DNA of 64,000 bases from Candidatus Woesearchaeota archaeon (GCA_046543005.1 JBKHAG010000001.1:1632-65631); one strand, 5' to 3'. Counted from the stretch's first letter, positions 1-64,000 are shown. The notes: generated by a model from the sequence alone, not told the origin. Translations and numbers: made by a program.

Positions 1-901
1 TAACAACAAGAGGTAAAATCACAATAAGTAAAATTGGTAAAACGACCCCTAACATATTAAGTGTTGTAAGAGGTGATTTTAAACCATGAGCGTAATGAAG
101 CATTTTTTCATAGGTTTCATCAAGCATTACAGAAAGCGCTTTATCCAAACTTTCTCGACGTTTGTTTTCTGTTGATTCATACAATGATGCTTGAATTAAA
201 TGTATACTCTCAACAAATTCAGGATCATCATTTTTCCACCCATCTAAATAAGCAAATAAAGAATCTTTAATAGAATCATATGTTTGAGTTTCCACATCCC
301 ACACTATTTTTCTTAAATCAAGAGCAAGAGGAGGAGCAAGATGTTCTGAAGCAAAACGAATCGCCAATTCTAAATTTGAAGTGTGGCGCATATAAGTGAC
401 GATGTAAAAAACCGCTAAAACCATTTGGTTTGAAGCCTTCATTTTCCAAGTTTTTGACAAGGTAAAGGGCAAGTTTTGCAAAGGTACTAAAATTACTAAA
501 CTTAAAAGGACAAAAAATAAAACAAAAAATAGATTCCCTGTTTGTCCTAAAAGACTAGGAATAAGGAAAAAAATAATAATTGCTCCAAAGGTTATTGCTA
601 AAGGAATAAGTAAGGCAGCACTATAAACGCCTGTTGGTGTTGTAGAAAGATGACATGTTTTGATTGCTTGTTCAAGTTTTTTTTCTTTTTTTTTATCGGG
701 CGCGTAAGGTAAAACCTTTTCTGCGAATTGACAAATTTTTTCATACACATTTAATTTTTTTGGCAAGTATTGATTTTTAAATTCTGAATAAGCTCGAGAT
801 TGTACAGGGTTTTCTTGTTTAAAAGAATCACCACGTAATTCTCGCTCTAAACGTTGTTTAAAAAAGTCCGCCACATCCTTGTCTTCTTTTCCTGCAACCA
901 T
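1..901 (-). CDS. FlaJ/TadC-like (T2SS-F family) polytopic membrane platform protein, 3'-partial (runs off window start)
   Basis: Minus-strand ORF starts ATG 899-901 (MVAGKEDKDVADFF...), 6 bp downstream of the secretion ATPase stop; cytoplasmic N-domain followed by hydrophobic helices; classic ATPase+platform gene pair. Not in ORF track because no stop in window. Confidence 0.45.
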   Translation of the reverse strand, partial: MVAGKEDKDVADFFKQRLERELRGDSFKQENPVQSRAYSEFKNQYLPKKLNVYEKICQFAEKVLPYAPDKKKEKKLEQAIKTCHLSTTPTGVYSAALLIPLAITFGAIIIFFLIPSLLGQTGNLFFVLFFVLLSLVILVPLQNLPFTLSKTWKMKASNQMVLAVFYIVTYMRHTSNLELAIRFASEHLAPPLALDLRKIVWDVETQTYDSIKDSLFAYLDGWKNDDPEFVESIHLIQASLYESTENKRRESLDKALSVMLDETYEKMLHYAHGLKSPLTTLNMLGVVLPILLIVILPLVV

Positions 902-906
902 AGTAT

Positions 907-3174
907 CTATAATTCTTTTCGTCTAAGTTCTTTATCAAACCATTGAGTCCATTCAAATAAAATTTCTTTAGAATCTGCATGCCCTCTTTTTTTTACAACT
1001 CGTTCAACTACTTTGTGAAATGAATCATAAGCAAGCAATACAAAAGGCGCTTCAAGTAAAGAAGAATCTTTTCTTTTTTGACTTGTTGTAAAAATGTGCT
1101 CATTAATTTGGGAGCGCAATAAAATATTTTCCCACATCGCGTCCCAGTCACCTGCATATTCTTTAATTTTTGATGCGATTTCTTTTAAAATATCGCTTTC
1201 ACCATTAAGAAGTTCAGGCGTTGGTTCGAGCTGATCAGTAGTCGCATTATATTTTAACAAATCAACAAAGGCTCCTTCTGATAAAGGATCATCATCCCAG
1301 TCCTTTCGCACTTCAGTGATTTGTAATATTCTTCGTAGCTTGTGTAATCCATCTGCAGATTTAATGGGGTTTGCAATAATAATAATATCTGTTGCTTTAA
1401 AAGAAGTTTTAGGAACACCAATATCATTTACCAAACGGTCAAAAATTCCATAAGGAGTATCGCCATGAATTGTTCCTGCAACAACATTTGCAGCAGCTCC
1501 AACTCTCATCGCTTCATAAAGTGCTTTTGCTTCAGCACTTCTTACTTCACCAACGATTAGCGCACTATCTCCTAATCGAAGCGTACTTCGAATCCCATCA
1601 GCTGCCGAAAACTCATTACCCATTTTTGCAAGAGCGCTTGCGACTTTTAGGGGTTGAATATTAAATCCTAATTCTCGCATAGATTTTGTTGGAAGTTCTA
1701 AAGTATCTTCAATCGTAAGAATTCTGTGGCGACGCATAATAGATAAAATAAGCGCGGATAAAAAACTACTTTTCCCACTACTTCTTGTTCCACAAACAAG
1801 CATGGTTCGCGTCCCATCAATTAAAAACCATAATAATCCTGCAGCTAAACTATTAATCATTTTATAGGACATAAAAAGAGGCAATGTCCAAGGTTTATCT
1901 CGATGTCTTCGAAAAGAAAATGCAAGACCTGTAGGATTAAGCGGTCGCGTTATTGTTGATGTCCTCACACTTGCTCCAGGAAATTCTATTTCCGTATCTA
2001 AAATAGGATTTGCTTCGTCTAAAGGTCTTCCTGACATCATTCGTAATTTTGATGCCCAACTTTGCACATCAGCAACAGTTGGAAAAATATTTGTTTTACA
2101 ATCATCATATTCTGAGTGAACTATATACATAGGTAGTTCGCCTGCAGGACTATTTACAGAAATATCTTGTATTTTAGAATCTTCAAGCAATACTTCAACA
2201 AGTCCAAAACCAACTGTATAACGCACCAGTATTCGTGCAAGCTCATCAAGTTCTTTTTCAGGAATAGATAGCTTTCTATATGAAGCGAGCTCTTCTAACA
2301 AGTCTTTACCTACATTAAAAAAGATTTCTCTCATCCTCATAGGATCAGTAAATTCATCTTGTTCTGGAGTATGCTCACTTAAAATTTTTTTTGCTGTATC
2401 AAGTAAATCATAACGTTCTTCAGAAAGTCTAAATTCAGGAGGAACAATATGATATATATATTGTACAGAATCTGGTTGATCAAAAACAACAATTTCTGTC
2501 TCTCCAACCATATAATTATCAAGCTCATTGGCGTGCTTAGGATATGTAGCCATAAGTTTTGTAAACATAAAATCCGGTTTTATTATAGGGGAAAATAATT
2601 TTCTGTATACGGTTCGTTTTCCTATTTCGTATCCTTGAATATAAGGTCGAGCTAAAAGTAATAATTTTGTTTGAGAGAGTAATTGAATTATATATTCTAA
2701 AAGTTTAGCGTATACTTGATGGCTTTTTCGTAAATTTTCATCAGGCTCTTTGTCTATAAAAATGTGTTCTCGGCGTAATAATCGTTTAAGTAAAACAAAA
2801 CAACCAATAGGGTCTTTTTTGAGTTGAGAAAAAAGTTTTTGATGTAATTCATTATACCTTGTTGCAAGCTGTGAAGAAGCAATACTTTGGGTAAGTGCAG
2901 AATAGCTAAACAATTCTTTATTTCTAACTAACTTTTGATAAAGACGAGCAATCTCAGAAAGTAAAGAAACGTGATGAGTATCATATTCATAATCATGTTT
3001 TTGATTAAATATAATTCTTGTTGCTGTAGGGTTTTCTTGTAAAAGTTCTATGGCCTCAGCCATAGTTATAGGATCATCTTCAATAGAAGGAATGCGTCCT
3101 CTAAGCGTATAATCAACTTGTATAGTTACTGAGGAACCCTCTCTAAGCACATCATAAGAAAGTTGCTTTTCCAT
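907..3174 (-). CDS. Type II/IV secretion-system ATPase, FlaI/GspE/VirB11 family, with ~200-aa N-terminal extension (755 aa)
   Basis: Walker A-like VCGTRSSGKSSFLSAL; FlaI/VirB11 signature SALIVGEVRSAEAKALYEAMRVG (cf. IVGEIR..EA..LFQAM.TG); followed by platform-protein gene. Confidence 0.7.
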   Translation of the reverse strand: MEKQLSYDVLREGSSVTIQVDYTLRGRIPSIEDDPITMAEAIELLQENPTATRIIFNQKHDYEYDTHHVSLLSEIARLYQKLVRNKELFSYSALTQSIASSQLATRYNELHQKLFSQLKKDPIGCFVLLKRLLRREHIFIDKEPDENLRKSHQVYAKLLEYIIQLLSQTKLLLLARPYIQGYEIGKRTVYRKLFSPIIKPDFMFTKLMATYPKHANELDNYMVGETEIVVFDQPDSVQYIYHIVPPEFRLSEERYDLLDTAKKILSEHTPEQDEFTDPMRMREIFFNVGKDLLEELASYRKLSIPEKELDELARILVRYTVGFGLVEVLLEDSKIQDISVNSPAGELPMYIVHSEYDDCKTNIFPTVADVQSWASKLRMMSGRPLDEANPILDTEIEFPGASVRTSTITRPLNPTGLAFSFRRHRDKPWTLPLFMSYKMINSLAAGLLWFLIDGTRTMLVCGTRSSGKSSFLSALILSIMRRHRILTIEDTLELPTKSMRELGFNIQPLKVASALAKMGNEFSAADGIRSTLRLGDSALIVGEVRSAEAKALYEAMRVGAAANVVAGTIHGDTPYGIFDRLVNDIGVPKTSFKATDIIIIANPIKSADGLHKLRRILQITEVRKDWDDDPLSEGAFVDLLKYNATTDQLEPTPELLNGESDILKEIASKIKEYAGDWDAMWENILLRSQINEHIFTTSQKRKDSSLLEAPFVLLAYDSFHKVVERVVKKRGHADSKEILFEWTQWFDKELRRKEL

Positions 3175-3530
3175 AGATTTAGGAGTACGAGATGTTGATT
3201 TTTTTTCTTGTTCTTTAGAAGATTTAGCTCGCGCTGAACTAGTATCTAAAGAACCTGATTGTAGAGGTTCTATTTGTGCTCACCTTTTCACGTAATGTTT
3301 ACGTCTATTAAAGAGTAAGGAGTTTATAAATATTCCCTATAAATGGCGCTGTCCCAAAAGGTATGCATATGTATACTGCCTTGCGGCGAATTTTTTTAAA
3401 GCAAATAAGAAGAACTGTAAAGTTCGCACTTATAATCCTTGATTCAAAAATAAAATCTATACGACCCAAGGCGATAACAAAAACGCGCAGTATACTAATC
3501 TACACCATGTGGGACAAGCCCCTATAAATG

Positions 3531-3721
3531 GCCTTGTTTAAAATATTGTACATTTGTATACTGCGCGTCATTATCATTATCATTATTATTGTTATTATTA
3601 TTGTTATTATTATCGCCTTGAAACAAATAACGAGCAGGCAGTAAACAGCTAAGCACATAGCCAGATTACTGTTTCTGCTGTAATTGACAGTATACATAAA
3701 AACTCCTTTTTGAACAAGGCC
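3531..3721 (+). repeat. MITE-like intergenic repeat element, copy A (191 bp), with 14-bp terminal inverted repeats GGCCTTGTTTAAAA / TTTTTGAACAAGGCC and internal (ATT/ATC)n microsatellite
   Basis: Near-identical to 16336-16503 and 24912-25093; 5' GGCCTTGTTTAAAATATTGTACATTTGTATACTGCGCG ... AAACAAATAACGAGCAGGC.GTAAACAGCTAAGCACATAGCCAGATTACTGTTT.TG.TGTAATTGACAGTATACATAAAAACTCCTTTTTGAACAAGGCC 3'; inner IR TGTATACTG/CAGTATACA. Confidence 0.7.
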
Positions 3722-3765
3722 CTAGGAAGGTGATTTTTCCCTCATCTATACCTCGTCATAAAACA

Positions 3766-3773
3766 AAGTTTAA
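3766..3773 (+). promoter_or_regulatory. Putative archaeal TATA box (TTTAAATA) ~28-35 nt upstream of trpS ATG (leaderless-type promoter)
   Basis: AT-rich octamer at canonical archaeal distance from start codon. Confidence 0.25.
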
Positions 3774-3800
3774 ATAACGTCCTTTGTTACTTGCAAGCAC

Positions 3801-5048
3801 ATGAAAACAAACGAACACGTTTTAAAACAAAAAAACACGTCAAAAGTAAATCCTTATGAAGTTGATGGTAAAATAGATTATGATAGACTAATTGCTGAAT
3901 TTGGCATTAATCCACTCACACAAAAAGAAATTGATTTGATAGAACAAATTAGTAAAAAACCTGTTCATAAATATATTCGTAGAGGAATTTTTTTTTCTCA
4001 TCGAGATTTACCATGGTGTCTTAAGGAGTATGAAAAAGGCAACAAATTTTTTTTATATACTGGTCGAGGACCTTCAGGACCTATCCAGTTAGGGCATTTA
4101 GCAACATGGTTATTTGCTAAATGGCTTCAAGATGTTTTTGATGTTGAAATGTGGTTTCAATTTACAGACGAAGAAAAATTTTTGTTTAAAAAAGATTTGA
4201 GCTTAGAAGAAACTCAAAAATGGACATATGAAAATATGCTTGATGTTATCGCATTAGGTTTTGATCCTAAAAAAACTCATTTCCTTGTTGATACAAAACA
4301 TGCAGGCATCATGTATCCGCAAGCTATTAAAGTTGCTAAAAAAATAACTTTTTCAACAATTAAATCAGCATTTGGTTTTACAGAAAGTAACAATATAGGG
4401 AGTATTTTTTATACAGCGATGCAAACAGTACCAACTTTTTTACCTAACGTGTTACGAAATGAAAAAAGACCTTGTTTAATCCCTTTAGGTGTTGATCAGG
4501 ATCCTCATTTTAGAATTAGTCGAGATGTTATTGAAAAATTGGGCTTTGATAAACCTGCTATTATACATGCTAAAATGATGAGCCCTTTAGGAAGCGTTGA
4601 AGGTAAAATGAGTAGTTCTCATCCTAGTGCTGCAATATACACCACAGATGATGCTACAACAATTAAGAAAAAAATTAATAAATACGCATTTTCTGGAGGT
4701 CGAGCAACTCTTGAAGAACATCGTAAAAAAGGAGGAAATCCAGATATTGACGTTTCATTTCAGTGGTTGCGTTATTTTGAAGAAGACGATGAAGAGCTTG
4801 CAAAAATTGAAAAAAACTATCGCGAAGGTAAATTATTAAGTGGCGAACTTAAAAAACTCATCATTGAAAAAATTCAAGCGTTTCTTGCGGTTCATCAACA
4901 ACTTCGCGAACAAGCTAAAAATCGTGTTGATGAATTCATATTTACACCAGAAAAAATAAAGAATTCAAAAACAACTACCAAAGAAATATTTGCCTCTAGA
5001 AATGGAACGCATGATGAAAAAATGAACAAAATATTTGCAAAAAAGTAA
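3801..5048 (+). CDS. trpS: Tryptophanyl-tRNA synthetase, archaeal/eukaryal type
   Basis: Class I HIGH-region GPSGPIQLGHL; eukaryal/archaeal TrpRS motif PLGVDQDPHFRISRDV (cf. AIDQDPYFRMTRDV); KMSKS variant KMSSS. Confidence 0.8.
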   Translation: MKTNEHVLKQKNTSKVNPYEVDGKIDYDRLIAEFGINPLTQKEIDLIEQISKKPVHKYIRRGIFFSHRDLPWCLKEYEKGNKFFLYTGRGPSGPIQLGHLATWLFAKWLQDVFDVEMWFQFTDEEKFLFKKDLSLEETQKWTYENMLDVIALGFDPKKTHFLVDTKHAGIMYPQAIKVAKKITFSTIKSAFGFTESNNIGSIFYTAMQTVPTFLPNVLRNEKRPCLIPLGVDQDPHFRISRDVIEKLGFDKPAIIHAKMMSPLGSVEGKMSSSHPSAAIYTTDDATTIKKKINKYAFSGGRATLEEHRKKGGNPDIDVSFQWLRYFEEDDEELAKIEKNYREGKLLSGELKKLIIEKIQAFLAVHQQLREQAKNRVDEFIFTPEKIKNSKTTTKEIFASRNGTHDEKMNKIFAKK

Positions 5049-5097
5049 CAAAAACACTTAAATACGCTAAGACCATAACACAAAGTACAGGTGAGGC

Positions 5098-5565
5098 ATG
5101 GCTAACGATTTTCCAGCAACAATTGATCAAAAAGCACCCAGCGTACAAGAACACGTTTCTAAACATAGTTCTGAAGAATCTCTTTTAAGCAGTGTTCGTT
5201 CTCAACTCACAGATGTTTCTTCTCGACTTAAAATGCTTGAAGAACGCTATAATACGCTACGAAAAACAGTTCAACTCACAGAACAAAACGCTATTGAAAC
5301 AGAAAAGAATAACTTTAAAGAATTACAACTCGTCTCAGAAACAGTTTTGGATGTAAAAAAAACAGTTCAAGAAGTTAACAATAAAATTCAATTATTAGAA
5401 GGAGAAATTAGCAATTTTGTTCCTCGTACAGAATTTAAGACCATTGAACGATATGTTTCTTTTTGGGAACCTATGGATTTTGTTACGCGCAAAGAAGTTA
5501 ATGATTTTTTACGCAAGAAATTTAAAGAATTAGAAGAGAAAAAAAATGCTATTAAAAAAACATAA
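5098..5565 (+). CDS. Hypothetical coiled-coil protein (155 aa)
   Basis: Long ORF, heptad-like charged/hydrophobic periodicity; no recognisable motif. Confidence 0.4.
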   Translation: MANDFPATIDQKAPSVQEHVSKHSSEESLLSSVRSQLTDVSSRLKMLEERYNTLRKTVQLTEQNAIETEKNNFKELQLVSETVLDVKKTVQEVNNKIQLLEGEISNFVPRTEFKTIERYVSFWEPMDFVTRKEVNDFLRKKFKELEEKKNAIKKT

Positions 5566-5597
5566 ATCTTTTAATGTAAAAATAAAAAAGGCAAAAA

Positions 5598-6002
5598 TTA
5601 TTTTTTAGATTCTTGTAAATCTTGTGTTATTTGAGAAAGTTCAGATACATTTTTTGTAAACACAGGCAATACTTTTGCAAAAACTTTTTCCATCGCTTGA
5701 ATTTCTGCTCCAACATCTAAAATGTGTTTATCATATTCACCAACCTTTCCAACAACTGCTTTGTGGAGTTTATCAAACTCTTCTTTAACATCAATTATTT
5801 GCTGTTTCATTTCTGAAAGTTGTTTGTCAGCACTATTTTTCCATTCTAAAATAGAATTAATATCTTTAACGAGCTCATTCCATTTTTCATCAATTATTGC
5901 TTCAATAAGTTCTTCGTTTGAAACAGAATTATCTTGAGAAGGCATGAAAGGAGGTGGCATCTGATTAGGATTTTGATTTGGCATTGGTTGTTGTTGATTC
6001 AT
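5598..6002 (-). CDS. Hypothetical protein with Q/P/N-rich N-terminus and coiled-coil C-terminal region (134 aa)
   Basis: ORF convergent with 5098-5565; MNQQQPMPNQNPNQMPPPFMPSQ... then helical. Confidence 0.4.
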   Translation of the reverse strand: MNQQQPMPNQNPNQMPPPFMPSQDNSVSNEELIEAIIDEKWNELVKDINSILEWKNSADKQLSEMKQQIIDVKEEFDKLHKAVVGKVGEYDKHILDVGAEIQAMEKVFAKVLPVFTKNVSELSQITQDLQESKK

Positions 6003-6022
6003 ATAGTCTCACCTTAAAAAAA

Positions 6023-6742
6023 TTAATTATTAGCACTAGAAAGTAAAATTATTGTAAAAAACCCTATAAGGATAAAAAGTAACATCCCTAACACTTTTGG
6101 ATGAACAATAGTATTTATCACATTAGTTCCAAAATCGCCCGTATTTGTTGATGAAGTTGACGATGGTTGAGGCGTTGATTGATACGTTGGTTGCTGAGAT
6201 GTTGTATGTGTAGTTGATTGAGCAGATGATGATTGCGTTGAATTATCTGTATAGACTTCATGATTTTCTGATGCCCCACCAACTCCTTGCTGAGTAGTTG
6301 AAACTACCACACCTCCATTACTAGGATCTTGATTAGCTAATTTTTGACCAAAGGTCGAGGATAAAGAGATTAATAATATTAGTACAAATAAAACAACCAA
6401 TACCCACTTTACTGCAGCGTTTTCTTTTGAGAGTAAAAAATCTGAAAAAAAGTTTGCATTTTCTCCTACAAACATTTTTAAAATAATAAAGATAAAAAAG
6501 ATAAATACAATAAGAGCTGCAAACCAAGGTGCTAAAGTAGACAACAAAGTAGAAATATCTGTTGCTATCACGACAAATAATGAAACCACTAAAGAAATAA
6601 TCGCATATAAACCACGTTCTCCAGGTACATCTTTTAAGAATCGTATTAATCCTAATATTCCAAAAAAGATTGCAAACACTAAGAGGAACATAAATACAGG
6701 TCCTAAAAAGTTAACCAATGAAATATCCAAAAATGTTGCCAT
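6023..6742 (-). CDS. Polytopic membrane protein with Ser/Thr/Gln-rich (likely glycosylated, extracellular) C-terminal tail
   Basis: 4-5 hydrophobic helices; TQQGVGGASENHEVYTDNSTQSSSAQSTTHTTSQQPTYQSTPQPSSTSSTNTG low-complexity region. Confidence 0.45.
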   Translation of the reverse strand: MATFLDISLVNFLGPVFMFLLVFAIFFGILGLIRFLKDVPGERGLYAIISLVVSLFVVIATDISTLLSTLAPWFAALIVFIFFIFIILKMFVGENANFFSDFLLSKENAAVKWVLVVLFVLILLISLSSTFGQKLANQDPSNGGVVVSTTQQGVGGASENHEVYTDNSTQSSSAQSTTHTTSQQPTYQSTPQPSSTSSTNTGDFGTNVINTIVHPKVLGMLLFILIGFFTIILLSSANN

Positions 6743-6776
6743 TTGTATTATTCCTCCGTTAGTATAATGCTAAAAA

Positions 6777-7394
6777 TCAGTCTTGTTTTCCGTTAAGAAA
6801 ACTCTCCCAATTTTCTCGTCTAATTTTTGCTTGTTTTTCTTTTTGTTCTGGTGTTTTGCTCGTCCCTGTAATGAATTTCATAATAAGTCCAAAGACTAAT
6901 ATTGCAATAACAAGTGCAATTACATCACTATTAAGTAAGCCCCACATCCATCCAGGAAGGTTCCACCAACCCATTGATACTATAAAAATCACAACAACTA
7001 ATGCTCCTGAAAGAACAGTAAATACTTTACCAGGTCCTTTTGACCCGTCTGCTCGTTTTCCAGTCCAAAGACCAAGTGTTAAAAGCACCATTACGATTGC
7101 AACTAAAAGCAAACTTACTTGAGGTAAAGCATTATTTAATGCAGTTACAACAGTCACTGAAGTTCCTGGAATAACAATACCATAATAATGTGAAAAAATC
7201 ACACTCATTGCAACTACTAAAGAAACAACTGCAGAATATTTTTTAACTTGATCATCTGTTGTTCCTAAAATTTTTGTTTTTTCAAGTACCGCAAACACGA
7301 TTGTAAAAATAAGTATAAAGGGTAAAATTACATCAAAAATTCCCCAATTATTAAGTGATTGAATAAGTCCTCCAAAGCCGCCATAGTATGCCAT
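6777..7394 (-). CDS. Membrane protein, tandem paralog A (205 aa)
   Basis: N-terminus MAYYGGFGGL..IFDVILPFILIFTIVFAVLEKTKILG parallels neighbour MAATVLGGTL..VYDIILPFLLVFTLMFAFLEKTKVLG; multiple TM helices. Confidence 0.5.
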   Translation of the reverse strand: MAYYGGFGGLIQSLNNWGIFDVILPFILIFTIVFAVLEKTKILGTTDDQVKKYSAVVSLVVAMSVIFSHYYGIVIPGTSVTVVTALNNALPQVSLLLVAIVMVLLTLGLWTGKRADGSKGPGKVFTVLSGALVVVIFIVSMGWWNLPGWMWGLLNSDVIALVIAILVFGLIMKFITGTSKTPEQKEKQAKIRRENWESFLNGKQD

Positions 7395-7405
7395 CGTTTA
7401 TCTCC

Positions 7406-7978
7406 TCAAGATTTTTTTTCTGTGCTGGGTTTTTTTGATGAGGTCACCCAGGCCATAAAACCTACAAAAACAAGTATCATTAAAACAGTAGCTATTGCAG
7501 CGCTATTCCAATGAGTTGTAAAGAAGCCATAAATTAGAGTTAACCAACCTAAAGCATTAAATAAAATTAAAATAATTCCTAAAAGTGAAAAAATCCAAAA
7601 ACCCGTTTTCCAGCCTTTCCCCATTGAATCAAGAGAAAATTCTTCTTTACCAGTATGAGTTATTCCCACTGCAAGCATAAAACAAGTCCCTGTTATAATA
7701 ATAATCATAACATTTGCAATAACCTCACTTAATATTCGAACGAGTTGGCTTGATGCGATAACAAAAAACGCCGTTGTAAAAGCAACAATTGCATTTAGAT
7801 TTTTTCGCGTATAAGCAGTTTCTTTTCCGTCAGTTACAATAAGCTCTACGCCTAAGACTTTTGTTTTTTCTAAAAACGCAAACATGAGCGTAAAAACTAA
7901 GAGAAAGGGTAAGATTATGTCATAAACACCTAGAGTTGTTAAAAAATCTAGAGTTCCGCCAAGTACTGTTGCTGCCAC
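7406..7978 (-). CDS. Membrane protein, tandem paralog B (190 aa)
   Basis: See paralog A; shared D.ILPF.L.FT..FA.LEKTK.LG motif. Confidence 0.5.
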   Translation of the reverse strand: MAATVLGGTLDFLTTLGVYDIILPFLLVFTLMFAFLEKTKVLGVELIVTDGKETAYTRKNLNAIVAFTTAFFVIASSQLVRILSEVIANVMIIIITGTCFMLAVGITHTGKEEFSLDSMGKGWKTGFWIFSLLGIILILFNALGWLTLIYGFFTTHWNSAAIATVLMILVFVGFMAWVTSSKKPSTEKKS

Positions 7979-8161
7979 CTCAAGTAGTTTTGGGCAAAAG
8001 AGACTATATAAAGGTTTCTATTTATAAAAAAATATGAACAAAGAAGATGCGAAGTAGTTAAGTAAGGTAACGCACTACAACCTCTATAAAAAGGTCCAAC
8101 ATTATTTTTCGTAATAAAAAAGTCCGAGAATTTATAAATAAGGAGAAACTACCCTACCCAT

Positions 8162-8776
8162 ATGGCACAAGACCCAAAAAACAGATTTTCACACATTAAA
8201 GAAGAGTTTATTCAAATGCAAAAAGCGTACGAAGAAGACGATAAACTTCGTGAAGAAATAATAATCTTATCAAGAGATATTATAAAACCATCTAAACAAG
8301 CAATTTACAGCGTACACAGAGAACAATTTGATCAAGCTCAACAACAATTAGAACATGCTCGAGAGCAAATTCACAAAGCAAAAAAACGAATCGAACAATC
8401 ATCTTTTGACTATATCGGTTCTTTTCGTGCGGGCCTTGAAGAATATGTTGAAGCGATGCTTACCTTTTCCTTTATGAAAACTGGTCAAATCCTTTCTAAA
8501 AAAGACTGTGAACTCGAATTTGAACTTCCTTCTGAAACCTATATAGCAGCAATTAGTGATTTTACTGGCGAACTTGTTCGCGCAGGAGTACGAGCAGCAA
8601 TTGCTAAAAACAAGAAACTTATCACACAAATTCATCAAACTATTGAAGAATTACACGGACTTACCATGGGCTTTAATGCGCGTTCAGGAGATCTTCGAAA
8701 AAAAATCGACACCATAAAATATAATTTAGCAAAAATTGAAAACATCGTTTATGATATTACTATAAAACAAAATTAA
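8162..8776 (+). CDS. Translin-family protein
   Basis: C-terminal region ISDFTGELVRAGV...GFNARSGDLRKKIDTIKYNLAKIENIVYDITIK aligns by eye with the translin C-terminus (..DLTGELMR.. / GFRLLNLKNDSLRKRYDGLKYDVKKVEEVVYDLSIR). Confidence 0.6.
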   Translation: MAQDPKNRFSHIKEEFIQMQKAYEEDDKLREEIIILSRDIIKPSKQAIYSVHREQFDQAQQQLEHAREQIHKAKKRIEQSSFDYIGSFRAGLEEYVEAMLTFSFMKTGQILSKKDCELEFELPSETYIAAISDFTGELVRAGVRAAIAKNKKLITQIHQTIEELHGLTMGFNARSGDLRKKIDTIKYNLAKIENIVYDITIKQN

Positions 8777-8841
8777 ATAAAATAAATATATAATCACAAC
8801 TCGATAATGTTTTGTAAAAAAACATTAAAGCAATATAATTA

Positions 8842-10551
8842 ATGGAGAAAAATATGTTACGAACACACACATGCGCAGAATTACGAGCAACAGACGTAGA
8901 CCAAACAGTAACCCTTGCGGGTTGGGTTCATAGTATTCGAACTCACGGAGCACTAACCTTTATTGATATACGAGATCGTTATGGACGAACTCAACTCACT
9001 ATTGAAAATCTTAATCAAGAAATTGGTAAAGAGTTTGTTATTAGTGCAACAGGAATTGTGGTAAAAAAAGATCAACCAAATAAGGAACTCGCAACTGGAG
9101 AAATCGAAGTAAAAGTTGAAAAGCTTACTATTTTAAACACTTCAAAGGCTCTCCCCATAGATGAACACGCAACTGACGAAACAAAATTACAATATCGTTA
9201 TATTGATATCAGAAATAATAATGTTTTACAGCACTTAGCTTTTAGAAGTAAAGTTTCACACGCAACAAGAGAGTTTTTTGAACAAAATGAATTCTTAGAA
9301 ATTGAAACTCCTTATTTGATGAAATCAACACCGGAAGGTGCTCGAGATTATGTTGTTCCATCAAGAGTTAATCCAAACGAATTCTATGCACTTCCGCAAA
9401 GTCCTCAACTCTATAAACAGATTTTAATGATTGCTGGAGTGGATAAATATTATCAACTTGCACGAGCGCTTCGTGATGAAGATTTGCGTGCAGACAGACA
9501 ACCAGAACATACTCAAATAGATTTTGAAATGAGTTTTGTGCACCAATCTGACGTTCAAGAATTTACTGAAAAATTACTTAAACACATATTTAAAAAAACA
9601 ATGAATATAGAACTTGATAATTTTCCAGTCTTTAGTTATGATGAAGCTATGAGCCGGTTTGGCAGCGATAAACCAGATATTCGATTTGGACTGGAACTTT
9701 CCAATATTACTACAATTGCAAAAACTACAGAATTTAAAGTTTTTAATTCTGCAGACATGGTCAATGCCATTTTTATCGAAGAAAAATTATCTAGAAAACA
9801 AATTGACAAGTACACTGATTTTGTTAAAATCTATAAAGCAAAAGGTTTGGCCTACGCACAAGTTATAAATAATAAACTTGACGCAGGTATTAGTAAATTC
9901 TTAGACTCAACGACTCAAGAAAAAATTATTAAAGCAGTTGGATGCTCAGATAAAGAAGGTACCTTATTATTTGTTGCAGATAGTGAAAAAATATCTCAAA
10001 GCGCTCTTGGTTTTTTGCGAAAAAAACTTTCTGAAGATTTTAATCTTACAAACTCTGATGACTTCAAATTTTGTTGGGTTAATGATTTCCCTTTATTTTC
10101 TTATAATGAAGACGAACAACGATGGGAGCCAGAACACCACATGTTTAGTATGCCTAAAGAAGAATTCATTGATGACTTTGAACAACGACCTCAAGAAACA
10201 AAAGGCGACTTATGGGATTTGGTTCTTAACGGTTGGGAAATGGCATCAGGTTCTATTCGAGTAAGCAATCCTAAAATTCAAGAACGTATTATGAATTTTG
10301 TTGGCTTTGATAAAGAGGAAGCTCAAAAAAGATTTGGCTTTTTGTTACACGCATACGAATATGGGGGTCCTATTCATGGCGGAATGGGAATCGGTCTTGA
10401 TAGACTTGTTACGCTTATGCTAAAACTCTCAGATATTCGAGAAGTTATCGCGTTTCCAAAAAATAAACATGCGCAATGTCCAATGGATGGTTCGCCAAGT
10501 CGCATTTCACAAGAACAACTTGATGAACTTAACATCAGTTTAAAAAAATAA
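8842..10551 (+). CDS. aspS: Aspartyl-tRNA synthetase, bacterial type (with insertion/GAD-like domain, 569 aa)
   Basis: N-term OB fold MLRTHTCAELRATDVDQTVTLAGWVHSIRTHGALTFIDIRDRYG; motif 2 region QSPQLYKQILMIAGVDKYYQLARALRDEDLRADRQPEHTQIDFEMSF is the bacterial AspRS signature; class II motif 3 GGMGIGLDRLV. Confidence 0.85.
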   Translation: MEKNMLRTHTCAELRATDVDQTVTLAGWVHSIRTHGALTFIDIRDRYGRTQLTIENLNQEIGKEFVISATGIVVKKDQPNKELATGEIEVKVEKLTILNTSKALPIDEHATDETKLQYRYIDIRNNNVLQHLAFRSKVSHATREFFEQNEFLEIETPYLMKSTPEGARDYVVPSRVNPNEFYALPQSPQLYKQILMIAGVDKYYQLARALRDEDLRADRQPEHTQIDFEMSFVHQSDVQEFTEKLLKHIFKKTMNIELDNFPVFSYDEAMSRFGSDKPDIRFGLELSNITTIAKTTEFKVFNSADMVNAIFIEEKLSRKQIDKYTDFVKIYKAKGLAYAQVINNKLDAGISKFLDSTTQEKIIKAVGCSDKEGTLLFVADSEKISQSALGFLRKKLSEDFNLTNSDDFKFCWVNDFPLFSYNEDEQRWEPEHHMFSMPKEEFIDDFEQRPQETKGDLWDLVLNGWEMASGSIRVSNPKIQERIMNFVGFDKEEAQKRFGFLLHAYEYGGPIHGGMGIGLDRLVTLMLKLSDIREVIAFPKNKHAQCPMDGSPSRISQEQLDELNISLKK

Positions 10552-10596
10552 AACTATGCACACAAAAATAAACAAAAAATCCTTAGAGGTATAACG

Positions 10597-11892
10597 ATGA
10601 AAGAATTTCAAACTATAAAAGAAGCGATGAGTCAAGGAAAGGGTCGTGTAAATATTCGCGGCTGGGTCTATAGAGAAAGAGGTAATAAAAATATTCAGTT
10701 TATCGTTCTTCGTGACGCGCAACACATTATTCAATGTGTTGTTGAAAAACTAGTTGTTGGAGAGGATATGTTTGAGCAAGCAAGTAAAGTTCAAATTGAA
10801 ACTGCTATGAGTATTACCGGAGACATTGTTGCCGACAAGCGAGCACCATCAGGTTTTGAAATTAAAGTAAAAGAATTAGAAATTATTGGTGACTGCGACA
10901 CATTTCCTATTGCAAAAGATAATTCACCAGAATTTCTTCTTGATATTAGACATCTTGCTTTACGTACAAGAAAACAAGCAGCAATACTTCGTATTCGAAG
11001 TTCATATGTTCAAGCGCGCGAACAATTTTTCAAAGAAAAAGATTTTTTTAGATTTGATGCGCCAATTTTACAACCTAATCAAAGCGAAGGCGGAAGCACA
11101 TTATTTAGTGTGAATTATTATAAAGAAAAAACCTTCCTTTCACAAAGTTGGCAATTATATGCTGAAGCAGCAGTGAGTGCTCTTGAGCGAATTTACAATT
11201 TTGGTCCTACGTTTCGAGCTGAAAAAAGCAAAACTTCTCGTCATTTAAGCGAGTTTTGGATGGCCGAAATGGAAGCTGCTTGGTTTGATCTTAACGATAT
11301 TATTTCTTTTGCATTTGAAGAATTAAAATTTTGTATTCAACAAACTGTTAAAGAACGCAAAGAAGATTTTATTCTTCTTGGACAAGACCCTCAAGCGCTT
11401 CTTGAGATGTGCGATAAAGAATGGCCTGTTATGAAATACCGTGAAGCTCTTAGTTTAATTAAAGAAAAAGAAAATATGGATATTCCTTTTGGTAAAGATT
11501 TACGTACTGAAGAAGAAAAAGCATTGATGAATCATTTTGATACACCAGTTGCTGTAACGCATTATCCTGTAAAAGCAATGGCTTTTTACAAACCTCGAGA
11601 TCCGCAGTTTCCTGATGAAGCTCTTTGTGTAGATATTCTTTCACCAACAGGCGTGGAAATTACTGGCGGAAGTCAACGGTCTATGGATATTGAGGATATG
11701 AAAAAACGCCTTCAAGCAGAAGATGAAGATCCTGCAAATTACCAATGGTATTTTGATACAAGAATATATGGTGGTGTTCCACACAGTGGTTATGGTATTG
11801 GAACTGAACGAGTTATTCAATGGATCACAGGTACAGAAAACATCAAAGATTGTATTCCATTTCCTAGAACTATGCTTCGTTGGAGTCCATAA
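10597..11892 (+). CDS. asnS: Asparaginyl-tRNA synthetase
   Basis: FRAEKSKTSRHLSEFWMAEMEAAWF (AsnRS-type EFWM.E.E.A), GGSQRS...YGGVPHSGYGIGTERV class II motif 3; 431 aa. Confidence 0.75.
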   Translation: MKEFQTIKEAMSQGKGRVNIRGWVYRERGNKNIQFIVLRDAQHIIQCVVEKLVVGEDMFEQASKVQIETAMSITGDIVADKRAPSGFEIKVKELEIIGDCDTFPIAKDNSPEFLLDIRHLALRTRKQAAILRIRSSYVQAREQFFKEKDFFRFDAPILQPNQSEGGSTLFSVNYYKEKTFLSQSWQLYAEAAVSALERIYNFGPTFRAEKSKTSRHLSEFWMAEMEAAWFDLNDIISFAFEELKFCIQQTVKERKEDFILLGQDPQALLEMCDKEWPVMKYREALSLIKEKENMDIPFGKDLRTEEEKALMNHFDTPVAVTHYPVKAMAFYKPRDPQFPDEALCVDILSPTGVEITGGSQRSMDIEDMKKRLQAEDEDPANYQWYFDTRIYGGVPHSGYGIGTERVIQWITGTENIKDCIPFPRTMLRWSP

Positions 11893-11947
11893 ATACACTG
11901 CAGAGTGTTGTGTATTTGACCTGAAAAGTTGTTTTTATTTTAACTTT

Positions 11948-13165
11948 TTATTTTTCTAATATTGCTTCAATTTCGTGGATGACTCGTTCTACAAAAGCAG
12001 TTTTTTTCTCACCATCTGCAGGTTCAAGTGCTAAAGAATTAAGTAATTGATGTATTTTTTCTTGTTCTTTGACAAGTGTTAAGGTATCGTTTTCTTTACT
12101 ATATTGAGAAACAATTGTTTCTTCAATAGAAGATGCTCCTTGCGCAACAGCACTTTCTTGTTCTTCAAATTGATGTGCTCGCAAGGCATAGGTGTTTTTT
12201 AACACCATGTACGCACCAGCAGAATATAATTCTTGAATTGCTTGTTGCATATCAATATCTGAAGGTGTTCCTTGTAGTAAAGTTCCTTGTATTCTAAGCA
12301 AAACAAGCGCCCCTTCAAACACATTTTGAGTAACGAGATCAAATAATTCTTGAGTTACTTGTTGAGGTGTTTTATCTTGAGCATTAACAGTAAAAACAAT
12401 CACCGGTTGAGAGGGTATTGGCACATGAGAAAATTTTTGCTTTTGAGTATCATCATAGAAAACAAAAGAACCTGTTTTTAATTTTTCAAGTTCTGAAAAA
12501 TTGTTAGGAAATGTAGGTCCTGGAAACACTACTGCTTTATGAGAAGTATCAGAATAGGACTTTTTAATATGTACATGACCGCCCGCATAGTAATCACATC
12601 CTGAAGGTAAATATGCAATATCTTGGCTTTGCATAGTTGCGAGTTCAGGAGGTTGAAGTTGAGTGATTGCGCCATGAAATAAAAAAATAGTTGGTGCGTT
12701 TTCAGGTAATTGTAAAGGCGCTAGTTGTTTATAAAAAACGCTATCTAGTTGTCCTTTCTTACCACTAATACCTGTAATATGGGCATTTGTTTTAGCATCA
12801 ATAGTCCACTTTAAATGCAATTTTTCGTTGTCATCAATATCTCCTTGCATAACATTTATGAGTAAACCCGTAAGAGCTAAAATATCAATCATTGTTTTTC
12901 CGCGAGCACTCGCGTCATGACTTCCTGCTATTGCATAAATAGGAATATTATTTTTTTGTAATTGGCTTAATTGTTCAACAACAAATTCTAGTGCTTCAAG
13001 TCGAGGAAGTGCAGTATTAAAAAGATCTCCTGCAATGAGCACGAAATCAACAGATTCTTTAATGGCATAATCAATAACGTAAGAAAAACTTTGCAAACCT
13101 AAATCTGCTAATCGAGGGTCTTTAAATCCATCAATGTGGGAATCTGCAAAGTGCACGAATTTCAT
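11948..13165 (-). CDS. mre11: Mre11/SbcD-like calcineurin-type metallophosphoesterase (DNA repair nuclease); start corrected to internal ATG
   Basis: MKFVHFADSHIDGF...FVLIAGDLFNTALP...GSHDAS...GGHVHI phosphoesterase motifs I-V; ORF-track N-terminal 92 codons are Cys/Phe-rich junk overlapping the divergent promoter; ATG at 13163-13165. Confidence 0.7.
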   Translation of the reverse strand: MKFVHFADSHIDGFKDPRLADLGLQSFSYVIDYAIKESVDFVLIAGDLFNTALPRLEALEFVVEQLSQLQKNNIPIYAIAGSHDASARGKTMIDILALTGLLINVMQGDIDDNEKLHLKWTIDAKTNAHITGISGKKGQLDSVFYKQLAPLQLPENAPTIFLFHGAITQLQPPELATMQSQDIAYLPSGCDYYAGGHVHIKKSYSDTSHKAVVFPGPTFPNNFSELEKLKTGSFVFYDDTQKQKFSHVPIPSQPVIVFTVNAQDKTPQQVTQELFDLVTQNVFEGALVLLRIQGTLLQGTPSDIDMQQAIQELYSAGAYMVLKNTYALRAHQFEEQESAVAQGASSIEETIVSQYSKENDTLTLVKEQEKIHQLLNSLALEPADGEKKTAFVERVIHEIEAILEK

Positions 13166-13271
13166 AAAAAAGAGAAAGTAAACTCTGTTTATTAAAGCTT
13201 GCGAAAAATAAAAAGCACACAAAAAACTTGTAAAGCAAAAGATTTTTAAAAACAAACAAAGTAAATACAAA

Positions 13272-13883
13272 ATGAAACATAAAACTAAAATTTTTGTACT
13301 CCACGGCGGATGCACACATTCAAGTAGAAAAAAATATGAAACGTTTCTAAAATCGATTACTATTTCATTACATAAAAGAAAACATTGGCGAAAAGAATAT
13401 CTTACTAAAAAATTAAAAAAATATGAAATAATTGCTCCCACGATGCCTCTAAAAGAAAACGCTAAGTATAAAGATTGGAAAATAATTTTTGAAAAATATA
13501 TGCAACAAATGGATGAAGATATTATTTTAATAGGCGAATCATTAGGAGGTATTTTTTTAGCAAAATATTTATCTGAAAATAAGATTAAAAAAAATATTTT
13601 AGGGACGTATCTTGTCGCACCACCTTTTGATAATGAGTTATCTAATGAAGAATTAGTTGGTGGTTTTAATTTACCAAAAGATATTTCACTATTACAAAAA
13701 CAAAATAAACACTTACACTTATTTTTTTCAAAAGACGATCCTGTTGTTAATATTGAACAAGCAAAAAAATACCAACAACAACTTGAAGAAAAAACAATTC
13801 ATATTTTTGAAAGTAAAAACGGACATTTTAGAGTTGAAAAATTTCCTGAACTTATAAAATTAATAAAAAAAGAGTGTCGCTAA
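13272..13883 (+). CDS. Alpha/beta-fold serine hydrolase (esterase-like), 203 aa
   Basis: IFVLHGG near N-terminus; nucleophile elbow GESLGG (G-x-S-x-G); putative His in ...NGHF. Confidence 0.5.
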   Translation: MKHKTKIFVLHGGCTHSSRKKYETFLKSITISLHKRKHWRKEYLTKKLKKYEIIAPTMPLKENAKYKDWKIIFEKYMQQMDEDIILIGESLGGIFLAKYLSENKIKKNILGTYLVAPPFDNELSNEELVGGFNLPKDISLLQKQNKHLHLFFSKDDPVVNIEQAKKYQQQLEEKTIHIFESKNGHFRVEKFPELIKLIKKECR

Positions 13884-14885
13884 TTATTGTGTTAGTACAT
13901 AAACGCATCGAGTCAAGGACTTATGAATATAAATTTCATGACGTTGTATGATTTTCCAATGCGTCCCTTTAAGAAGGTCCTCAAGGCTTAGTTCTGCTAA
14001 CAGCCCCACCACGACACGATTAGTTGTATTTTGAGCGTGTTTAAAAAATTTCTTGTAAAAAAAATTTTTGTCAAGAGAAAGAGAACTATTTTGTCCATAG
14101 GGCAAATCAGTCACAATGCAAGGCAATCTTTTTTTGATATCAAAAAAATCTTCTTTTTTTACAACAATATCAACACCGAAATAGTTTGCATTTTTTGTTG
14201 TAGCAAGAACCATATCTTGGCGTATATCGCTTCCTTTTGCAATAAAGCCTTGCAGTGCTGCTTCAATGAGTAATCCTCCTGCACCACAAAAAGGATCAAT
14301 AATACTATTACTTTGCGCTAATAAATTCATTGCTTTGGCTATTTTTGGATGTATAGCAATAGGCTTACTTACTGCTTGTAAGTGTGCTCTTCGCTGACGA
14401 GGAGAATCTTCATTTGTTGCTATAAGTTCTAAAATGTATAACATCTCTTTTGTTTGTAAAACATAAAACGTTTTTTTAGGTTTTGATAAATTTACTTTAT
14501 AGGATAGTTCTTTTGCAACATATTTTTGTAAATCTCGTGTTAAAAAAGAAATTGATTGAGTGTCTCCCTTTTTTTGTTTTACACAATAATTATCTTGAGC
14601 ATGAGCGTTTAACGTTTTTACACAAGAGCGAAATAATCGTTCTTTTTTTTGAGCATCAAAAGATGCACCGTCAAATAAAATAGCCAGTGAAAAAGAATCC
14701 AAAACATTGCAAGATTCTTTTGCAAAACCAAATAAAGAAATGTCTTTTTCAAAAATAACTGTGGGCGTTAAAAAAATTCCTTGAGCAATAGAAAATAATT
14801 TTTCTTTAAAAAAAGATTCTAATTCTGCTTGTGCTAAACCCACATGTTCTTTTGAAGAAAAAATAATTCCTGCCATTATAATCAC
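13884..14885 (-). CDS. SAM-dependent RNA (guanine-N2/adenine-N6 family) methyltransferase, probably THUMP-type tRNA m2G methyltransferase (Trm14/RlmL-like)
   Basis: SAM motif I IDPFCGAGGLLIEAAL, motif IV VTDLPYG (D/N-PPY variant); N-terminal ~150 aa domain preceding the MTase. Confidence 0.5.
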   Translation of the reverse strand: MIIMAGIIFSSKEHVGLAQAELESFFKEKLFSIAQGIFLTPTVIFEKDISLFGFAKESCNVLDSFSLAILFDGASFDAQKKERLFRSCVKTLNAHAQDNYCVKQKKGDTQSISFLTRDLQKYVAKELSYKVNLSKPKKTFYVLQTKEMLYILELIATNEDSPRQRRAHLQAVSKPIAIHPKIAKAMNLLAQSNSIIDPFCGAGGLLIEAALQGFIAKGSDIRQDMVLATTKNANYFGVDIVVKKEDFFDIKKRLPCIVTDLPYGQNSSLSLDKNFFYKKFFKHAQNTTNRVVVGLLAELSLEDLLKGTHWKIIQRHEIYIHKSLTRCVYVLTQ

Positions 14886-14894
14886 AATAACTTT

Positions 14895-16250
14895 TTACGT
14901 ATCCCAGCTTTGAATAATATGTTTTGCTAAAAGCAATCCTCGAGCAAGTGTTGAGCTATTTGGATTAAATTCTAAGGAACGAATAATTGTTTGGCATTCA
15001 TTACCAAAAGAGTCATTATTTTTTTGCTGTGCTAAAAAAGTTATAAGACCTTGTATGAGCATTCCTGTTTCTTGAGTACCAACGCCTGTTTGAAGAGGTT
15101 GACCTAATTCATCATAAGAATGTACAAGTTGATCTGTAGAAGGTAAAGAGAGGTCTTTAGCTAAAGAATTTTGTTCTTGAGATTCAAACTCTAAAAAATC
15201 CTCTTCTGAAAATAAGTCTAAGGAATTAGATTGAAGAGTACCTGATTCTTCTGATTTTTGAGAATCAGAAGCTACCTCTTCAAGAGTTGTTTGTTGTTCT
15301 TGAACATATTCAGGTTCTAAGACATCAATACAATACAAATTTTTATGTTTATCTGCAACAAACTCCATATGAAAAGAATCTTTATCTAAAAAGTGTGAAA
15401 CTTTTTTTGTTAATCTAGCAACTTCTAAAAGAAGGGGATCGGGAGCGCTTTGAGCTGAACTCATAGTCATATAATGTTTAGGCATTGCCATGTTTGATTC
15501 CATGTCAAATACAACAACTTTTTTTTGTTTTACCACACTTCGAGAAGTTATTTTTAAAAAATCAATTGATGTTGTAAACACATCTCGTTGTACGGTATTG
15601 GTGTAATCTAAAAAACCCGTATAACTTTTTATAGTAATTGTATTTGCTTCTTCATCAAAATCAGATTCCAAACAAGTCGTTACCAAAGGAAGTCTTGTTA
15701 AAACTACTGCCATAGAGAATTCTTTAATTTCTTTTTTTTGACGATAATCAATAGAGCTTGGACAAAATGCGCTTAAATAAACGCTCTTTAGTCGCTTTAA
15801 AAAGCTTTCAAAATTATTTTTTGTTATGAGGCGTCCCCGACAAATACCATCGGCATCTTCATAGCTTGTACTTCTTCGAAGAGTAAGAATATGGCGTTCA
15901 GATTTTGTTAAATCATTAAGATTATCTGTATCAAGACAAACAAGTTCATAGCATTCACGAAGTTGTTGAAGAACGCTTTGGGGAAAATCAGCATGTTCAA
16001 AAACACTTGCTAATTCTGCAAATGCGCTTACTTGTTCTTCTTTTCGCAACGTACCTTCTAAAAAAGGTCGAATACGTTCACCTAAAGCATTGTAAGATAC
16101 AAATTCAAAAAAAACATCGCTTGTTATAACCAGTGAAAAAGGAACATTAAAATCTTTTTCTAAATGCGAAAGAATAGTTGCTTTAACACCTACAACGAAA
16201 TCATCTTCTTGTAGTGCTGATTTTAAAGGTAGATATGTTCTCATTAACAA
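14895..16250 (-). CDS. PEP-utilising-enzyme N-terminal ATP-grasp (PPDK_N/PEP synthase-like) domain protein with acidic C-terminal extension
   Basis: VGVKATILSHL..NVPFSLVITSDVFFEF (cf. GGKxAxLxxM..G.PVP.GF.ITT.AY..F); RRSTSYEDADGICRGR (cf. VRSSA.EDL...FAGQ); ...LYCIDVLEPEY (cf. L.ILQ.RP). Confidence 0.5.
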   Translation of the reverse strand: MLMRTYLPLKSALQEDDFVVGVKATILSHLEKDFNVPFSLVITSDVFFEFVSYNALGERIRPFLEGTLRKEEQVSAFAELASVFEHADFPQSVLQQLRECYELVCLDTDNLNDLTKSERHILTLRRSTSYEDADGICRGRLITKNNFESFLKRLKSVYLSAFCPSSIDYRQKKEIKEFSMAVVLTRLPLVTTCLESDFDEEANTITIKSYTGFLDYTNTVQRDVFTTSIDFLKITSRSVVKQKKVVVFDMESNMAMPKHYMTMSSAQSAPDPLLLEVARLTKKVSHFLDKDSFHMEFVADKHKNLYCIDVLEPEYVQEQQTTLEEVASDSQKSEESGTLQSNSLDLFSEEDFLEFESQEQNSLAKDLSLPSTDQLVHSYDELGQPLQTGVGTQETGMLIQGLITFLAQQKNNDSFGNECQTIIRSLEFNPNSSTLARGLLLAKHIIQSWDT

Positions 16251-16335
16251 AGCATACTACTCAGAAGTTTATAAAACTTACTTTACATAAAACAAAGTAG
16301 TAAAAAATAATAAAAAGGCAAGAAAAACAAAGTTA

Positions 16336-16503
16336 GGCTTTGTTTAAAATACTGTACATCTGCATACTGCGCGTTATTTTGATTATTATTATTATCGGTT
16401 TGGGACAAATAACGAGCAGGCGCTAAACAGGTAAGCACATAGCCAGATTACTGTTTGTGTTGTAATTGACAATATACATAAAAACTCCTTTTTGAACAAG
16501 GCC
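16336..16503 (+). repeat. MITE-like intergenic repeat element, copy B (168 bp)
   Basis: GGCTTTGTTTAAAATACTGTACATCTGCATACTGCGCG...ACAAATAACGAGCAGGCGCTAAACAGGTAAGCACATAGCCAGATTACTGTTTGTGTTGTAATTGACAATATACATAAAAACTCCTTTTTGAACAAGGCC; shorter ATT tract than copies A/C. Confidence 0.7.
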
Positions 16504-16558
16504 AACAAAAAGCAACATTTATAAACGATTATTTGTTAAATGCGCGTGAGGTGAGTGG

Positions 16559-17971
16559 GTGAATTTTGATATTATTACATTGGGAAGCGCAACAGTAGAT
16601 GTTTTTGCAAGTTCTGAGTCCCAACTTATAAAATTAGTCTCATCTCATAGTGAAGAAGATTTTATTGCGTTTCGCAGCGGCGATAAAATTTTAGTTTCAG
16701 ATCTTAAAATAACTACTGGAGGAGGCGGTACAAACACAGCAGTTTCATTTAGTAGATTAGGATTAAAAACAGGTTTTTGCGGAGTTGTTGGAAAAGATAT
16801 ATATGCTAAACAAATTCTTGATGAATTATCTCAAGAAGAGGTCACTTTTTTAGGAACTCAACTTGGTAAAAGCGGTTATTCGGTTATTTTTGATTCAGTA
16901 GAACATGATAGAGTTATTCTTGCATTTAAAGGATCTAATAATAGTTTATCTTTTGAAGCAATAAAATCAACAATTGAGCAAGTACAAACAAAATGGGTAT
17001 ATTCATCATCAGTGTTAGATGAATCATTTTCTAGTGCGGTTACAATATGTTCACTTCTTAAAAAAAAAGGTGCGCGTATCGCATGGAATCCTTCATTATA
17101 TCAAACAAAATTAGGACCTCGAGTATTACAACCTTTTCTTTCACTCCTTGATGTATTAATTTTAAATAAAGAAGAGGCCAAAGCATTTTTACAAACCAAT
17201 AAAGAAGATGAACAAATATCTGCTCTTTTAAAACGACTTCAAAAACACACCAGTGCAACATATATTATTATTACAGACGGTAAAAAAGGAGCATTTTGTT
17301 CTTATAATAACAATCTCTATTTTATTTCACCAAGCCCAAATATAGAAGTTAAAGAAACAACAGGTGCAGGAGATGCGTTTGCAAGCGGCTTTGTAACAGG
17401 ACTTAGTAAAAATTATTCTTGTGAAGACGCTCTTACCTTAGGTATGTTAAATTCTGAACACGTCATCAGTGCTCAAGGAGCAAAAACTAATTTATTACAC
17501 GCTCAAAGCTCTCATAAGCTCATCCCTTCATTTAAAGGAAAAATTTTGAAAAACGCATTAACAAATGCTCATGAACAAGAATTAGACGAGCAAGAAAAAA
17601 AAGTAAACGATTCTCAAAACAAAAAAGTAAGCAACGAAATAAATAAACAACAAAACATGCAAAATACAAGTACTATTAAAGAAAAAACTAATGTAAGCAC
17701 AAAAGAAAAAGTAAATAAGAGTGAGCATAAAACAAACAATCCGTTTATATTAAAAAATGCAGATAAAATCTATTCACTTGAAGAATTATATGATGCTTTA
17801 CGAACATTGCCTAAAAGCACATTTATGTTTCATGTGAATAATAAAGAAAATCATTTTGCTCAATGGATACGCGATTGTTTTATATTACCTGAACTTGCTC
17901 AACTTGTTGCACGAGAAAAAACAAAAATAGGAATTCAACTCGCGTTAAAAACATATATTGACAAAAAATAA
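16559..17971 (+). CDS. PfkB/ribokinase-family carbohydrate (or nucleoside) kinase with ~150-aa Lys/Asn-rich C-terminal extension
   Basis: N-terminal DIITLGSATVDVF, glycine motif TTGGGGTN, PfkB signature TGAGDAFASGFVTGL; the kinase domain ends ~aa 320, followed by a low-complexity linker and a ~70-aa terminal module. Confidence 0.7.
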   Translation: MNFDIITLGSATVDVFASSESQLIKLVSSHSEEDFIAFRSGDKILVSDLKITTGGGGTNTAVSFSRLGLKTGFCGVVGKDIYAKQILDELSQEEVTFLGTQLGKSGYSVIFDSVEHDRVILAFKGSNNSLSFEAIKSTIEQVQTKWVYSSSVLDESFSSAVTICSLLKKKGARIAWNPSLYQTKLGPRVLQPFLSLLDVLILNKEEAKAFLQTNKEDEQISALLKRLQKHTSATYIIITDGKKGAFCSYNNNLYFISPSPNIEVKETTGAGDAFASGFVTGLSKNYSCEDALTLGMLNSEHVISAQGAKTNLLHAQSSHKLIPSFKGKILKNALTNAHEQELDEQEKKVNDSQNKKVSNEINKQQNMQNTSTIKEKTNVSTKEKVNKSEHKTNNPFILKNADKIYSLEELYDALRTLPKSTFMFHVNNKENHFAQWIRDCFILPELAQLVAREKTKIGIQLALKTYIDKK

Positions 17972-17987
17972 CTTTGGTGACTAGTAC

Positions 17988-18788
17988 ATGAAAATTAAAA
18001 CTTCAAAACTTATGCGTGATGGAAAAACTCTCATGCTCGCCTATGATCAAGGCTTAGAACACGGACCGGGAGATTTTAATTTACAAAATGTTGATCCTGA
18101 ATATGTATTAAATATCGCTTTAGAAGGTCGATTTAATGCAGTTATTTTACAAAATGGTATTGCTGAAAAATACTATCACGATAAATATAAAGATATCCCT
18201 CTTGTTGTTAAATTAAATGGAAAAACCAACATACCACACATCGCACCTGTAAGTAAACAAGTTTGTAGTGTTAATAGAGCTGTTCGTTTAGGAGCAGACG
18301 CTGTAGGATATACTATTTACGATGGGAGTGAACAAGAACCACATATTTTTCACGAATTTGGAAAAATCGTTGAACAAGCACACGATTATGGCCTTCCGGT
18401 TATTGCATGGATGTACCCTCGAGGTAGCTCTGTTCGTAACGACATATCAACAGATATTCTTTCCTACTCTGCACGTATAGGTTTAGAATTAGGTGCGGAT
18501 TTTGTTAAATTAAAATATAATAATAATCCTGAAGGATACAAATGGGTTGTAAAAAACGCAGGACGAACTCGGGTTATTGTTGCAGGCGGAGCTAAAAAAA
18601 ACCCTCAAGAATTCTTAAAAGAAAGCCAGGAAATATTATCTACGGGCGCAAGCGGTTTTGCTATTGGAAGAAATATTTGGCAAAATACCAGACCTCACGG
18701 AATTACTCAAGCTCTTCGAGAAGTAATTTTTAATAATAAAAAACCAGAAGAAATGCTTCACTATCTTCAAGGTAACGCAGAAAAATAA
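17988..18788 (+). CDS. Class I (DhnA/FbaB-family) aldolase: fructose-bisphosphate aldolase or ADH-synthase paralog
   Basis: LMLAYDQGLEHGP, IAWMYPRG, GADFVKLKY (Schiff-base Lys region), VIVAGGAK, IGRNIWQ; closely parallels the archaeal MJ0400/MJ1585 family by eye. Confidence 0.7.
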   Translation: MKIKTSKLMRDGKTLMLAYDQGLEHGPGDFNLQNVDPEYVLNIALEGRFNAVILQNGIAEKYYHDKYKDIPLVVKLNGKTNIPHIAPVSKQVCSVNRAVRLGADAVGYTIYDGSEQEPHIFHEFGKIVEQAHDYGLPVIAWMYPRGSSVRNDISTDILSYSARIGLELGADFVKLKYNNNPEGYKWVVKNAGRTRVIVAGGAKKNPQEFLKESQEILSTGASGFAIGRNIWQNTRPHGITQALREVIFNNKKPEEMLHYLQGNAEK

Positions 18789-18844
18789 TAAAGACATCTT
18801 ATTCTTAAGAAAGTTTAATAAGCAAAGCAAAATTCATAAGCATT

Positions 18845-20056
18845 ATGAGTTTTGAAATTATAGCTGAAGATGGTGCTGCACGGGCAGGAATTTTACGTAC
18901 TGAACATGGCGTAGTTCAAACGCCTTTTTTTATGCCTGTTGCCAGTAAAGGCAGTGTAAAAGCCGTCGAAGGTAAAGATTTAGAGCAATTAGGCTATCAA
19001 AGTATTATTTCTAATTCATTTATTCTTTCACTTTCCCCAGGAATTGATGTTGTGCAATCATGTGGAGGCATTCATAAATTCATGCAATTTTCAAACACTA
19101 TTTTTACAGATAGTGGCGGTTTTCAAGTTTTGAGTAAAGATTTTTTGATTAAAAAAACCAACCAAGGAGCGCAATTTCGCGATTCTCACGGTAAAAAAAT
19201 GTTATTTACACCTGAGCGAGCAATTGAAAACCAGATGCGCTTGGGAAGCGATGTTGCTATGTGTCTTGATGATGTTGCTCATTATGGTCTTGATGGAAAG
19301 TCTTACGTTGATGCCATTCGTAGAACTCATGACTGGGCACAAAGAAGCTTAATATGGCATAAAAAATTAAAAGAAGAAGAAAATAGTAAACAATTATTGT
19401 TTGGTATTGCTCAAGGTGGCGTTCGCGAGGAATATAGAAGATTTTCAACCTATAAAATTAATGAAATGGATTTTGACGGTTTTGCGCTTGGCGGTCTTGT
19501 AGTAGGCGAGAGTAGAAAAGAACTTAATACATCAATTCAAATTTCTGTTTCTCATTTTTGCAAAAATAAAATTCGTTATGCAATGGGATTAGGCAGTCCT
19601 TCAGACATAATTAAAGCCATTGGCGCAGGTGTTGATTGTTTTGATAGTATTTATCCAACAAGTAATGCTCGTCACGGTAGTTTATTGACAAAAAAAGGAC
19701 GAATAGCCATTAAAAAAACAAAATATAAACGTGATTTTGGACCTATTGAAGAAGAATGCGACTGTGAAACATGTAAAAAATATTCTAAGGCGTATATTCA
19801 CCATCTTTTAAGGACTCACGAATTATTAGGCTATAAACTCGCAACGATACACAATCTTCATTTTATGAAAAATCTTATGAAATCAGCACAAAATGCAATT
19901 AAAGAGGGACGCTTCAAGGAATTCTGTGAAGAATTTTTAGAAGAGTATTTTTCAGGAAAAGAAAAAAAAGAATTCTCTAATCACGTACAAAAACGATATG
20001 TCGCTCAAAAAAAACTACCCAAAAACCCGTTACATTTAGAATGGAAACAAAAATAG
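18845..20056 (+). CDS. tgt: tRNA-guanine transglycosylase (TGT), short 403-aa form without PUA/C-terminal domains
   Basis: N-term MSFEIIAEDGAARAGILRTEHGVVQTPFFMPVASKG; FTDSGGFQV; DGFALGGLVVGE; zinc site CDCETCKKYSKAYIHHL (CxCxxC..H). Confidence 0.75.
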   Translation: MSFEIIAEDGAARAGILRTEHGVVQTPFFMPVASKGSVKAVEGKDLEQLGYQSIISNSFILSLSPGIDVVQSCGGIHKFMQFSNTIFTDSGGFQVLSKDFLIKKTNQGAQFRDSHGKKMLFTPERAIENQMRLGSDVAMCLDDVAHYGLDGKSYVDAIRRTHDWAQRSLIWHKKLKEEENSKQLLFGIAQGGVREEYRRFSTYKINEMDFDGFALGGLVVGESRKELNTSIQISVSHFCKNKIRYAMGLGSPSDIIKAIGAGVDCFDSIYPTSNARHGSLLTKKGRIAIKKTKYKRDFGPIEEECDCETCKKYSKAYIHHLLRTHELLGYKLATIHNLHFMKNLMKSAQNAIKEGRFKEFCEEFLEEYFSGKEKKEFSNHVQKRYVAQKKLPKNPLHLEWKQK

Positions 20057-20118
20057 GGACCACAAGAATACTGCTTTGGGGTTAAGTTAATAAAGAAGAA
20101 CTTCTTGATACTTTTATC

Positions 20119-20727
20119 ATGGCTATAGAAAAAATTCCTGGACGTGTCCTTGGTAACGCTTTTATTCATTGGGAGTTTGTTATTAAAGAAACATTTAACT
20201 GGGAATTATTATACAAAAGAATGTATGAGTTCTTGCAAGAAGAAGAGTGGCTTGACTTGCAACAAGGTAAAGCAGATTTTGAAACATATCATTATCATTC
20301 AGATTTAGGTGGCGGCCTTAGAAGTCAAGATATTTGGTGGAGAGCATTTCGTAAACCAGAAGATGATATGGCAGGTCAATTAAAATTCTATCTTAAACTT
20401 GATTTTAAAACACTTGCAATTAAGAAAAAAGAAGTCATGTATAAAGGTAAAAAAATAGAATTAGATAGTGGTGAACTTACGCTTCGTTGTTGGCTTTATT
20501 TAGACAAGCAAAATGATAAAGGCAAAGCAAGGGAATGGAAAAACAACTTTTTTTTAAGATTATTACATAAATGGTTTTGGGACAAAGAGTCTAAACGACA
20601 AATTGATTATGCAAAAGAAGAACTAGAAAAATTCTCAAAAGATTTACAAGCTTTGCTTACAGGATATACAGATGCTCAAAAAGGTGGCGAACAAGAATTC
20701 TTAACCAAAAAAGGATTTACTTCTTAA
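20119..20727 (+). CDS. Hypothetical protein (202 aa), Trp-rich
   Basis: ORF only; no motif recognised. Confidence 0.35.
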   Translation: MAIEKIPGRVLGNAFIHWEFVIKETFNWELLYKRMYEFLQEEEWLDLQQGKADFETYHYHSDLGGGLRSQDIWWRAFRKPEDDMAGQLKFYLKLDFKTLAIKKKEVMYKGKKIELDSGELTLRCWLYLDKQNDKGKAREWKNNFFLRLLHKWFWDKESKRQIDYAKEELEKFSKDLQALLTGYTDAQKGGEQEFLTKKGFTS

Positions 20728-20732
20728 ACGCT

Positions 20733-22757
20733 TTAAGACATATTTTTTTGAAAAATAAGAATGTGATAAGGATTTATTTTTTTAATACATAAGGCGTAAG
20801 ATTGATATTCAAAAAAATCAGTTTCTTTGGAATGTAATGTGTACGAAGAAGTGCCATTGTAAAAACCAACGCCTTTTTTGTATGCGCTGTCAAAGCAACA
20901 AGTATACGTTTCAAAATCTGAAACACCCACCAAATAATTACTTTGAAAATTAGCCCCAAAATTAATAATAACAATAAATTCTTTTTTAGAAACAACATCT
21001 TGCTTTTTATACACTAAGACTTTGTTTGTATCATCAACATGAGTGCAGGTTCTTGTCAAAGTATTTTGTGGCCAAAAAACTTCGTTATGTTTAACTAAAA
21101 AATTAACTTTTTGTAAAAAATCAATACTGTGAGCAGAATCTTTGTTAGATAATAAATTCCAATGTATGGAAACGTCATGTTCAAACGTTCCTGTTTGAAG
21201 TAAAAAAGTTTGTAATAAATTTAAAAAACGTCCTTCGCAACAAAAGGCAATATATGCTTGCATAACACGTATTTTACCAATAGCATGCATTTGTAAATCT
21301 TTATTGCCTAAGGTAAGAGCGTCATATGCATAAGAACCAGTTGTTCGCATAGGCATTAAACCCGCGGCAGCGTCATGATTGTGAAAATCAGCAACGGTAC
21401 TTGCAGATTTACCCCATTCTTTTTCTTGGCGTATTTTTTCTAAGGACCACAAGGAAATATCCTCAGCAGCTTTAGGCATAAATTCTGTATGAAACCAATA
21501 GGTTAATCGAGAACTTGTATAAGCGCTAACACCTAAAGCTCGCTCATGCATTGTTTGTGGTGCGACAAGAAGTCTTGCGTTATCACCATAAAAATAGTGA
21601 GATTCAACATGAATTAAAAAATTAGATTTTTGTTTACGCATTGTTTGAATAAAATTTCTTAAAAATAAACGACCATAGGGTCGCTCAAATCCTTGACCGT
21701 TATCACCATAACGTAAAAGACCATCTAAATTATCAATACGAATACCATCTATAGCATAATTTTTTTCAAAAAAAAGAACGCTTTGAGTTATGAATTGTTG
21801 AATATAAATATCATCAAAATTATATCGTTTAGTTCCCCAAGGAGTTTTTTCATCAAAAAAAAGTTTTCCAAAGGTTTCATCCCACAAACCCAAACCTACC
21901 GCTTCACCTTTGAGTTGTTGAAACGAAAAATCTTTATAAGGTGCATGTCCAATAACCACATCACAAATTACTGCAATATTTCGTTTATGACATTCATCTA
22001 CTAATTGAGCAAAAGAATCCGGATTCCCATAACGAGTATCAAAACTAAATGGAAAACAAGAAAGATATTTATGTTTCCAATTTTCTCCATCTATAGTTCT
22101 ATGTACAGGCAGCCATTGAATGGTGTTAAAACCTAATTTTTTAATATAATCTAAAATACCTGCTTGCAAAATATAAGAACAGGCATCACCAGAAAAGTTT
22201 TCAAAAGAAATAATATCGTCAAAACCTTCGTGCCAACGATAGAGTAATCCTTTAAGTTCGGTTTGCAAAATTATCGAAGGTCTTTGAATGAGTTCAACAT
22301 CAGCATATTTTTTTTTATATGCTTTTGGATCTGCAAAATCCCAAAAAATACTGTTAGCTTGTTCATCAAAGTAAACGCTTGCAGGATCTCTTAAAAGAGT
22401 TTTTTTGTTAGTAGAATTATCTATAAATAAAAATAAGTAGGGATCTTTATGTTTAATAAGTCCCTCACAGCACACGTGTAAAAAAGAACCTTTTTTTGTA
22501 AATTCGTGTTTGTCTAATATTTCTTGAGAACACTCGCCCCAGGAATTGAATGCGCCAACTAAAAAAAGTCTTCCTTGAGTTATTTTATCTTCAGGTAAAT
22601 ATATTTGAAAACGAATCGTTTTTGCTTGTAAAGAATCAAAACGATCAAGAACAGTATAACCAAAAGTTTGAGGAGTGCTTGTTGTTGTATTTTCTTGAGC
22701 ATACAAAGACAGTTCCCACTGATAATGTATTGTTCTGGGAGGAAATGTACTTGCCAT
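20733..22757 (-). CDS. GH13 alpha-amylase-family glycoside hydrolase (674 aa; possibly alpha-glucan branching/debranching type with N-terminal beta-sandwich)
   Basis: GH13 conserved regions: I DVVIGHA, II DGIRIDNLDGL (GFR.D), IV FHNHDAAAG. Confidence 0.65.
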   Translation of the reverse strand: MASTFPPRTIHYQWELSLYAQENTTTSTPQTFGYTVLDRFDSLQAKTIRFQIYLPEDKITQGRLFLVGAFNSWGECSQEILDKHEFTKKGSFLHVCCEGLIKHKDPYLFLFIDNSTNKKTLLRDPASVYFDEQANSIFWDFADPKAYKKKYADVELIQRPSIILQTELKGLLYRWHEGFDDIISFENFSGDACSYILQAGILDYIKKLGFNTIQWLPVHRTIDGENWKHKYLSCFPFSFDTRYGNPDSFAQLVDECHKRNIAVICDVVIGHAPYKDFSFQQLKGEAVGLGLWDETFGKLFFDEKTPWGTKRYNFDDIYIQQFITQSVLFFEKNYAIDGIRIDNLDGLLRYGDNGQGFERPYGRLFLRNFIQTMRKQKSNFLIHVESHYFYGDNARLLVAPQTMHERALGVSAYTSSRLTYWFHTEFMPKAAEDISLWSLEKIRQEKEWGKSASTVADFHNHDAAAGLMPMRTTGSYAYDALTLGNKDLQMHAIGKIRVMQAYIAFCCEGRFLNLLQTFLLQTGTFEHDVSIHWNLLSNKDSAHSIDFLQKVNFLVKHNEVFWPQNTLTRTCTHVDDTNKVLVYKKQDVVSKKEFIVIINFGANFQSNYLVGVSDFETYTCCFDSAYKKGVGFYNGTSSYTLHSKETDFFEYQSYALCIKKINPYHILIFQKNMS

Positions 22758-22839
22758 ACTACATAGTCAAACAGTTAGCGTATTTAAATTTTGGTTAAAA
22801 TGGCATGCAACTACTAAAATAAAATGTTTAGAAATAAAA

Positions 22840-23346
22840 TTAGTATTCCCAACCATTTTCATCAACATGCTTTTTTTTAGCATATGATTTAAGTTTTTCT
22901 AGCACAAAGCTAAAAAATTGTTTTTCAAATTCTAAATACTGAGTAACAATATCAATATTAATGATTTCTTCACGATTTTCAATAGAGGTAATAATACAAA
23001 CGTGTCTTCGATATTCTTGTTCAGAAGAATATTTAGAGCGAGTTATTTTTCGCAATAAAAAATAAAGATCAATATTATCTTTTATTTCTTGTTCATCATA
23101 TAACTGTTTTACTAAATTACCTCGTTCAAGAGGAGTTTTTGGTAATTCGGCTAAATTGTTTGTTTCTTGAGCATACATAAGTAATGCGTCAATCATTCGC
23201 TCATATGAATCAATCATTCGTCGTAGAGAATTAACTAAGACGTCTGCGGTTCGAGTATATTTTAAACTTACATAAACGAGATGATCTGCTCGCTTCAGCT
23301 CATCTCCAGCTTCTTCTAATAATTCAATCATTGTTGTTTGCCTCAA
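22840..23346 (-). CDS. Hypothetical protein (168 aa)
   Basis: ORF overlapping upstream gene by 23 nt; helical. Confidence 0.35.
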   Translation of the reverse strand: MRQTTMIELLEEAGDELKRADHLVYVSLKYTRTADVLVNSLRRMIDSYERMIDALLMYAQETNNLAELPKTPLERGNLVKQLYDEQEIKDNIDLYFLLRKITRSKYSSEQEYRRHVCIITSIENREEIINIDIVTQYLEFEKQFFSFVLEKLKSYAKKKHVDENGWEY

Positions 23347-23752
23347 AAAGTGTTATGGCGACTTGTTTGGTGTGAAAAGACCATAGTTGCAGGTCTTCAA
23401 TTGTTAATGCATGCATGTTAAAGTCATCGTCGCAAACGACTAGAGCGCCTTTTCGAAAAAATTGTGTTGTTGAATTAACATATTTTTCCCACGCACCAAC
23501 TACATCTATAAAGGATTGTGCATGTCTTGCTTTAACAAGGGACGATATTTTTTCAACGAATATGTGTGTGTTAGCAAGTGTTACGTTGGCAGTGCCCAAT
23601 TCTTTTTCAAAGAGTTTCTTATACGCTTCAAGTAACTGAGTAAGGGCCATAGTTATTAATTGGGGTTCTTTTAAGTTAATATATAATTGAATAATTTGAT
23701 CGGCTTTACGCAATGAAGAAAAAATAAATTCTTCATCAAAGGACTGTTTCAT
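23324..23752 (-). CDS. Hypothetical protein (142 aa)
   Basis: ORF immediately downstream of nac; no motif recognised. Confidence 0.35.
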   Translation of the reverse strand: MKQSFDEEFIFSSLRKADQIIQLYINLKEPQLITMALTQLLEAYKKLFEKELGTANVTLANTHIFVEKISSLVKARHAQSFIDVVGAWEKYVNSTTQFFRKGALVVCDDDFNMHALTIEDLQLWSFHTKQVAITLFEANNND

Positions 23753-23757
23753 GAGTA

Positions 23758-24126
23758 TTACTCATCACCAATGTCTTCATTTGAAGAATGTAACATCATA
23801 ATGGCTTGAGCAAGATCGCCTTTTGATTTCTCTAAAGCTTCTTTTGATTCTTCTTTACTTGCCCCAGTTTGTTCAATTATCGTTTGAATATCTTCAGCTG
23901 TGATGTCTGGAGTTATTTCTCTAGTTACAACATCAAAATCACCAACGATTTGAAAGGTATCTTGACCCATCATATTTACTTGAGAAACTTGAGGATTTGA
24001 AAATACCAAATCATGCTCAGGCATGCTAATAATAACTTTTGTTGCTTCAATATCTTCTTGTTCAACGCCCATCTTCTTCATGGCTTGTTGCATTTGTTTA
24101 GAATTCATATTCATTCCTGGAAACAT
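23758..24126 (-). CDS. nac: Nascent polypeptide-associated complex alpha subunit (NAC domain + C-terminal UBA)
   Basis: MFPGMNMNSKQMQQAMKKMGV...VIISMPEHDLVFSNPQVSQVNMMGQDTFQIVG (NAC domain) and C-terminal UBA-like IQTIIEQTGASKEESKEALEKSKGDLAQAIMML. Confidence 0.75.
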   Translation of the reverse strand: MFPGMNMNSKQMQQAMKKMGVEQEDIEATKVIISMPEHDLVFSNPQVSQVNMMGQDTFQIVGDFDVVTREITPDITAEDIQTIIEQTGASKEESKEALEKSKGDLAQAIMMLHSSNEDIGDE

Positions 24127-24148
24127 ATTTTCACCTCTACGAACATTC

Positions 24149-24301
24149 TTATAAATTATTTAGCACAATTGTAATAATCACAACTAAAATTGCAATAAAA
24201 AGGATTGTTTGTGGTGGAATGTGAAGTCGTGATTTAGACTCTTCATAAAAAGTCGTTAGTCCTGCGCCACTTGAAGGCATACGTACATTATCTTTGGCCA
24301 T
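24149..24301 (-). CDS. Sec61-beta / SecG (archaeal preprotein translocase subunit), ~50 aa; ORF-track 90-aa version is over-extended
   Basis: MAKDNVRMPSSGAGLTTFYEESKSRLHIPPQTILFIAILVVIITIVLNNL: SSGAGL..YxEE motif plus single C-terminal TM, typical of Sec61-beta; internal ATG at 24299-24301. Confidence 0.6.
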   Translation of the reverse strand: MAKDNVRMPSSGAGLTTFYEESKSRLHIPPQTILFIAILVVIITIVLNNL

Positions 24302-24400
24302 TGGAAAAATAAGAAACCCCGAGAAATTTATAAATGTTTTTAAAAGACGAGGCCGTAAAACAACAAATACAGAGAAAAATAAGAAAAAATAGAATAAAAA

Positions 24401-24762
24401 ACGTAGAACAAAGTAAGCCACCTTCTGTTACGACCAAAATACACACCATATGTGCATCGATATCGTTGATTGCATTTTACTAAGCGTCAATATGACTTGC
24501 ATCTATTGGGGCGCACGTTTCATCCCTTCAATTGGAGACGTCCACGGATGAGAACACCAGTGTTACCACGATGTCGAGCCGTATCATTCCATTGTCCAAA
24601 AGCGGTGTTACACAGTCAAAGCAAAGCTTTTTTGTGCATTGAGCAAGCTCAATATTTCTGTACGGTTGCCAGCCCTATTCGAACTCTTCTTTACGAAGCA
24701 ACATTTACGATGGATGGACTTTCCTAAAACCAAGAGGTTTTGAGCAATCTCTTCGTCCTACG
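24401..24762 (-). ncRNA. rnpB: RNase P RNA (archaeal type-A-like)
   Basis: Minus-strand reads CR-I GGAAAGUCC (rc of 24716-24724) preceded by P3 hairpin AAAACC-UCUU-GGUUUU; GGGCUGGCAAC (cf. GGGCAGGUAAC); ACAGAAA + perfect P12-like hairpin AUUGAGC-UU-GCUCAAU; 3' CR-V ACAGAAGGUGGCUUA (cf. ACAGAACCCGGCUUA); P4 pairs 5'-AAG(U)CCAUC with GGUGGCUU-3' with compensatory changes; P1 CGUAGGAC/GUUCUACG; region is GC-rich relative to surroundings. Confidence 0.7.
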
Positions 24763-24786
24763 AGAAAAAAAAGAAACAAATCATAG

Positions 24787-24794
24787 TTTATAAA
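24787..24794 (-). promoter_or_regulatory. Archaeal TATA box (TTTATAAA) ~25-32 nt upstream of the predicted RNase P RNA 5' end
   Basis: Canonical TATA octamer at the canonical archaeal spacing relative to the P1 helix start. Confidence 0.4.
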
Positions 24795-24911
24795 TCAATA
24801 TCCTCGTTTCCCTACAAAAAATATAAAAACCATTAAAAAAAACAATGTACCTGATAAAGTTGTTTTTTCATAGCATACGCCCGCATACCTTTTAAGGCGC
24901 AACTAAAAACA

Positions 24912-25093
24912 GGCCTTGATCAAAATACTGTACATTTGTATACTGCGCGTTATTATCATTATTATTATTATAATTATTATTATATCAGCTTGGAACAAAT
25001 AACGAGCAGGCGCTAAACAGCTAAGCACATAGCCAGATTACTGTTTGTGTTGTAATTGACAGTACACATAAAAACTCCTTTTTGAACAAGGCC
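24912..25093 (+). repeat. MITE-like intergenic repeat element, copy C (182 bp)
   Basis: GGCCTTGATCAAAATACTGTACATTTGTATACTGCGCG...(ATT)n...AAACAAATAACGAGCAGGCGCTAAACAGCTAAGCACATAGCCAGATTACTGTTTGTGTTGTAATTGACAGTACACATAAAAACTCCTTTTTGAACAAGGCC; flanked by TAAAAAC on both sides (possible TSD). Confidence 0.7.
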
Positions 25094-25132
25094 TAAAAAC
25101 CAATATATTTATAAAGGTATTTTTGTTGAATT

Positions 25133-26113
25133 TTGTTTATGGGTGAGGCAGTTTTTAAAATTAGAGCAATTTCTAAGTCTTTTGGAAATCAACACGTTTT
25201 AGATAACATTTCTTTAGATATATTTTCAGGAGAAATTATTGGAATTATTGGCGAAAGTGGCGCTGGAAAAACCACCTTTTTACACACGCTCATAGGTTTT
25301 TTACAGCCTGATCAAGGAGAGATTGTTTTTCAAGATAAAGATAAAGCAAATAAAGACGGATCCACCAGTTACCTCCCTGTTCAAAAAAATCAAAAGCGAA
25401 TAAAACAATTATATGGTTTTGCCTCTCAAAACCCTTCTTTTTATGAAGAACTCACAGTAAAGGAAAACCTTCAATATTTTGGAGTACTACATAATCTTCC
25501 TAAAAAAGTAATTGAATCAAATACGTCTGCTATGCTTTCATTAGTTGGTTTAGAGCGTACAAAAAATAGAACTGCTAAAAAACTTTCAGGAGGTATGAGT
25601 AGACGTTTAGATATAGCGTGTTCATTAATTCATAATCCTTCAATTCTTATTTTAGATGAACCCACTGCAGATCTTGATCCCTTACTTAGGAACCAAATTT
25701 GGAGTTTGGTAAAAAAAATCAATAAGAAAAAAACAACAGTTATTTTATCAAGTCATCATTTGGCAGAACTAGAAACTATTTGCGACAGAATAATAATTCT
25801 TAAAGATAATAAAATTTTAACCATTGCAAAACCTGAAGATTTAAAGAAAAAATACGCGGTTGAAAAAACACTTGTTGTGCAAACGAGACCTGGAAATTAT
25901 TTTGAATTACAACAAGAACTTAAGAATAAAGGAATTGTTTCAACATTTAAAAATGGTTTTTTAGAAATAACAACAGATAAGGCAGAAAAAACAGTAAAAG
26001 AATTTATTCGAATTAGTTCAAAATTACATGAAGAGTTATCCTATATTGAAATCAATGCAGGATCTTTAGATGATGTTTTTGTCAATTTATGGGATAAGAG
26101 AGGTCGAGAATGA
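25133..26113 (+). CDS. ABC transporter ATP-binding protein
   Basis: Walker A GESGAGKTTFLHTL, signature LSGGMSRRLDIACSL, Walker B ILILDEPTADLD; 4-nt overlap with permease gene. Confidence 0.85.
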   Translation: MFMGEAVFKIRAISKSFGNQHVLDNISLDIFSGEIIGIIGESGAGKTTFLHTLIGFLQPDQGEIVFQDKDKANKDGSTSYLPVQKNQKRIKQLYGFASQNPSFYEELTVKENLQYFGVLHNLPKKVIESNTSAMLSLVGLERTKNRTAKKLSGGMSRRLDIACSLIHNPSILILDEPTADLDPLLRNQIWSLVKKINKKKTTVILSSHHLAELETICDRIIILKDNKILTIAKPEDLKKKYAVEKTLVVQTRPGNYFELQQELKNKGIVSTFKNGFLEITTDKAEKTVKEFIRISSKLHEELSYIEINAGSLDDVFVNLWDKRGRE

Positions 26114-28080
26114 ATAAGTTTTTTTCAACTATAAAAAAAAATATAAAAATTCTTTTACGAATGAAAACTTCGTTAATTTCTATTATTATTGGACCATTGC
26201 TTATTGTTTTTCTTATAGGATTCGCATTTAATTCTCCTTCAGGAGTTGATTTAAGCGTAGGATATTTTGCGCCTGATGATAGCGCTATGACTCAAGAATT
26301 TATTACAAGCATTCAAGAAACATATACTACTCAATCATTTTCTACAAACGAAGAATGTTTTAAACAAGTACAAAAAGGTTTTTTACACGCGTGCATTATA
26401 TTTCCCATAGATTTTTCAATAAAAGATTCTAATCAACCTACAATCCAATTTGTTGTTGATACTTCAAGAACCAATATAGCATACGAAATAATTGATACTG
26501 TCTCAGATCAAATAGGTGTAAAAACTGATGAATTAAGTAAAGAACTTATTTCTGTAATTACAACAACACTAACATCATCTAAAGAAACTATGAAGTCTCA
26601 AGCAAGCGCTGTTGATAATATTTCTCAGACAATTCAAAGTTCTCTTTCAACAACTACAGATATTTCTACTCAACTAAACAATATACAGTTTGACACGCAA
26701 GCAGTTAATATTTCATACCAAAACGATACAATCATATTACAAAATTATACGTCACAATTAACTACTGAAATAGAAACATTTTATTCATCTTATAGCGGAA
26801 CATTAAGCCCAGATGCAGATAGTGCGTTATCTGATTTGCATTCGTTTGCATTAAACACTACTATAAACAGTACAATAGCACTTAACACTCTTGATGAGAA
26901 AATTAGTGATGCTAATGAAGCTCTTTTAGATTGGACTGTGCAAATGACATCTGCTCAAGATGTTGCTCAAGATAGTAAAACTGCAGTTCATAATTTGCAA
27001 AGCTCATTACAATCTATACAATCTCAACTTACTCAAATAAGTTCAGAATTACAAAATAAAGTCACGGCAATTGAAAATATAAAAATAACGTCTAGTTCTG
27101 CTATTGCCGATCCTGTGGAAACTGAAATAATCACGGTTAGTGCGCACAACAGCAATCTGTTAATTTTATTTCCTTATGTTGTTATGTTAGTTATTTTATT
27201 TGTAGGCATGATGCTGGCAAGTACCTTAGTAGTTGTTGAAAAAAGAAATCGCGCGCGATTTAGAGTATTTAGCACGCCAACGAATGAAGAATTTTTTATT
27301 GCAACAACCATAGTCACAACGATTTTAGTTATTTTACTTCAATTACTTATCACATTTTCAATTACTCAATTATTATTTGTAGATATTTTATCTGCAAATG
27401 TTTTAGTCCATAGTATTATTTTGCTTGCAAGCGCAATAACATTTGCTGTTATTGGAATGGTTATTGGTCTTATCTCGTCAACTCAACAAGCAGTTAATAT
27501 GATAACGATTTTCTTCGGTGCAGGTTTATTGTTCTTATCAAATATGGTGTTACCTTTAGAATCGGTATCTGCTGCACTACAAAAAATTGCTAGTTATAAC
27601 CCTTATGTTATTAGTTCTGAACTATTTAGACAATCACTATTATTTTCTTCATCCCTAAAAGATCTTTTAGGCAGTCTATGTAAATTAGGGATAATTACAG
27701 GCATTTTACTACTAATTATTATTCTATCTCAAGGTATTTCTCAAAAAAAATTTTTTACAAAACAACATAAAAGAAAAGGATTGCCAAAAACAACGTATTT
27801 ACGAATTAAAGATTATATTGTTATCAACGATAAAGATCTTCTAATTGCTCTTCAACACGTCAACGATGAAGAATTTGACGAATTTATAAAACAACATAAA
27901 AAGAAGTTTAAAAAATTCCTTAAAAAACAACTTCGTTATAAAAAATTAAGTAAAAAAGTTGGAAAGGAATCATTTGATAGAAAAGATTTACTCATAGAGC
28001 TTGCAACAATTCATAAAGAATATGTTGAAAAACTCCAAAAGTATCAAAAAAAATTCCAACAACAAGCTCATAAAAAATAA
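26110..28080 (+). CDS. ABC-2/YhgE-Pip-like permease with large extracellular Ser/Thr-rich coiled-coil domain and Lys-rich C-terminal cytoplasmic tail
   Basis: N-terminal TM, ~300-aa extracellular low-complexity region, 5 C-terminal TM helices, then a KK-rich tail; translationally coupled to the ABC ATPase. Confidence 0.6.
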   Translation: MNKFFSTIKKNIKILLRMKTSLISIIIGPLLIVFLIGFAFNSPSGVDLSVGYFAPDDSAMTQEFITSIQETYTTQSFSTNEECFKQVQKGFLHACIIFPIDFSIKDSNQPTIQFVVDTSRTNIAYEIIDTVSDQIGVKTDELSKELISVITTTLTSSKETMKSQASAVDNISQTIQSSLSTTTDISTQLNNIQFDTQAVNISYQNDTIILQNYTSQLTTEIETFYSSYSGTLSPDADSALSDLHSFALNTTINSTIALNTLDEKISDANEALLDWTVQMTSAQDVAQDSKTAVHNLQSSLQSIQSQLTQISSELQNKVTAIENIKITSSSAIADPVETEIITVSAHNSNLLILFPYVVMLVILFVGMMLASTLVVVEKRNRARFRVFSTPTNEEFFIATTIVTTILVILLQLLITFSITQLLFVDILSANVLVHSIILLASAITFAVIGMVIGLISSTQQAVNMITIFFGAGLLFLSNMVLPLESVSAALQKIASYNPYVISSELFRQSLLFSSSLKDLLGSLCKLGIITGILLLIIILSQGISQKKFFTKQHKRKGLPKTTYLRIKDYIVINDKDLLIALQHVNDEEFDEFIKQHKKKFKKFLKKQLRYKKLSKKVGKESFDRKDLLIELATIHKEYVEKLQKYQKKFQQQAHKK

Positions 28081-28083
28081 GCG

Positions 28084-28539
28084 CTAAACAACTTTAACAG
28101 TAAAATAAATAATAAAAAATAGTTGTACGATAAAAAATAGTGTTTCTGCAAATGAACCTACTCTAATAGGTCCACATATTTTTTTCTTAAACGGATAAAG
28201 ACGAATTCCCTTTTTTGTTAACATATCCAAAAGTATATGTGATATAAAACCCAACGCAAAAGAAATAGCCAACCATTTATTTACAAAAGAAAGTAAAAGT
28301 ATATATACAATAATTAAAGGAAAAACACTATGAAAAAACCCTCTATGTTTTGAGAATAAACCAACAATTTTTGCACGTCTTCCAACATAAGAAGTTGAAG
28401 AATCTATATCTGGAAATAAACTTCCAAACAAAGAAAAAAAAATAATTCCTGCAGATAGCATAATACTAGAATATGAAAAAAAGAAAACGAGAAGAACGCC
28501 TATAAAAACACCCGTTAAAGCGTGAGTTCTTCCCAGCAT
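28084..28539 (-). CDS. Small polytopic membrane protein, DUF457/YdjM-like (membrane-bound metal-dependent hydrolase family)
   Basis: MLGRTHALTGVFIGVLL... N-terminus and ...FFHSV..., ...HILLDMLT... histidine positions typical of the family. Confidence 0.4.
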   Translation of the reverse strand: MLGRTHALTGVFIGVLLVFFFSYSSIMLSAGIIFFSLFGSLFPDIDSSTSYVGRRAKIVGLFSKHRGFFHSVFPLIIVYILLLSFVNKWLAISFALGFISHILLDMLTKKGIRLYPFKKKICGPIRVGSFAETLFFIVQLFFIIYFTVKVV

Positions 28540-28564
28540 AAAAAACCTCTTTTAGATAAAAAAT

Positions 28565-29710
28565 TTATAAATCATCACCAATATCATCAATAGACATAAC
28601 AGAATCATCATCTCCTGCATCTAAACGTTCTTCATTTTGTGCTTGTTCAAAGACATCAGTTCCTTTTGAATCAGATGATTTTTGTGAAGAATCTTCATGT
28701 TTATTTACGGGCAAAGTTGCTTTTTTTTGCTCTTCGTCATGCTTGGGCGGTTGAGGATTTTTTTCTATTTCATACACCACCAATTCTTTATTATTATACG
28801 CCTGATTTACTTGAACGCGAGCTCGAACATTTATGATATGTCCTAAAAGATCTGTTTTTGCCTCTTCTAAAGCTTCAGTATTTTCTTTGAATTTTAAAAA
28901 ATCCTCAGAACTAACATCAAATAAGGAATTAGTTTGTTCTTTCCAAAAAGTTGCACGAATATTTCCTGAACCATCATCTAAAAATACATTAAGAACATAA
29001 TTATATTGCGGATCTACAGCTTCGTGTGTTGGACATATCCAAGCGCCAGCGTCATCTTGACGAACTCGTTTATTACATTGCGGACATACCTCAAAAAATC
29101 GAGGATTATACACTTGCACAATGGTTGCTGTTATGTTAACAAAAGAATCTTCATCACTAAGTGCAGCTATTTGTTTTTTTTCTGCAGATGGTTTGTCTTG
29201 ACGTTCTTTTACTGTTACAGATTTACCTTGAGGATTTACAACACAATGAGATGCGTTTCCCATATGGAGTTCTGTTCTGCCATTATTTTCTTTAGTATAA
29301 GCATGTTGGATTTCTAGCACGTCACCTTCGTTAATATGTTCAATATATTTTGTTTTATCGTTCCAAAAAGTTACTCTCATAAAACCAGTTTCGTCACCGA
29401 CAAAAATACTTCCAACGCGGCCTTGACCGTCATTACCAAATGTTCTTACTTCATATACTTTTAAAACTTTTACAACAACAGTTACGTTTCGCATTCCTGG
29501 AGTTACTTTTCCTAAATTTGTTTCAGAAACAGGCGTTGTAGTTACGTTAAGACCTAGTTCGTTTGCAATAATGTGTGCTGCACCATCTTCTGAAATTAAA
29601 CCCCCTAAAGAATCCATTTTTGATTTTATTTGAGATTCAACTTCTTCTTTAGATAGTTTTCCTGAATTAATAATTGCGTCAATAATTTGTTGTGTAGATT
29701 CGTCTCTCAT
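28565..29710 (-). CDS. Replication protein A (ssDNA-binding, OB folds + C4 zinc ribbon) with acidic C-terminal tail
   Basis: N-terminal helical module LGGLISEDGAAHIIANELGL, OB-fold segments, zinc ribbon CPQCNKRV...CPTHEAV. Confidence 0.7.
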   Translation of the reverse strand: MRDESTQQIIDAIINSGKLSKEEVESQIKSKMDSLGGLISEDGAAHIIANELGLNVTTTPVSETNLGKVTPGMRNVTVVVKVLKVYEVRTFGNDGQGRVGSIFVGDETGFMRVTFWNDKTKYIEHINEGDVLEIQHAYTKENNGRTELHMGNASHCVVNPQGKSVTVKERQDKPSAEKKQIAALSDEDSFVNITATIVQVYNPRFFEVCPQCNKRVRQDDAGAWICPTHEAVDPQYNYVLNVFLDDGSGNIRATFWKEQTNSLFDVSSEDFLKFKENTEALEEAKTDLLGHIINVRARVQVNQAYNNKELVVYEIEKNPQPPKHDEEQKKATLPVNKHEDSSQKSSDSKGTDVFEQAQNEERLDAGDDDSVMSIDDIGDDL

Positions 29711-29792
29711 GCTAATCTCTCCCTAATAAGCCAATAGTAGCCCTTTGCGACATATAAAGAATCCACTCTTTTTAAGTATTGTGGGCTTGTGA

Positions 29793-29812
29793 CCTGTGTA
29801 TAAAAACACAGG
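29793..29812 (-). terminator. Candidate terminator hairpin (CCUGUGU-loop-ACACAGG) flanked by U-tracts at the distal end of the 34-kb minus-strand block
   Basis: 7-bp perfect stem; minus-strand transcript reads ...AAAAAUGUUUUUG-CCUGUGUUUUUAUACACAGG; lies between the last gene of the block (29833) and the RPA gene. Confidence 0.25.
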
Positions 29813-29832
29813 CAAAAACATTTTTAAATAAA

Positions 29833-30402
29833 TTACTCACAAGTAAAAAAAGAAGAAATTTGTGATGCAGAATACCCTCTTTTACGAAGAGTTTTATAAA
29901 TTATTTCTTGAGAATATCCTTTTTTTTGTAAATCCCAAACATAGTTTTGTAATTGTACTTTTTGCTGATGATATGCATTTTCACTGTGCTCGACTCGTTT
30001 GATAATCAAAAAAATAAAAATGATTAATAAAATAAGACCTGCTGTGACAAACCAAACCCATGTAAATGAAGAAGTTTCTTCTTGTAAAATGCGAGACTCG
30101 GGTGCAGGAGCAATTATTTGAGTATTGTCTTCTATATCAAATACGTATTGTTGATATTCTTTTTTGAGTTCCTCAGATGTTGGTTGAGAATAATCTTCTA
30201 AAGAAACACCTGAATCGTTAACTAAAGGTGTTGAATCAAATTCATTAATGCAAGAAAGTGTTAAAAATTCCTGTACGCGAGGATCGTTTGTTGTAGATAC
30301 ATCTGCACAAGAAATGCAAGTAACTATAAAAGAACTGTTAGCCACTAATAAGATACATAAAATAAAAAATACTATTGGTTTTATACATTGTTTCTTACGC
30401 AT
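29833..30402 (-). CDS. Type I membrane protein (signal peptide + C-terminal TM) with cytoplasmic KKGY...ISSF tail; start corrected to internal ATG overlapping the giant-gene stop
   Basis: MRKKQCIKPIVFFILCILLVANSS... ; TM WVWFVTAGLILLIIFIFLII; tail LQKKGYSQEIIYKTLRKRGYSASQISSFF resembles the C-terminus of the 1073-aa giant protein. Confidence 0.45.
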   Translation of the reverse strand: MRKKQCIKPIVFFILCILLVANSSFIVTCISCADVSTTNDPRVQEFLTLSCINEFDSTPLVNDSGVSLEDYSQPTSEELKKEYQQYVFDIEDNTQIIAPAPESRILQEETSSFTWVWFVTAGLILLIIFIFLIIKRVEHSENAYHQQKVQLQNYVWDLQKKGYSQEIIYKTLRKRGYSASQISSFFTCE

Positions 30403-33400
30403 AAAACAAGCCTCCAGAGTATGAACAAACATCAACATCATTATCTTGCATATACTTTTGAGCATTTTGCCAATTAGTTGAACCATATTCAAAATGCCAT
30501 CTTTCGCCTTTAAAACAAAGCCAACCTAAAGGACATAAAAAATCTTCTTCAAATATTCGATTACCTTCTTCATTTTTTATGACTACATCTATTGCAGCGC
30601 CCTGCAAATGAGTGCAACCATCATTAAGGGTTTCAGGCGTTCCAGGATTACATGTAGGAACTTTCATTTTTCCAGTTTCTTCATCAATATCTTTTGAATT
30701 CATATCATATAACCATTTTTGGATATCATACGTTCTATGTGCTTGATTTATGTACATGGTGTAATTTGCTTCTTTAAGTTTTTTATCAAGCTCAACTAAT
30801 TGGTTTACGAGTTGAGGAATTGCTGCACAAATTCTACGTTTTTTATTTGGATCGTTTGTAAAATATGCTTCTTCACAAGTGATGCGTTCAAACTCAGGAA
30901 ATTCTATTGCATTAATACCTGTTACTGTTTCGTATTCTCCACCACATAAATCGTTTTGTAAAAAGGAATCTAATAAAACTGTCGCGTCGTGGCGCATTTG
31001 CATTGTTGAGGCGATAGTCTCTCCTTCTACTGCAAATACTGCATAGGAATATGTTTTACCATCGCAGGCAGTTACCAAACCTGCCTGAGTTGCAATATTA
31101 TGAGGATATGATTCTGATGCACTCATAAGACCTGTTTTTCCTATTGCAGTATCTTGAGTAAAACCTGAACTAGGCATGTCTGTAAAAAAAGGATATTCTA
31201 AATCATTATACATAGATAACATATCTATTGTTTTTTGTTGCGCTTGTTTTACGTGCGCATCGTATGCTTGTTGAGAAAGGCCTAAAGACTGTTTTACCTT
31301 TGAAGCCATAGATGAAGGTAATGTTAATTTTTTATTATATAATTGAGAATAAAATAAGGTAAAATCATCTGCAGTACTTGTTAAACTTGAACGATGATTT
31401 TTGTAAGCTTTAGCAGGGGAAATAGATGAAGAGGATACGCTTTGCCACGCAGTATATGTACTATCTTGTAAATTATTGTTTTCTAAAAAAGAATCTAAAG
31501 CAGAAAAAGCAGGAAGGGAAAAATCGTTTTGAGAAAGCATTGATTCAATATGCTCTAAAACGAGTGTTGTTTGTTTGTTATCGCTTACTTCAAGCATAGG
31601 TTGCACGTGAGTATCTAATTCAGGCCATTGATTTGCAGGCGTTAGTGCGTAAGCAAGGGACGCTAACTTTATTTTAAAGGCACTCATTGTATCGACAACT
31701 TTTTTAGAATTAACTGAAATAAAGGGTTCAGATACAAAAAGCATATCATCATTTGTAGTTGTTAAACTCACCGCTAAAAGACCATCTTCTTGGGAAAAAG
31801 CGTTAGCCAAATCATCTAAATCTTCTTTAAGGTAAGAAAATGCTTTTGTTTGAGAAAGTTGTGTTGAAGAATCCCCTTGAGCTACTTGTTCAATAGTTGG
31901 TGAAAAAGAACTAATTAAGTCCGTGTATTGTTGTTGGACAGTTCGTAAATAGGAACCAACATATACAAAACGTTCTGCGGCGCAGGATTGAGCAGGTTGT
32001 GCGAATGTTTTTTGAGGCCCATAAGGGGTGCTTGCAGTAAATGATTTAAATTGTATTTGTTGACTTTTTTGAGGATAATGAAGGTTATCATAAATATCAA
32101 TTTCTGAAGAAACAACAGAATACGTATGCGTATAATTTATATCTTCCACCATAGAATCTTGTGGAGCCCACAAATACGTGTATATAATAGAACCGTCATC
32201 TTGTATTTTTTTAAAAAGAGTATTTTTTTGATCATAAGGGTCTGCAAAATTTTCTCGTTCTTTTGCTCCTTGTAAAGGAATACGTCGGTGAGCAAGAGAA
32301 GAAGGTATTGATGCTAAGGAATCTTCATTCGCAGAATCATCTAACATACTTTTTTTGTATGTTTGATATTTTTCTTCTGAAGAATATAAATCTAAAACGA
32401 AAGCAAAAGGTTTATTTTCATCTTGAGTTATATTCCAAGAAATTAAAAGAGGAGTGCTATCTGTTGCGCATGCTTGTTGTTGTATTTTGGGCACAGTAGG
32501 TTCATAGTCTATTTGAGACGCAAGTTCAACACCAAAACGCAATTTTTTTTGTGTAAAAGGAAATTCTGCTTGAAAACGGTATGCTGTTTGCGCAAGAGAG
32601 CAAGAAAATTCACCATAAGAAGTGTTAAAAGGAATCCAATGAAGAGGATATAAACGAGTTGCTTTTTCATTTGTGCGCGATTCAGATTTTGCAGTTACAT
32701 CTCCACACATATCAACACGACAAAATGTTTGAATAGTGTATGTTCTTTCAATTTCTTCTAATGTATTGTAGCACACAGGATCTATTGAATGAATAAAAAT
32801 AGGTTCACCTTCAGGGTCTGGTTCAAATTCTAATTTACAACGAGAATTTTTTGGCGAAGGTTTTGAAATAATTCCTTTACCAACATATATTCCTGTATGT
32901 CCTAAAGCAGTTTTTTTTGTCGCGCTAAATAAATCCCCTGGACGCAATAGTGCAGGATTAATAAACTGGTTATCACGTGTTGATTGTTGATTACATTTAT
33001 CAAGTCCTGTACCTAAAATTTCTTTTTGTAAGGAATTGTTATTATCATCTTTTGCAAAATAATATACGCTTTCAACAAAAGTCGCATCTTGAGTTGTACA
33101 CGTGCCAGCAGAGGCGTCTTGAGCAGAACAGCGAGTTGTTTGTCCAAAACCTGTTCCTACATATTCTTTTGCATATTCAACAATATTTGAACAACTAGTA
33201 TCTTGAATTGATAACTCGTCAATGTCTTCTAAAAAAGTTACAAGTTCACAATATGTTTGTGTTAATTTTTGTGCGTATTCACACGTTTTATCTTTTGTAA
33301 AATAAGGTTTTCTTGTCGGGTCATCTCCTTGGGCTACAAGCGCATGATCATAACTTCCTTGATATGAACAAAAAATACAATTCCAATATGTTTGTGGATC

Positions 33401-35806
33401 GTTTTGATAGGGCGCGCATTTAACATAATTTCCTGCAGAAAGTGGTTGAGGAGTTTTAGTTAGTACTTCTTTTACTGCACCGCTATCGACTTGCGCAGTA
33501 CATCTAAACTGGTCAAGATCTGAGCGAACATATTCTTGTAAACTCGGTGTTGGTCCTTGCTCACAAATACTACTTTGCCAGCCACAACCAGTTAATGAAC
33601 TTTGTTGTGTGCTTAAAACACAACTATTTTGTAATCCCATGCTTGATTCATGTATTGCATGCGTAAGTAATAATGCAGGGTCTGCATCAAATTCTTTTGC
33701 AGCTTCTAAGGCGATTTCTAAATATGTTTTACCATCAGAATTCCAAGCAATTTCATATAATTGTTTTTGATAAGTTGTAGATAATTCTTCAGTTCCAGAA
33801 CATGAAAAAACAGGTCCTGTCGCATGAGAAACGTCTTTGAGATCATCTTGAGTATATGCTTTGTAAAGAGAAGGTTTAACATTTTTTACATCAACAAATG
33901 AAGGTAAAAAAGAATTTGTCATGAATTGTAAAGAATCAGATGATTGTTCTGTTGCAAAATCTTTATCAAACACCCACTTTTGTTGACCTGCATACAAGGT
34001 TGTTTTTTTATTTTCTTTGTCAAAAATAAAATATACTTGAGACTCTGCACTATCAGATAAATATAATTTAGTAGGTGAAAAAGGAAGTTGAGTAATATAT
34101 TGCATTGAATCAGTTTGTGGTTGTGCGTCTACAACTTTTGTAACAAAGGCTTGACCACTTTCAAAAAGTACCAAAGCCACTTTATCTTCAGAAGTTGGTA
34201 AAGAATAATCAATATCAAAAGTGCACACACAAGATGTTGTTTTTAATTGTTGACAAGCGAGTAATTGGTCTAAAAAATCATACACTAAAGCGTTTTCTTC
34301 CTTGTCAAGAGTTATTTTTGTTTTCAATTTATGTTTTTTATTAAACTGCGCAGTAATTTTTTTTACACAGTCTTTTGTTGGTTGCGTACATGACGTTTGC
34401 AAAGTCTGGACAAATTCATCTAGAGGGTTAAAATGAGAAAATAATAAAGAAGTAGAAGTTGAAAGCGAAGGCGTAAAATAAACAAACCCTCCTATATCAG
34501 TATCTTGTTGATTTGCGTTCTCTTCTATATTAGTAACACCGCTTTGATTATAAGAATAGCGAATAACTGCTAAGACATCTGTAAAATCAGAAGTTGCATA
34601 ATAATTGGGAATTGTGCGTTGTACTAAGCCTTGTGAAGGTGTTGATTGAATTATTTGTCCATCTCCAATATATAATGCGACTTCACTTATGGGTGTAGAT
34701 CTTTTAAAAGTGTCTGTAGAGTCTTGAATAAATAAGATATCCCCTGGTTGTGCCCTATCAAAAATATGTGTTAAACTACACGAAGGAATATCTTCATTTT
34801 GCAAACTACTCTTTTTTGAAGCTATAAAATCATCAAAATAAGTTCCACAAACAAGCGTAGTTTCTTCTTTTGTTGCAGCAACATAATATTGTGAAGGCGA
34901 ATCTCGTTGATTAAGTAAGGAAACATTTGCATGCTTTGCAACCCACCAAATCCAACCAGCGCTATCAAAACCAGGAGTTGAAGGTATTCTTGTTTGACTC
35001 ACGAATTGTTCTGCTACAACGTCATGAAAAAAACTTTTTTCTTCGTTTTTTGTTTGATCCTTAATTATTTGAGAAAAGGTATAAGGTGATTCTCCACCCG
35101 GCACATACTCAATATGTTGATCTCTTACGTGTCGCTCATAAAGTGATTGACCTACTTGAGCAAAACATTTTCCTGTTGAACACGTAATAATAGTTTCTTC
35201 TTGGATAGAATCAACATCTAGTAATTGAAGACGAAGTAAGGCATCTTGAATGCGAGGCACAGAATTTTGTGCTTGAACAGTTCGTTGTTTTAAAGGTATT
35301 TTTGGTTCTTGATCAATTGTTGCAAAAATCGTTGTGTGATTCTTTTCTTCTTTAAATTCATAGTCATACACAAACTGTAAGGAAACTGGTTGAAACTGAC
35401 CTACAAATTCTCGCACAGCTGCAGAAAGATACATTTGAAAAGATTCTTCAAAATCAGGAACACAATTTTTTGTAGGAGTTGCATAGGTGTTATATAATAG
35501 AGAACCACAAGGAGGTTTTTGTTTACTTCCCGAAACTGTATTTTGTAAAAAAATTCCGCCTTGTTCAAAAAAATCTTCTTGAGCTTTTTGAGCTGCAAAT
35601 GTCGCACCCATATCAATATAAAGATCAGCATATGTTGCCAGTTCTGATTTGTACAACATATCGTATTGTATTTCTCCAATAGGATTATCTACTTGAACAT
35701 TTGTAGCATTAGAAGACATCACTAAAAAAGTAATAAAAAGTAAAAATACTCCTACAGGCACACCTATAATAATTGCTTTTTTTGAAGACAATAATTCTTT
35801 TTTCAT
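30395..35806 (-). CDS. Giant (1803 aa) N-terminally anchored extracellular multi-domain murein-hydrolase-like protein: two NlpC/P60-like domains, SLT/lysozyme-like domain, C-terminal M15 (VanY-type D-Ala-D-Ala carboxypeptidase) domain
   Basis: NlpC/P60-like 1: GFDSAGWIWWV...PGDILFI...ISEVALYIGDGQII (cf. GFDCSGF...PGDLVFF...ISHVGIYVGNGQMI). NlpC/P60-like 2: QDASAGT...RPGDLFSA...GHTGIYVGKGIIS. SLT-like: LTHAIHESSMG...SLTGCGWQ. M15: CNPGTPETLNDGCTHLQGAAIDVV...GERWHFEYG (cf. PGTSEH..G.AIDI / E.WHF). N-terminal signal-anchor KKAIIIGVPVGVFLLFITFLVM. Confidence 0.65.
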   Translation of the reverse strand: MKKELLSSKKAIIIGVPVGVFLLFITFLVMSSNATNVQVDNPIGEIQYDMLYKSELATYADLYIDMGATFAAQKAQEDFFEQGGIFLQNTVSGSKQKPPCGSLLYNTYATPTKNCVPDFEESFQMYLSAAVREFVGQFQPVSLQFVYDYEFKEEKNHTTIFATIDQEPKIPLKQRTVQAQNSVPRIQDALLRLQLLDVDSIQEETIITCSTGKCFAQVGQSLYERHVRDQHIEYVPGGESPYTFSQIIKDQTKNEEKSFFHDVVAEQFVSQTRIPSTPGFDSAGWIWWVAKHANVSLLNQRDSPSQYYVAATKEETTLVCGTYFDDFIASKKSSLQNEDIPSCSLTHIFDRAQPGDILFIQDSTDTFKRSTPISEVALYIGDGQIIQSTPSQGLVQRTIPNYYATSDFTDVLAVIRYSYNQSGVTNIEENANQQDTDIGGFVYFTPSLSTSTSLLFSHFNPLDEFVQTLQTSCTQPTKDCVKKITAQFNKKHKLKTKITLDKEENALVYDFLDQLLACQQLKTTSCVCTFDIDYSLPTSEDKVALVLFESGQAFVTKVVDAQPQTDSMQYITQLPFSPTKLYLSDSAESQVYFIFDKENKKTTLYAGQQKWVFDKDFATEQSSDSLQFMTNSFLPSFVDVKNVKPSLYKAYTQDDLKDVSHATGPVFSCSGTEELSTTYQKQLYEIAWNSDGKTYLEIALEAAKEFDADPALLLTHAIHESSMGLQNSCVLSTQQSSLTGCGWQSSICEQGPTPSLQEYVRSDLDQFRCTAQVDSGAVKEVLTKTPQPLSAGNYVKCAPYQNDPQTYWNCIFCSYQGSYDHALVAQGDDPTRKPYFTKDKTCEYAQKLTQTYCELVTFLEDIDELSIQDTSCSNIVEYAKEYVGTGFGQTTRCSAQDASAGTCTTQDATFVESVYYFAKDDNNNSLQKEILGTGLDKCNQQSTRDNQFINPALLRPGDLFSATKKTALGHTGIYVGKGIISKPSPKNSRCKLEFEPDPEGEPIFIHSIDPVCYNTLEEIERTYTIQTFCRVDMCGDVTAKSESRTNEKATRLYPLHWIPFNTSYGEFSCSLAQTAYRFQAEFPFTQKKLRFGVELASQIDYEPTVPKIQQQACATDSTPLLISWNITQDENKPFAFVLDLYSSEEKYQTYKKSMLDDSANEDSLASIPSSLAHRRIPLQGAKERENFADPYDQKNTLFKKIQDDGSIIYTYLWAPQDSMVEDINYTHTYSVVSSEIDIYDNLHYPQKSQQIQFKSFTASTPYGPQKTFAQPAQSCAAERFVYVGSYLRTVQQQYTDLISSFSPTIEQVAQGDSSTQLSQTKAFSYLKEDLDDLANAFSQEDGLLAVSLTTTNDDMLFVSEPFISVNSKKVVDTMSAFKIKLASLAYALTPANQWPELDTHVQPMLEVSDNKQTTLVLEHIESMLSQNDFSLPAFSALDSFLENNNLQDSTYTAWQSVSSSSISPAKAYKNHRSSLTSTADDFTLFYSQLYNKKLTLPSSMASKVKQSLGLSQQAYDAHVKQAQQKTIDMLSMYNDLEYPFFTDMPSSGFTQDTAIGKTGLMSASESYPHNIATQAGLVTACDGKTYSYAVFAVEGETIASTMQMRHDATVLLDSFLQNDLCGGEYETVTGINAIEFPEFERITCEEAYFTNDPNKKRRICAAIPQLVNQLVELDKKLKEANYTMYINQAHRTYDIQKWLYDMNSKDIDEETGKMKVPTCNPGTPETLNDGCTHLQGAAIDVVIKNEEGNRIFEEDFLCPLGWLCFKGERWHFEYGSTNWQNAQKYMQDNDVDVCSYSGGLFYA

Positions 35807-36450
35807 GAGAGTGCCCCCTGTTTAGCATATGCTTGATCAGTAAATAATGATTGTAAACGAACACCTTCACTAAAACCTATTTTTGCATAACCTATAGATA
35901 CAACAATTTCGTACGTTTGGGGTGTTTCTGCTAATTGATTAAAATATGCAGGAATTTGTAAATGATAGGTTCCAAAAAAACCAGAAGAGTCGCTTGTTCG
36001 TGTATCACCATAGTTATAATGAGTCAAATCTAAAGGAACAATCTCTTTGTAAACCACACCATCTTTAAAGACACTTGCAATAAGTGTTTGTCCTGCATCT
36101 CGAGATAAAAACACTTTTGCTGCTTGTTGCAAAGAAGATTTTATTTTATTTTGCAATTGAGTATCTTTTATCGTTGTTGAAAATTCTAAAGCAAAATACA
36201 TATTAAGCCATTCATAGACAGGTTTTGTTGTTTCATCTATTTGTAAAGGAGTTTGCACGAAAGTTCTTAGTTGTTGTAAATTGTTACTCGCGTCCCGAGA
36301 TACTGTTAGGGTATCTTCACTTTTTGAAAGATTCGAATTGGTAATAAATAAAATCAATAATAAAGAGCCCACGATTAAAAGAGCTGCTAAAATAAAATCA
36401 GTAGCAAATAAAATTTGGAGTCCTTTTTTATTGAATCTTTTTTTATTCAT
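35803..36450 (-). CDS. Pilin-like protein with archaeal class III (type IV prepilin-like) signal peptide, 215 aa
   Basis: MNKKRFNKKG|LQILFATDFILAALLIVGSLLLILFI; 4-nt overlap with the downstream giant gene. Confidence 0.55.
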   Translation of the reverse strand: MNKKRFNKKGLQILFATDFILAALLIVGSLLLILFITNSNLSKSEDTLTVSRDASNNLQQLRTFVQTPLQIDETTKPVYEWLNMYFALEFSTTIKDTQLQNKIKSSLQQAAKVFLSRDAGQTLIASVFKDGVVYKEIVPLDLTHYNYGDTRTSDSSGFFGTYHLQIPAYFNQLAETPQTYEIVVSIGYAKIGFSEGVRLQSLFTDQAYAKQGALS

Positions 36451-36943
36451 GAAAGGCCACCTCCAAAAAAGCTGGAGAAAAATGAGATCCGTTATAGACT
36501 AAACAATATCTTTTGTAAATATTTTGTGAAGCTCCACCACCTAAGTGGAGTCGCTTATTTTCCATGTCCGAAGAAGACTTTAAATGATTTAAAGTAACTG
36601 TTAAAGAAGGTTGAGGCTCTGATGCAAAACAAGCATCAAGACTTGATTGATTAAATGAAGCATCATTTATAATATTTGGTTGAGGTTTTTGAGTCCCCGG
36701 ATCTGTATATGTAAAACAAGTCGAACTTATTCGTGCAAGGGCCAAATCGCGAGGCAATTCTTCAGGCACAGGACTTAAAGAGTCAATATATCCTCCAAAA
36801 AGTAAAACAAAAAATACTAAAATAATTACTATTGGAAATAACATCAATACCCAATATAATGCAGAACTGCTTGATTCAAAACCGCTTTGTGAATCAGCAG
36901 ATCCTTTTTTTGAACGCAATAATGTGCTTAAGCGACTATTCAT
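36443..36943 (-). CDS. Pilin-like/N-terminally anchored secreted protein, 166 aa
   Basis: LLRSKKG|SADSQ... followed by hydrophobic stretch WVLMLFPIVIILVFFVLLFGG; overlaps neighbours. Confidence 0.45.
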   Translation of the reverse strand: MNSRLSTLLRSKKGSADSQSGFESSSSALYWVLMLFPIVIILVFFVLLFGGYIDSLSPVPEELPRDLALARISSTCFTYTDPGTQKPQPNIINDASFNQSSLDACFASEPQPSLTVTLNHLKSSSDMENKRLHLGGGASQNIYKRYCLVYNGSHFSPAFLEVAFHE

Positions 36944-37908
36944 GCAACCACCTCTTCAAGGGCATGCACAACTCGTTTAGCAAATACTTGTTTAAATCCT
37001 TTTAACTCGTTAGTTGATTCTAAAAGCTTTGAAGAAAGTAAAGAGTTTTGAGAATTTGCAAAAGCAATTTCTATTGTTGGTTGCGTAGTTGCAGAAGATA
37101 ATTTTTGGGGAACGCGCAATACAACAATACGAGGTTCTAAATATGTAATTAAAGATTTTGCATACTGATGAGATAATTCTTTTTCATGTAAACTATAAAA
37201 TAATTGGGTTTTGTATGCTAAATCAGCATCTTTATCCATAAAGGAAAGTCGCAATACTACTGTTTTACTTGCGTCTGGTTGGTTAAAACCATCTTGTTGG
37301 AGTTGCGCAGTTATTGTTCTTGATAATTCATCAAGACTTGGTTGCATCAAAGGATTATTTTTTGCATCAACAACGACAGTTACATGTAAATCTTTTTTTT
37401 GATGATTTACTTTTTCATTAGCTAACATGTCTTGAACAAAAGAATAGTCAAAAGAATCATTTTTTAAAATAAGCGAAGAAGATGTTTTTAAAAATGAAAA
37501 AGATCGAGCGTGCAAATAAGCCGCAGGTTTTACCGTTATTAATGTTGATGCCCAAAATGATTTTGTGTATATTGAATATAAATCTTGGAGTTGTTCTAAA
37601 CTTTCATATGAAGCGTTAGTTGCGTCATCCTTATTAAGATCAAACGAAGATATTTTTATCTTATTTGTACTAACCGAAACAAAAGAATTTTGCGAAGGTG
37701 AAGAGTAAGAAACTTGAGTTACATAAGGAACTGCGTGTAAGGCGTCAACCAAGTAGGCGGTGTCTTTCATTAAAAATTGCTGTTGGATTTCATCAGGGTT
37801 TAAGACGGCAGAGACAATACTAAATAGAATAATTAAAATCATTGCAACTAATACAATGCTTAATAATTGTGACTGTGTTAAACCTAATGCACCTCTTTTT
37901 GATTTCAT
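36940..37908 (-). CDS. Pilin-like protein with class III signal peptide, 322 aa
   Basis: MKSKRG|ALGLTQSQLLSIVLVAMILIILF. Confidence 0.5.
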   Translation of the reverse strand: MKSKRGALGLTQSQLLSIVLVAMILIILFSIVSAVLNPDEIQQQFLMKDTAYLVDALHAVPYVTQVSYSSPSQNSFVSVSTNKIKISSFDLNKDDATNASYESLEQLQDLYSIYTKSFWASTLITVKPAAYLHARSFSFLKTSSSLILKNDSFDYSFVQDMLANEKVNHQKKDLHVTVVVDAKNNPLMQPSLDELSRTITAQLQQDGFNQPDASKTVVLRLSFMDKDADLAYKTQLFYSLHEKELSHQYAKSLITYLEPRIVVLRVPQKLSSATTQPTIEIAFANSQNSLLSSKLLESTNELKGFKQVFAKRVVHALEEVVA

Positions 37909-37955
37909 GCGTAAAGTATACTCCCTCTTTATAATAAATAATAGTAATAATACTA

Positions 37956-39668
37956 TTATGCTAAAGCAAATGATAAAATAAAAGAATCCCCTTCTCGCTT
38001 AAGCGGCAAGGCATATTTTTCAAACTCTTCTTTGTAATTTTCTTCAGGTTGAACATATTTAAAATAAACATCATTTTCATCATAATCAACCCATCCTGAT
38101 GTTAGTGTTAATGAAGAAACGGATTCAAAAGTTTTTTGATCACCGTTTGATAAAATTTCTTTTTGTAATTTAGTGAAGGGTAAATCTATTGTTGTTGAAT
38201 AAAAGCAATGATGCACAAATCTTTTATCAAGAGGATTTTTTTTACCTTCACATAAAGACATATTGGCAAGCACATAAGAATCCTTTTGGACAAAATGTAC
38301 TTGAGAATAGATAAAAGAATGCGAACCCTCACCCATCTGAGCAGACAGTATTTCTTTTCGTTTAGATGCGTAACGAGTTGCCGAATCAGATAATGTCCCA
38401 TCTAAAGAGTCTTCTAAATGTAAAATGAATTGATTAAATAATTTTATGTGGATTGTTGTAAATTCTTCTTTGGAAGAAAAGGACGGTAATAATTGATTTT
38501 CAACTAAATAGCTTAAACTATCAAAAGATTTTTTTTTAGAAGAAATATATTCTAACTGTTGTTGTTCTTTGAGCAAATCATTAGTAGTTTGTTTATTTAA
38601 TGGATCTACAGGTTGACCTACACCAATAACTAAAGGTGCTAAAAGTTCATTAGATTTTTCTTTGACCGATAAAGATTTTTGAAAAAGCATATTTATTGAA
38701 GGTCCTTCAAGTACTCGCTTTCGCGCTTGAGCTTTATTTTTAGCATAACCCATACCACCAATAACAACACCGCCATCCCACTGCATTGCTGAAGAAACAA
38801 ATTCTACAATATCTTTATCTTGATCTTTTAAATTATATTTAAAACGACTATCTTTTAAAGTGAATAATAAATCTTTACCATCTTTGAAAATATTATCAGC
38901 GTCTGAAGAACTAAAATAATCTAAAAGAGCTGGTTGAATAAGCGTCACGATATCCATTGATTGAGCAACAAATCCTTCGTTTGCTTTATCTGAGGATGTT
39001 CTTAATTTAAGAATCTCATTTACATAAGCATCTTGTTTTACTTTTTCGTTACTATTTGCACGTCCTCGTCTATTTCCAAATACAATGTTTTCTTCTTTAA
39101 ACGAATAACACGTTGGTTCTGAGCACATATAAGATTGTCCGACAATTAATTTTTGTGGAGCAACAAAAGGTTCTTCTTGAATTTTTGTCCAATAAGGACC
39201 TTCATCGCAATAACAAACGCAAGCTCTGTTGGTGCATTGTTTAACATCGGGGCGTAAAAAGGTATAAAAATAATTATCATCACGTAATGTGGAGGTTAGT
39301 TCTTCTGAGCGTTGAAATGTTGTTGTCGGATTAAATGACAAATGTATATCCTCTGATCCACCTGAAAAAAATAAAAAGAGTTCATCTTCATGAATTGTTA
39401 GAGGGACAGAAGATGTTGCGTAACCTTGAGTTATTAACATAGATGGAAAATCATCTAACAACGTTTCAGGAATAGTTACGTCTGGTTCATCTATATCTGC
39501 TAAATAATTAACATTGTGAACAAAGGTTTCTAAGAGTTGCGAATTATCAACATCAGGTCGCCAAAGATGAGTTCCTGCTTTTAAAAAAGCAAAAACTAAT
39601 ATGATAGTAAGTATAAGAGCAAGCATCATGCTTAAGACAGCCATTCCTTTTTTTGAAGTATAATCCAT
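37956..39668 (-). CDS. Large pilin-like protein with class III signal peptide, 570 aa
   Basis: MDYTSKKG|MAVLSMMLALILTIILVFAFL; Cys-containing extracellular domain. Confidence 0.5.
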   Translation of the reverse strand: MDYTSKKGMAVLSMMLALILTIILVFAFLKAGTHLWRPDVDNSQLLETFVHNVNYLADIDEPDVTIPETLLDDFPSMLITQGYATSSVPLTIHEDELFLFFSGGSEDIHLSFNPTTTFQRSEELTSTLRDDNYFYTFLRPDVKQCTNRACVCYCDEGPYWTKIQEEPFVAPQKLIVGQSYMCSEPTCYSFKEENIVFGNRRGRANSNEKVKQDAYVNEILKLRTSSDKANEGFVAQSMDIVTLIQPALLDYFSSSDADNIFKDGKDLLFTLKDSRFKYNLKDQDKDIVEFVSSAMQWDGGVVIGGMGYAKNKAQARKRVLEGPSINMLFQKSLSVKEKSNELLAPLVIGVGQPVDPLNKQTTNDLLKEQQQLEYISSKKKSFDSLSYLVENQLLPSFSSKEEFTTIHIKLFNQFILHLEDSLDGTLSDSATRYASKRKEILSAQMGEGSHSFIYSQVHFVQKDSYVLANMSLCEGKKNPLDKRFVHHCFYSTTIDLPFTKLQKEILSNGDQKTFESVSSLTLTSGWVDYDENDVYFKYVQPEENYKEEFEKYALPLKREGDSFILSFALA

Positions 39669-39699
39669 ATTCTTTACAACTACTTTTGCTTATATGAAC

Positions 39700-40344
39700 C
39701 TATGCAGAATCCTCTTTTGAATCTTCATCAAGATATTTAGCATCATTAATTTTTTGTATACATTCATCTTTTGGCGTGGCGCAAACAGTTTCTAAATTAT
39801 TTGGACTAAATAATGTTCCTGCGCCGTCTTTTTTAATTTTTAAAAAATCTCTTTCAAAATCAGCAGGAGTACACATTTTATCGTCACCAGATGCTCCATT
39901 AAAACAAAATAATGTTGGTGAAGGTTGCTCATCTAAAGAATCGAGCAAATAATCTTTTTCAGGTTCAGGTAAATGTAATTTCACATCCTCATTTCCTGTG
40001 TTTTTTAAAGCCAAATAATTAATAATTTCATCTCGCGCAATAGCAGAAATATTATGAACTTCCTCTTTAAACAATTTATAACCGCGTTCATCATTTGAAA
40101 CCCATACTAAGTCATCAATAACATATCGCACCGCGTAAGGGTCATCTTTACTGTCGCACGGACAAGGATCAATAATATTTTTTAAGCCATCATCATCATA
40201 ATCTGATTGTTCTAAATATTCCTTAATAGTTTCGCCTCCTTTATCAGTTGCGTCTCCGACCAGAAATATCATTGCTAAAATAATAACGATTATAACTATT
40301 AATGAGCCCACTAAAGATAATGTACTTAATCCTTTTTTATTCAT
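39700..40344 (-). CDS. Pilin-like protein with class III signal peptide (start corrected), ~214 aa
   Basis: Internal start MNKKG|LSTLSLVGSLIVIIVIILAMIFLVG (ATG 40342-40344); ORF-track 22-codon N-extension unlikely. Confidence 0.5.
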   Translation of the reverse strand: MNKKGLSTLSLVGSLIVIIVIILAMIFLVGDATDKGGETIKEYLEQSDYDDDGLKNIIDPCPCDSKDDPYAVRYVIDDLVWVSNDERGYKLFKEEVHNISAIARDEIINYLALKNTGNEDVKLHLPEPEKDYLLDSLDEQPSPTLFCFNGASGDDKMCTPADFERDFLKIKKDGAGTLFSPNNLETVCATPKDECIQKINDAKYLDEDSKEDSA

Positions 40345-40603
40345 TTTGTATACCTCGCGAAGAATCAGAATATTGTGCGTTACTAGGTGACTGGACACCT
40401 TCAGAAGCACTAAATAATGAAGAAACAGCGCCGCCTATTCTGTTAAATAAAGTATCTGGGCTGGTGACTTCATCAACACTACTGTCTGCTCGTCCAAACC
40501 CATTTGTAAAAAATAGAGTTAATAATAATAAAACGATAACACCTATGATTAAATACATAATCATGGAAAATCCTATTCCTTTTTTATCTTGTTTGTCTAT
40601 CAT
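40337..40603 (-). CDS. Small pilin-like protein, 88 aa
   Basis: MIDKQDKKG|IGFSMIMYLIIGVIVLLLLTLFF; 8-nt overlap with next gene. Confidence 0.5.
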   Translation of the reverse strand: MIDKQDKKGIGFSMIMYLIIGVIVLLLLTLFFTNGFGRADSSVDEVTSPDTLFNRIGGAVSSLFSASEGVQSPSNAQYSDSSRGIQNE

Positions 40604-40611
40604 ATATCCAC

Positions 40612-40797
40612 CTAACGTTTTGCTCCTGAAAACAAACTACCTAACGTTTCTAAAAGAGAACCTCCTTTATCGGCTTGTTTTGTCATAAAAATAATAACGA
40701 GTAATAAACTAATAACTGCTACAGCCATTATAATAATTGTTGTCATAGAGATTTCTCCTTTCTTAAAAGGTATATGTTGTATCATCTTGTAAAACAT
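40612..40797 (-). CDS. Very small pilin-like protein, 61 aa (candidate major filament subunit)
   Basis: HIPFKKG|EISMTTIIIMAVAVISLLLVIIF then short polar tail; size typical of major pilins of Flp/archaeal type. Confidence 0.45.
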   Translation of the reverse strand: MFYKMIQHIPFKKGEISMTTIIIMAVAVISLLLVIIFMTKQADKGGSLLETLGSLFSGAKR

Positions 40798-41567
40798 TGC
40801 GCCTCCAACGCATCTTGAAGTGGCATTACACTTAACACATATAAATACTCGTGATGTGAAAATAATGTTTTAACCGATTGAATTGTACTGTATGTTGAAC
40901 CTAAAGGTCCTAAAAGGACTCCAACTGCTTGATGTTTAAGTATTTTGGTGTTTTTGGAATCCTCTGCTCCTGCAAAAACACCAATAACATATGTTTCTTT
41001 AGCTTTTATTGGTTGACTAATAAAAATAGAAAAATCAACTTCAGATTTGGCATCTGGGTGTGACAAAATATATTCAGAATATGTATAAGGAACATCGTCA
41101 ATTACTTTATATTGTGTAGAGTTTAAAAATTTTAGATAATGCTCTGGTTCTATTTGAGTATCTGAAGATATTTTTTGAGGATCTAAAGAAAATTGATACA
41201 TAATAAAACATTTTTCATCTTCAAAAAAATTAGTATCCCACACATCATTAATATTTCCGTGATGTAAAATCCACGCAGTATTTGCAAGCATATTAGCAAG
41301 TTCTTTTTGAACTTGATAGGATGTTTTTCCTTCTTGAGGTAATGTTTTTGAAATAGTTCGACATTGATTATTTATAGTGGGAACTATTTTTAAATCATCA
41401 CTGGCTTTTTGTAAACCCAACATAAGATGACACGCGAGTCCTTCTTGACCGTCTTGGACAATTGTACCCATACCCATAAAGTGTGCGATTAAAAGTCCTG
41501 CAGATATGACAAAAAATATAATAATAATAAGTGTCGACATTCCTACAGTTATTGCTTTTTTATCCAA
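40782..41567 (-). CDS. Pilin-like protein, paralog of 41775-42638 (261 aa); apparent TTG start
   Basis: (L/M)DKKA|ITVGMSTLIIIIFFVISAGLLIA; shared motifs with neighbour: C(H)(L/A)MLG(L/V)Q, GHGN..D(V/L)W, DD(V/F)PYTY(S/A)(E/D)Y(I/V)(L/M)(S/H)HPD(A/T)K.E.D. Confidence 0.5.
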   Translation of the reverse strand: MDKKAITVGMSTLIIIIFFVISAGLLIAHFMGMGTIVQDGQEGLACHLMLGLQKASDDLKIVPTINNQCRTISKTLPQEGKTSYQVQKELANMLANTAWILHHGNINDVWDTNFFEDEKCFIMYQFSLDPQKISSDTQIEPEHYLKFLNSTQYKVIDDVPYTYSEYILSHPDAKSEVDFSIFISQPIKAKETYVIGVFAGAEDSKNTKILKHQAVGVLLGPLGSTYSTIQSVKTLFSHHEYLYVLSVMPLQDALEAQCFTR

Positions 41568-41688
41568 ACAAATTCACCTTTTTTATAATTACTGACGCTA
41601 CAAGTAAAAAAACAAGGAGTAAAAAAGTAATTGATAAAATCCATTCAGTCGTGCTTGCTTTTTTTGTAGTAAATAGGGTGCTTCTCAT
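41560..41688 (-). CDS. Unannotated 42-aa small ORF with class III-like N-terminus in the spacer between the two paralogs (below ORF-track size cutoff)
   Basis: MRSTLFTTKKA|STTEWILSITFLLLVFLLVASVIIKKVNLFG; TATA-like TATTTAAATA ~30 nt upstream of ATG 41686-41688; TAA stop overlaps start of 40782-41567 (TTGGATAA). Confidence 0.3.
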   Translation of the reverse strand: MRSTLFTTKKASTTEWILSITFLLLVFLLVASVIIKKVNLFG

Positions 41689-41774
41689 AGCATTTTTAAA
41701 GAAAAGAAAGTATTTAAATATAGCGTTTATGAAAAATAAGTAAAGAGTTTTTTACCAAGAAGAAAAATCTTTAT

Positions 41775-42638
41775 TTATAAGGTATCTTGCTCGTTAAGGT
41801 ACACACAACCCGAGCTTATTGCTTCTTCTAGTGTTGAAAACCAAATAATTGTAGTATCGACTCTAAAATCATCAATAATAACTTTACCCAGCACTCCTGT
41901 AAATACATATCCTAATATATTTGCTAATCGACTGGAACTATCTATACTCATAACGCTTATTGCATAAAATTGATTAGTAGATAGATTTTTTTCTTGTAAA
42001 TGTTGAGAAGACACTTTGACAATTTCTTTTTTTTCTTGAGCGTAAAAAGGAGCCAATAATACATCATGCTCTATTTTTGTATCGGGATGATGCATAACAT
42101 AATCTGCGTAGGTATAAGGAAAATCATCGATTGTTTTATACAACGTAGAATTTAAATATAAATCTAAAGATAAATAATTCATTTGTGACTGCATTTCTTC
42201 AGGTATCTTTGTTTTAGGAATTTGAATTTCATAAACAATACCACATTCAGAATTTCTAAAAAAATCATAATCACCCCACAAGTCAGGATAATTTCCGTGA
42301 CCAATAACCCACGATGTTTGAGCAATATAATTTGAAATTTCAGAAAATATCTGTTGAGGAGTGCGAGAGTTTTGGGAAATTTCTCGACGCATTGTTTGAC
42401 AAGTATTTTGTACTTTAGTATTAGCTAAAGCAGTCTCTCTATTGGTAAAATCTTGAACGCCTAACATCGCGTGACATAGTTGTTCTTCTTCTAAAGAATT
42501 AATTGAATTATGAGTTGAAAAAATAATAGCAACAAGTAAGCCAAAACCAATAAGTGCAATAATAATAATAACGAGTTTTGTCACGCCTATATTTGCTTTT
42601 TTAGAACATAGTTTTTGTTTCACACTACCACGACTCAC
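41775..42638 (-). CDS. Pilin-like protein, paralog of 40782-41567 (287 aa)
   Basis: LCSKKA|NIGVTKLVIIIIALIGFGLLVAIIF; paralogous motifs as above. Confidence 0.5.
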   Translation of the reverse strand: MSRGSVKQKLCSKKANIGVTKLVIIIIALIGFGLLVAIIFSTHNSINSLEEEQLCHAMLGVQDFTNRETALANTKVQNTCQTMRREISQNSRTPQQIFSEISNYIAQTSWVIGHGNYPDLWGDYDFFRNSECGIVYEIQIPKTKIPEEMQSQMNYLSLDLYLNSTLYKTIDDFPYTYADYVMHHPDTKIEHDVLLAPFYAQEKKEIVKVSSQHLQEKNLSTNQFYAISVMSIDSSSRLANILGYVFTGVLGKVIIDDFRVDTTIIWFSTLEEAISSGCVYLNEQDTL

Positions 42639-42640
42639 GT

Positions 42641-43918
42641 TTATGCAGTTTCACAAACACCTGCAGAATTCCAAAAACAATTTACATCACAATACTCATT
42701 TGAACCTATACATATTTCTTCTGACTCATAACCCGAACACGCTTTACAAGTATAACAGTCACCTCGACCTTCTGGTTTTGAAGCCTTTTTTGGCACCCAA
42801 AAACAATCAGTATCTTCATATGCGAAATTATTAATTAGGCATTGATTTGAATCACAACTACCTTTCGTATCGTAGTCTTGACAAGAACTAACTGTTGAGC
42901 AAGACGTACATCTTGGCGAGCCTATAAAAGGATCTACCACGTGACAATTTAAAGAAAACCACATGTTTTTTTCTGGACGTTGACTATAGTCTAAACATGA
43001 TTGAATAGAAAATAAATCACAAGTTGTTGCTCCACTAAAGAAGAATGATTCAATAATATCTTCTTGGGAACCAATAATAAAGGTATCACAATAAACAGGT
43101 AAACTGTTTTCAACATTATCTAAATGCAGTCCTAATTCATCACTACCTAAACTAAATGTTGGACAAGGAACTTTATAATCATTATCTGGTGCAGAATACG
43201 TCTTCATTTCTGTTAAATTAAGCGAATTTTGCTTGTGTATATTTTCTTCATACACGCAACCTGCTTGGTTTTGTCCCCAAGCTAAATCAACCGTGACATC
43301 TTGTAATGCAAAAGGTTCTTGATCAGGATTCGTATGCGCTTGCACACCTAAAAAACAAAAATGTTCATTATTTCGTTGTCGTGAATAAAAATGTCCTGTA
43401 ATAGAACCAACAAGTAAAGGTTGGGAAGAATTATTTAGCAAAGCACCAGGATCATACTTTGTTGTTGAAGAATCACTTGTAGATGAAGCATCACTTGAGG
43501 AAGTGCTATCTGATGAAGTATCGCTTGATGAATCTTCTTGAGAGGAATCTTGTGAATTATAATTTAGCGAAGAATCAAGCACTTCAACATCTTCTCCAGC
43601 TTTCCATTTGTCAAAATATTCTTGTGGGACGGAAGGTTTTTTTACACAACAAATATAGTCTTTTTTGGTTTGAACAATTGTTGACTGCATAGAAACTTTT
43701 GAATTACATTCCTCGCTTGCGTTAAGCAAAACGCCTCCATAATTAGCACAATTTTCTTGAAAATTTTGTACAGGCGATGCTGCTCGAAAAAGCGTAGGAA
43801 ATAAAATAGCCAAGATAACAATCATTACTGCTATTCCAATAATAATTGCCCATGTCATATCAATAGATCCCTTGCGGGACGATAAAAAAGAAGAAGAAAA
43901 AGAAAACAAAATTGTCAC
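42641..43918 (-). CDS. Cys-rich pilin-like/secreted protein with poly-Ser/Asp linker, 425 aa
   Basis: SSRKG|SIDMTWAIIIGIAVMIVILAILF; linker SSQDSSQEDSSSDTSSDSTSSSDASSTSDSSTT; C-terminal half with >20 Cys. Confidence 0.5.
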   Translation of the reverse strand: MTILFSFSSSFLSSRKGSIDMTWAIIIGIAVMIVILAILFPTLFRAASPVQNFQENCANYGGVLLNASEECNSKVSMQSTIVQTKKDYICCVKKPSVPQEYFDKWKAGEDVEVLDSSLNYNSQDSSQEDSSSDTSSDSTSSSDASSTSDSSTTKYDPGALLNNSSQPLLVGSITGHFYSRQRNNEHFCFLGVQAHTNPDQEPFALQDVTVDLAWGQNQAGCVYEENIHKQNSLNLTEMKTYSAPDNDYKVPCPTFSLGSDELGLHLDNVENSLPVYCDTFIIGSQEDIIESFFFSGATTCDLFSIQSCLDYSQRPEKNMWFSLNCHVVDPFIGSPRCTSCSTVSSCQDYDTKGSCDSNQCLINNFAYEDTDCFWVPKKASKPEGRGDCYTCKACSGYESEEICIGSNEYCDVNCFWNSAGVCETA

Positions 43919-44176
43919 CTATAATTCTCTACAACAGATTTGTTCTCCATCACAAGATCCGCCAATAAGTTTTATTTGACCGTCTGGACAGCTACCGTCA
44001 ACAGAATTTATGCAATTTCCTTCATAAATACCATAAGAACAATCTTGAGATGTGGTTACATCGCTACTTGCTCCAAAAATAAGTACTGCTAAAACAACCA
44101 ACACAATAAGTGCAATTGCTGCAATGATAATTACATTCATGGATAATCCTTGACCTTTTTTAGATTTAAAATTCAT
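43919..44176 (-). CDS. Small pilin-like protein with Cys-rich C-terminal knob, 85 aa
   Basis: MNFKSKKG|QGLSMNVIIIAAIALIVLVVLAVLIF ... CSYGIYEGNCINSVDGSCPDGQIKLIGGSCDGEQICC. Confidence 0.55.
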   Translation of the reverse strand: MNFKSKKGQGLSMNVIIIAAIALIVLVVLAVLIFGASSDVTTSQDCSYGIYEGNCINSVDGSCPDGQIKLIGGSCDGEQICCREL

Positions 44177-44271
44177 ACAAACACCTCGTTTGATTGTACT
44201 GTAACTAAGAAAACATCATATTTAAATCTTTGTATAACAAAAAAGAAAAAAAGAAAAAATTGAACAAACAA

Positions 44272-44817
44272 TTAGTCGTTATAAATATCACAAGCAACAT
44301 AAAATTCTGCTTGAGCTGCTTGAACAGGAATTGTTTGTAAAAACACATTTTCTAAATGAAGAGGTCCAACAGTATCACCTTCAGACAAGGTATATTGAGA
44401 ATCTTCTATTATTATTGTTACAGTTTCAGATTCACTATTAACGCCTAATAACTGATAATCTAAGCCACAAAGAGTTGGATTACCAGAGTAATTATAAGTA
44501 CTTGTTTGTTCTGCAGAAACAGGAATTGTTTGAGTATACGTTTCAATAATAGTATACCCTTCAAAACCCATTACTACACGCATTGGAAAAAGATTTTCAT
44601 CAAAAGAATTTTTTGCTTTACTAATCTTTGAATCAACAAAATACTTCGCATCTCCTGCTAAATTTTCACTAGAAGTAGCATCATCTAAAACCATCCCGGC
44701 ATCATTAGGTATTGCCGTTTTATGTCCAGAAGTCGTTGTCATAATCAAACTAATAACTCCTATAATCGCTACTACAGCAACAAGAGAAATTAGTGCCAAA
44801 TTATTATTTTTATCCAT
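44272..44817 (-). CDS. Pilin-like protein, 181 aa
   Basis: MDKNNNLALISLVAVVAIIGVISLIM N-terminal hydrophobic segment. Confidence 0.45.
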   Translation of the reverse strand: MDKNNNLALISLVAVVAIIGVISLIMTTTSGHKTAIPNDAGMVLDDATSSENLAGDAKYFVDSKISKAKNSFDENLFPMRVVMGFEGYTIIETYTQTIPVSAEQTSTYNYSGNPTLCGLDYQLLGVNSESETVTIIIEDSQYTLSEGDTVGPLHLENVFLQTIPVQAAQAEFYVACDIYND

Positions 44818-44904
44818 TTTTTAAACACCTCACAACCTTAAAAAAGTTATGTCAATTAAAAATAATACTCAATAATATATAATATGTATCGATTTTCAAT
44901 AAAT

Positions 44905-45435
44905 TTACGGCATGCAAAAACCAAGTTCTACTTTGGCATCACCAGGCGTGGGATGATAAGGAATATGAAAAATCCCTGGAGCTCCCCGCCCCACTGTTTT
45001 AGGCAAACAATCTGCAAATGATTGATTAATAATAAGATCTTGAGAGGAAGAAACATAATGGTTTAAATCAATTTGTAAACTATACGGTATGTCCCACTCT
45101 TTAAGTGTTTGTTGAGAAATATGATCAACAATCTGCTGCACATAATCACACGAATTAAGAGAGCCACAAATAACTGTATTTTTAGTACCACAATTAACTA
45201 ACAAATCTTCAAAAGAAGTTTTTCCACAATTAGGAATAGAAACATCAAGTAACACATCAACATAACTTGTTGCGAGTTCATTATAGGCGTATTCTTTATA
45301 CAAACTTCCTTTTGAGGAAGCAGGTTTTGATGCACTATATGAAACATATACTAACATTGCAACTGTAAGAATAACAACGATTACAATAAGACCCATTATT
45401 TCAGATTGTCCCTTACGGGCGCGTTTAGAATTCAT
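44905..45435 (-). CDS. Pilin-like protein with class III signal peptide, 176 aa
   Basis: MNSKRARKG|QSEIMGLIVIVVILTVAMLVYV. Confidence 0.55.
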   Translation of the reverse strand: MNSKRARKGQSEIMGLIVIVVILTVAMLVYVSYSASKPASSKGSLYKEYAYNELATSYVDVLLDVSIPNCGKTSFEDLLVNCGTKNTVICGSLNSCDYVQQIVDHISQQTLKEWDIPYSLQIDLNHYVSSSQDLIINQSFADCLPKTVGRGAPGIFHIPYHPTPGDAKVELGFCMP

Positions 45436-45965
45436 GCTTGTACATTCCTCCTGTATGTTTGAATTTCCAACAATCCAAAATGGCTTTCGTCAGTAAGCGA
45501 ATCATATAATGTTATAGGAATAATAGTCATTGTTGAAGAATATGATTGATTATCACCTATTTCATTTTCATAAATAACATATTGGGTAACATCGCCTTGC
45601 TCAGATGTTGGATACACATCTTTAATAGTAATTTTTGCATCTCCAAATTGGTTAAAATAATATTCTGCAGCAAATGGTATGTTTTGTATTGTTGTATTAA
45701 ATAAACGTACTTTATATAAATCAAAACAAGACGTTTTTGCAACATCATATTCTGAGCAAGAAAGTTCGCCAAGCGAAGCAATGATTTGAGTTTGAGCAAC
45801 ATCGTCAAGATCGGCAAATGTTCGTGAAAGCGTTACTGTTTCTTCTTGTTGGGCGCGTGAAAAAAATATTATCCCTAAAATAATAAGAAATAAAATAACT
45901 ATAACTGCAAAAATAGATTCTAAGCTTTGCATTTGACCTTTTTTTGAAGATAGCAAATATTTCAT
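45432..45965 (-). CDS. Pilin-like protein with class III signal peptide, 177 aa
   Basis: LLSSKKG|QMQSLESIFAVIVILFLIILGIIFF; 4-nt overlap with next gene. Confidence 0.55.
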   Translation of the reverse strand: MKYLLSSKKGQMQSLESIFAVIVILFLIILGIIFFSRAQQEETVTLSRTFADLDDVAQTQIIASLGELSCSEYDVAKTSCFDLYKVRLFNTTIQNIPFAAEYYFNQFGDAKITIKDVYPTSEQGDVTQYVIYENEIGDNQSYSSTMTIIPITLYDSLTDESHFGLLEIQTYRRNVQA

Positions 45966-46060
45966 TTTTATTTTGTATTCTCTTTTTGTTTTTTTAAGTG
46001 CACATTTTTCTTTTGTTCTTTTTTATTATACTGTTTTTTATTTTCTTTTTGTTTATTTCT

Positions 46061-47287
46061 TTAATAAATTACAGGACATGTTCCTGAAATGTAAAGCTCT
46101 GCATTTGTTTTAGAGAGTTTTGTTGAAGCATCTTTTAATGTTTGAGCAACAGATAACGTCCAACGATTGCTTGATGAACTACTATCTCGTATAGTTTGTA
46201 CATGATCAACAGGACCAGACAAATCACCAACGCCTAAAAGATCTTGACAAACATGGGAAACATGATGTGATTGATTTAGTGTTTTATTATACAATAAGGA
46301 ACTTAGTAAGTAAGATTTTTTTAGGGCTTTATTCATTGTACAACGATACATATTAATGTCTTGACTAAACACTGCGGCAAATAAACTTGCTTTTCCTAAA
46401 TAAGGCGCAGTGTGAGAAGATTCGTACGTGTCAACTTGATCTTCAAAGGAAGCATCATCGGTTTTTTTATCATCAAAAGCTATTGTTGGCCAATTAGTGG
46501 GAACTTGAGAACCACCATAAACACTAACCATTCCTGCACCAAACACGTCTGAAGGAATGAGTGGCTTAATATGCACCACCGTCACATCGTCTGAAGGAAG
46601 CTTGTCAAGTATGGAAAAAACATCTTGTTCTTCAAAGGCAAACACAACATAGTGCGCGTATCGTTGTGAAGAAAGAGCTTCAATATCTGTTTCATCTTCT
46701 ACAATAATTTTTGTGAAATTTGTTGGGAAAACATTTAAAAAATCCCTATATGAAGTCATTAAATGATCTGAAGACGTCTCGGCGTTAGAAGAGATAGTTG
46801 ATTTACTTTGTTGTTCTTGTGAAAACACATATGCAGTATCTTCGTTTGTTGCATATAAAAAAGTTCCCACATCAAAACCCAAAGACCACTTTTCTGTATA
46901 GGTAAATAGTTGATTTCCAACAAGTTCTTTTGGACCGACAATTAAATCATATTTTATTTGGTCAACAACATAGTCATTAAATCGATAATCATAAAATCCT
47001 GCTGAATCGCTACAAGTAAATGCAAGCGTTCCTTGAGGAGTGGCAAATGTTTTAACAGTTGCATCTTTTTGTGCTGAGGAAGTAAAAATTGTTTGAAAAC
47101 TTTTTGCTATTGTTACAGATACTTTTGTTTGTGAAGTTTGTGAGGTTGTATTTATTGTTGTTAAAAAAAATCCAAAAATAATAACGCCAACGATTAATAC
47201 AAATATCCAATTAAATTGAATACTTATTTGACCTTTTTTTGAAGAACGAGAGCGAAAAAAAAGAGTTGAACGGGGTGGTAGTGTCAT
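46061..47287 (-). CDS. Pilin-like protein with class III signal peptide, 408 aa
   Basis: RSSKKG|QISIQFNWIFVLIVGVIIFGFFL. Confidence 0.55.
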   Translation of the reverse strand: MTLPPRSTLFFRSRSSKKGQISIQFNWIFVLIVGVIIFGFFLTTINTTSQTSQTKVSVTIAKSFQTIFTSSAQKDATVKTFATPQGTLAFTCSDSAGFYDYRFNDYVVDQIKYDLIVGPKELVGNQLFTYTEKWSLGFDVGTFLYATNEDTAYVFSQEQQSKSTISSNAETSSDHLMTSYRDFLNVFPTNFTKIIVEDETDIEALSSQRYAHYVVFAFEEQDVFSILDKLPSDDVTVVHIKPLIPSDVFGAGMVSVYGGSQVPTNWPTIAFDDKKTDDASFEDQVDTYESSHTAPYLGKASLFAAVFSQDINMYRCTMNKALKKSYLLSSLLYNKTLNQSHHVSHVCQDLLGVGDLSGPVDHVQTIRDSSSSSNRWTLSVAQTLKDASTKLSKTNAELYISGTCPVIY

Positions 47288-47289
47288 AG

Positions 47290-47865
47290 TTACACCTCAT
47301 TTGTGCTTAAAACAAGCGTTGTTCTTCCTAATCCTTGCATTCGAAATCGCGCGCGACCATTTGTTGCTTGTTTACACAACACAGAAACAGAGCCATCATC
47401 ACCTAAACCATCGTCTTCTTCATCTTCATCTAAAACTATGTAAGAAGAATATCCTAAAGGGTATACAATAGAGTCACTAATTAAAAAAAGATTTGTTGAC
47501 ACGCCTTGCTCTAAAGAACGAAGAATAAGTTTTTTAGAAGACGAAGAAAGATCATATATACCTGTAAGAGAAATGTCAAGTTCATCGTTTGAGTTTCGTA
47601 TATCTGCAATTGTTTGTGCAGAGATAAAACATAAGGTGTGATACTTGCCAGGAAATACCCATTGTTCTTGCGTTACTGAACCATAATCATTATTTCGCTG
47701 TAAAGCGGTTTGTACATCATCAGAAAAACGAATTAAATCAACTAAATCTTTATCTTGCATAACATCATTAACACCTTTAAAACCCACAAAAGATAAAATA
47801 ACAATAATAAAAAGAGCAGCAATGAGAGGAAACAATAATTTTATTTGAGCAGTTTTAGCAAACAT
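47290..47865 (-). CDS. N-terminally anchored pilin-like protein, 191 aa
   Basis: MFAKTAQIKLLFPLIAALFIIVILSFVGF; stop/start abuts neighbours. Confidence 0.4.
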   Translation of the reverse strand: MFAKTAQIKLLFPLIAALFIIVILSFVGFKGVNDVMQDKDLVDLIRFSDDVQTALQRNNDYGSVTQEQWVFPGKYHTLCFISAQTIADIRNSNDELDISLTGIYDLSSSSKKLILRSLEQGVSTNLFLISDSIVYPLGYSSYIVLDEDEEDDGLGDDGSVSVLCKQATNGRARFRMQGLGRTTLVLSTNEV

Positions 47866-50800
47866 TATGTTTTACCCCCTACAACATCTTGATAAAAAGA
47901 AGAAATGTTTTTAGTTTGTATATATCCTTTTTTTGCCAGACGAGACAATACACTTTTTACATCTTCAGAAGTGAGTTTTTCTTGATGTAATAATGCTTTT
48001 AGAAGAGAAAGTAAAGCAGGCGTGTCTGATGCATACACAGGTATTTTTTTAGCAAATAAATGCATAAAAAGGTCTGGGGTGATGTGTCGAGGAACAGTTG
48101 TTGCGTGTTTTGAAAGTTGAGTTTTAGAAACATCTTCTGTGTGAGCTTTGTCAATTAGAGAAGATAATGATTTAAAAGTTTTTGAAGACGGCAAAGGAAT
48201 AGAAGACGAAGTAGGTTGCTTATCAAGACTTATTTTTTCAAGAGATGGTGTATCATCTTCACTTGGACTTTTAGAAACGGCTTTTTTATTTTTTGCTTGA
48301 AAAGAAGGTTTTGAATCAGCATCACCATCATTATCTGAGGAGGATGAAAATGCGCTTAATAAAGATTTTCTTGAAGATGATCGTTCTTGAACTCGTTTAG
48401 ATCTTGTCTCTTCTTGAAGCTGTTTTCTTTTTTGCATAAGTTGAGCATACTTTTGTTGTCGAGCAATTTGTTCTTTTCTTGAGAGTTCTTCTTGGCGTTG
48501 TTGTTGGGCCGTTTGTTGATAAGTTCTTTGCTGTTTATTTTGTTGAGATTTTTCTTTTTGAGAGTGATAAATAAAAGCCACACCGCCAATCATAAACAAC
48601 AATCCTAAAATAATAAACGTAAGTCCTAAAAAAGATATTGATGAGTCAGTGGAGTCGGAGTCTTGAGTGCTATCCCGACAATTTCCTGAAGTTGAGCAAT
48701 ATTCTTCTGGTTTACAATCATCATCGCTCGTACATTCTGCTTCGTATTCACTATATCCTAAAGAAAATTGTTTACTTGCAAATACTTCGTCTCCAAAGTC
48801 ACATACTACAACCCACTGGTTAAATTCTTCTGTTTTATTACTTACAAAAGCAGGATGAGAGCTTGCATCGATTGTTTGTTTGTGGGTCGTACTGTTAGTG
48901 ACTGTAAATGTTTCTAATGACGCAAACCAATCTTGTTTATTTGTTGGATGCGTTGATTCAAAAAGTCCTTGAGTGCAAGTTGCATCGTATGTTGTTTGTA
49001 CTTCTAAGTCAATAGTTTTAGTACTTGAAGATCCTTGACGAGGAGAAATAAGCGTAATATCTTGCTCTGCAATATCGCTTTGAGAAAGTGTAAATGGCGT
49101 TGCAACATCGCTAAGTAAAACGCTACCGTTAGTTTGTAAACCTGCAACATCACTACCTTGATAACAAAATCGCGTATCTGTTGGTGAAGATATTGGCATG
49201 GAGTAACTTGTTGATTGATTAAAGGTCGTGCATGATTCGTTGCTATCTATAAATGAATAAGATACTGTTTGCGTACATCCACTTCCTACATCTGCACAAG
49301 TTGCATTAATAAGATAGCCCGATGGTTGTTCTTGCACATCAAGAGTTATTACTGGAGGCACATCGTCACAATATAAATAATCTGCACTTCTTTGCGTAAC
49401 ACTAAATGATGACGAAGAGCTATTATGTCCTGCGCGATCTTGAGCATACGCAGTTACCACATAGGTGGAATTTATGTTAGTATCAATACTTGAAGGGAAT
49501 TCAAAATCTAACTCATCGTCTGTAAAACTTGTCGTATAATTTTCTAAAAGAAAAGTAGTGTTTTCTTGTTCGTTAATTGAAATAATATATCGCACTGTAT
49601 CATTTATTGGTTCTGCAAAGGTTACTTGCACATCAGAGCCACAATGATTTTTTGTTGAATTAAACACTGGCTGAGCCGGCTCTGTAGTATCAATATAAAA
49701 AGTAAATGTTTTAAAAAATGAATCTGCCGCTAAACAATAAATATCAATTGGATACGCACCATCATCTAAACTTACAGGAAGTTCAAACTCGTGAGTCTCA
49801 TTTAAAGTAGTATTGTTTGTTATATTATCAGCTAATTGTTCATCTTCATAATCAAATACATATTTACATGCTGATAAAGTGTTAGTTTGTAGCGTAAGTG
49901 TTGGTTGTTTTTTTGAAAAATAATATTCTTGAAGATTTGCTCGAAGTGTGGTGTTTAGATGAATTGAAAAATCTTGAACTTTGGATTGTTTATGTCCTGC
50001 TAGATCATAACAAGTTGTATTAAGAGTATAATTATAAGTATCTCCGATAATAAACTCTTGAGAAACAAAATTAAACGCCTTATTATATGAGGAACTAAAA
50101 TCAAAAATACTTGTTGCTTTTTGTCCAGTATACAAATCACTTGTTGGTTGATAATTTGGTGAAGGATTTTGTAAAAAATCATATGAACACAATAATAAAT
50201 CTTGAGATGTTGATACTATTTTTTGAGTGGTAGAAATATTTAAAATATCAAAAATGGTTTGAGGTTGTGCTTGCGAACTAAAACTAACCCCTGAAGAATC
50301 ATACCCTATATAAAAAGGATTTGCATGATATGTATAATCTCCATCTTGGCCTGTTTGACAAAGTAATAAATAATTATTATTTGTTTGAAATGAATCAGAA
50401 GTAAATTCCTTTGCAACTAAATAAGTTTGAGGTTCTAAGTCTGAAACATCATCAGATGAACTTACAACTAATAACTCGTGAGTGTGTGCTTGCTCGTCTT
50501 CTCCTAATTCGTCATCCACACGAATAGAAGTTGGTAAACTAAAAAGGTCTTCTTCATTTAATATTCCTAATTCTAACAACTCATTATTTTCTACTAACCG
50601 ACAACGAGATTCGTGTTCTGTTTGAAAAGTAACATTAAAAGGTGTTTGGTTCCTTACCGCACTGTCTTGAGATTGTGAAGCGTAAAAAGTATTAGCAGGC
50701 GAAGTAATCCATGCATCCATAGGATTTGATTCTACTTCGAATGCTTTAGTAAATGTTTTTTCATTCCCGTCTGTATCTTGTGACGTAAGCTCAAATTCAT

Positions 50801-51086
50801 ACTCTCCATTAAATAAATAAACTTGAGACATACAAGTAAACGAACGATTATAATCATCTTCTTGGACACATTGAGCAGAGTATACCTTTTCTGAATCTAA
50901 AGAAACAATTTCTGAAGCAAGTATGGTAACTGGAGCGTCATGCATTTCAAATTCTACTTCAAAAAAAGGTATTGGCGAATAAGAACTTGCAACTGTTGTT
51001 GAAGCAAGAACAGGCGATAGTGAGAATAAAAGAGCCAAAGCTAAAAAAGAATAAAGCAGTAACTTTTTTTTTAGCTGTGTATTCAC
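47865..51086 (-). CDS. Giant (1073 aa) type I membrane surface protein: signal peptide, large acidic/Cys-containing ectodomain, TM, coiled-coil Q/K/R-rich cytoplasmic tail ending in KKGY..ISSFY motif
   Basis: MNTQLKKKLLLYSFLALALLFSLSPVLAS; TM ISFLGLTFIILGLLFMIGGVAFIY; tail QQRQEELSRKEQIARQQKYAQLMQKRKQ...; C-term LSRLAKKGYIQTKNISSFYQD. Confidence 0.55.
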   Translation of the reverse strand: MNTQLKKKLLLYSFLALALLFSLSPVLASTTVASSYSPIPFFEVEFEMHDAPVTILASEIVSLDSEKVYSAQCVQEDDYNRSFTCMSQVYLFNGEYEFELTSQDTDGNEKTFTKAFEVESNPMDAWITSPANTFYASQSQDSAVRNQTPFNVTFQTEHESRCRLVENNELLELGILNEEDLFSLPTSIRVDDELGEDEQAHTHELLVVSSSDDVSDLEPQTYLVAKEFTSDSFQTNNNYLLLCQTGQDGDYTYHANPFYIGYDSSGVSFSSQAQPQTIFDILNISTTQKIVSTSQDLLLCSYDFLQNPSPNYQPTSDLYTGQKATSIFDFSSSYNKAFNFVSQEFIIGDTYNYTLNTTCYDLAGHKQSKVQDFSIHLNTTLRANLQEYYFSKKQPTLTLQTNTLSACKYVFDYEDEQLADNITNNTTLNETHEFELPVSLDDGAYPIDIYCLAADSFFKTFTFYIDTTEPAQPVFNSTKNHCGSDVQVTFAEPINDTVRYIISINEQENTTFLLENYTTSFTDDELDFEFPSSIDTNINSTYVVTAYAQDRAGHNSSSSSFSVTQRSADYLYCDDVPPVITLDVQEQPSGYLINATCADVGSGCTQTVSYSFIDSNESCTTFNQSTSYSMPISSPTDTRFCYQGSDVAGLQTNGSVLLSDVATPFTLSQSDIAEQDITLISPRQGSSSTKTIDLEVQTTYDATCTQGLFESTHPTNKQDWFASLETFTVTNSTTHKQTIDASSHPAFVSNKTEEFNQWVVVCDFGDEVFASKQFSLGYSEYEAECTSDDDCKPEEYCSTSGNCRDSTQDSDSTDSSISFLGLTFIILGLLFMIGGVAFIYHSQKEKSQQNKQQRTYQQTAQQQRQEELSRKEQIARQQKYAQLMQKRKQLQEETRSKRVQERSSSRKSLLSAFSSSSDNDGDADSKPSFQAKNKKAVSKSPSEDDTPSLEKISLDKQPTSSSIPLPSSKTFKSLSSLIDKAHTEDVSKTQLSKHATTVPRHITPDLFMHLFAKKIPVYASDTPALLSLLKALLHQEKLTSEDVKSVLSRLAKKGYIQTKNISSFYQDVVGGKT

Positions 51087-51116
51087 CCATTCACCTCTTT
51101 TTGTAAAATAAAATAA

Positions 51117-54100
51117 TTATAATCCTTCGTTAGTATCTCCTATCGTTGTTAAAATAATAGTAGGCTCATCAAATGTTGTTTTTCGAAGTCTCATGTTTAC
51201 TGAAACAACTTCTCCTGTGTTGCCTAATTCATCTTCTGCCCACACGTGTAAATGTTTATTTGAGTATTGTTGTGCATTAAATGTAGCCAATTTAGTATAC
51301 TCTTCTTCATCTGAAAAAGAAACAGGGGAACTAGATTCTAAACAATAAGTCGAAGGGTTAAATTCATCGCCTAACGCTAAACCACTACCAACACAATATC
51401 GTATCATTTTGCAACCAGCATGTACAACCTCTGGCTTATCAGTACAATTTACAACAAATGTTCGTTCATCGGCCCAGTGTACCGATTCAGAGTTATCATG
51501 GTAGATTTGCGGAGGCGAATCATCAATCTCAGGATACTCTTCATTAAAATCATCATCTTCATACACAACATCTTTATGATATAGTGTTACTTGAGGTCCT
51601 TCTTTATCAATTACAAAATTAATAGAATCTGCTTCTTGATTTTGTGTTATTGTATCATCTTCAAAGTCACAACTTGTATAATAATGCACATAAGTATTGT
51701 CATTAGTTAAAGTCAAAGGAACACTTGCTGTGTGTGTATATGTTCCATCACTGTTTTGAGAACTTTGATCAAAAGAATACTGTCCTTGAGTTGTTATTTT
51801 TTCTTGGTCAAAAGTACAATTTCCTGGTTGTTGCGTGACAATTGAAAATTCATCCACGTCATCAATTGAAGAGAAAAAGTCTGCGTGAGGACTTGGATTA
51901 GTAATACTTATGTCGCCATCTATGGTAATGCTCGTTGTATTTTCCACAGTATTTCCTGCTTCATCTGTGCAAGACAATTTTGCTTGATACAAACCATCTT
52001 CAAGGTTTTGAATCTGAATAGATTCTTCGCTGGTTTGTTCAAAAAAATAGTGCCAATTATTAGGACTACCCATTTCTTGATTGGATACTTGTAGTTCGCA
52101 AGTAGATGGTTCTGATATCGTAAAATTATATTCTAAAATACTTCTATAAATATCCCCTTGCAAAATTTGTTGCGAATACAGTTCATAAGAAATATCCAAA
52201 TCAGGATTTTGCGTATCTAAATAAATTTTCGCAGTGTTAAGTTCTTCTTTATTTTGAGCATCGTCTTGGGCGTAATAGAGCAACAAATATTCTCCTTGCT
52301 CAACTGCGGATTCTTCATTTTGCTCTTGTAAATCATCAACAAGATCATCAAACGATTGTATTGGATATAATTGATATCCCTCGTCTACACAATCTTGAGC
52401 TCGTTGAAGAATAGGCATTTGAGAACTTTGAGCATCATCGTGTGTTGGTGAATCTGTTTGTGTTTGTTGTCTTTGGCTTAAATCGTATTCAGAATTAACT
52501 TCATCATCAGGAGGCGTATTTTCTTCTTGTGTTAGATCTTCTTGATGTTCAACAAGTAAATTCCTACAGGATAAAGAATCTGTTGTAATAGGAATTAAGC
52601 TAGCATATAATTTAAGACCCTTATCAGAAAACACATTATCAGAAATAGTATAGTCTAAATTTTCAAGTGTTTGTAAACTATATGTTGGTAAATTATTTGA
52701 GTTTTGATTAGTGTTAAGAACTAATTTTGTTCTTGGAGCACTATTATCTGTATAACAAAGTTCATCACTTGAAGACCGACAATCATCTTTAGTTACTCTT
52801 TCTAATTGTTCGTTAGTATTTTTTACACAATAGCCTTCTTGAGAAGTATCTCCTGTTTGAATCCATTGACATGTTGTATAATTAAAATAATCATTACTTT
52901 CTTGAAGTTGTTTATTTGTCCCTAAAACTGCTTCATCGTTAGCATACAAAATATCAAAGGAAGAATTTTTAGCCAAAGAAAGTTTTCCTACACAATCTTC
53001 TTTAGTGTCATAAAAAAAACAACCCATGTCTTCTTTATCAATACAATTTGAATAATAAGTATCACGAGAAATTCCTAAAATATCTTTTGCAACAATTTTT
53101 TCTTTATCTGTGTCTTCTTCATTAGTATCTGCAAATAATCCTCGCTGGTTAAAATAACAATTTTCTCCATACGCTTGACAAACCAACTCATCAGCATAAC
53201 CAGTCACAGAATCATCTGCTAAAAAACAATCTTGTTGAGTAACATTTGTTGGTCGACAAACCCCCGTTTTTAAATCATCATCAATAACAGACCATTCACA
53301 TCCCGAATCGTGATTTTCTTCGTCTGTAAATTTATAACAACTATCCACTTCACAAGAATCTTTGTTTGTATAATCATAACAAGTTTGTATATTATTACAA
53401 GTAGAATATACTTTTTGTGTAGCAAATGGCGAATCAATATAACAAAGTCCTTCACCGTTAGAAACATCAGGACCTGAACCTTCCAAATAGACTAAATCTG
53501 AACAACTTGTTTTTTTACCATCATACATCACGTCTAAATCATAATGACCAAAAAGTCCAAAAAAACCATTGCACGCAACACATGGAGCTTTAGGTTTACA
53601 TTCGGCACCAACATCTGTACTTGTTTCTACGCAAGTTTCATCAGCATCACATTCTTGTCCAAATAAAGATAAATTTACCAAACCTTCATCATTTTTACAA
53701 GATTGCGGAGCGTAGGTTCCTGAGGTAGTTTCTAAACAATTTTTTCCCCCAACATGAGAGGTCATACAATATTCAACACCTGTATTAAAGCAAGGAAGTT
53801 TTTCTTCATCTTCAAAGGCGCAACGAATATTGCCAGCATCATCTTCTAAGCACACATTATAACAATAAGAGGTCTCTGGCTTAAGTTTATTTTCAAAAGT
53901 ATATGTATATACATCATTTGGAGAAGAAAACAAATCACTTCCCGAAATTTGTTGAGTATATGACGTCCCCCCACAATGGCCTTCAGAACCGGATTCTTCA
54001 CACATCATAACTTCATAACTAACAACATCTGATTTACAAGCGTCTTGAATTTTCCAACGAAGTTCAACATTGTTTGTTCCCTGTTCATACCATATTCCTG

Positions 54101-55385
54101 TTTGGTTTTCTTCAGGTAATCTATTTTGAGCAGAATATATAGAAAAAACATTTTTTGTTAAATCTTGTTCACTAAATAAAGGAGTGTTTAAAAATATTGG
54201 TTTGTTTTCTACACATTCACCACCACACACATAAATATTATTTTCACAATCGCTAGGACAGTTTTCACAATCAGATAGAGTGCATATACCATCACAATTA
54301 GGAAGGCAATTCGAAAAATCATAAGCACAACCAGAACAAGCCACTTCACCATCATCGTCTTGACTAAATTGTGAAAACAAATTACAACTAAGATTATCTA
54401 AAGGGTCTTCAGACTCTCCCCTTGGGTCAACAAAAAAAGGTTCACCATCTACTATTTCACACTGTTCGCCTGTTGCTTGTAATTGATTATCACCGCATTG
54501 ACTACTTGTTGTTTGAGGCGCGCAAGTTTGAACTTCAGAGGGTTTATTTTCATTATTATCACATGTTTGATTTTCTCTCCAAACAGTCCTATTTTGTATC
54601 CAAGCACCTGCAACTTCTTTACAATCACTCCAATCAGAATAATTCCACACAGGATTACATACTTCGCGTTTATATAAACAATCCAAGGTAAAATTTAATT
54701 TAGCGTCTTCATGTAATGATTGCGTATGCGTTAAGGAAGTACACTGATATAAAACCTCATCGTATACAAATGTTCCATCAGTAGAAGCGATAATTTCAAA
54801 TTCATTTTGACCATCCATAATTCCTGGAACTTCATTTATGTGATAAAATCCCTCATCGTCAGCTTCAACAGGGCTACTAATGGAGCCTTCAATTATCATT
54901 GCACCTTCTAAAGAAACGACCTCATTTCCTGCAAGATCAGGGTTATTAACAAGATTTGCAAAAATATAACCAGATACATCATGATAATTATCTTGAGAAG
55001 TAGGATTACACACTACGTCACAAGTAAGTGAATCTCCAAGAGATTTAAATTCATACTCTTCATCAGCGCTTTGACTTGCTGCTTCACAATATTTTTTAAA
55101 AATTTGTGTAGAGTCTTCACCAAAAGATTTTGGTTGAGTACCATCACAACAACAACCAGTTTCAAAACCTTCAGACAATAAAATAGCTTCATCAAGAGTT
55201 GTAGCATCCTGAACATCAACAGGTAAAAAACCAGAAGAACACTCTCCCTCGTCTAAATTAACAAGATAATCGGATGAAGAACTAACAGGACCTAAACAAA
55301 ACTCATCTGCTAATACATTTGAAGATAAACTAATTACAAAAATTGCAATACATAAAACCAGGAATAATTTTTTCATACTCAACAC
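51117..55385 (-). CDS. Giant (1422 aa) secreted Cys-rich acidic protein (putative adhesin)
   Basis: Signal peptide MLSMKKLFLVLCIAIFVISLSSNVLA; >90 Cys, very D/E/S/T/N-rich; no TM after signal. Confidence 0.5.
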   Translation of the reverse strand: MLSMKKLFLVLCIAIFVISLSSNVLADEFCLGPVSSSSDYLVNLDEGECSSGFLPVDVQDATTLDEAILLSEGFETGCCCDGTQPKSFGEDSTQIFKKYCEAASQSADEEYEFKSLGDSLTCDVVCNPTSQDNYHDVSGYIFANLVNNPDLAGNEVVSLEGAMIIEGSISSPVEADDEGFYHINEVPGIMDGQNEFEIIASTDGTFVYDEVLYQCTSLTHTQSLHEDAKLNFTLDCLYKREVCNPVWNYSDWSDCKEVAGAWIQNRTVWRENQTCDNNENKPSEVQTCAPQTTSSQCGDNQLQATGEQCEIVDGEPFFVDPRGESEDPLDNLSCNLFSQFSQDDDGEVACSGCAYDFSNCLPNCDGICTLSDCENCPSDCENNIYVCGGECVENKPIFLNTPLFSEQDLTKNVFSIYSAQNRLPEENQTGIWYEQGTNNVELRWKIQDACKSDVVSYEVMMCEESGSEGHCGGTSYTQQISGSDLFSSPNDVYTYTFENKLKPETSYCYNVCLEDDAGNIRCAFEDEEKLPCFNTGVEYCMTSHVGGKNCLETTSGTYAPQSCKNDEGLVNLSLFGQECDADETCVETSTDVGAECKPKAPCVACNGFFGLFGHYDLDVMYDGKKTSCSDLVYLEGSGPDVSNGEGLCYIDSPFATQKVYSTCNNIQTCYDYTNKDSCEVDSCYKFTDEENHDSGCEWSVIDDDLKTGVCRPTNVTQQDCFLADDSVTGYADELVCQAYGENCYFNQRGLFADTNEEDTDKEKIVAKDILGISRDTYYSNCIDKEDMGCFFYDTKEDCVGKLSLAKNSSFDILYANDEAVLGTNKQLQESNDYFNYTTCQWIQTGDTSQEGYCVKNTNEQLERVTKDDCRSSSDELCYTDNSAPRTKLVLNTNQNSNNLPTYSLQTLENLDYTISDNVFSDKGLKLYASLIPITTDSLSCRNLLVEHQEDLTQEENTPPDDEVNSEYDLSQRQQTQTDSPTHDDAQSSQMPILQRAQDCVDEGYQLYPIQSFDDLVDDLQEQNEESAVEQGEYLLLYYAQDDAQNKEELNTAKIYLDTQNPDLDISYELYSQQILQGDIYRSILEYNFTISEPSTCELQVSNQEMGSPNNWHYFFEQTSEESIQIQNLEDGLYQAKLSCTDEAGNTVENTTSITIDGDISITNPSPHADFFSSIDDVDEFSIVTQQPGNCTFDQEKITTQGQYSFDQSSQNSDGTYTHTASVPLTLTNDNTYVHYYTSCDFEDDTITQNQEADSINFVIDKEGPQVTLYHKDVVYEDDDFNEEYPEIDDSPPQIYHDNSESVHWADERTFVVNCTDKPEVVHAGCKMIRYCVGSGLALGDEFNPSTYCLESSSPVSFSDEEEYTKLATFNAQQYSNKHLHVWAEDELGNTGEVVSVNMRLRKTTFDEPTIILTTIGDTNEGL

Positions 55386-55534
55386 CCTTTTTTGATAGTG
55401 ATAAAGCTACATCTTTACAAGACACACCTGTTGGTTTTAAAGAATGACTCTTTATAAATATTTCGTGTAAAGAGGATAAAAATAAGTAATTAAAACAAAA
55501 ACCTGGCCAGCCCTATCCTGTTACAACAAATCAA

Positions 55535-58500
55535 TCATTGCTCTTCCCAACCAGAACCAGTACACTCAAAACCATCAACAGTCGCGTCATTATTTAAACA
55601 AAGAGAACTAGTAAAAACATCGCGACAATCAGAAAAATCTTCAAAACAAGGATAAATAATTCCATCTAAACTTAGCAAACGATTATCTGAAACAATATCA
55701 CCAGAAGCCACAAGATCACCAGCAATACACGTCCAATCTCTACCATTATTTTTATACAAATCTGATTGTGAAAAATAATCATCTTCATCATCACAACAGC
55801 GATCTATGTTATAATCATCATAAGGCTGCAAAGAATTACCAAACCAATTAGGAGTTATATTTTCAAATTCAGCAAGAAAAGACGTATCAGCCCACGTATC
55901 ATCACCAAATGTTTGTAAAAGTGCAGTAGCACACGTACAACCTATTGCTGTTGTTTGAGATTCATAACTATTCCCCTCCTCATCGCAACCAGCGCTATTA
56001 TCATTTGTTGCTCGACAGACAAAATAGTCGTTATTATCAGAAAAAAATAATTCTGCAGAAATGCCTTGACATTTTTCATCAGCATTTAAAGACATCTTGC
56101 ATTGAGTAACATCATGATACGAACACTGACCAGAAGTTTCATCACAAGTTGCATAACATGAAAAGACCTCAGATGTAGTGACAGGATCAATTTGTAAACC
56201 TTGTGAATTCCAACCAATATCAACACCTTGCTCACTTCCACACAACCCTTCATCTAATAAGTCAATATACTCATCATCAACTTCTAAACTTCTATCTTTT
56301 TCAAAAGAGTTTTGCGAAGAATAATTATAACACATTACATTATGTTCATCAATAGATTCTTTTAAAACAAAATTTTCTCCACAAGAACTTCCCTGTATTT
56401 TTTGACTTTGTGAAAATCCAGGTCCTTGACAGCGAGCAAATTGTTGACCATCCAAATCCAAATTTTCATATTGTTCTTCAAAATCATTAAAGTCATTACA
56501 AACTTGTAAAGATTCTCTTGTTATTGTTACATCTCCAGAACAAAAAGCACCTCTTGAGCCGCTACATTCTTGAGAAATTGCAAGTGAAAGAATATCATTA
56601 AATGAGTTATCAGTAGAGGAAATTTCATAATCATCATACGTTTCTAAACTCGAAGAACCATCATTTGATTCTACCAATAAATGAGAAAAATAATCCCAGT
56701 CTTCATAGTCATTTGGTGCACAAGTGATAAAATCATCACCATGAATTGAAAAACACTTTTGATTGTTTGAATAAAATTTTCCACCTTCTAAAAGGGAAGG
56801 GAAACTATTAGGATCACAACAGACGTGAGGGGATTGTAATAAGTCGCTATTATCAGGATCTAAAACTGTTAGTAAAGGATAGGTATCAGTTGCATAATCT
56901 TGCACATCAAAATCATAACCACCATCATACCCGTGCGGCAAACATTGCGCGACGTACACGTCTTGAGTTAATACTTCGCTTGTAAACGTTGGCGATGTTG
57001 CTAAGTCATCATTTTCAAAAGTTGTTTGATTTTGTTGTACATAAAATTCTATCAAATGTTTTTGAGGCGAAGAATCATCAGCAGTACTAAAAAACTGTTT
57101 TGTAAATTTTCCTAAAGACAAGTTAAACGAAGAATAAAGAGAGTGATTAGCCACAAAAAAGACATCATCTGTGGAGTTTATTCTAAAGTCTTCTGTATTA
57201 TCTTTAAAGACATACGTAGAAATGTGCCCGCCTAAAAGTGTTGAAGGCTGCGAGCGCGACGCATTAACAATATACTTATCTTCAATGGAGGCAAAGGAAT
57301 TATTTACATCATCATATTCATTTAACAAATTTAAATGGGCTTCTGGCAAGTCAAAGACTAAAATAGAAACGTTTTGAAAATCAATTTGACCAAACTCATC
57401 ACGTAACATAACTAAAACATCATGCACGCCAATATCTTCAACAGTTGTTGGAATACTTGCTGATTGATTTGTTTGTTGATAAAGCGACGAGTTCATCCAT
57501 GTAGGTACTGTTTCTTGTGCGTTACTTGAACTACCAAATTCCTTTTGGTCAATTGTTCCATTATCATTAAGATTAAACACGTCAACACAATTACTTGTTG
57601 AGTCAAGCTCAATACACTTTTGTAAATTAGCTTCATCTTCTTGACAACATTGCCAATCAACAATAGTTGTATACTCTTGACGCCAACCACCATATTGAAA
57701 TTCGATATCATCAAGATCAGGGTCTATTCCAGAAGGTTCAAGCTTTATTGGTTTTCCTGCAACGAATTGGTAATCAATTGGTTTATCAAATAATACTAAT
57801 TGCGTCCCTTTTTGACGCAAATAATCAAGAACGGGCGCTCGTTGTTGCACGCCAATATTAAAATATAATGATTGATCACCTACTTGTGAAGCAGAATCTT
57901 TTATACGTAATACATTATTTGTTCCAAGAACAATTTTATCATCATCAACATATTTTTCTTGTTCATACTCAACAACAAAAGATTTTTTGTAATGCCTATT
58001 CATCGTAGTTGTCGTGTTCCAATCAGTACGTAAATCAAATTCAGGATTTCTTACAAATTCAGAAAGTAAACTTGTTGTGTAATAATAAAGGTGTTCTAAA
58101 TCATAATCAAATTTTTCAAAAAAATCCGCATAAGCAGTTGTCGTTTTTCCTTGAATAGTTATTACAAAAGGATACCTTACTTGAAAAGAAATTCCTTTAG
58201 GTTTTTGAAACGCGCTAAATACTTCAATTGCTGATTCATTAACCCGCATATTTGCCGCGTTACTTTCAAAGACACTAAAGTTTACACAAGAATTTAAATT
58301 ATTTTTAATATACGTGTCAAGTTGACGTTGCAAGGAATGATTGTTTTGTGCAGAGTCATAATAATAGGGACTGCAAACTGCAAGCGAAGAAACATTAAAC
58401 GCGTTAAGACCATCATAAGAACAAAGAGGAGCCATGTTGTTTGTTCCCATATATCCGCTTCGTTGCACGCGATCATCACTACTTCCTCGACAACCACCAT

Positions 58501-59065
58501 TATCTAAGGATAAACGAAATTTTGTCATGTAATCAATAAAATGAGTTTTTGGTGTGGGATACCACGAGTCTTGTTCTTGAGCATTACTAAGATCTATAAA
58601 ACTGTTAGTTTGAGTAAGTGAAGAATCATAATCATATACGTTAGAACAAGAAACATCTGCAAGCACACCCATACTCACATTTCTTTTTTTAGGAGTATAT
58701 GTTACATAAGAGCCCGATTCTCCTTCTTGAGATTTATATTGATGTGCTTTTTCAACGTATTCATGATACAGTATGGGATGTGTAGATGAATTAGTAAGAC
58801 CTCCTTGATAATCATAAATTACACCTCCTTGTTGTGCAAGAAGAATAATTCCTTCGTTTGCAACACGATTCACACAACTTTGTACATATGTTCTAAGAGC
58901 AGTTTGTTCAATTTGAGATTCAAGATTTTCTTCGGCGATGTTTTGAAAAGAAGATTGTTGCAAAGATTGTTGCACAAAGGAAATAAAAAGAACACTAAAT
59001 AAAAGTAATAATCCTACAACAACAAAAACAGCAACTTGACCTCTCCTCTTCATATCCTCTAGCAA
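55535..59065 (-). CDS. Giant (1176 aa) protein with class III (prepilin-like) signal peptide: putative giant minor pilin/tip adhesin
   Basis: MLEDMKRRG|QVAVFVVVGLLLLFSVLFISFV; rest acidic, Cys-rich. Confidence 0.5.
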   Translation of the reverse strand: MLEDMKRRGQVAVFVVVGLLLLFSVLFISFVQQSLQQSSFQNIAEENLESQIEQTALRTYVQSCVNRVANEGIILLAQQGGVIYDYQGGLTNSSTHPILYHEYVEKAHQYKSQEGESGSYVTYTPKKRNVSMGVLADVSCSNVYDYDSSLTQTNSFIDLSNAQEQDSWYPTPKTHFIDYMTKFRLSLDNGGCRGSSDDRVQRSGYMGTNNMAPLCSYDGLNAFNVSSLAVCSPYYYDSAQNNHSLQRQLDTYIKNNLNSCVNFSVFESNAANMRVNESAIEVFSAFQKPKGISFQVRYPFVITIQGKTTTAYADFFEKFDYDLEHLYYYTTSLLSEFVRNPEFDLRTDWNTTTTMNRHYKKSFVVEYEQEKYVDDDKIVLGTNNVLRIKDSASQVGDQSLYFNIGVQQRAPVLDYLRQKGTQLVLFDKPIDYQFVAGKPIKLEPSGIDPDLDDIEFQYGGWRQEYTTIVDWQCCQEDEANLQKCIELDSTSNCVDVFNLNDNGTIDQKEFGSSSNAQETVPTWMNSSLYQQTNQSASIPTTVEDIGVHDVLVMLRDEFGQIDFQNVSILVFDLPEAHLNLLNEYDDVNNSFASIEDKYIVNASRSQPSTLLGGHISTYVFKDNTEDFRINSTDDVFFVANHSLYSSFNLSLGKFTKQFFSTADDSSPQKHLIEFYVQQNQTTFENDDLATSPTFTSEVLTQDVYVAQCLPHGYDGGYDFDVQDYATDTYPLLTVLDPDNSDLLQSPHVCCDPNSFPSLLEGGKFYSNNQKCFSIHGDDFITCAPNDYEDWDYFSHLLVESNDGSSSLETYDDYEISSTDNSFNDILSLAISQECSGSRGAFCSGDVTITRESLQVCNDFNDFEEQYENLDLDGQQFARCQGPGFSQSQKIQGSSCGENFVLKESIDEHNVMCYNYSSQNSFEKDRSLEVDDEYIDLLDEGLCGSEQGVDIGWNSQGLQIDPVTTSEVFSCYATCDETSGQCSYHDVTQCKMSLNADEKCQGISAELFFSDNNDYFVCRATNDNSAGCDEEGNSYESQTTAIGCTCATALLQTFGDDTWADTSFLAEFENITPNWFGNSLQPYDDYNIDRCCDDEDDYFSQSDLYKNNGRDWTCIAGDLVASGDIVSDNRLLSLDGIIYPCFEDFSDCRDVFTSSLCLNNDATVDGFECTGSGWEEQ

Positions 59066-59394
59066 GGAAGAAGACTTTTTAAAGATTAGGATTACATGAC
59101 CTTATGTAAAATAACATACATTAGTATATTTTCTTGTGGCTTTCTTTTTGAAAAAGACAAGAAGAATTTTTAAATTGGTACGTATAATCGCTGATTCAAA
59201 CAGAGTAAACACGTGCCAAAGGCACTGATTATATTGAGCAATATACGTTTTTATCCAATTTGAAACAGAGCTAATAAAAAGAAAAGAAAAAAGTAAAAAA
59301 ATTAAAGCGTATAAGACGCCATATGCTTAAATAAATAAACAAATAATTAAAAAAATAGTAAGAAAATAAAAAAGCTCAAAATATACAAAAATAT

Positions 59395-60276
59395 TTATTT
59401 AAAAACAATACTTGCAAAACTTACTGTGTTTTTGTAATCACCAGTTACATCGCCTGAAAGATATGCTTGTTCTACTAACACTTGCTGAGGAGAAATTAAA
59501 CTAAATAACATATCAACAGCGCTCTGTGAAGAAATTGGAACAAGAGTTTTTTGCAGCACGCGAGTAAATTCTTCATGATCAAAATTTTTTAGTGAAGAAA
59601 ATAATTGCGAATCAATATCTAAAATGTGTTTAGGCACATCTTCTGTAAACGGCACATATTTGAATTCTCGCCCGTACTGGGTAAAATTATTTACTACAAT
59701 AAAGGTTGCTTGTTTGTTTTGTTCAATTAATGTTTCTTTAATATCTAAAGCTAATTCTTTAAGATTTGTTTGAGGAGTAACAAGCAAAGGAGCTATTTTT
59801 ATATGTTTTTTTTCTTCACCATGAACATATTGAATAAAAGGTATTTGTACCTCAAGAAGCGACTCTTGGGCGTGAAGCTCATCATTAATTGCAATGTGTT
59901 CTTTTGCAACGAGCGCTTTTAAAAATTCTTGATCAGGACGTACTTCACCCATAGGAAGTTGAAACGTTTGCAGTGTTGTTCCTGCACCTGTTGAATTTTG
60001 CGCGCAACCAATAAGAACATAGAGAGGTTCTTTTACGTGTTGTTGAGCAAGTTCATTATATGCCCACGCCATGCACGGTCCTGCAACCTCATAACTTGCG
60101 TGAGCAACGATGAGTGCTTGAAGAGGCGTATTGGTTACATTTTTTACAGGAAGCGCTCCAGGCCCTCTATCCCCTATAAATAAATCTTCTATTTGTTTTT
60201 GTAAAAATTGGGGGTCTGACGAGTAATGGGTTTTTGTTGCGATTGGAAGTCTCATATCAACTACGCAAGAAAACAA
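59395..60276 (-). CDS. MEMO1/AmmeMemoRadiSam-system-protein-B family protein
   Basis: ...LQALIVAHASYEVAGPCMAWAY (cf. HAGY.YSG..AA.AY); ~290 aa, typical size. Confidence 0.55.
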   Translation of the reverse strand: MFSCVVDMRLPIATKTHYSSDPQFLQKQIEDLFIGDRGPGALPVKNVTNTPLQALIVAHASYEVAGPCMAWAYNELAQQHVKEPLYVLIGCAQNSTGAGTTLQTFQLPMGEVRPDQEFLKALVAKEHIAINDELHAQESLLEVQIPFIQYVHGEEKKHIKIAPLLVTPQTNLKELALDIKETLIEQNKQATFIVVNNFTQYGREFKYVPFTEDVPKHILDIDSQLFSSLKNFDHEEFTRVLQKTLVPISSQSAVDMLFSLISPQQVLVEQAYLSGDVTGDYKNTVSFASIVFK

Positions 60277-60319
60277 TCTTAATAAAGATTACGAAAAAAT
60301 ATTAAAAAAAGAAGAAAAA

Positions 60320-63300
60320 CTAAACACGCGTTTGAAGTGCACCGGTGTTAGAACTATCATTGTCTGAAGAAAAAACATCATCATCAATGTCTAAAGGAGG
60401 TACGTTAGAACAAGAGTCGTGATTTAATTGACTTGATGAAAAATTACAACTAACAGTACCATAAGGGTGCGTTGCGTTCCAAAATTCACAACTTTGATTG
60501 TTATATCTATATATGACATCATCCTCTATTTGTTCACAATATTCTCCGAGTTCAAGCACACCATTGTTTGGTGTTGAGTCAAACAAGTTTGAATAATCTT
60601 CATCTTCTTTACTAGTAAAATCAGGAAGTAACACAATATCTTTCCAGTTAAAGTCCGGCCAAAATGTCATGTATTCTCCATACACGTTTTGCGCAGCTAC
60701 AGCACCGTCATCCGGATTAGATACTCTTTCTTTAAACAAAATACTAAATTGTTGAGTGTTTTCATTTCCTGTAATAAATGGTCGGGCGATAAAATCAGAA
60801 GGCACTCCCGCGCCAATAAATGGTTCGAGCGTTTTTTTAATAGATGGAAAATTTCTATACTCTACAACGAGCTGTTTAAGATTATCTGTTGATTGTTGCA
60901 CACCTTCTTGCACTGCAATAATTTGTTTTTGTCCACGCGAACGCATTGCAAACACATCAAAGTCAGCATCGTTAATTGTTATAGGTAGAGTTGTTTGTGC
61001 ATCAAAAACTCCAGTATCGTGAAGTCCAGAAGAACTTGTAAACCACTGGTTTAATAAGTCTTTAAAGTCCTGCCATAAAGCGTTAAAAAATCCAGTCTTC
61101 GTAGCAAAAATACCGTTAAAATCATTATCGCTAGTTAGTTCTTGGGCGATAAGTAATATATTAAAGTCAGGATTATAAGATAATCGTACATCTAAACTAC
61201 TCGTAGTTTCAAAATCATCACATACTTGATAAAAGGTTTGTGGTGTTGTGGTTGATTGCTCTACAGAATTACACCATGTTGTAATATCTTGATCATCATT
61301 ATTACTTGTAAACCCTGTCAAGTCTTGACTTGCAAAAAGCAAATGTTGTTTTATTGAACTTAAAAATTCACTAGCAGTATAATCTGAAGAATGACTAAGC
61401 GCAACAAGAGAACTCACATCATCATTTTCATCATAAAGTGTTAAAGTACAAAATGTTGTGATATTTTCTGAAGTTAAATCTTCTAAATGTGATTGTTCAT
61501 GAAGATATATTTCTTCAGGAATAAAATTTTGCACATCTTCACACACTAAATCAAACGAGTAACGTTCAACCACGCCATCATCTTGTGAAGCAATTGTTAA
61601 ATTATATAATGATGAAAGCATAATAGTTGCTACAGGGTAATCTTCGACAGGAATCCACGCACCATGGTCTGAGCAAATATGTGTTCCTTTCACAACAAGA
61701 GGATCCACAGTAGTTTGTACTAAAGAATTATCTTGATTAAAAGTTTTTCCATCAAAACTTTGTTTAAGGTCGTAATCCTCATTTCCACAAAGCAAATATT
61801 CTCCATCAAAAAATAATAAGTTATCATAATTTTCTTCGTTAAGACGTTCACCTACAACTTCGTCGTCCATGACAGGATTACCATGAAAACATCCGCCCTT
61901 AGCATCAGCCCAGTATTCTCCACCTAATTGATTGCCTGCGGTTTTGAAAGGAATATAAGTATCATCTCCACAACATGCTCGACCAGTCCAGTCAAAGCTT
62001 GCTTGCGCCTCACACGCATACCAATATTCGCCAGTTTTATCAATTAACTCATTTGAAAAATCTTCATCAAACCAACCTTTGTCAGTTTCACCATCAAGAT
62101 TACTAATCCACGAACCAAAGTTTCCTGTACAATAATGCGTCGGAGTATTTGTTGTTAAATCAGAATCATCTTCACTTACAAAGAAGTTATCTACTGCAAT
62201 AGTTGCATGGCCATTTTCAGATGTTTTAAATTTAACAGCTTTTATCAAAGACATGTCAAAATTGGAAGGACAAGATTGAGGTAATTCAAATACTGCATGG
62301 TGCCAACGCATCTGTGATTGTCCATTTAGCAAACTTTTTGAAAGTTTCCCTAAAGAACAATTATTATCATTATTATCTACTAAATACACAGACGTATAAG
62401 AAGCAAAATCTTTTGTATTAAAAGCAATATCAAATTCTAAATAATCAAATGTTTCAATATTTGTTTGTTGTTCATAAATTAATTTATTTTTAGGTGAAAA
62501 AGTAAAATAAAAAATCCCATCATCATCTTTTGATTGAATTGCAACCATATCTTTTAAAACACCATCCTCAAAAGTATCAAAATTTTTCAATGTATGTAAT
62601 GTTCCTCCTTTTCCATAAAACCCTAAATTATTTTGATTCCCGCTCTCAGAGAATAAAGAAACATCTAAATTATTATTACACGTTGTATAATCAGTACAAC
62701 ATTCTGAAATTCGAGCTTGACCAGAATGACTATAACAAATAAATGCTTCAGGAAGAGTTAAATCGCCAAGAGCCAATGCTTGAAAATTTGGTTGCCAACC
62801 ACTATTTGCTAAACAACAGGTTTGGCCAACAATAGACCCGGAACAAATATATGAAGATGTTGTATCTGCTGGGATATAGTCGCCTAAAATAGAGTGACAC
62901 GTTTCTTCATCTAACTCCTCACCCTCTTCAAGAAGTGGTAAAGGCGCGCTTATATATTCAGGATCAGTAATAGAATCTTGTGCAACACAACAAACCTTAT
63001 CTCCTCCAAGAGTTTCACTTGTTTGGGCATAATCACCTGATAAACAATAATGAGAAGAATCTACTAAATGACCAGTATAAGATATTTCATCCCTTTCAAA
63101 ATCAATATCTGAACAAGAACCTTCATATGAACCAGACTCCATTAAACAATTTTCTAAATTATCTCCACAAAAAGATTTCTCTTGAAAATCAGTAGTTTCA
63201 TCGGTTTCTGCATCACTAGAATCTAATGAAGAAGTATCACAAAAAATACTATCACCATTTAATGCAACACACAATTCTCTTGTAATGTTAGCTTTACAAG

Positions 63301-64000
63301 AGCTATCATCTATATTATTAACAAAATCAGAAATAGAATTAAAATGACCTTCATCATCAGCATCTAAAACACTTTTTTTAGCTTTACAATTATATTCTTG
63401 GTCTCCTTCATAACAAACAGTTTTAAAACCTTCATCATTGCTTTCAAATGAAAATGTTGCTTGAGAATCACAATAAAAATTGGCTGAAGAATTTGTTTCA
63501 AAAAAGAAATTAACGTCATCTGCTAAAACATCTTGACAAACACCATCTTCAGCAAATAAAGGAGCTAAAGCATTTAAAGGGTTAGTACAAGGAAAGCCCT
63601 CGTTTGCTGTTGTTGAAAAAGAAAAATTTTCTCCATCTGCAATCGCAATTCCAGTTGGACGATTTGCACCAGTTGCGTTACAATAAAACCATTCTTGACC
63701 ATTTGCAATATAATCAACACCAGCAACAGAATGAATGATAAAAGAATTAGGACCTTCTTGAGCATCCCACCATCTCCAAGCAGGAGTATAGTCAGAATAA
63801 ACCAAATTATTCCATAAAGTATATTGGTATTCATCAGATAACGAAGAATCTACTAAACCATAAAAACTATCATTTGCACACAAATATTGTTGATCACCAG
63901 TAGAAGAAGAGGTTCCAACATACCCAAGATCTCCACCATTTAAACTAATTAAATTAGCATCATCACCACAACACCCATCAGAACCATCTTGAATTTCTTC
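60320..64000 (-). CDS. Giant secreted Cys-rich acidic protein, 5'-partial (open frame continues to window end; ORF-track start is an internal TTG)
   Basis: 39 in-frame sense codons upstream of TTG 63881-63883 with no stop (…GDQQYL|CANDSFYG…); >1200 aa visible; composition like other giants. Confidence 0.5.
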   Translation of the reverse strand, partial: EEIQDGSDGCCGDDANLISLNGGDLGYVGTSSSTGDQQYLCANDSFYGLVDSSLSDEYQYTLWNNLVYSDYTPAWRWWDAQEGPNSFIIHSVAGVDYIANGQEWFYCNATGANRPTGIAIADGENFSFSTTANEGFPCTNPLNALAPLFAEDGVCQDVLADDVNFFFETNSSANFYCDSQATFSFESNDEGFKTVCYEGDQEYNCKAKKSVLDADDEGHFNSISDFVNNIDDSSCKANITRELCVALNGDSIFCDTSSLDSSDAETDETTDFQEKSFCGDNLENCLMESGSYEGSCSDIDFERDEISYTGHLVDSSHYCLSGDYAQTSETLGGDKVCCVAQDSITDPEYISAPLPLLEEGEELDEETCHSILGDYIPADTTSSYICSGSIVGQTCCLANSGWQPNFQALALGDLTLPEAFICYSHSGQARISECCTDYTTCNNNLDVSLFSESGNQNNLGFYGKGGTLHTLKNFDTFEDGVLKDMVAIQSKDDDGIFYFTFSPKNKLIYEQQTNIETFDYLEFDIAFNTKDFASYTSVYLVDNNDNNCSLGKLSKSLLNGQSQMRWHHAVFELPQSCPSNFDMSLIKAVKFKTSENGHATIAVDNFFVSEDDSDLTTNTPTHYCTGNFGSWISNLDGETDKGWFDEDFSNELIDKTGEYWYACEAQASFDWTGRACCGDDTYIPFKTAGNQLGGEYWADAKGGCFHGNPVMDDEVVGERLNEENYDNLLFFDGEYLLCGNEDYDLKQSFDGKTFNQDNSLVQTTVDPLVVKGTHICSDHGAWIPVEDYPVATIMLSSLYNLTIASQDDGVVERYSFDLVCEDVQNFIPEEIYLHEQSHLEDLTSENITTFCTLTLYDENDDVSSLVALSHSSDYTASEFLSSIKQHLLFASQDLTGFTSNNDDQDITTWCNSVEQSTTTPQTFYQVCDDFETTSSLDVRLSYNPDFNILLIAQELTSDNDFNGIFATKTGFFNALWQDFKDLLNQWFTSSSGLHDTGVFDAQTTLPITINDADFDVFAMRSRGQKQIIAVQEGVQQSTDNLKQLVVEYRNFPSIKKTLEPFIGAGVPSDFIARPFITGNENTQQFSILFKERVSNPDDGAVAAQNVYGEYMTFWPDFNWKDIVLLPDFTSKEDEDYSNLFDSTPNNGVLELGEYCEQIEDDVIYRYNNQSCEFWNATHPYGTVSCNFSSSQLNHDSCSNVPPLDIDDDVFSSDNDSSNTGALQTRV

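Follow-up and report, generated by a model that had tools for sequence, protein, structure and literature searches.

A 64,000-nucleotide stretch of a Candidatus Woesearchaeota archaeon genome (GCA_046543005.1, JBKHAG010000001.1:1632-65631; the whole stretch is referred to here as the window) carries, on its minus strand, an uninterrupted open reading frame at 55535..59065 that encodes 1,176 amino acids when counted from its first TTG codon. Translation probably begins not at this TTG (59065) but four codons further on, at the ATG at 59053, which is preceded by a GAGG at -6..-3 and by a TTTAAAAA box ~27-34 nt to its 5' side. All homologues begin with M-x-x-[KR]-[GA]-Q at the matching position, and the NCBI annotation also uses this ATG (P0001; 100% identity, 1,172 aa), naming the product a Candidatus Woesearchaeota hypothetical protein. 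With this start, the target gene occupies 55535..59053 on the minus strand (stop codon 55535-55537) and encodes 1,172 aa.

The target protein opens with MKRRG↓QVAVFVVVGLLLLFSVLFISFV, where the arrow marks the predicted prepilin peptidase site directly after a basic five-residue leader (residues 1-5; 59039..59053) with Gly at -1; Gln at +1 and ~25 hydrophobic residues follow (helix alpha1-N, residues 6-30, QVAVFVVVGLLLLFSVLFISFVQQS; 58964..59038). A short basic leader that ends in Gly, Ala or Ser and precedes at least 20 hydrophobic residues is thus present. Subtracting the leader leaves a computed 1,167 aa (131.5 kDa, pI 4.1), in agreement with the sequence-only reading, which expected a mature protein of more than 1,100 aa. 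The content of cysteines (38, of which ~30 are conserved in the family), the 19 sequons and the acidic charge (net -115) are hallmarks of an extracellular protein.

Several other very large proteins are encoded around the target, all on the same strand. Directly upstream lies a Memo-family gene (59395..60276), a position kept in 12 other loci, and beyond it giant A (60320..64000), an acidic, Cys-rich protein of more than 1,187 aa that continues past the window end and whose orthologue in another locus (L001) starts with a Sec-type signal. The conserved downstream neighbour, giant B (51117..55385; 1,422 aa), has a Sec-type signal, 71 Cys and a Big_13 Ig-like domain; it is followed by giant C (47865..51086; 1,073 aa), which is S-layer-like: it carries a Sec-type signal and 24 N-glycosylation sequons, and a conserved transmembrane helix near its C-terminus precedes a cytoplasmic tail of ~230 aa. 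Next comes a conserved run of small class III-type proteins (43919..47865), all with a [KRT][GA]↓Q junction: p191 (47290-47865), p408 (46061-47287), p177 (45432-45965), p176 (44905-45435) and p85 (43919-44176; KKG↓Q); a 181-aa gene within this run (44272-44817) has no class III motif. The order giant A-Memo-target-giant B-giant C-p191-p408-p177-p176-p85 recurs on Woesearchaeota, Nanoarchaeota and Nanobdellota contigs, and in some loci it adjoins housekeeping genes: those for SecY and ribosomal proteins in L020, and that for RNase P p30 in both L001 and L021. The [KR][GA]↓Q junction is kept in the five small proteins and their orthologues, and by these sequence features the group resembles a minor-pilin set.

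Further downstream, a second block of eight genes (35803..43918, minus strand; 88-570 aa) passes a scan for [KR][GA]↓x plus a hydrophobic helix, and inspection by eye adds three proteins there (61, 166 and 287 aa) whose N-termini narrowly miss the pattern; no second-block gene turned up in the other loci, as far as their available flanks extend. The two small pilins cited in the sequence-only reading do carry the motif, as KKG↓E in 40612-40797 and KKG↓Q in 43919-44176. Beyond the block lies a gene (30395..35806, minus strand) whose 1,803-aa product starts in class III-like fashion (SSKKA↓IIIGVPVGVFLLF) and contains an NlpC/P60 domain; its C-terminus is weakly VanY-like. In a single BLASTP comparison, the N-terminal 240 aa of the target gave a marginal alignment (E 0.051) with the N-terminus of this hydrolase, and homology between the two is not claimed; when the cluster proteins were compared all against all by BLASTP, no paralogue of the target emerged in the window.

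The target belongs to a large family, with 4,778 cluster representatives at E<=1e-3, that is abundant in metagenomes. Among 152 members compared (mutual identity at most ~50%), 133 keep the [KR][GAS]↓Q junction, within an N-terminal pattern [KR][GAS]↓Q-x-T-x-F-x-x-x-G. When these 133 relatives are aligned on the junction, which is defined by Q1, position -2 is R in 71 and K in 54, and position -1 is G in 84, A in 36 and S in 11; mature T3 is found in 115, F5 in 112 and G9 in 119, giving a consensus from +1 of Q-V-T-L-F-V-I-L-G. Gln+1 is invariant in alignments A1, A2 and A4 of the family. Mature residues 1-9 (residues 6-14) have the highest mean conservation in the protein (0.71, compared with 0.54 at residues 51-85 and 0.17-0.39 over most of the body), and conservation is anchored at the junction and alpha1-N regardless of a leader length that ranges from 3 to 41 aa. 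The pattern is also clustered in the window: a FlaFind-like six-frame scan found it in the target and in 12 genes at 30395-47287 on the same strand, with two weak matches only elsewhere. Such a distribution is beyond chance, and on this sequence evidence the proposal that the target bears a class III (prepilin-type) N-terminus is upheld; its N-terminus appears to behave as a class III signal.

A conventional adhesin or S-layer-associated protein inserted by Sec/YidC and held by an uncleaved type II signal anchor would look similar in some respects, as would any single-pass anchor with a positive-inside leader, and AlphaFold2 (AF2) would give a long helix for each of them. Moreover, the C-terminal transmembrane anchor of giant C, used as a control, is about as conserved as the helix of the target, and we therefore dropped the conserved helix as evidence, keeping the junction and mature residues 1-9. 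Scanning of window ORFs revealed neither a prepilin peptidase (Peptidase_A24-type) gene nor an EppA homologue, and no Pfam pilin model scored above threshold for the target or the tested relatives. Conservation begins exactly at Gln+1 whatever the leader length, however, and the restriction of -1 to G/A/S and of -2 to K/R is not needed by an anchor; the junction also recurs in the small co-operonic proteins and in a canonical pilin encoded beside a target homologue (see below). We accordingly regard an uncleaved anchor as improbable.

The sequence-only reading had allowed for its own refutation if the N-terminus shared no +1/+5 features with the other pilins. Gln+1 is common to the target, its five small neighbours, their orthologues and the canonical pilin mentioned above, so the refutation fails at this position; the resemblance does not extend to +5, which in the target family is Phe (112/133) rather than Glu. 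As Glu+5 is also missing from Sulfolobus and Haloferax pilins (PMC3875500), it does not define archaeal pilins.

Pfam Tad (PF13400, the TadE/G-like pseudopilin N-terminus) matched 18 of 47 family N-termini at E<=1 (best 6.6e-4), these being weak whole-sequence E-values given without a family cut-off, and the target's own N-terminus not being among them. Pfam Class_IIIsignal/DUF361 gave no match for the target or 42 full-length members, nor did this model appear for the first of the 47 N-termini (E<=1) or in the list of 25 families obtained with the whole set of 47. Pfam and NCBIfam scans of the target returned no match, Pfam returned nothing useful for 42 diverse full-length relatives, and PDB sequence searches with full-length and N-terminal profiles gave no relevant match. 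A repeat homologue search with a 42-sequence profile recovered the same 8 proteins only.

An AF2 model built from an 83-sequence alignment (pLDDT 80.5, pTM 0.62), used in place of an earlier run from 9 sequences (pLDDT 48), suggests how the protein is organised. Helices at 4-48, which includes alpha1-N, and 51-74 form an N-terminal helix of ~70 residues, with globular domains after it. The amphipathic extension of this helix (residues 31-74; 58832..58963, minus strand) holds a near-invariant Y56 and an invariant C60, and is followed by a QGG motif at 75-77. A membrane-proximal globular region (residues 75-410; 57824..58831, minus strand; pLDDT mostly 80-95) is modelled as a long beta-hairpin, short helices and an alpha/beta domain, with conserved Cys at 136, 188, 211, 227 and 256. 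It is followed by a beta-sandwich region (cadherin/Ig/PKD-like; roughly residues 411-700; 56954..57823, minus strand) with a conserved acidic motif, DPD-x-D, at 444-448, and by a disulfide-rich distal region with many invariant Cys (residues 701-1172; 55538..56953, minus strand). The last ~170 residues show the lowest conservation and are frequently absent from relatives.

In a fold search with the whole model, the matches were to cadherin, Ig and PKD modules of adhesins, indicating a beta-sandwich fold comparable to adhesin repeat modules. The search output gave no query ranges, and the matches were assigned to residues 411-700 because of the secondary structure of the model rather than match coordinates. 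The same search returned no pilin-fold match; no beta-propeller was among its matches, and a PilY1 beta-propeller/DUF2341 was not matched by Pfam in the target or 42 relatives.

A single gene for pilus machinery was recognised in the window, 52 kb away from the target; it encodes a 755-aa FlaI/VirB11-type secretion ATPase (T2SSE; 907..3174, minus strand) with a long N-terminal extension. A membrane protein downstream of this ATPase was considered as TadC/FlaJ-like; it has no T2SSF match in Pfam, and the label was therefore dropped. Elsewhere, a pilus ATPase adjoins a target homologue in one of roughly two dozen loci, the Woesearchaeota locus L012, where a T2SSE ATPase (1.9e-33), two T2SSF platform genes and a canonical pilin lie directly upstream of Memo and the target homologue. 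This pilin (162 aa; RKG↓QAAMEF), which has no orthologue in the window, carries both Gln+1 and Glu+5, and the neighbouring target homologue starts KKG↓QVTFFIIIG. In most loci, the cluster is far from any pilus ATPase.

These arrangements bear on whether the target joins an extended pilus at all. It may instead be a class III-processed surface protein that, after cleavage, keeps its helix as an anchor, in the membrane or in a raft like a short pseudopilus, forming with giants A, B and C a fixed, bindosome-like envelope complex or an envelope scaffold. Such a role would suit a lineage-wide cluster that sometimes sits beside housekeeping genes, usually far from any pilus ATPase, and that includes an S-layer-like giant C with a conserved C-terminal anchor. 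There are precedents for it: surface proteins other than pilins, namely the sugar-binding proteins of the Sulfolobus bindosome, are established bearers of class III signals (PMC3047682), and S-layer-like proteins sit in archaeal pilus loci (Makarova et al., PMC4858521). Against it stand the co-conservation of five small Gln+1 pilin-like genes with the target, the presence in one locus, L012, of full pilus machinery and a canonical pilin adjoining a target homologue, and the extreme conservation of mature residues 1-9, which suggests packing constraints beyond cleavage. We consider a surface role outside an extended pilus rather unlikely.

Alternatively, the target could stay at the filament base as a platform- or stator-like assembly component, much like archaellum FlaF/FlaG with their pilin-like N-termini. 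Among the class III genes of the operon it comes first, its membrane-proximal part is conserved, and giant C, which is membrane-anchored and bears a cytoplasmic tail, is conserved alongside it, but a 131-kDa ectodomain with adhesin-type beta-sandwiches and a variable, often absent C-terminal end is better suited to a ligand-facing protein, and we think a basal role very unlikely.

The target is, in our view, most likely a huge adhesive module carried on a pilin-type anchor, and we give somewhat better than an even chance to the more specific reading that it is a giant modular minor pilin or tip adhesin. In favour of this reading are the junction and the conservation of mature residues 1-9, the operon with its small Gln+1 proteins, the machinery beside the L012 homologue and the FlaI-like ATPase of the window, the likeness of the N-terminus to EppA-processed pilins, the model with its adhesin-type fold matches, the extracellular features, the weak Tad matches and the precedents described below. 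The basic leader would hold the N-terminus in the cytoplasm, and cleavage behind Gly5 by an archaeal prepilin (class III signal) peptidase would expose Gln1. The conserved hydrophobic helix (Q-x-T-x-F-x-x-x-G...) would first anchor the protein in the membrane, and would then let it pack into the helices at the core of a type IV filament, alongside the five small Gln+1 pilin-like proteins encoded in its operon. Since the 131-kDa ectodomain appears too bulky for the filament body, it would be placed at the tip, or on a short pseudopilus on the cell surface. There, a conserved stalk of cadherin/Ig-like beta-sandwiches would be exposed, with the variable, acidic, disulfide-rich distal end binding a partner surface. 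The signal motif with its conservation across the family, the extracellular character, the domain folds and the operon are what the analysis shows; cleavage, filament incorporation, tip position and adhesion are what we infer for this protein, and because processing and filament association are among them, the claim is kept modest.

Modular pilins are already known, as are large class III proteins near archaeal pilus loci. Bacterial modular type IV pilins, such as Streptococcus sanguinis PilB (vWA module) and PilC (lectin module) (PMC8179133, PMC9934059), likewise have a class III signal and an N-terminal pilin-type helix followed by bulky, ligand-facing modules; they are inferred to be tip-located on the basis of steric clash, and Ig-like modules (e.g. 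PF05345) are among their common grafts (PMC8179133). In contrast to these proteins, which have a few hundred residues and a solved canonical pilin module, the target is archaeal, has 1,167 mature residues, lacks a recognisable pilin head or Pfam/InterPro-type signature, and has Phe instead of Glu at +5. The sequence-only reading called very large minor pilins rare. In size this is apt, as the target (1,172 aa) exceeds the largest modular pilin in the bacterial survey (860 aa; PMC8179133); as to frequency it calls for qualification, given 4,778 representatives in metagenomes and earlier descriptions of large class III or adhesin-like proteins in archaeal pilus loci (PMC4858521; bioRxiv 10.64898/2026.04.22.720090). 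Large tip or initiator minor pilins, including CofB/TcpB (type IVb), GspK (type II secretion), ComZ (Thermus) and TadE/F/G-type proteins (Tad/Kil, PMC12075869; Tad tips expose variable domains), are similar in being oversized minor pilin-like proteins encoded beside a set of small minor pilins, their assembly end conserved and their exposed end variable, but the target is about twice their size and matches them in neither sequence nor fold.

Among archaea, the EppA-processed Epd pilins of Methanococcus maripaludis are marked by Gln+1 behind a leader of 5-13 aa whose last residue is Gly; their ATPase and platform genes, too, are at a locus separate from the pilin genes (PMC3875500). The target shares the short Gly-ending leader and conserved Gln+1 of these EppA substrates, but not Ser+3, Glu+5 and Leu+9 of the EppA-type Q-x-S-x-E-x-x-x-L (DUF361) motif. 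Similarly, the globular, non-filament-type substrates of the Sulfolobus bindosome combine a class III signal with pilus-like assembly genes for surface display (PMC3047682); they are ~50-80-kDa solute-binding proteins tied to ABC transporters, and the target has neither a solute-binding fold nor transporter linkage. Archaeal type IV pilus loci also encode large signal-peptide proteins called 'adhesin or minor pilin', along with S-layer-like proteins (Makarova et al. 2016, PMC4858521), and the logic of those loci is common to the target locus: a number of small class III proteins occur with one large protein that is secreted or class III, with a further large one anchored C-terminally in the membrane, and with many conserved cysteines. 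The arCOGs concerned come mainly from Thermoproteales, Methanococci and Sulfolobales, with DPANN/Woesearchaeota not mentioned, and the target family, the Memo neighbour and the four-giant set are not described there.

A life spent attached to other cells is presumed for DPANN archaea such as Woesearchaeota, and imaging has shown pili-like appendages that extend into hosts (PMC7906910). What was an odd open reading frame is now a defined, widespread, unannotated family, without a Pfam, NCBIfam or PDB match, and a concrete candidate attachment molecule with a set of partner genes; as a modular pilin, it would extend that idea to archaea and to sizes well above the bacterial catalogue. More speculatively, the gene set (giant A, Memo, the giant pilin, giant B, membrane-anchored giant C and five small Gln+1 pilins), joined in this genome by 8-11 further proteins with class III-like N-termini and the 1,803-aa NlpC/P60 (and VanY-like) cell-wall hydrolase, might specify a host-contact organelle of type IV filament ancestry, restricted to Woesearchaeota/Nanoarchaeota, in which giants are carried on pilin helices and the pilin-anchored hydrolase breaches the partner wall. 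We consider this unlikely; if true, it would provide a molecular basis for the pili-like connections between ultra-small cells and hosts. A recent preprint (bioRxiv 10.64898/2026.04.22.720090) describes a 'system 1', found in some DPANN, that includes a number of minor pilins as well as certain pilin-like proteins that are 'much larger', and the split platform genes of L012 are as in that system, whereas the long N-terminal extension of the window ATPase is a feature that the same preprint ties to system 2.

The ORF of 1,176 aa that the sequence-only reading placed at 55535-59065 on the minus strand is present when counted from the first TTG, but translation most likely begins with the ATG at 59053, yielding a product of 1,172 aa, because this codon is preceded by GAGG at 3-6 nt and by a TTTAAAAA box at ~27-34 nt, is also the NCBI-annotated start, and is equivalent to the Met that forms the first residue in every homologue. 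The product is 100% identical to NCBI 'MAG: hypothetical protein ACLFNM_00260 [Candidatus Woesearchaeota archaeon]'. The window is archaeal, with an archaeal RNase P RNA at 24403-24761 and a G+C content of ~33%. The N-terminus reads MKRRG↓QVAVFVVVGLLLLFSVLFISFV (arrow, predicted cleavage), and without these five residues the product would be 1,167 aa long, with a computed mass of 131.5 kDa and pI of 4.1.

A FlaFind-like scan of all frames of the window ([KR][GA] and any listed residue, followed by an 18-mer of strong hydrophobicity) matched the target and 12 same-strand genes packed in 30395-47287, with only two weak matches elsewhere in the 64 kb. A profile search against 1.84 billion cluster representatives recovered 4,778 relatives at E<=1e-3, of which 502 reach E<=1e-30; the best 150 matches listed are mostly 950-1,350 aa, with alignments mostly beginning at profile position 1-3. 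The junction [KR][GAS]↓Q is present in 133 of the 152 family proteins examined. When these 133 are aligned at the junction (so that Gln+1 defines the alignment), position -2 is Arg in 71 and Lys in 54, position -1 is Gly in 84, Ala in 36 and Ser in 11, and Thr+3, Phe+5 and Gly+9 occur in 115, 112 and 119, respectively; the leaders are 3-41 residues long. In an 83-sequence alignment, conservation is highest at mature residues 1-9 (0.71), against 0.54 at residues 51-85 around a QGG motif, 0.41 in the C-terminal half of the hydrophobic helix, 0.28-0.39 across most of the body, and 0.17-0.22 in the last 170 residues, where occupancy is 60%.

Helix conservation by itself was dropped as evidence for a class III signal, since the C-terminal membrane anchor of giant C, encoded in the same cluster, is conserved above background about as strongly as the target helix (44% against 30%; 47% against 35%). 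It is the junction, together with the sharp onset of conservation at Gln+1, that argues for such a signal, and on this comparative basis the prepilin-type N-terminus proposed earlier is borne out; that the target is an uncleaved signal anchor appears unlikely. Weak matches from 18 of 47 family N-termini to a Tad model are suggestive, at most, of a TadE/G-like pseudopilin N-terminus.

The target lies within a recurrent gene order: giant A (60320-64000), Memo, target, giant B (51117-55385), giant C (47865-51086) and five small class III-type proteins, p191, p408, p177, p176 and p85 (43919-47865), all on the minus strand here. This order was found in loci labelled Woesearchaeota, Nanoarchaeota and Nanobdellota, including contigs of 369 kb and 1.07 Mb, some of the counted loci holding only part of it. 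Each of the five small proteins, like its orthologues, retains [KR][GA]↓Q at the junction, so the motif said to be shared with the target holds at +1. The mature N-terminus of p408 (408 aa, 46061-47287; orthologues in nine related loci) is nearly invariant across distant loci, x-(I/V/M)-Q-F-(N/G/A/S)-W-(I/V)-(F/Y)-(V/I)-(L/I)-I-(V/A)-G, and even more conserved than that of the target. Judged by predicted mature size (~77 aa after loss of an 8-residue leader, compared with 74 aa for M. maripaludis MMP1685), the best candidate major pilin in the window is p85 (85 aa, six Cys, 43919-44176), which matches DUF6719 barely above the Pfam cut-off (27.9 bits against 27).

The cytoplasmic Memo-family gene (PF01875; 59395-60276, minus strand) is immediately upstream of the target, and Memo directly precedes the target homologue in 12 other loci; the literature searched did not connect Memo with the biogenesis of pili or surface proteins. 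Other Memo proteins are partnered by radical SAM enzymes, in AmmeMemoRadiSam systems. One Memo-less locus, L013, encodes a radical SAM/SPASM enzyme (4834-6237, minus strand) a few kb upstream of its target homologue, which may be coincidence.

Neither the target nor 42 diverse relatives matched Pfam, NCBIfam or PDB sequences. An AlphaFold2 model from the 83-sequence alignment (pLDDT 80.5, pTM 0.62) predicts helices at residues 4-48 and 51-74, a confidently modelled globular region (75-410), beta-sandwich domains (~411-700), and a cysteine-rich region extending to the end, with lowest confidence at 1020-1080. The model, the 38 Cys (of which ~30 are conserved), the 19 N-glycosylation sequons and the net charge (-115) all fit an extracellular, probably cation-binding, adhesin-like ectodomain. 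Across the four giants (47865-63883, minus strand), net charge is -68 to -190 and Cys content 1.9-5.0%, whereas cytoplasmic proteins of the window range from -24 to +13; this extreme acidity and Cys-richness suggests cation-dependent, disulfide-stabilised extracellular structures. Giants B and C carry Sec signals, as does giant A, judged by an orthologue in another locus, and giant B has 71 Cys. Giant C contains 24 sequons, a density (2.2 per 100 aa) that no other protein of the window reaches. Towards its C-terminus it has a conserved transmembrane motif (ILG-x5-GG-x3-IYY), and the ~230 residues beyond this form a Lys/Gln/Ser-rich cytoplasmic tail; the protein resembles an S-layer-like anchor that is unusually extended into the cell.

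We lean, by a modest degree of confidence, towards the target being a giant modular minor pilin. We infer that a positive-inside leader would hold the N-terminus in the cytoplasm, that a class III signal peptidase would cut after Gly5, and that the helix would serve as a membrane anchor before joining the small Gln+1 proteins in a type IV filament core. The ectodomain, too bulky to fit along the shaft, would then sit at the tip and may act in adhesion; similar steric reasoning has been applied to bacterial modular pilins (PMC8179133) and Tad tips (PMC12075869). The combination of a conserved N-terminal module and a variable distal end is consistent with a handle for assembly that bears a ligand-binding head. 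Alternatively, and with appreciably lower probability, the cleaved protein may stay a fixed, bindosome-like envelope component.

Pilus machinery is usually absent near target homologues. The window encodes one FlaI/VirB11-type secretion ATPase (755 aa, 907-3174, minus strand), 52 kb from the target and with an N-terminal extension of ~300 residues; the multi-pass membrane protein downstream (1 to ~900, minus strand, running beyond the window) gave no T2SSF match. Among about two dozen loci, only that of Woesearchaeota BM511 links the family directly to machinery, in the order T2SSE ATPase, T2SSF, T2SSF, a 162-aa canonical pilin (MFRRKG↓QAAMEFLMTYGWAILVV, Gln+1, Glu+5), Memo, and a target homologue beginning MKKKG↓QVTFFIIIGMM. 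That the target is itself a basal assembly component seems quite improbable. Pilin genes and machinery also occupy different loci in Methanococcus maripaludis, and there the EppA-processed pilins likewise show a conserved Gln+1 after leaders of 5-13 aa that terminate in Gly (PMC3875500).

Proteins of this kind are already known, since large class III-signal/adhesin-like and S-layer-like proteins have been described in archaeal pilus loci (Makarova et al., PMC4858521; bioRxiv 10.64898/2026.04.22.720090) and modular pilins occur widely among bacteria, reaching 860 aa in the largest one catalogued (PMC8179133) against 1,172 aa here. What is new is the family itself (its size, abundance and complete lack of annotation), the fixed operon that joins it to Memo and three further giants, and its confinement, so far, to Woesearchaeota/Nanoarchaeota-labelled genomes.

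A second block of eleven minus-strand genes (35803-43918; 61 to 570 aa) includes eight that pass the class III scan and three (61, 166 and 287 aa) with N-termini similar by eye; two are paralogues with 32% identity (40782-41567 and 41775-42638). No counterparts were detected within the flanks fetched for other loci, so the block may be lineage-specific. The run of class III genes ends downstream with one for a 1,803-aa protein (30395-35806, minus strand) whose N-terminus resembles a class III signal (SSKKA↓IIIGVPVGVFLLF). It contains an NlpC/P60 peptidase domain (E 2.2e-9), and its C-terminus is weakly VanY-like (E 0.02); although encoded by an archaeon, it has the appearance of a cell-wall hydrolase of bacterial type carried on a putative pilin-like anchor. 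Imaging has shown pili-like connections to hosts (PMC7906910), and it is conceivable, though rather doubtful, that the whole cluster, including this hydrolase, builds a DPANN-specific host-contact organelle.

Elsewhere in the window, two class II Asp/Asn-type tRNA synthetase genes are adjacent on the plus strand, the first (8842-10551) with the GAD insertion domain typical of bacterial-type AspRS and the second (10597-11892) without it.
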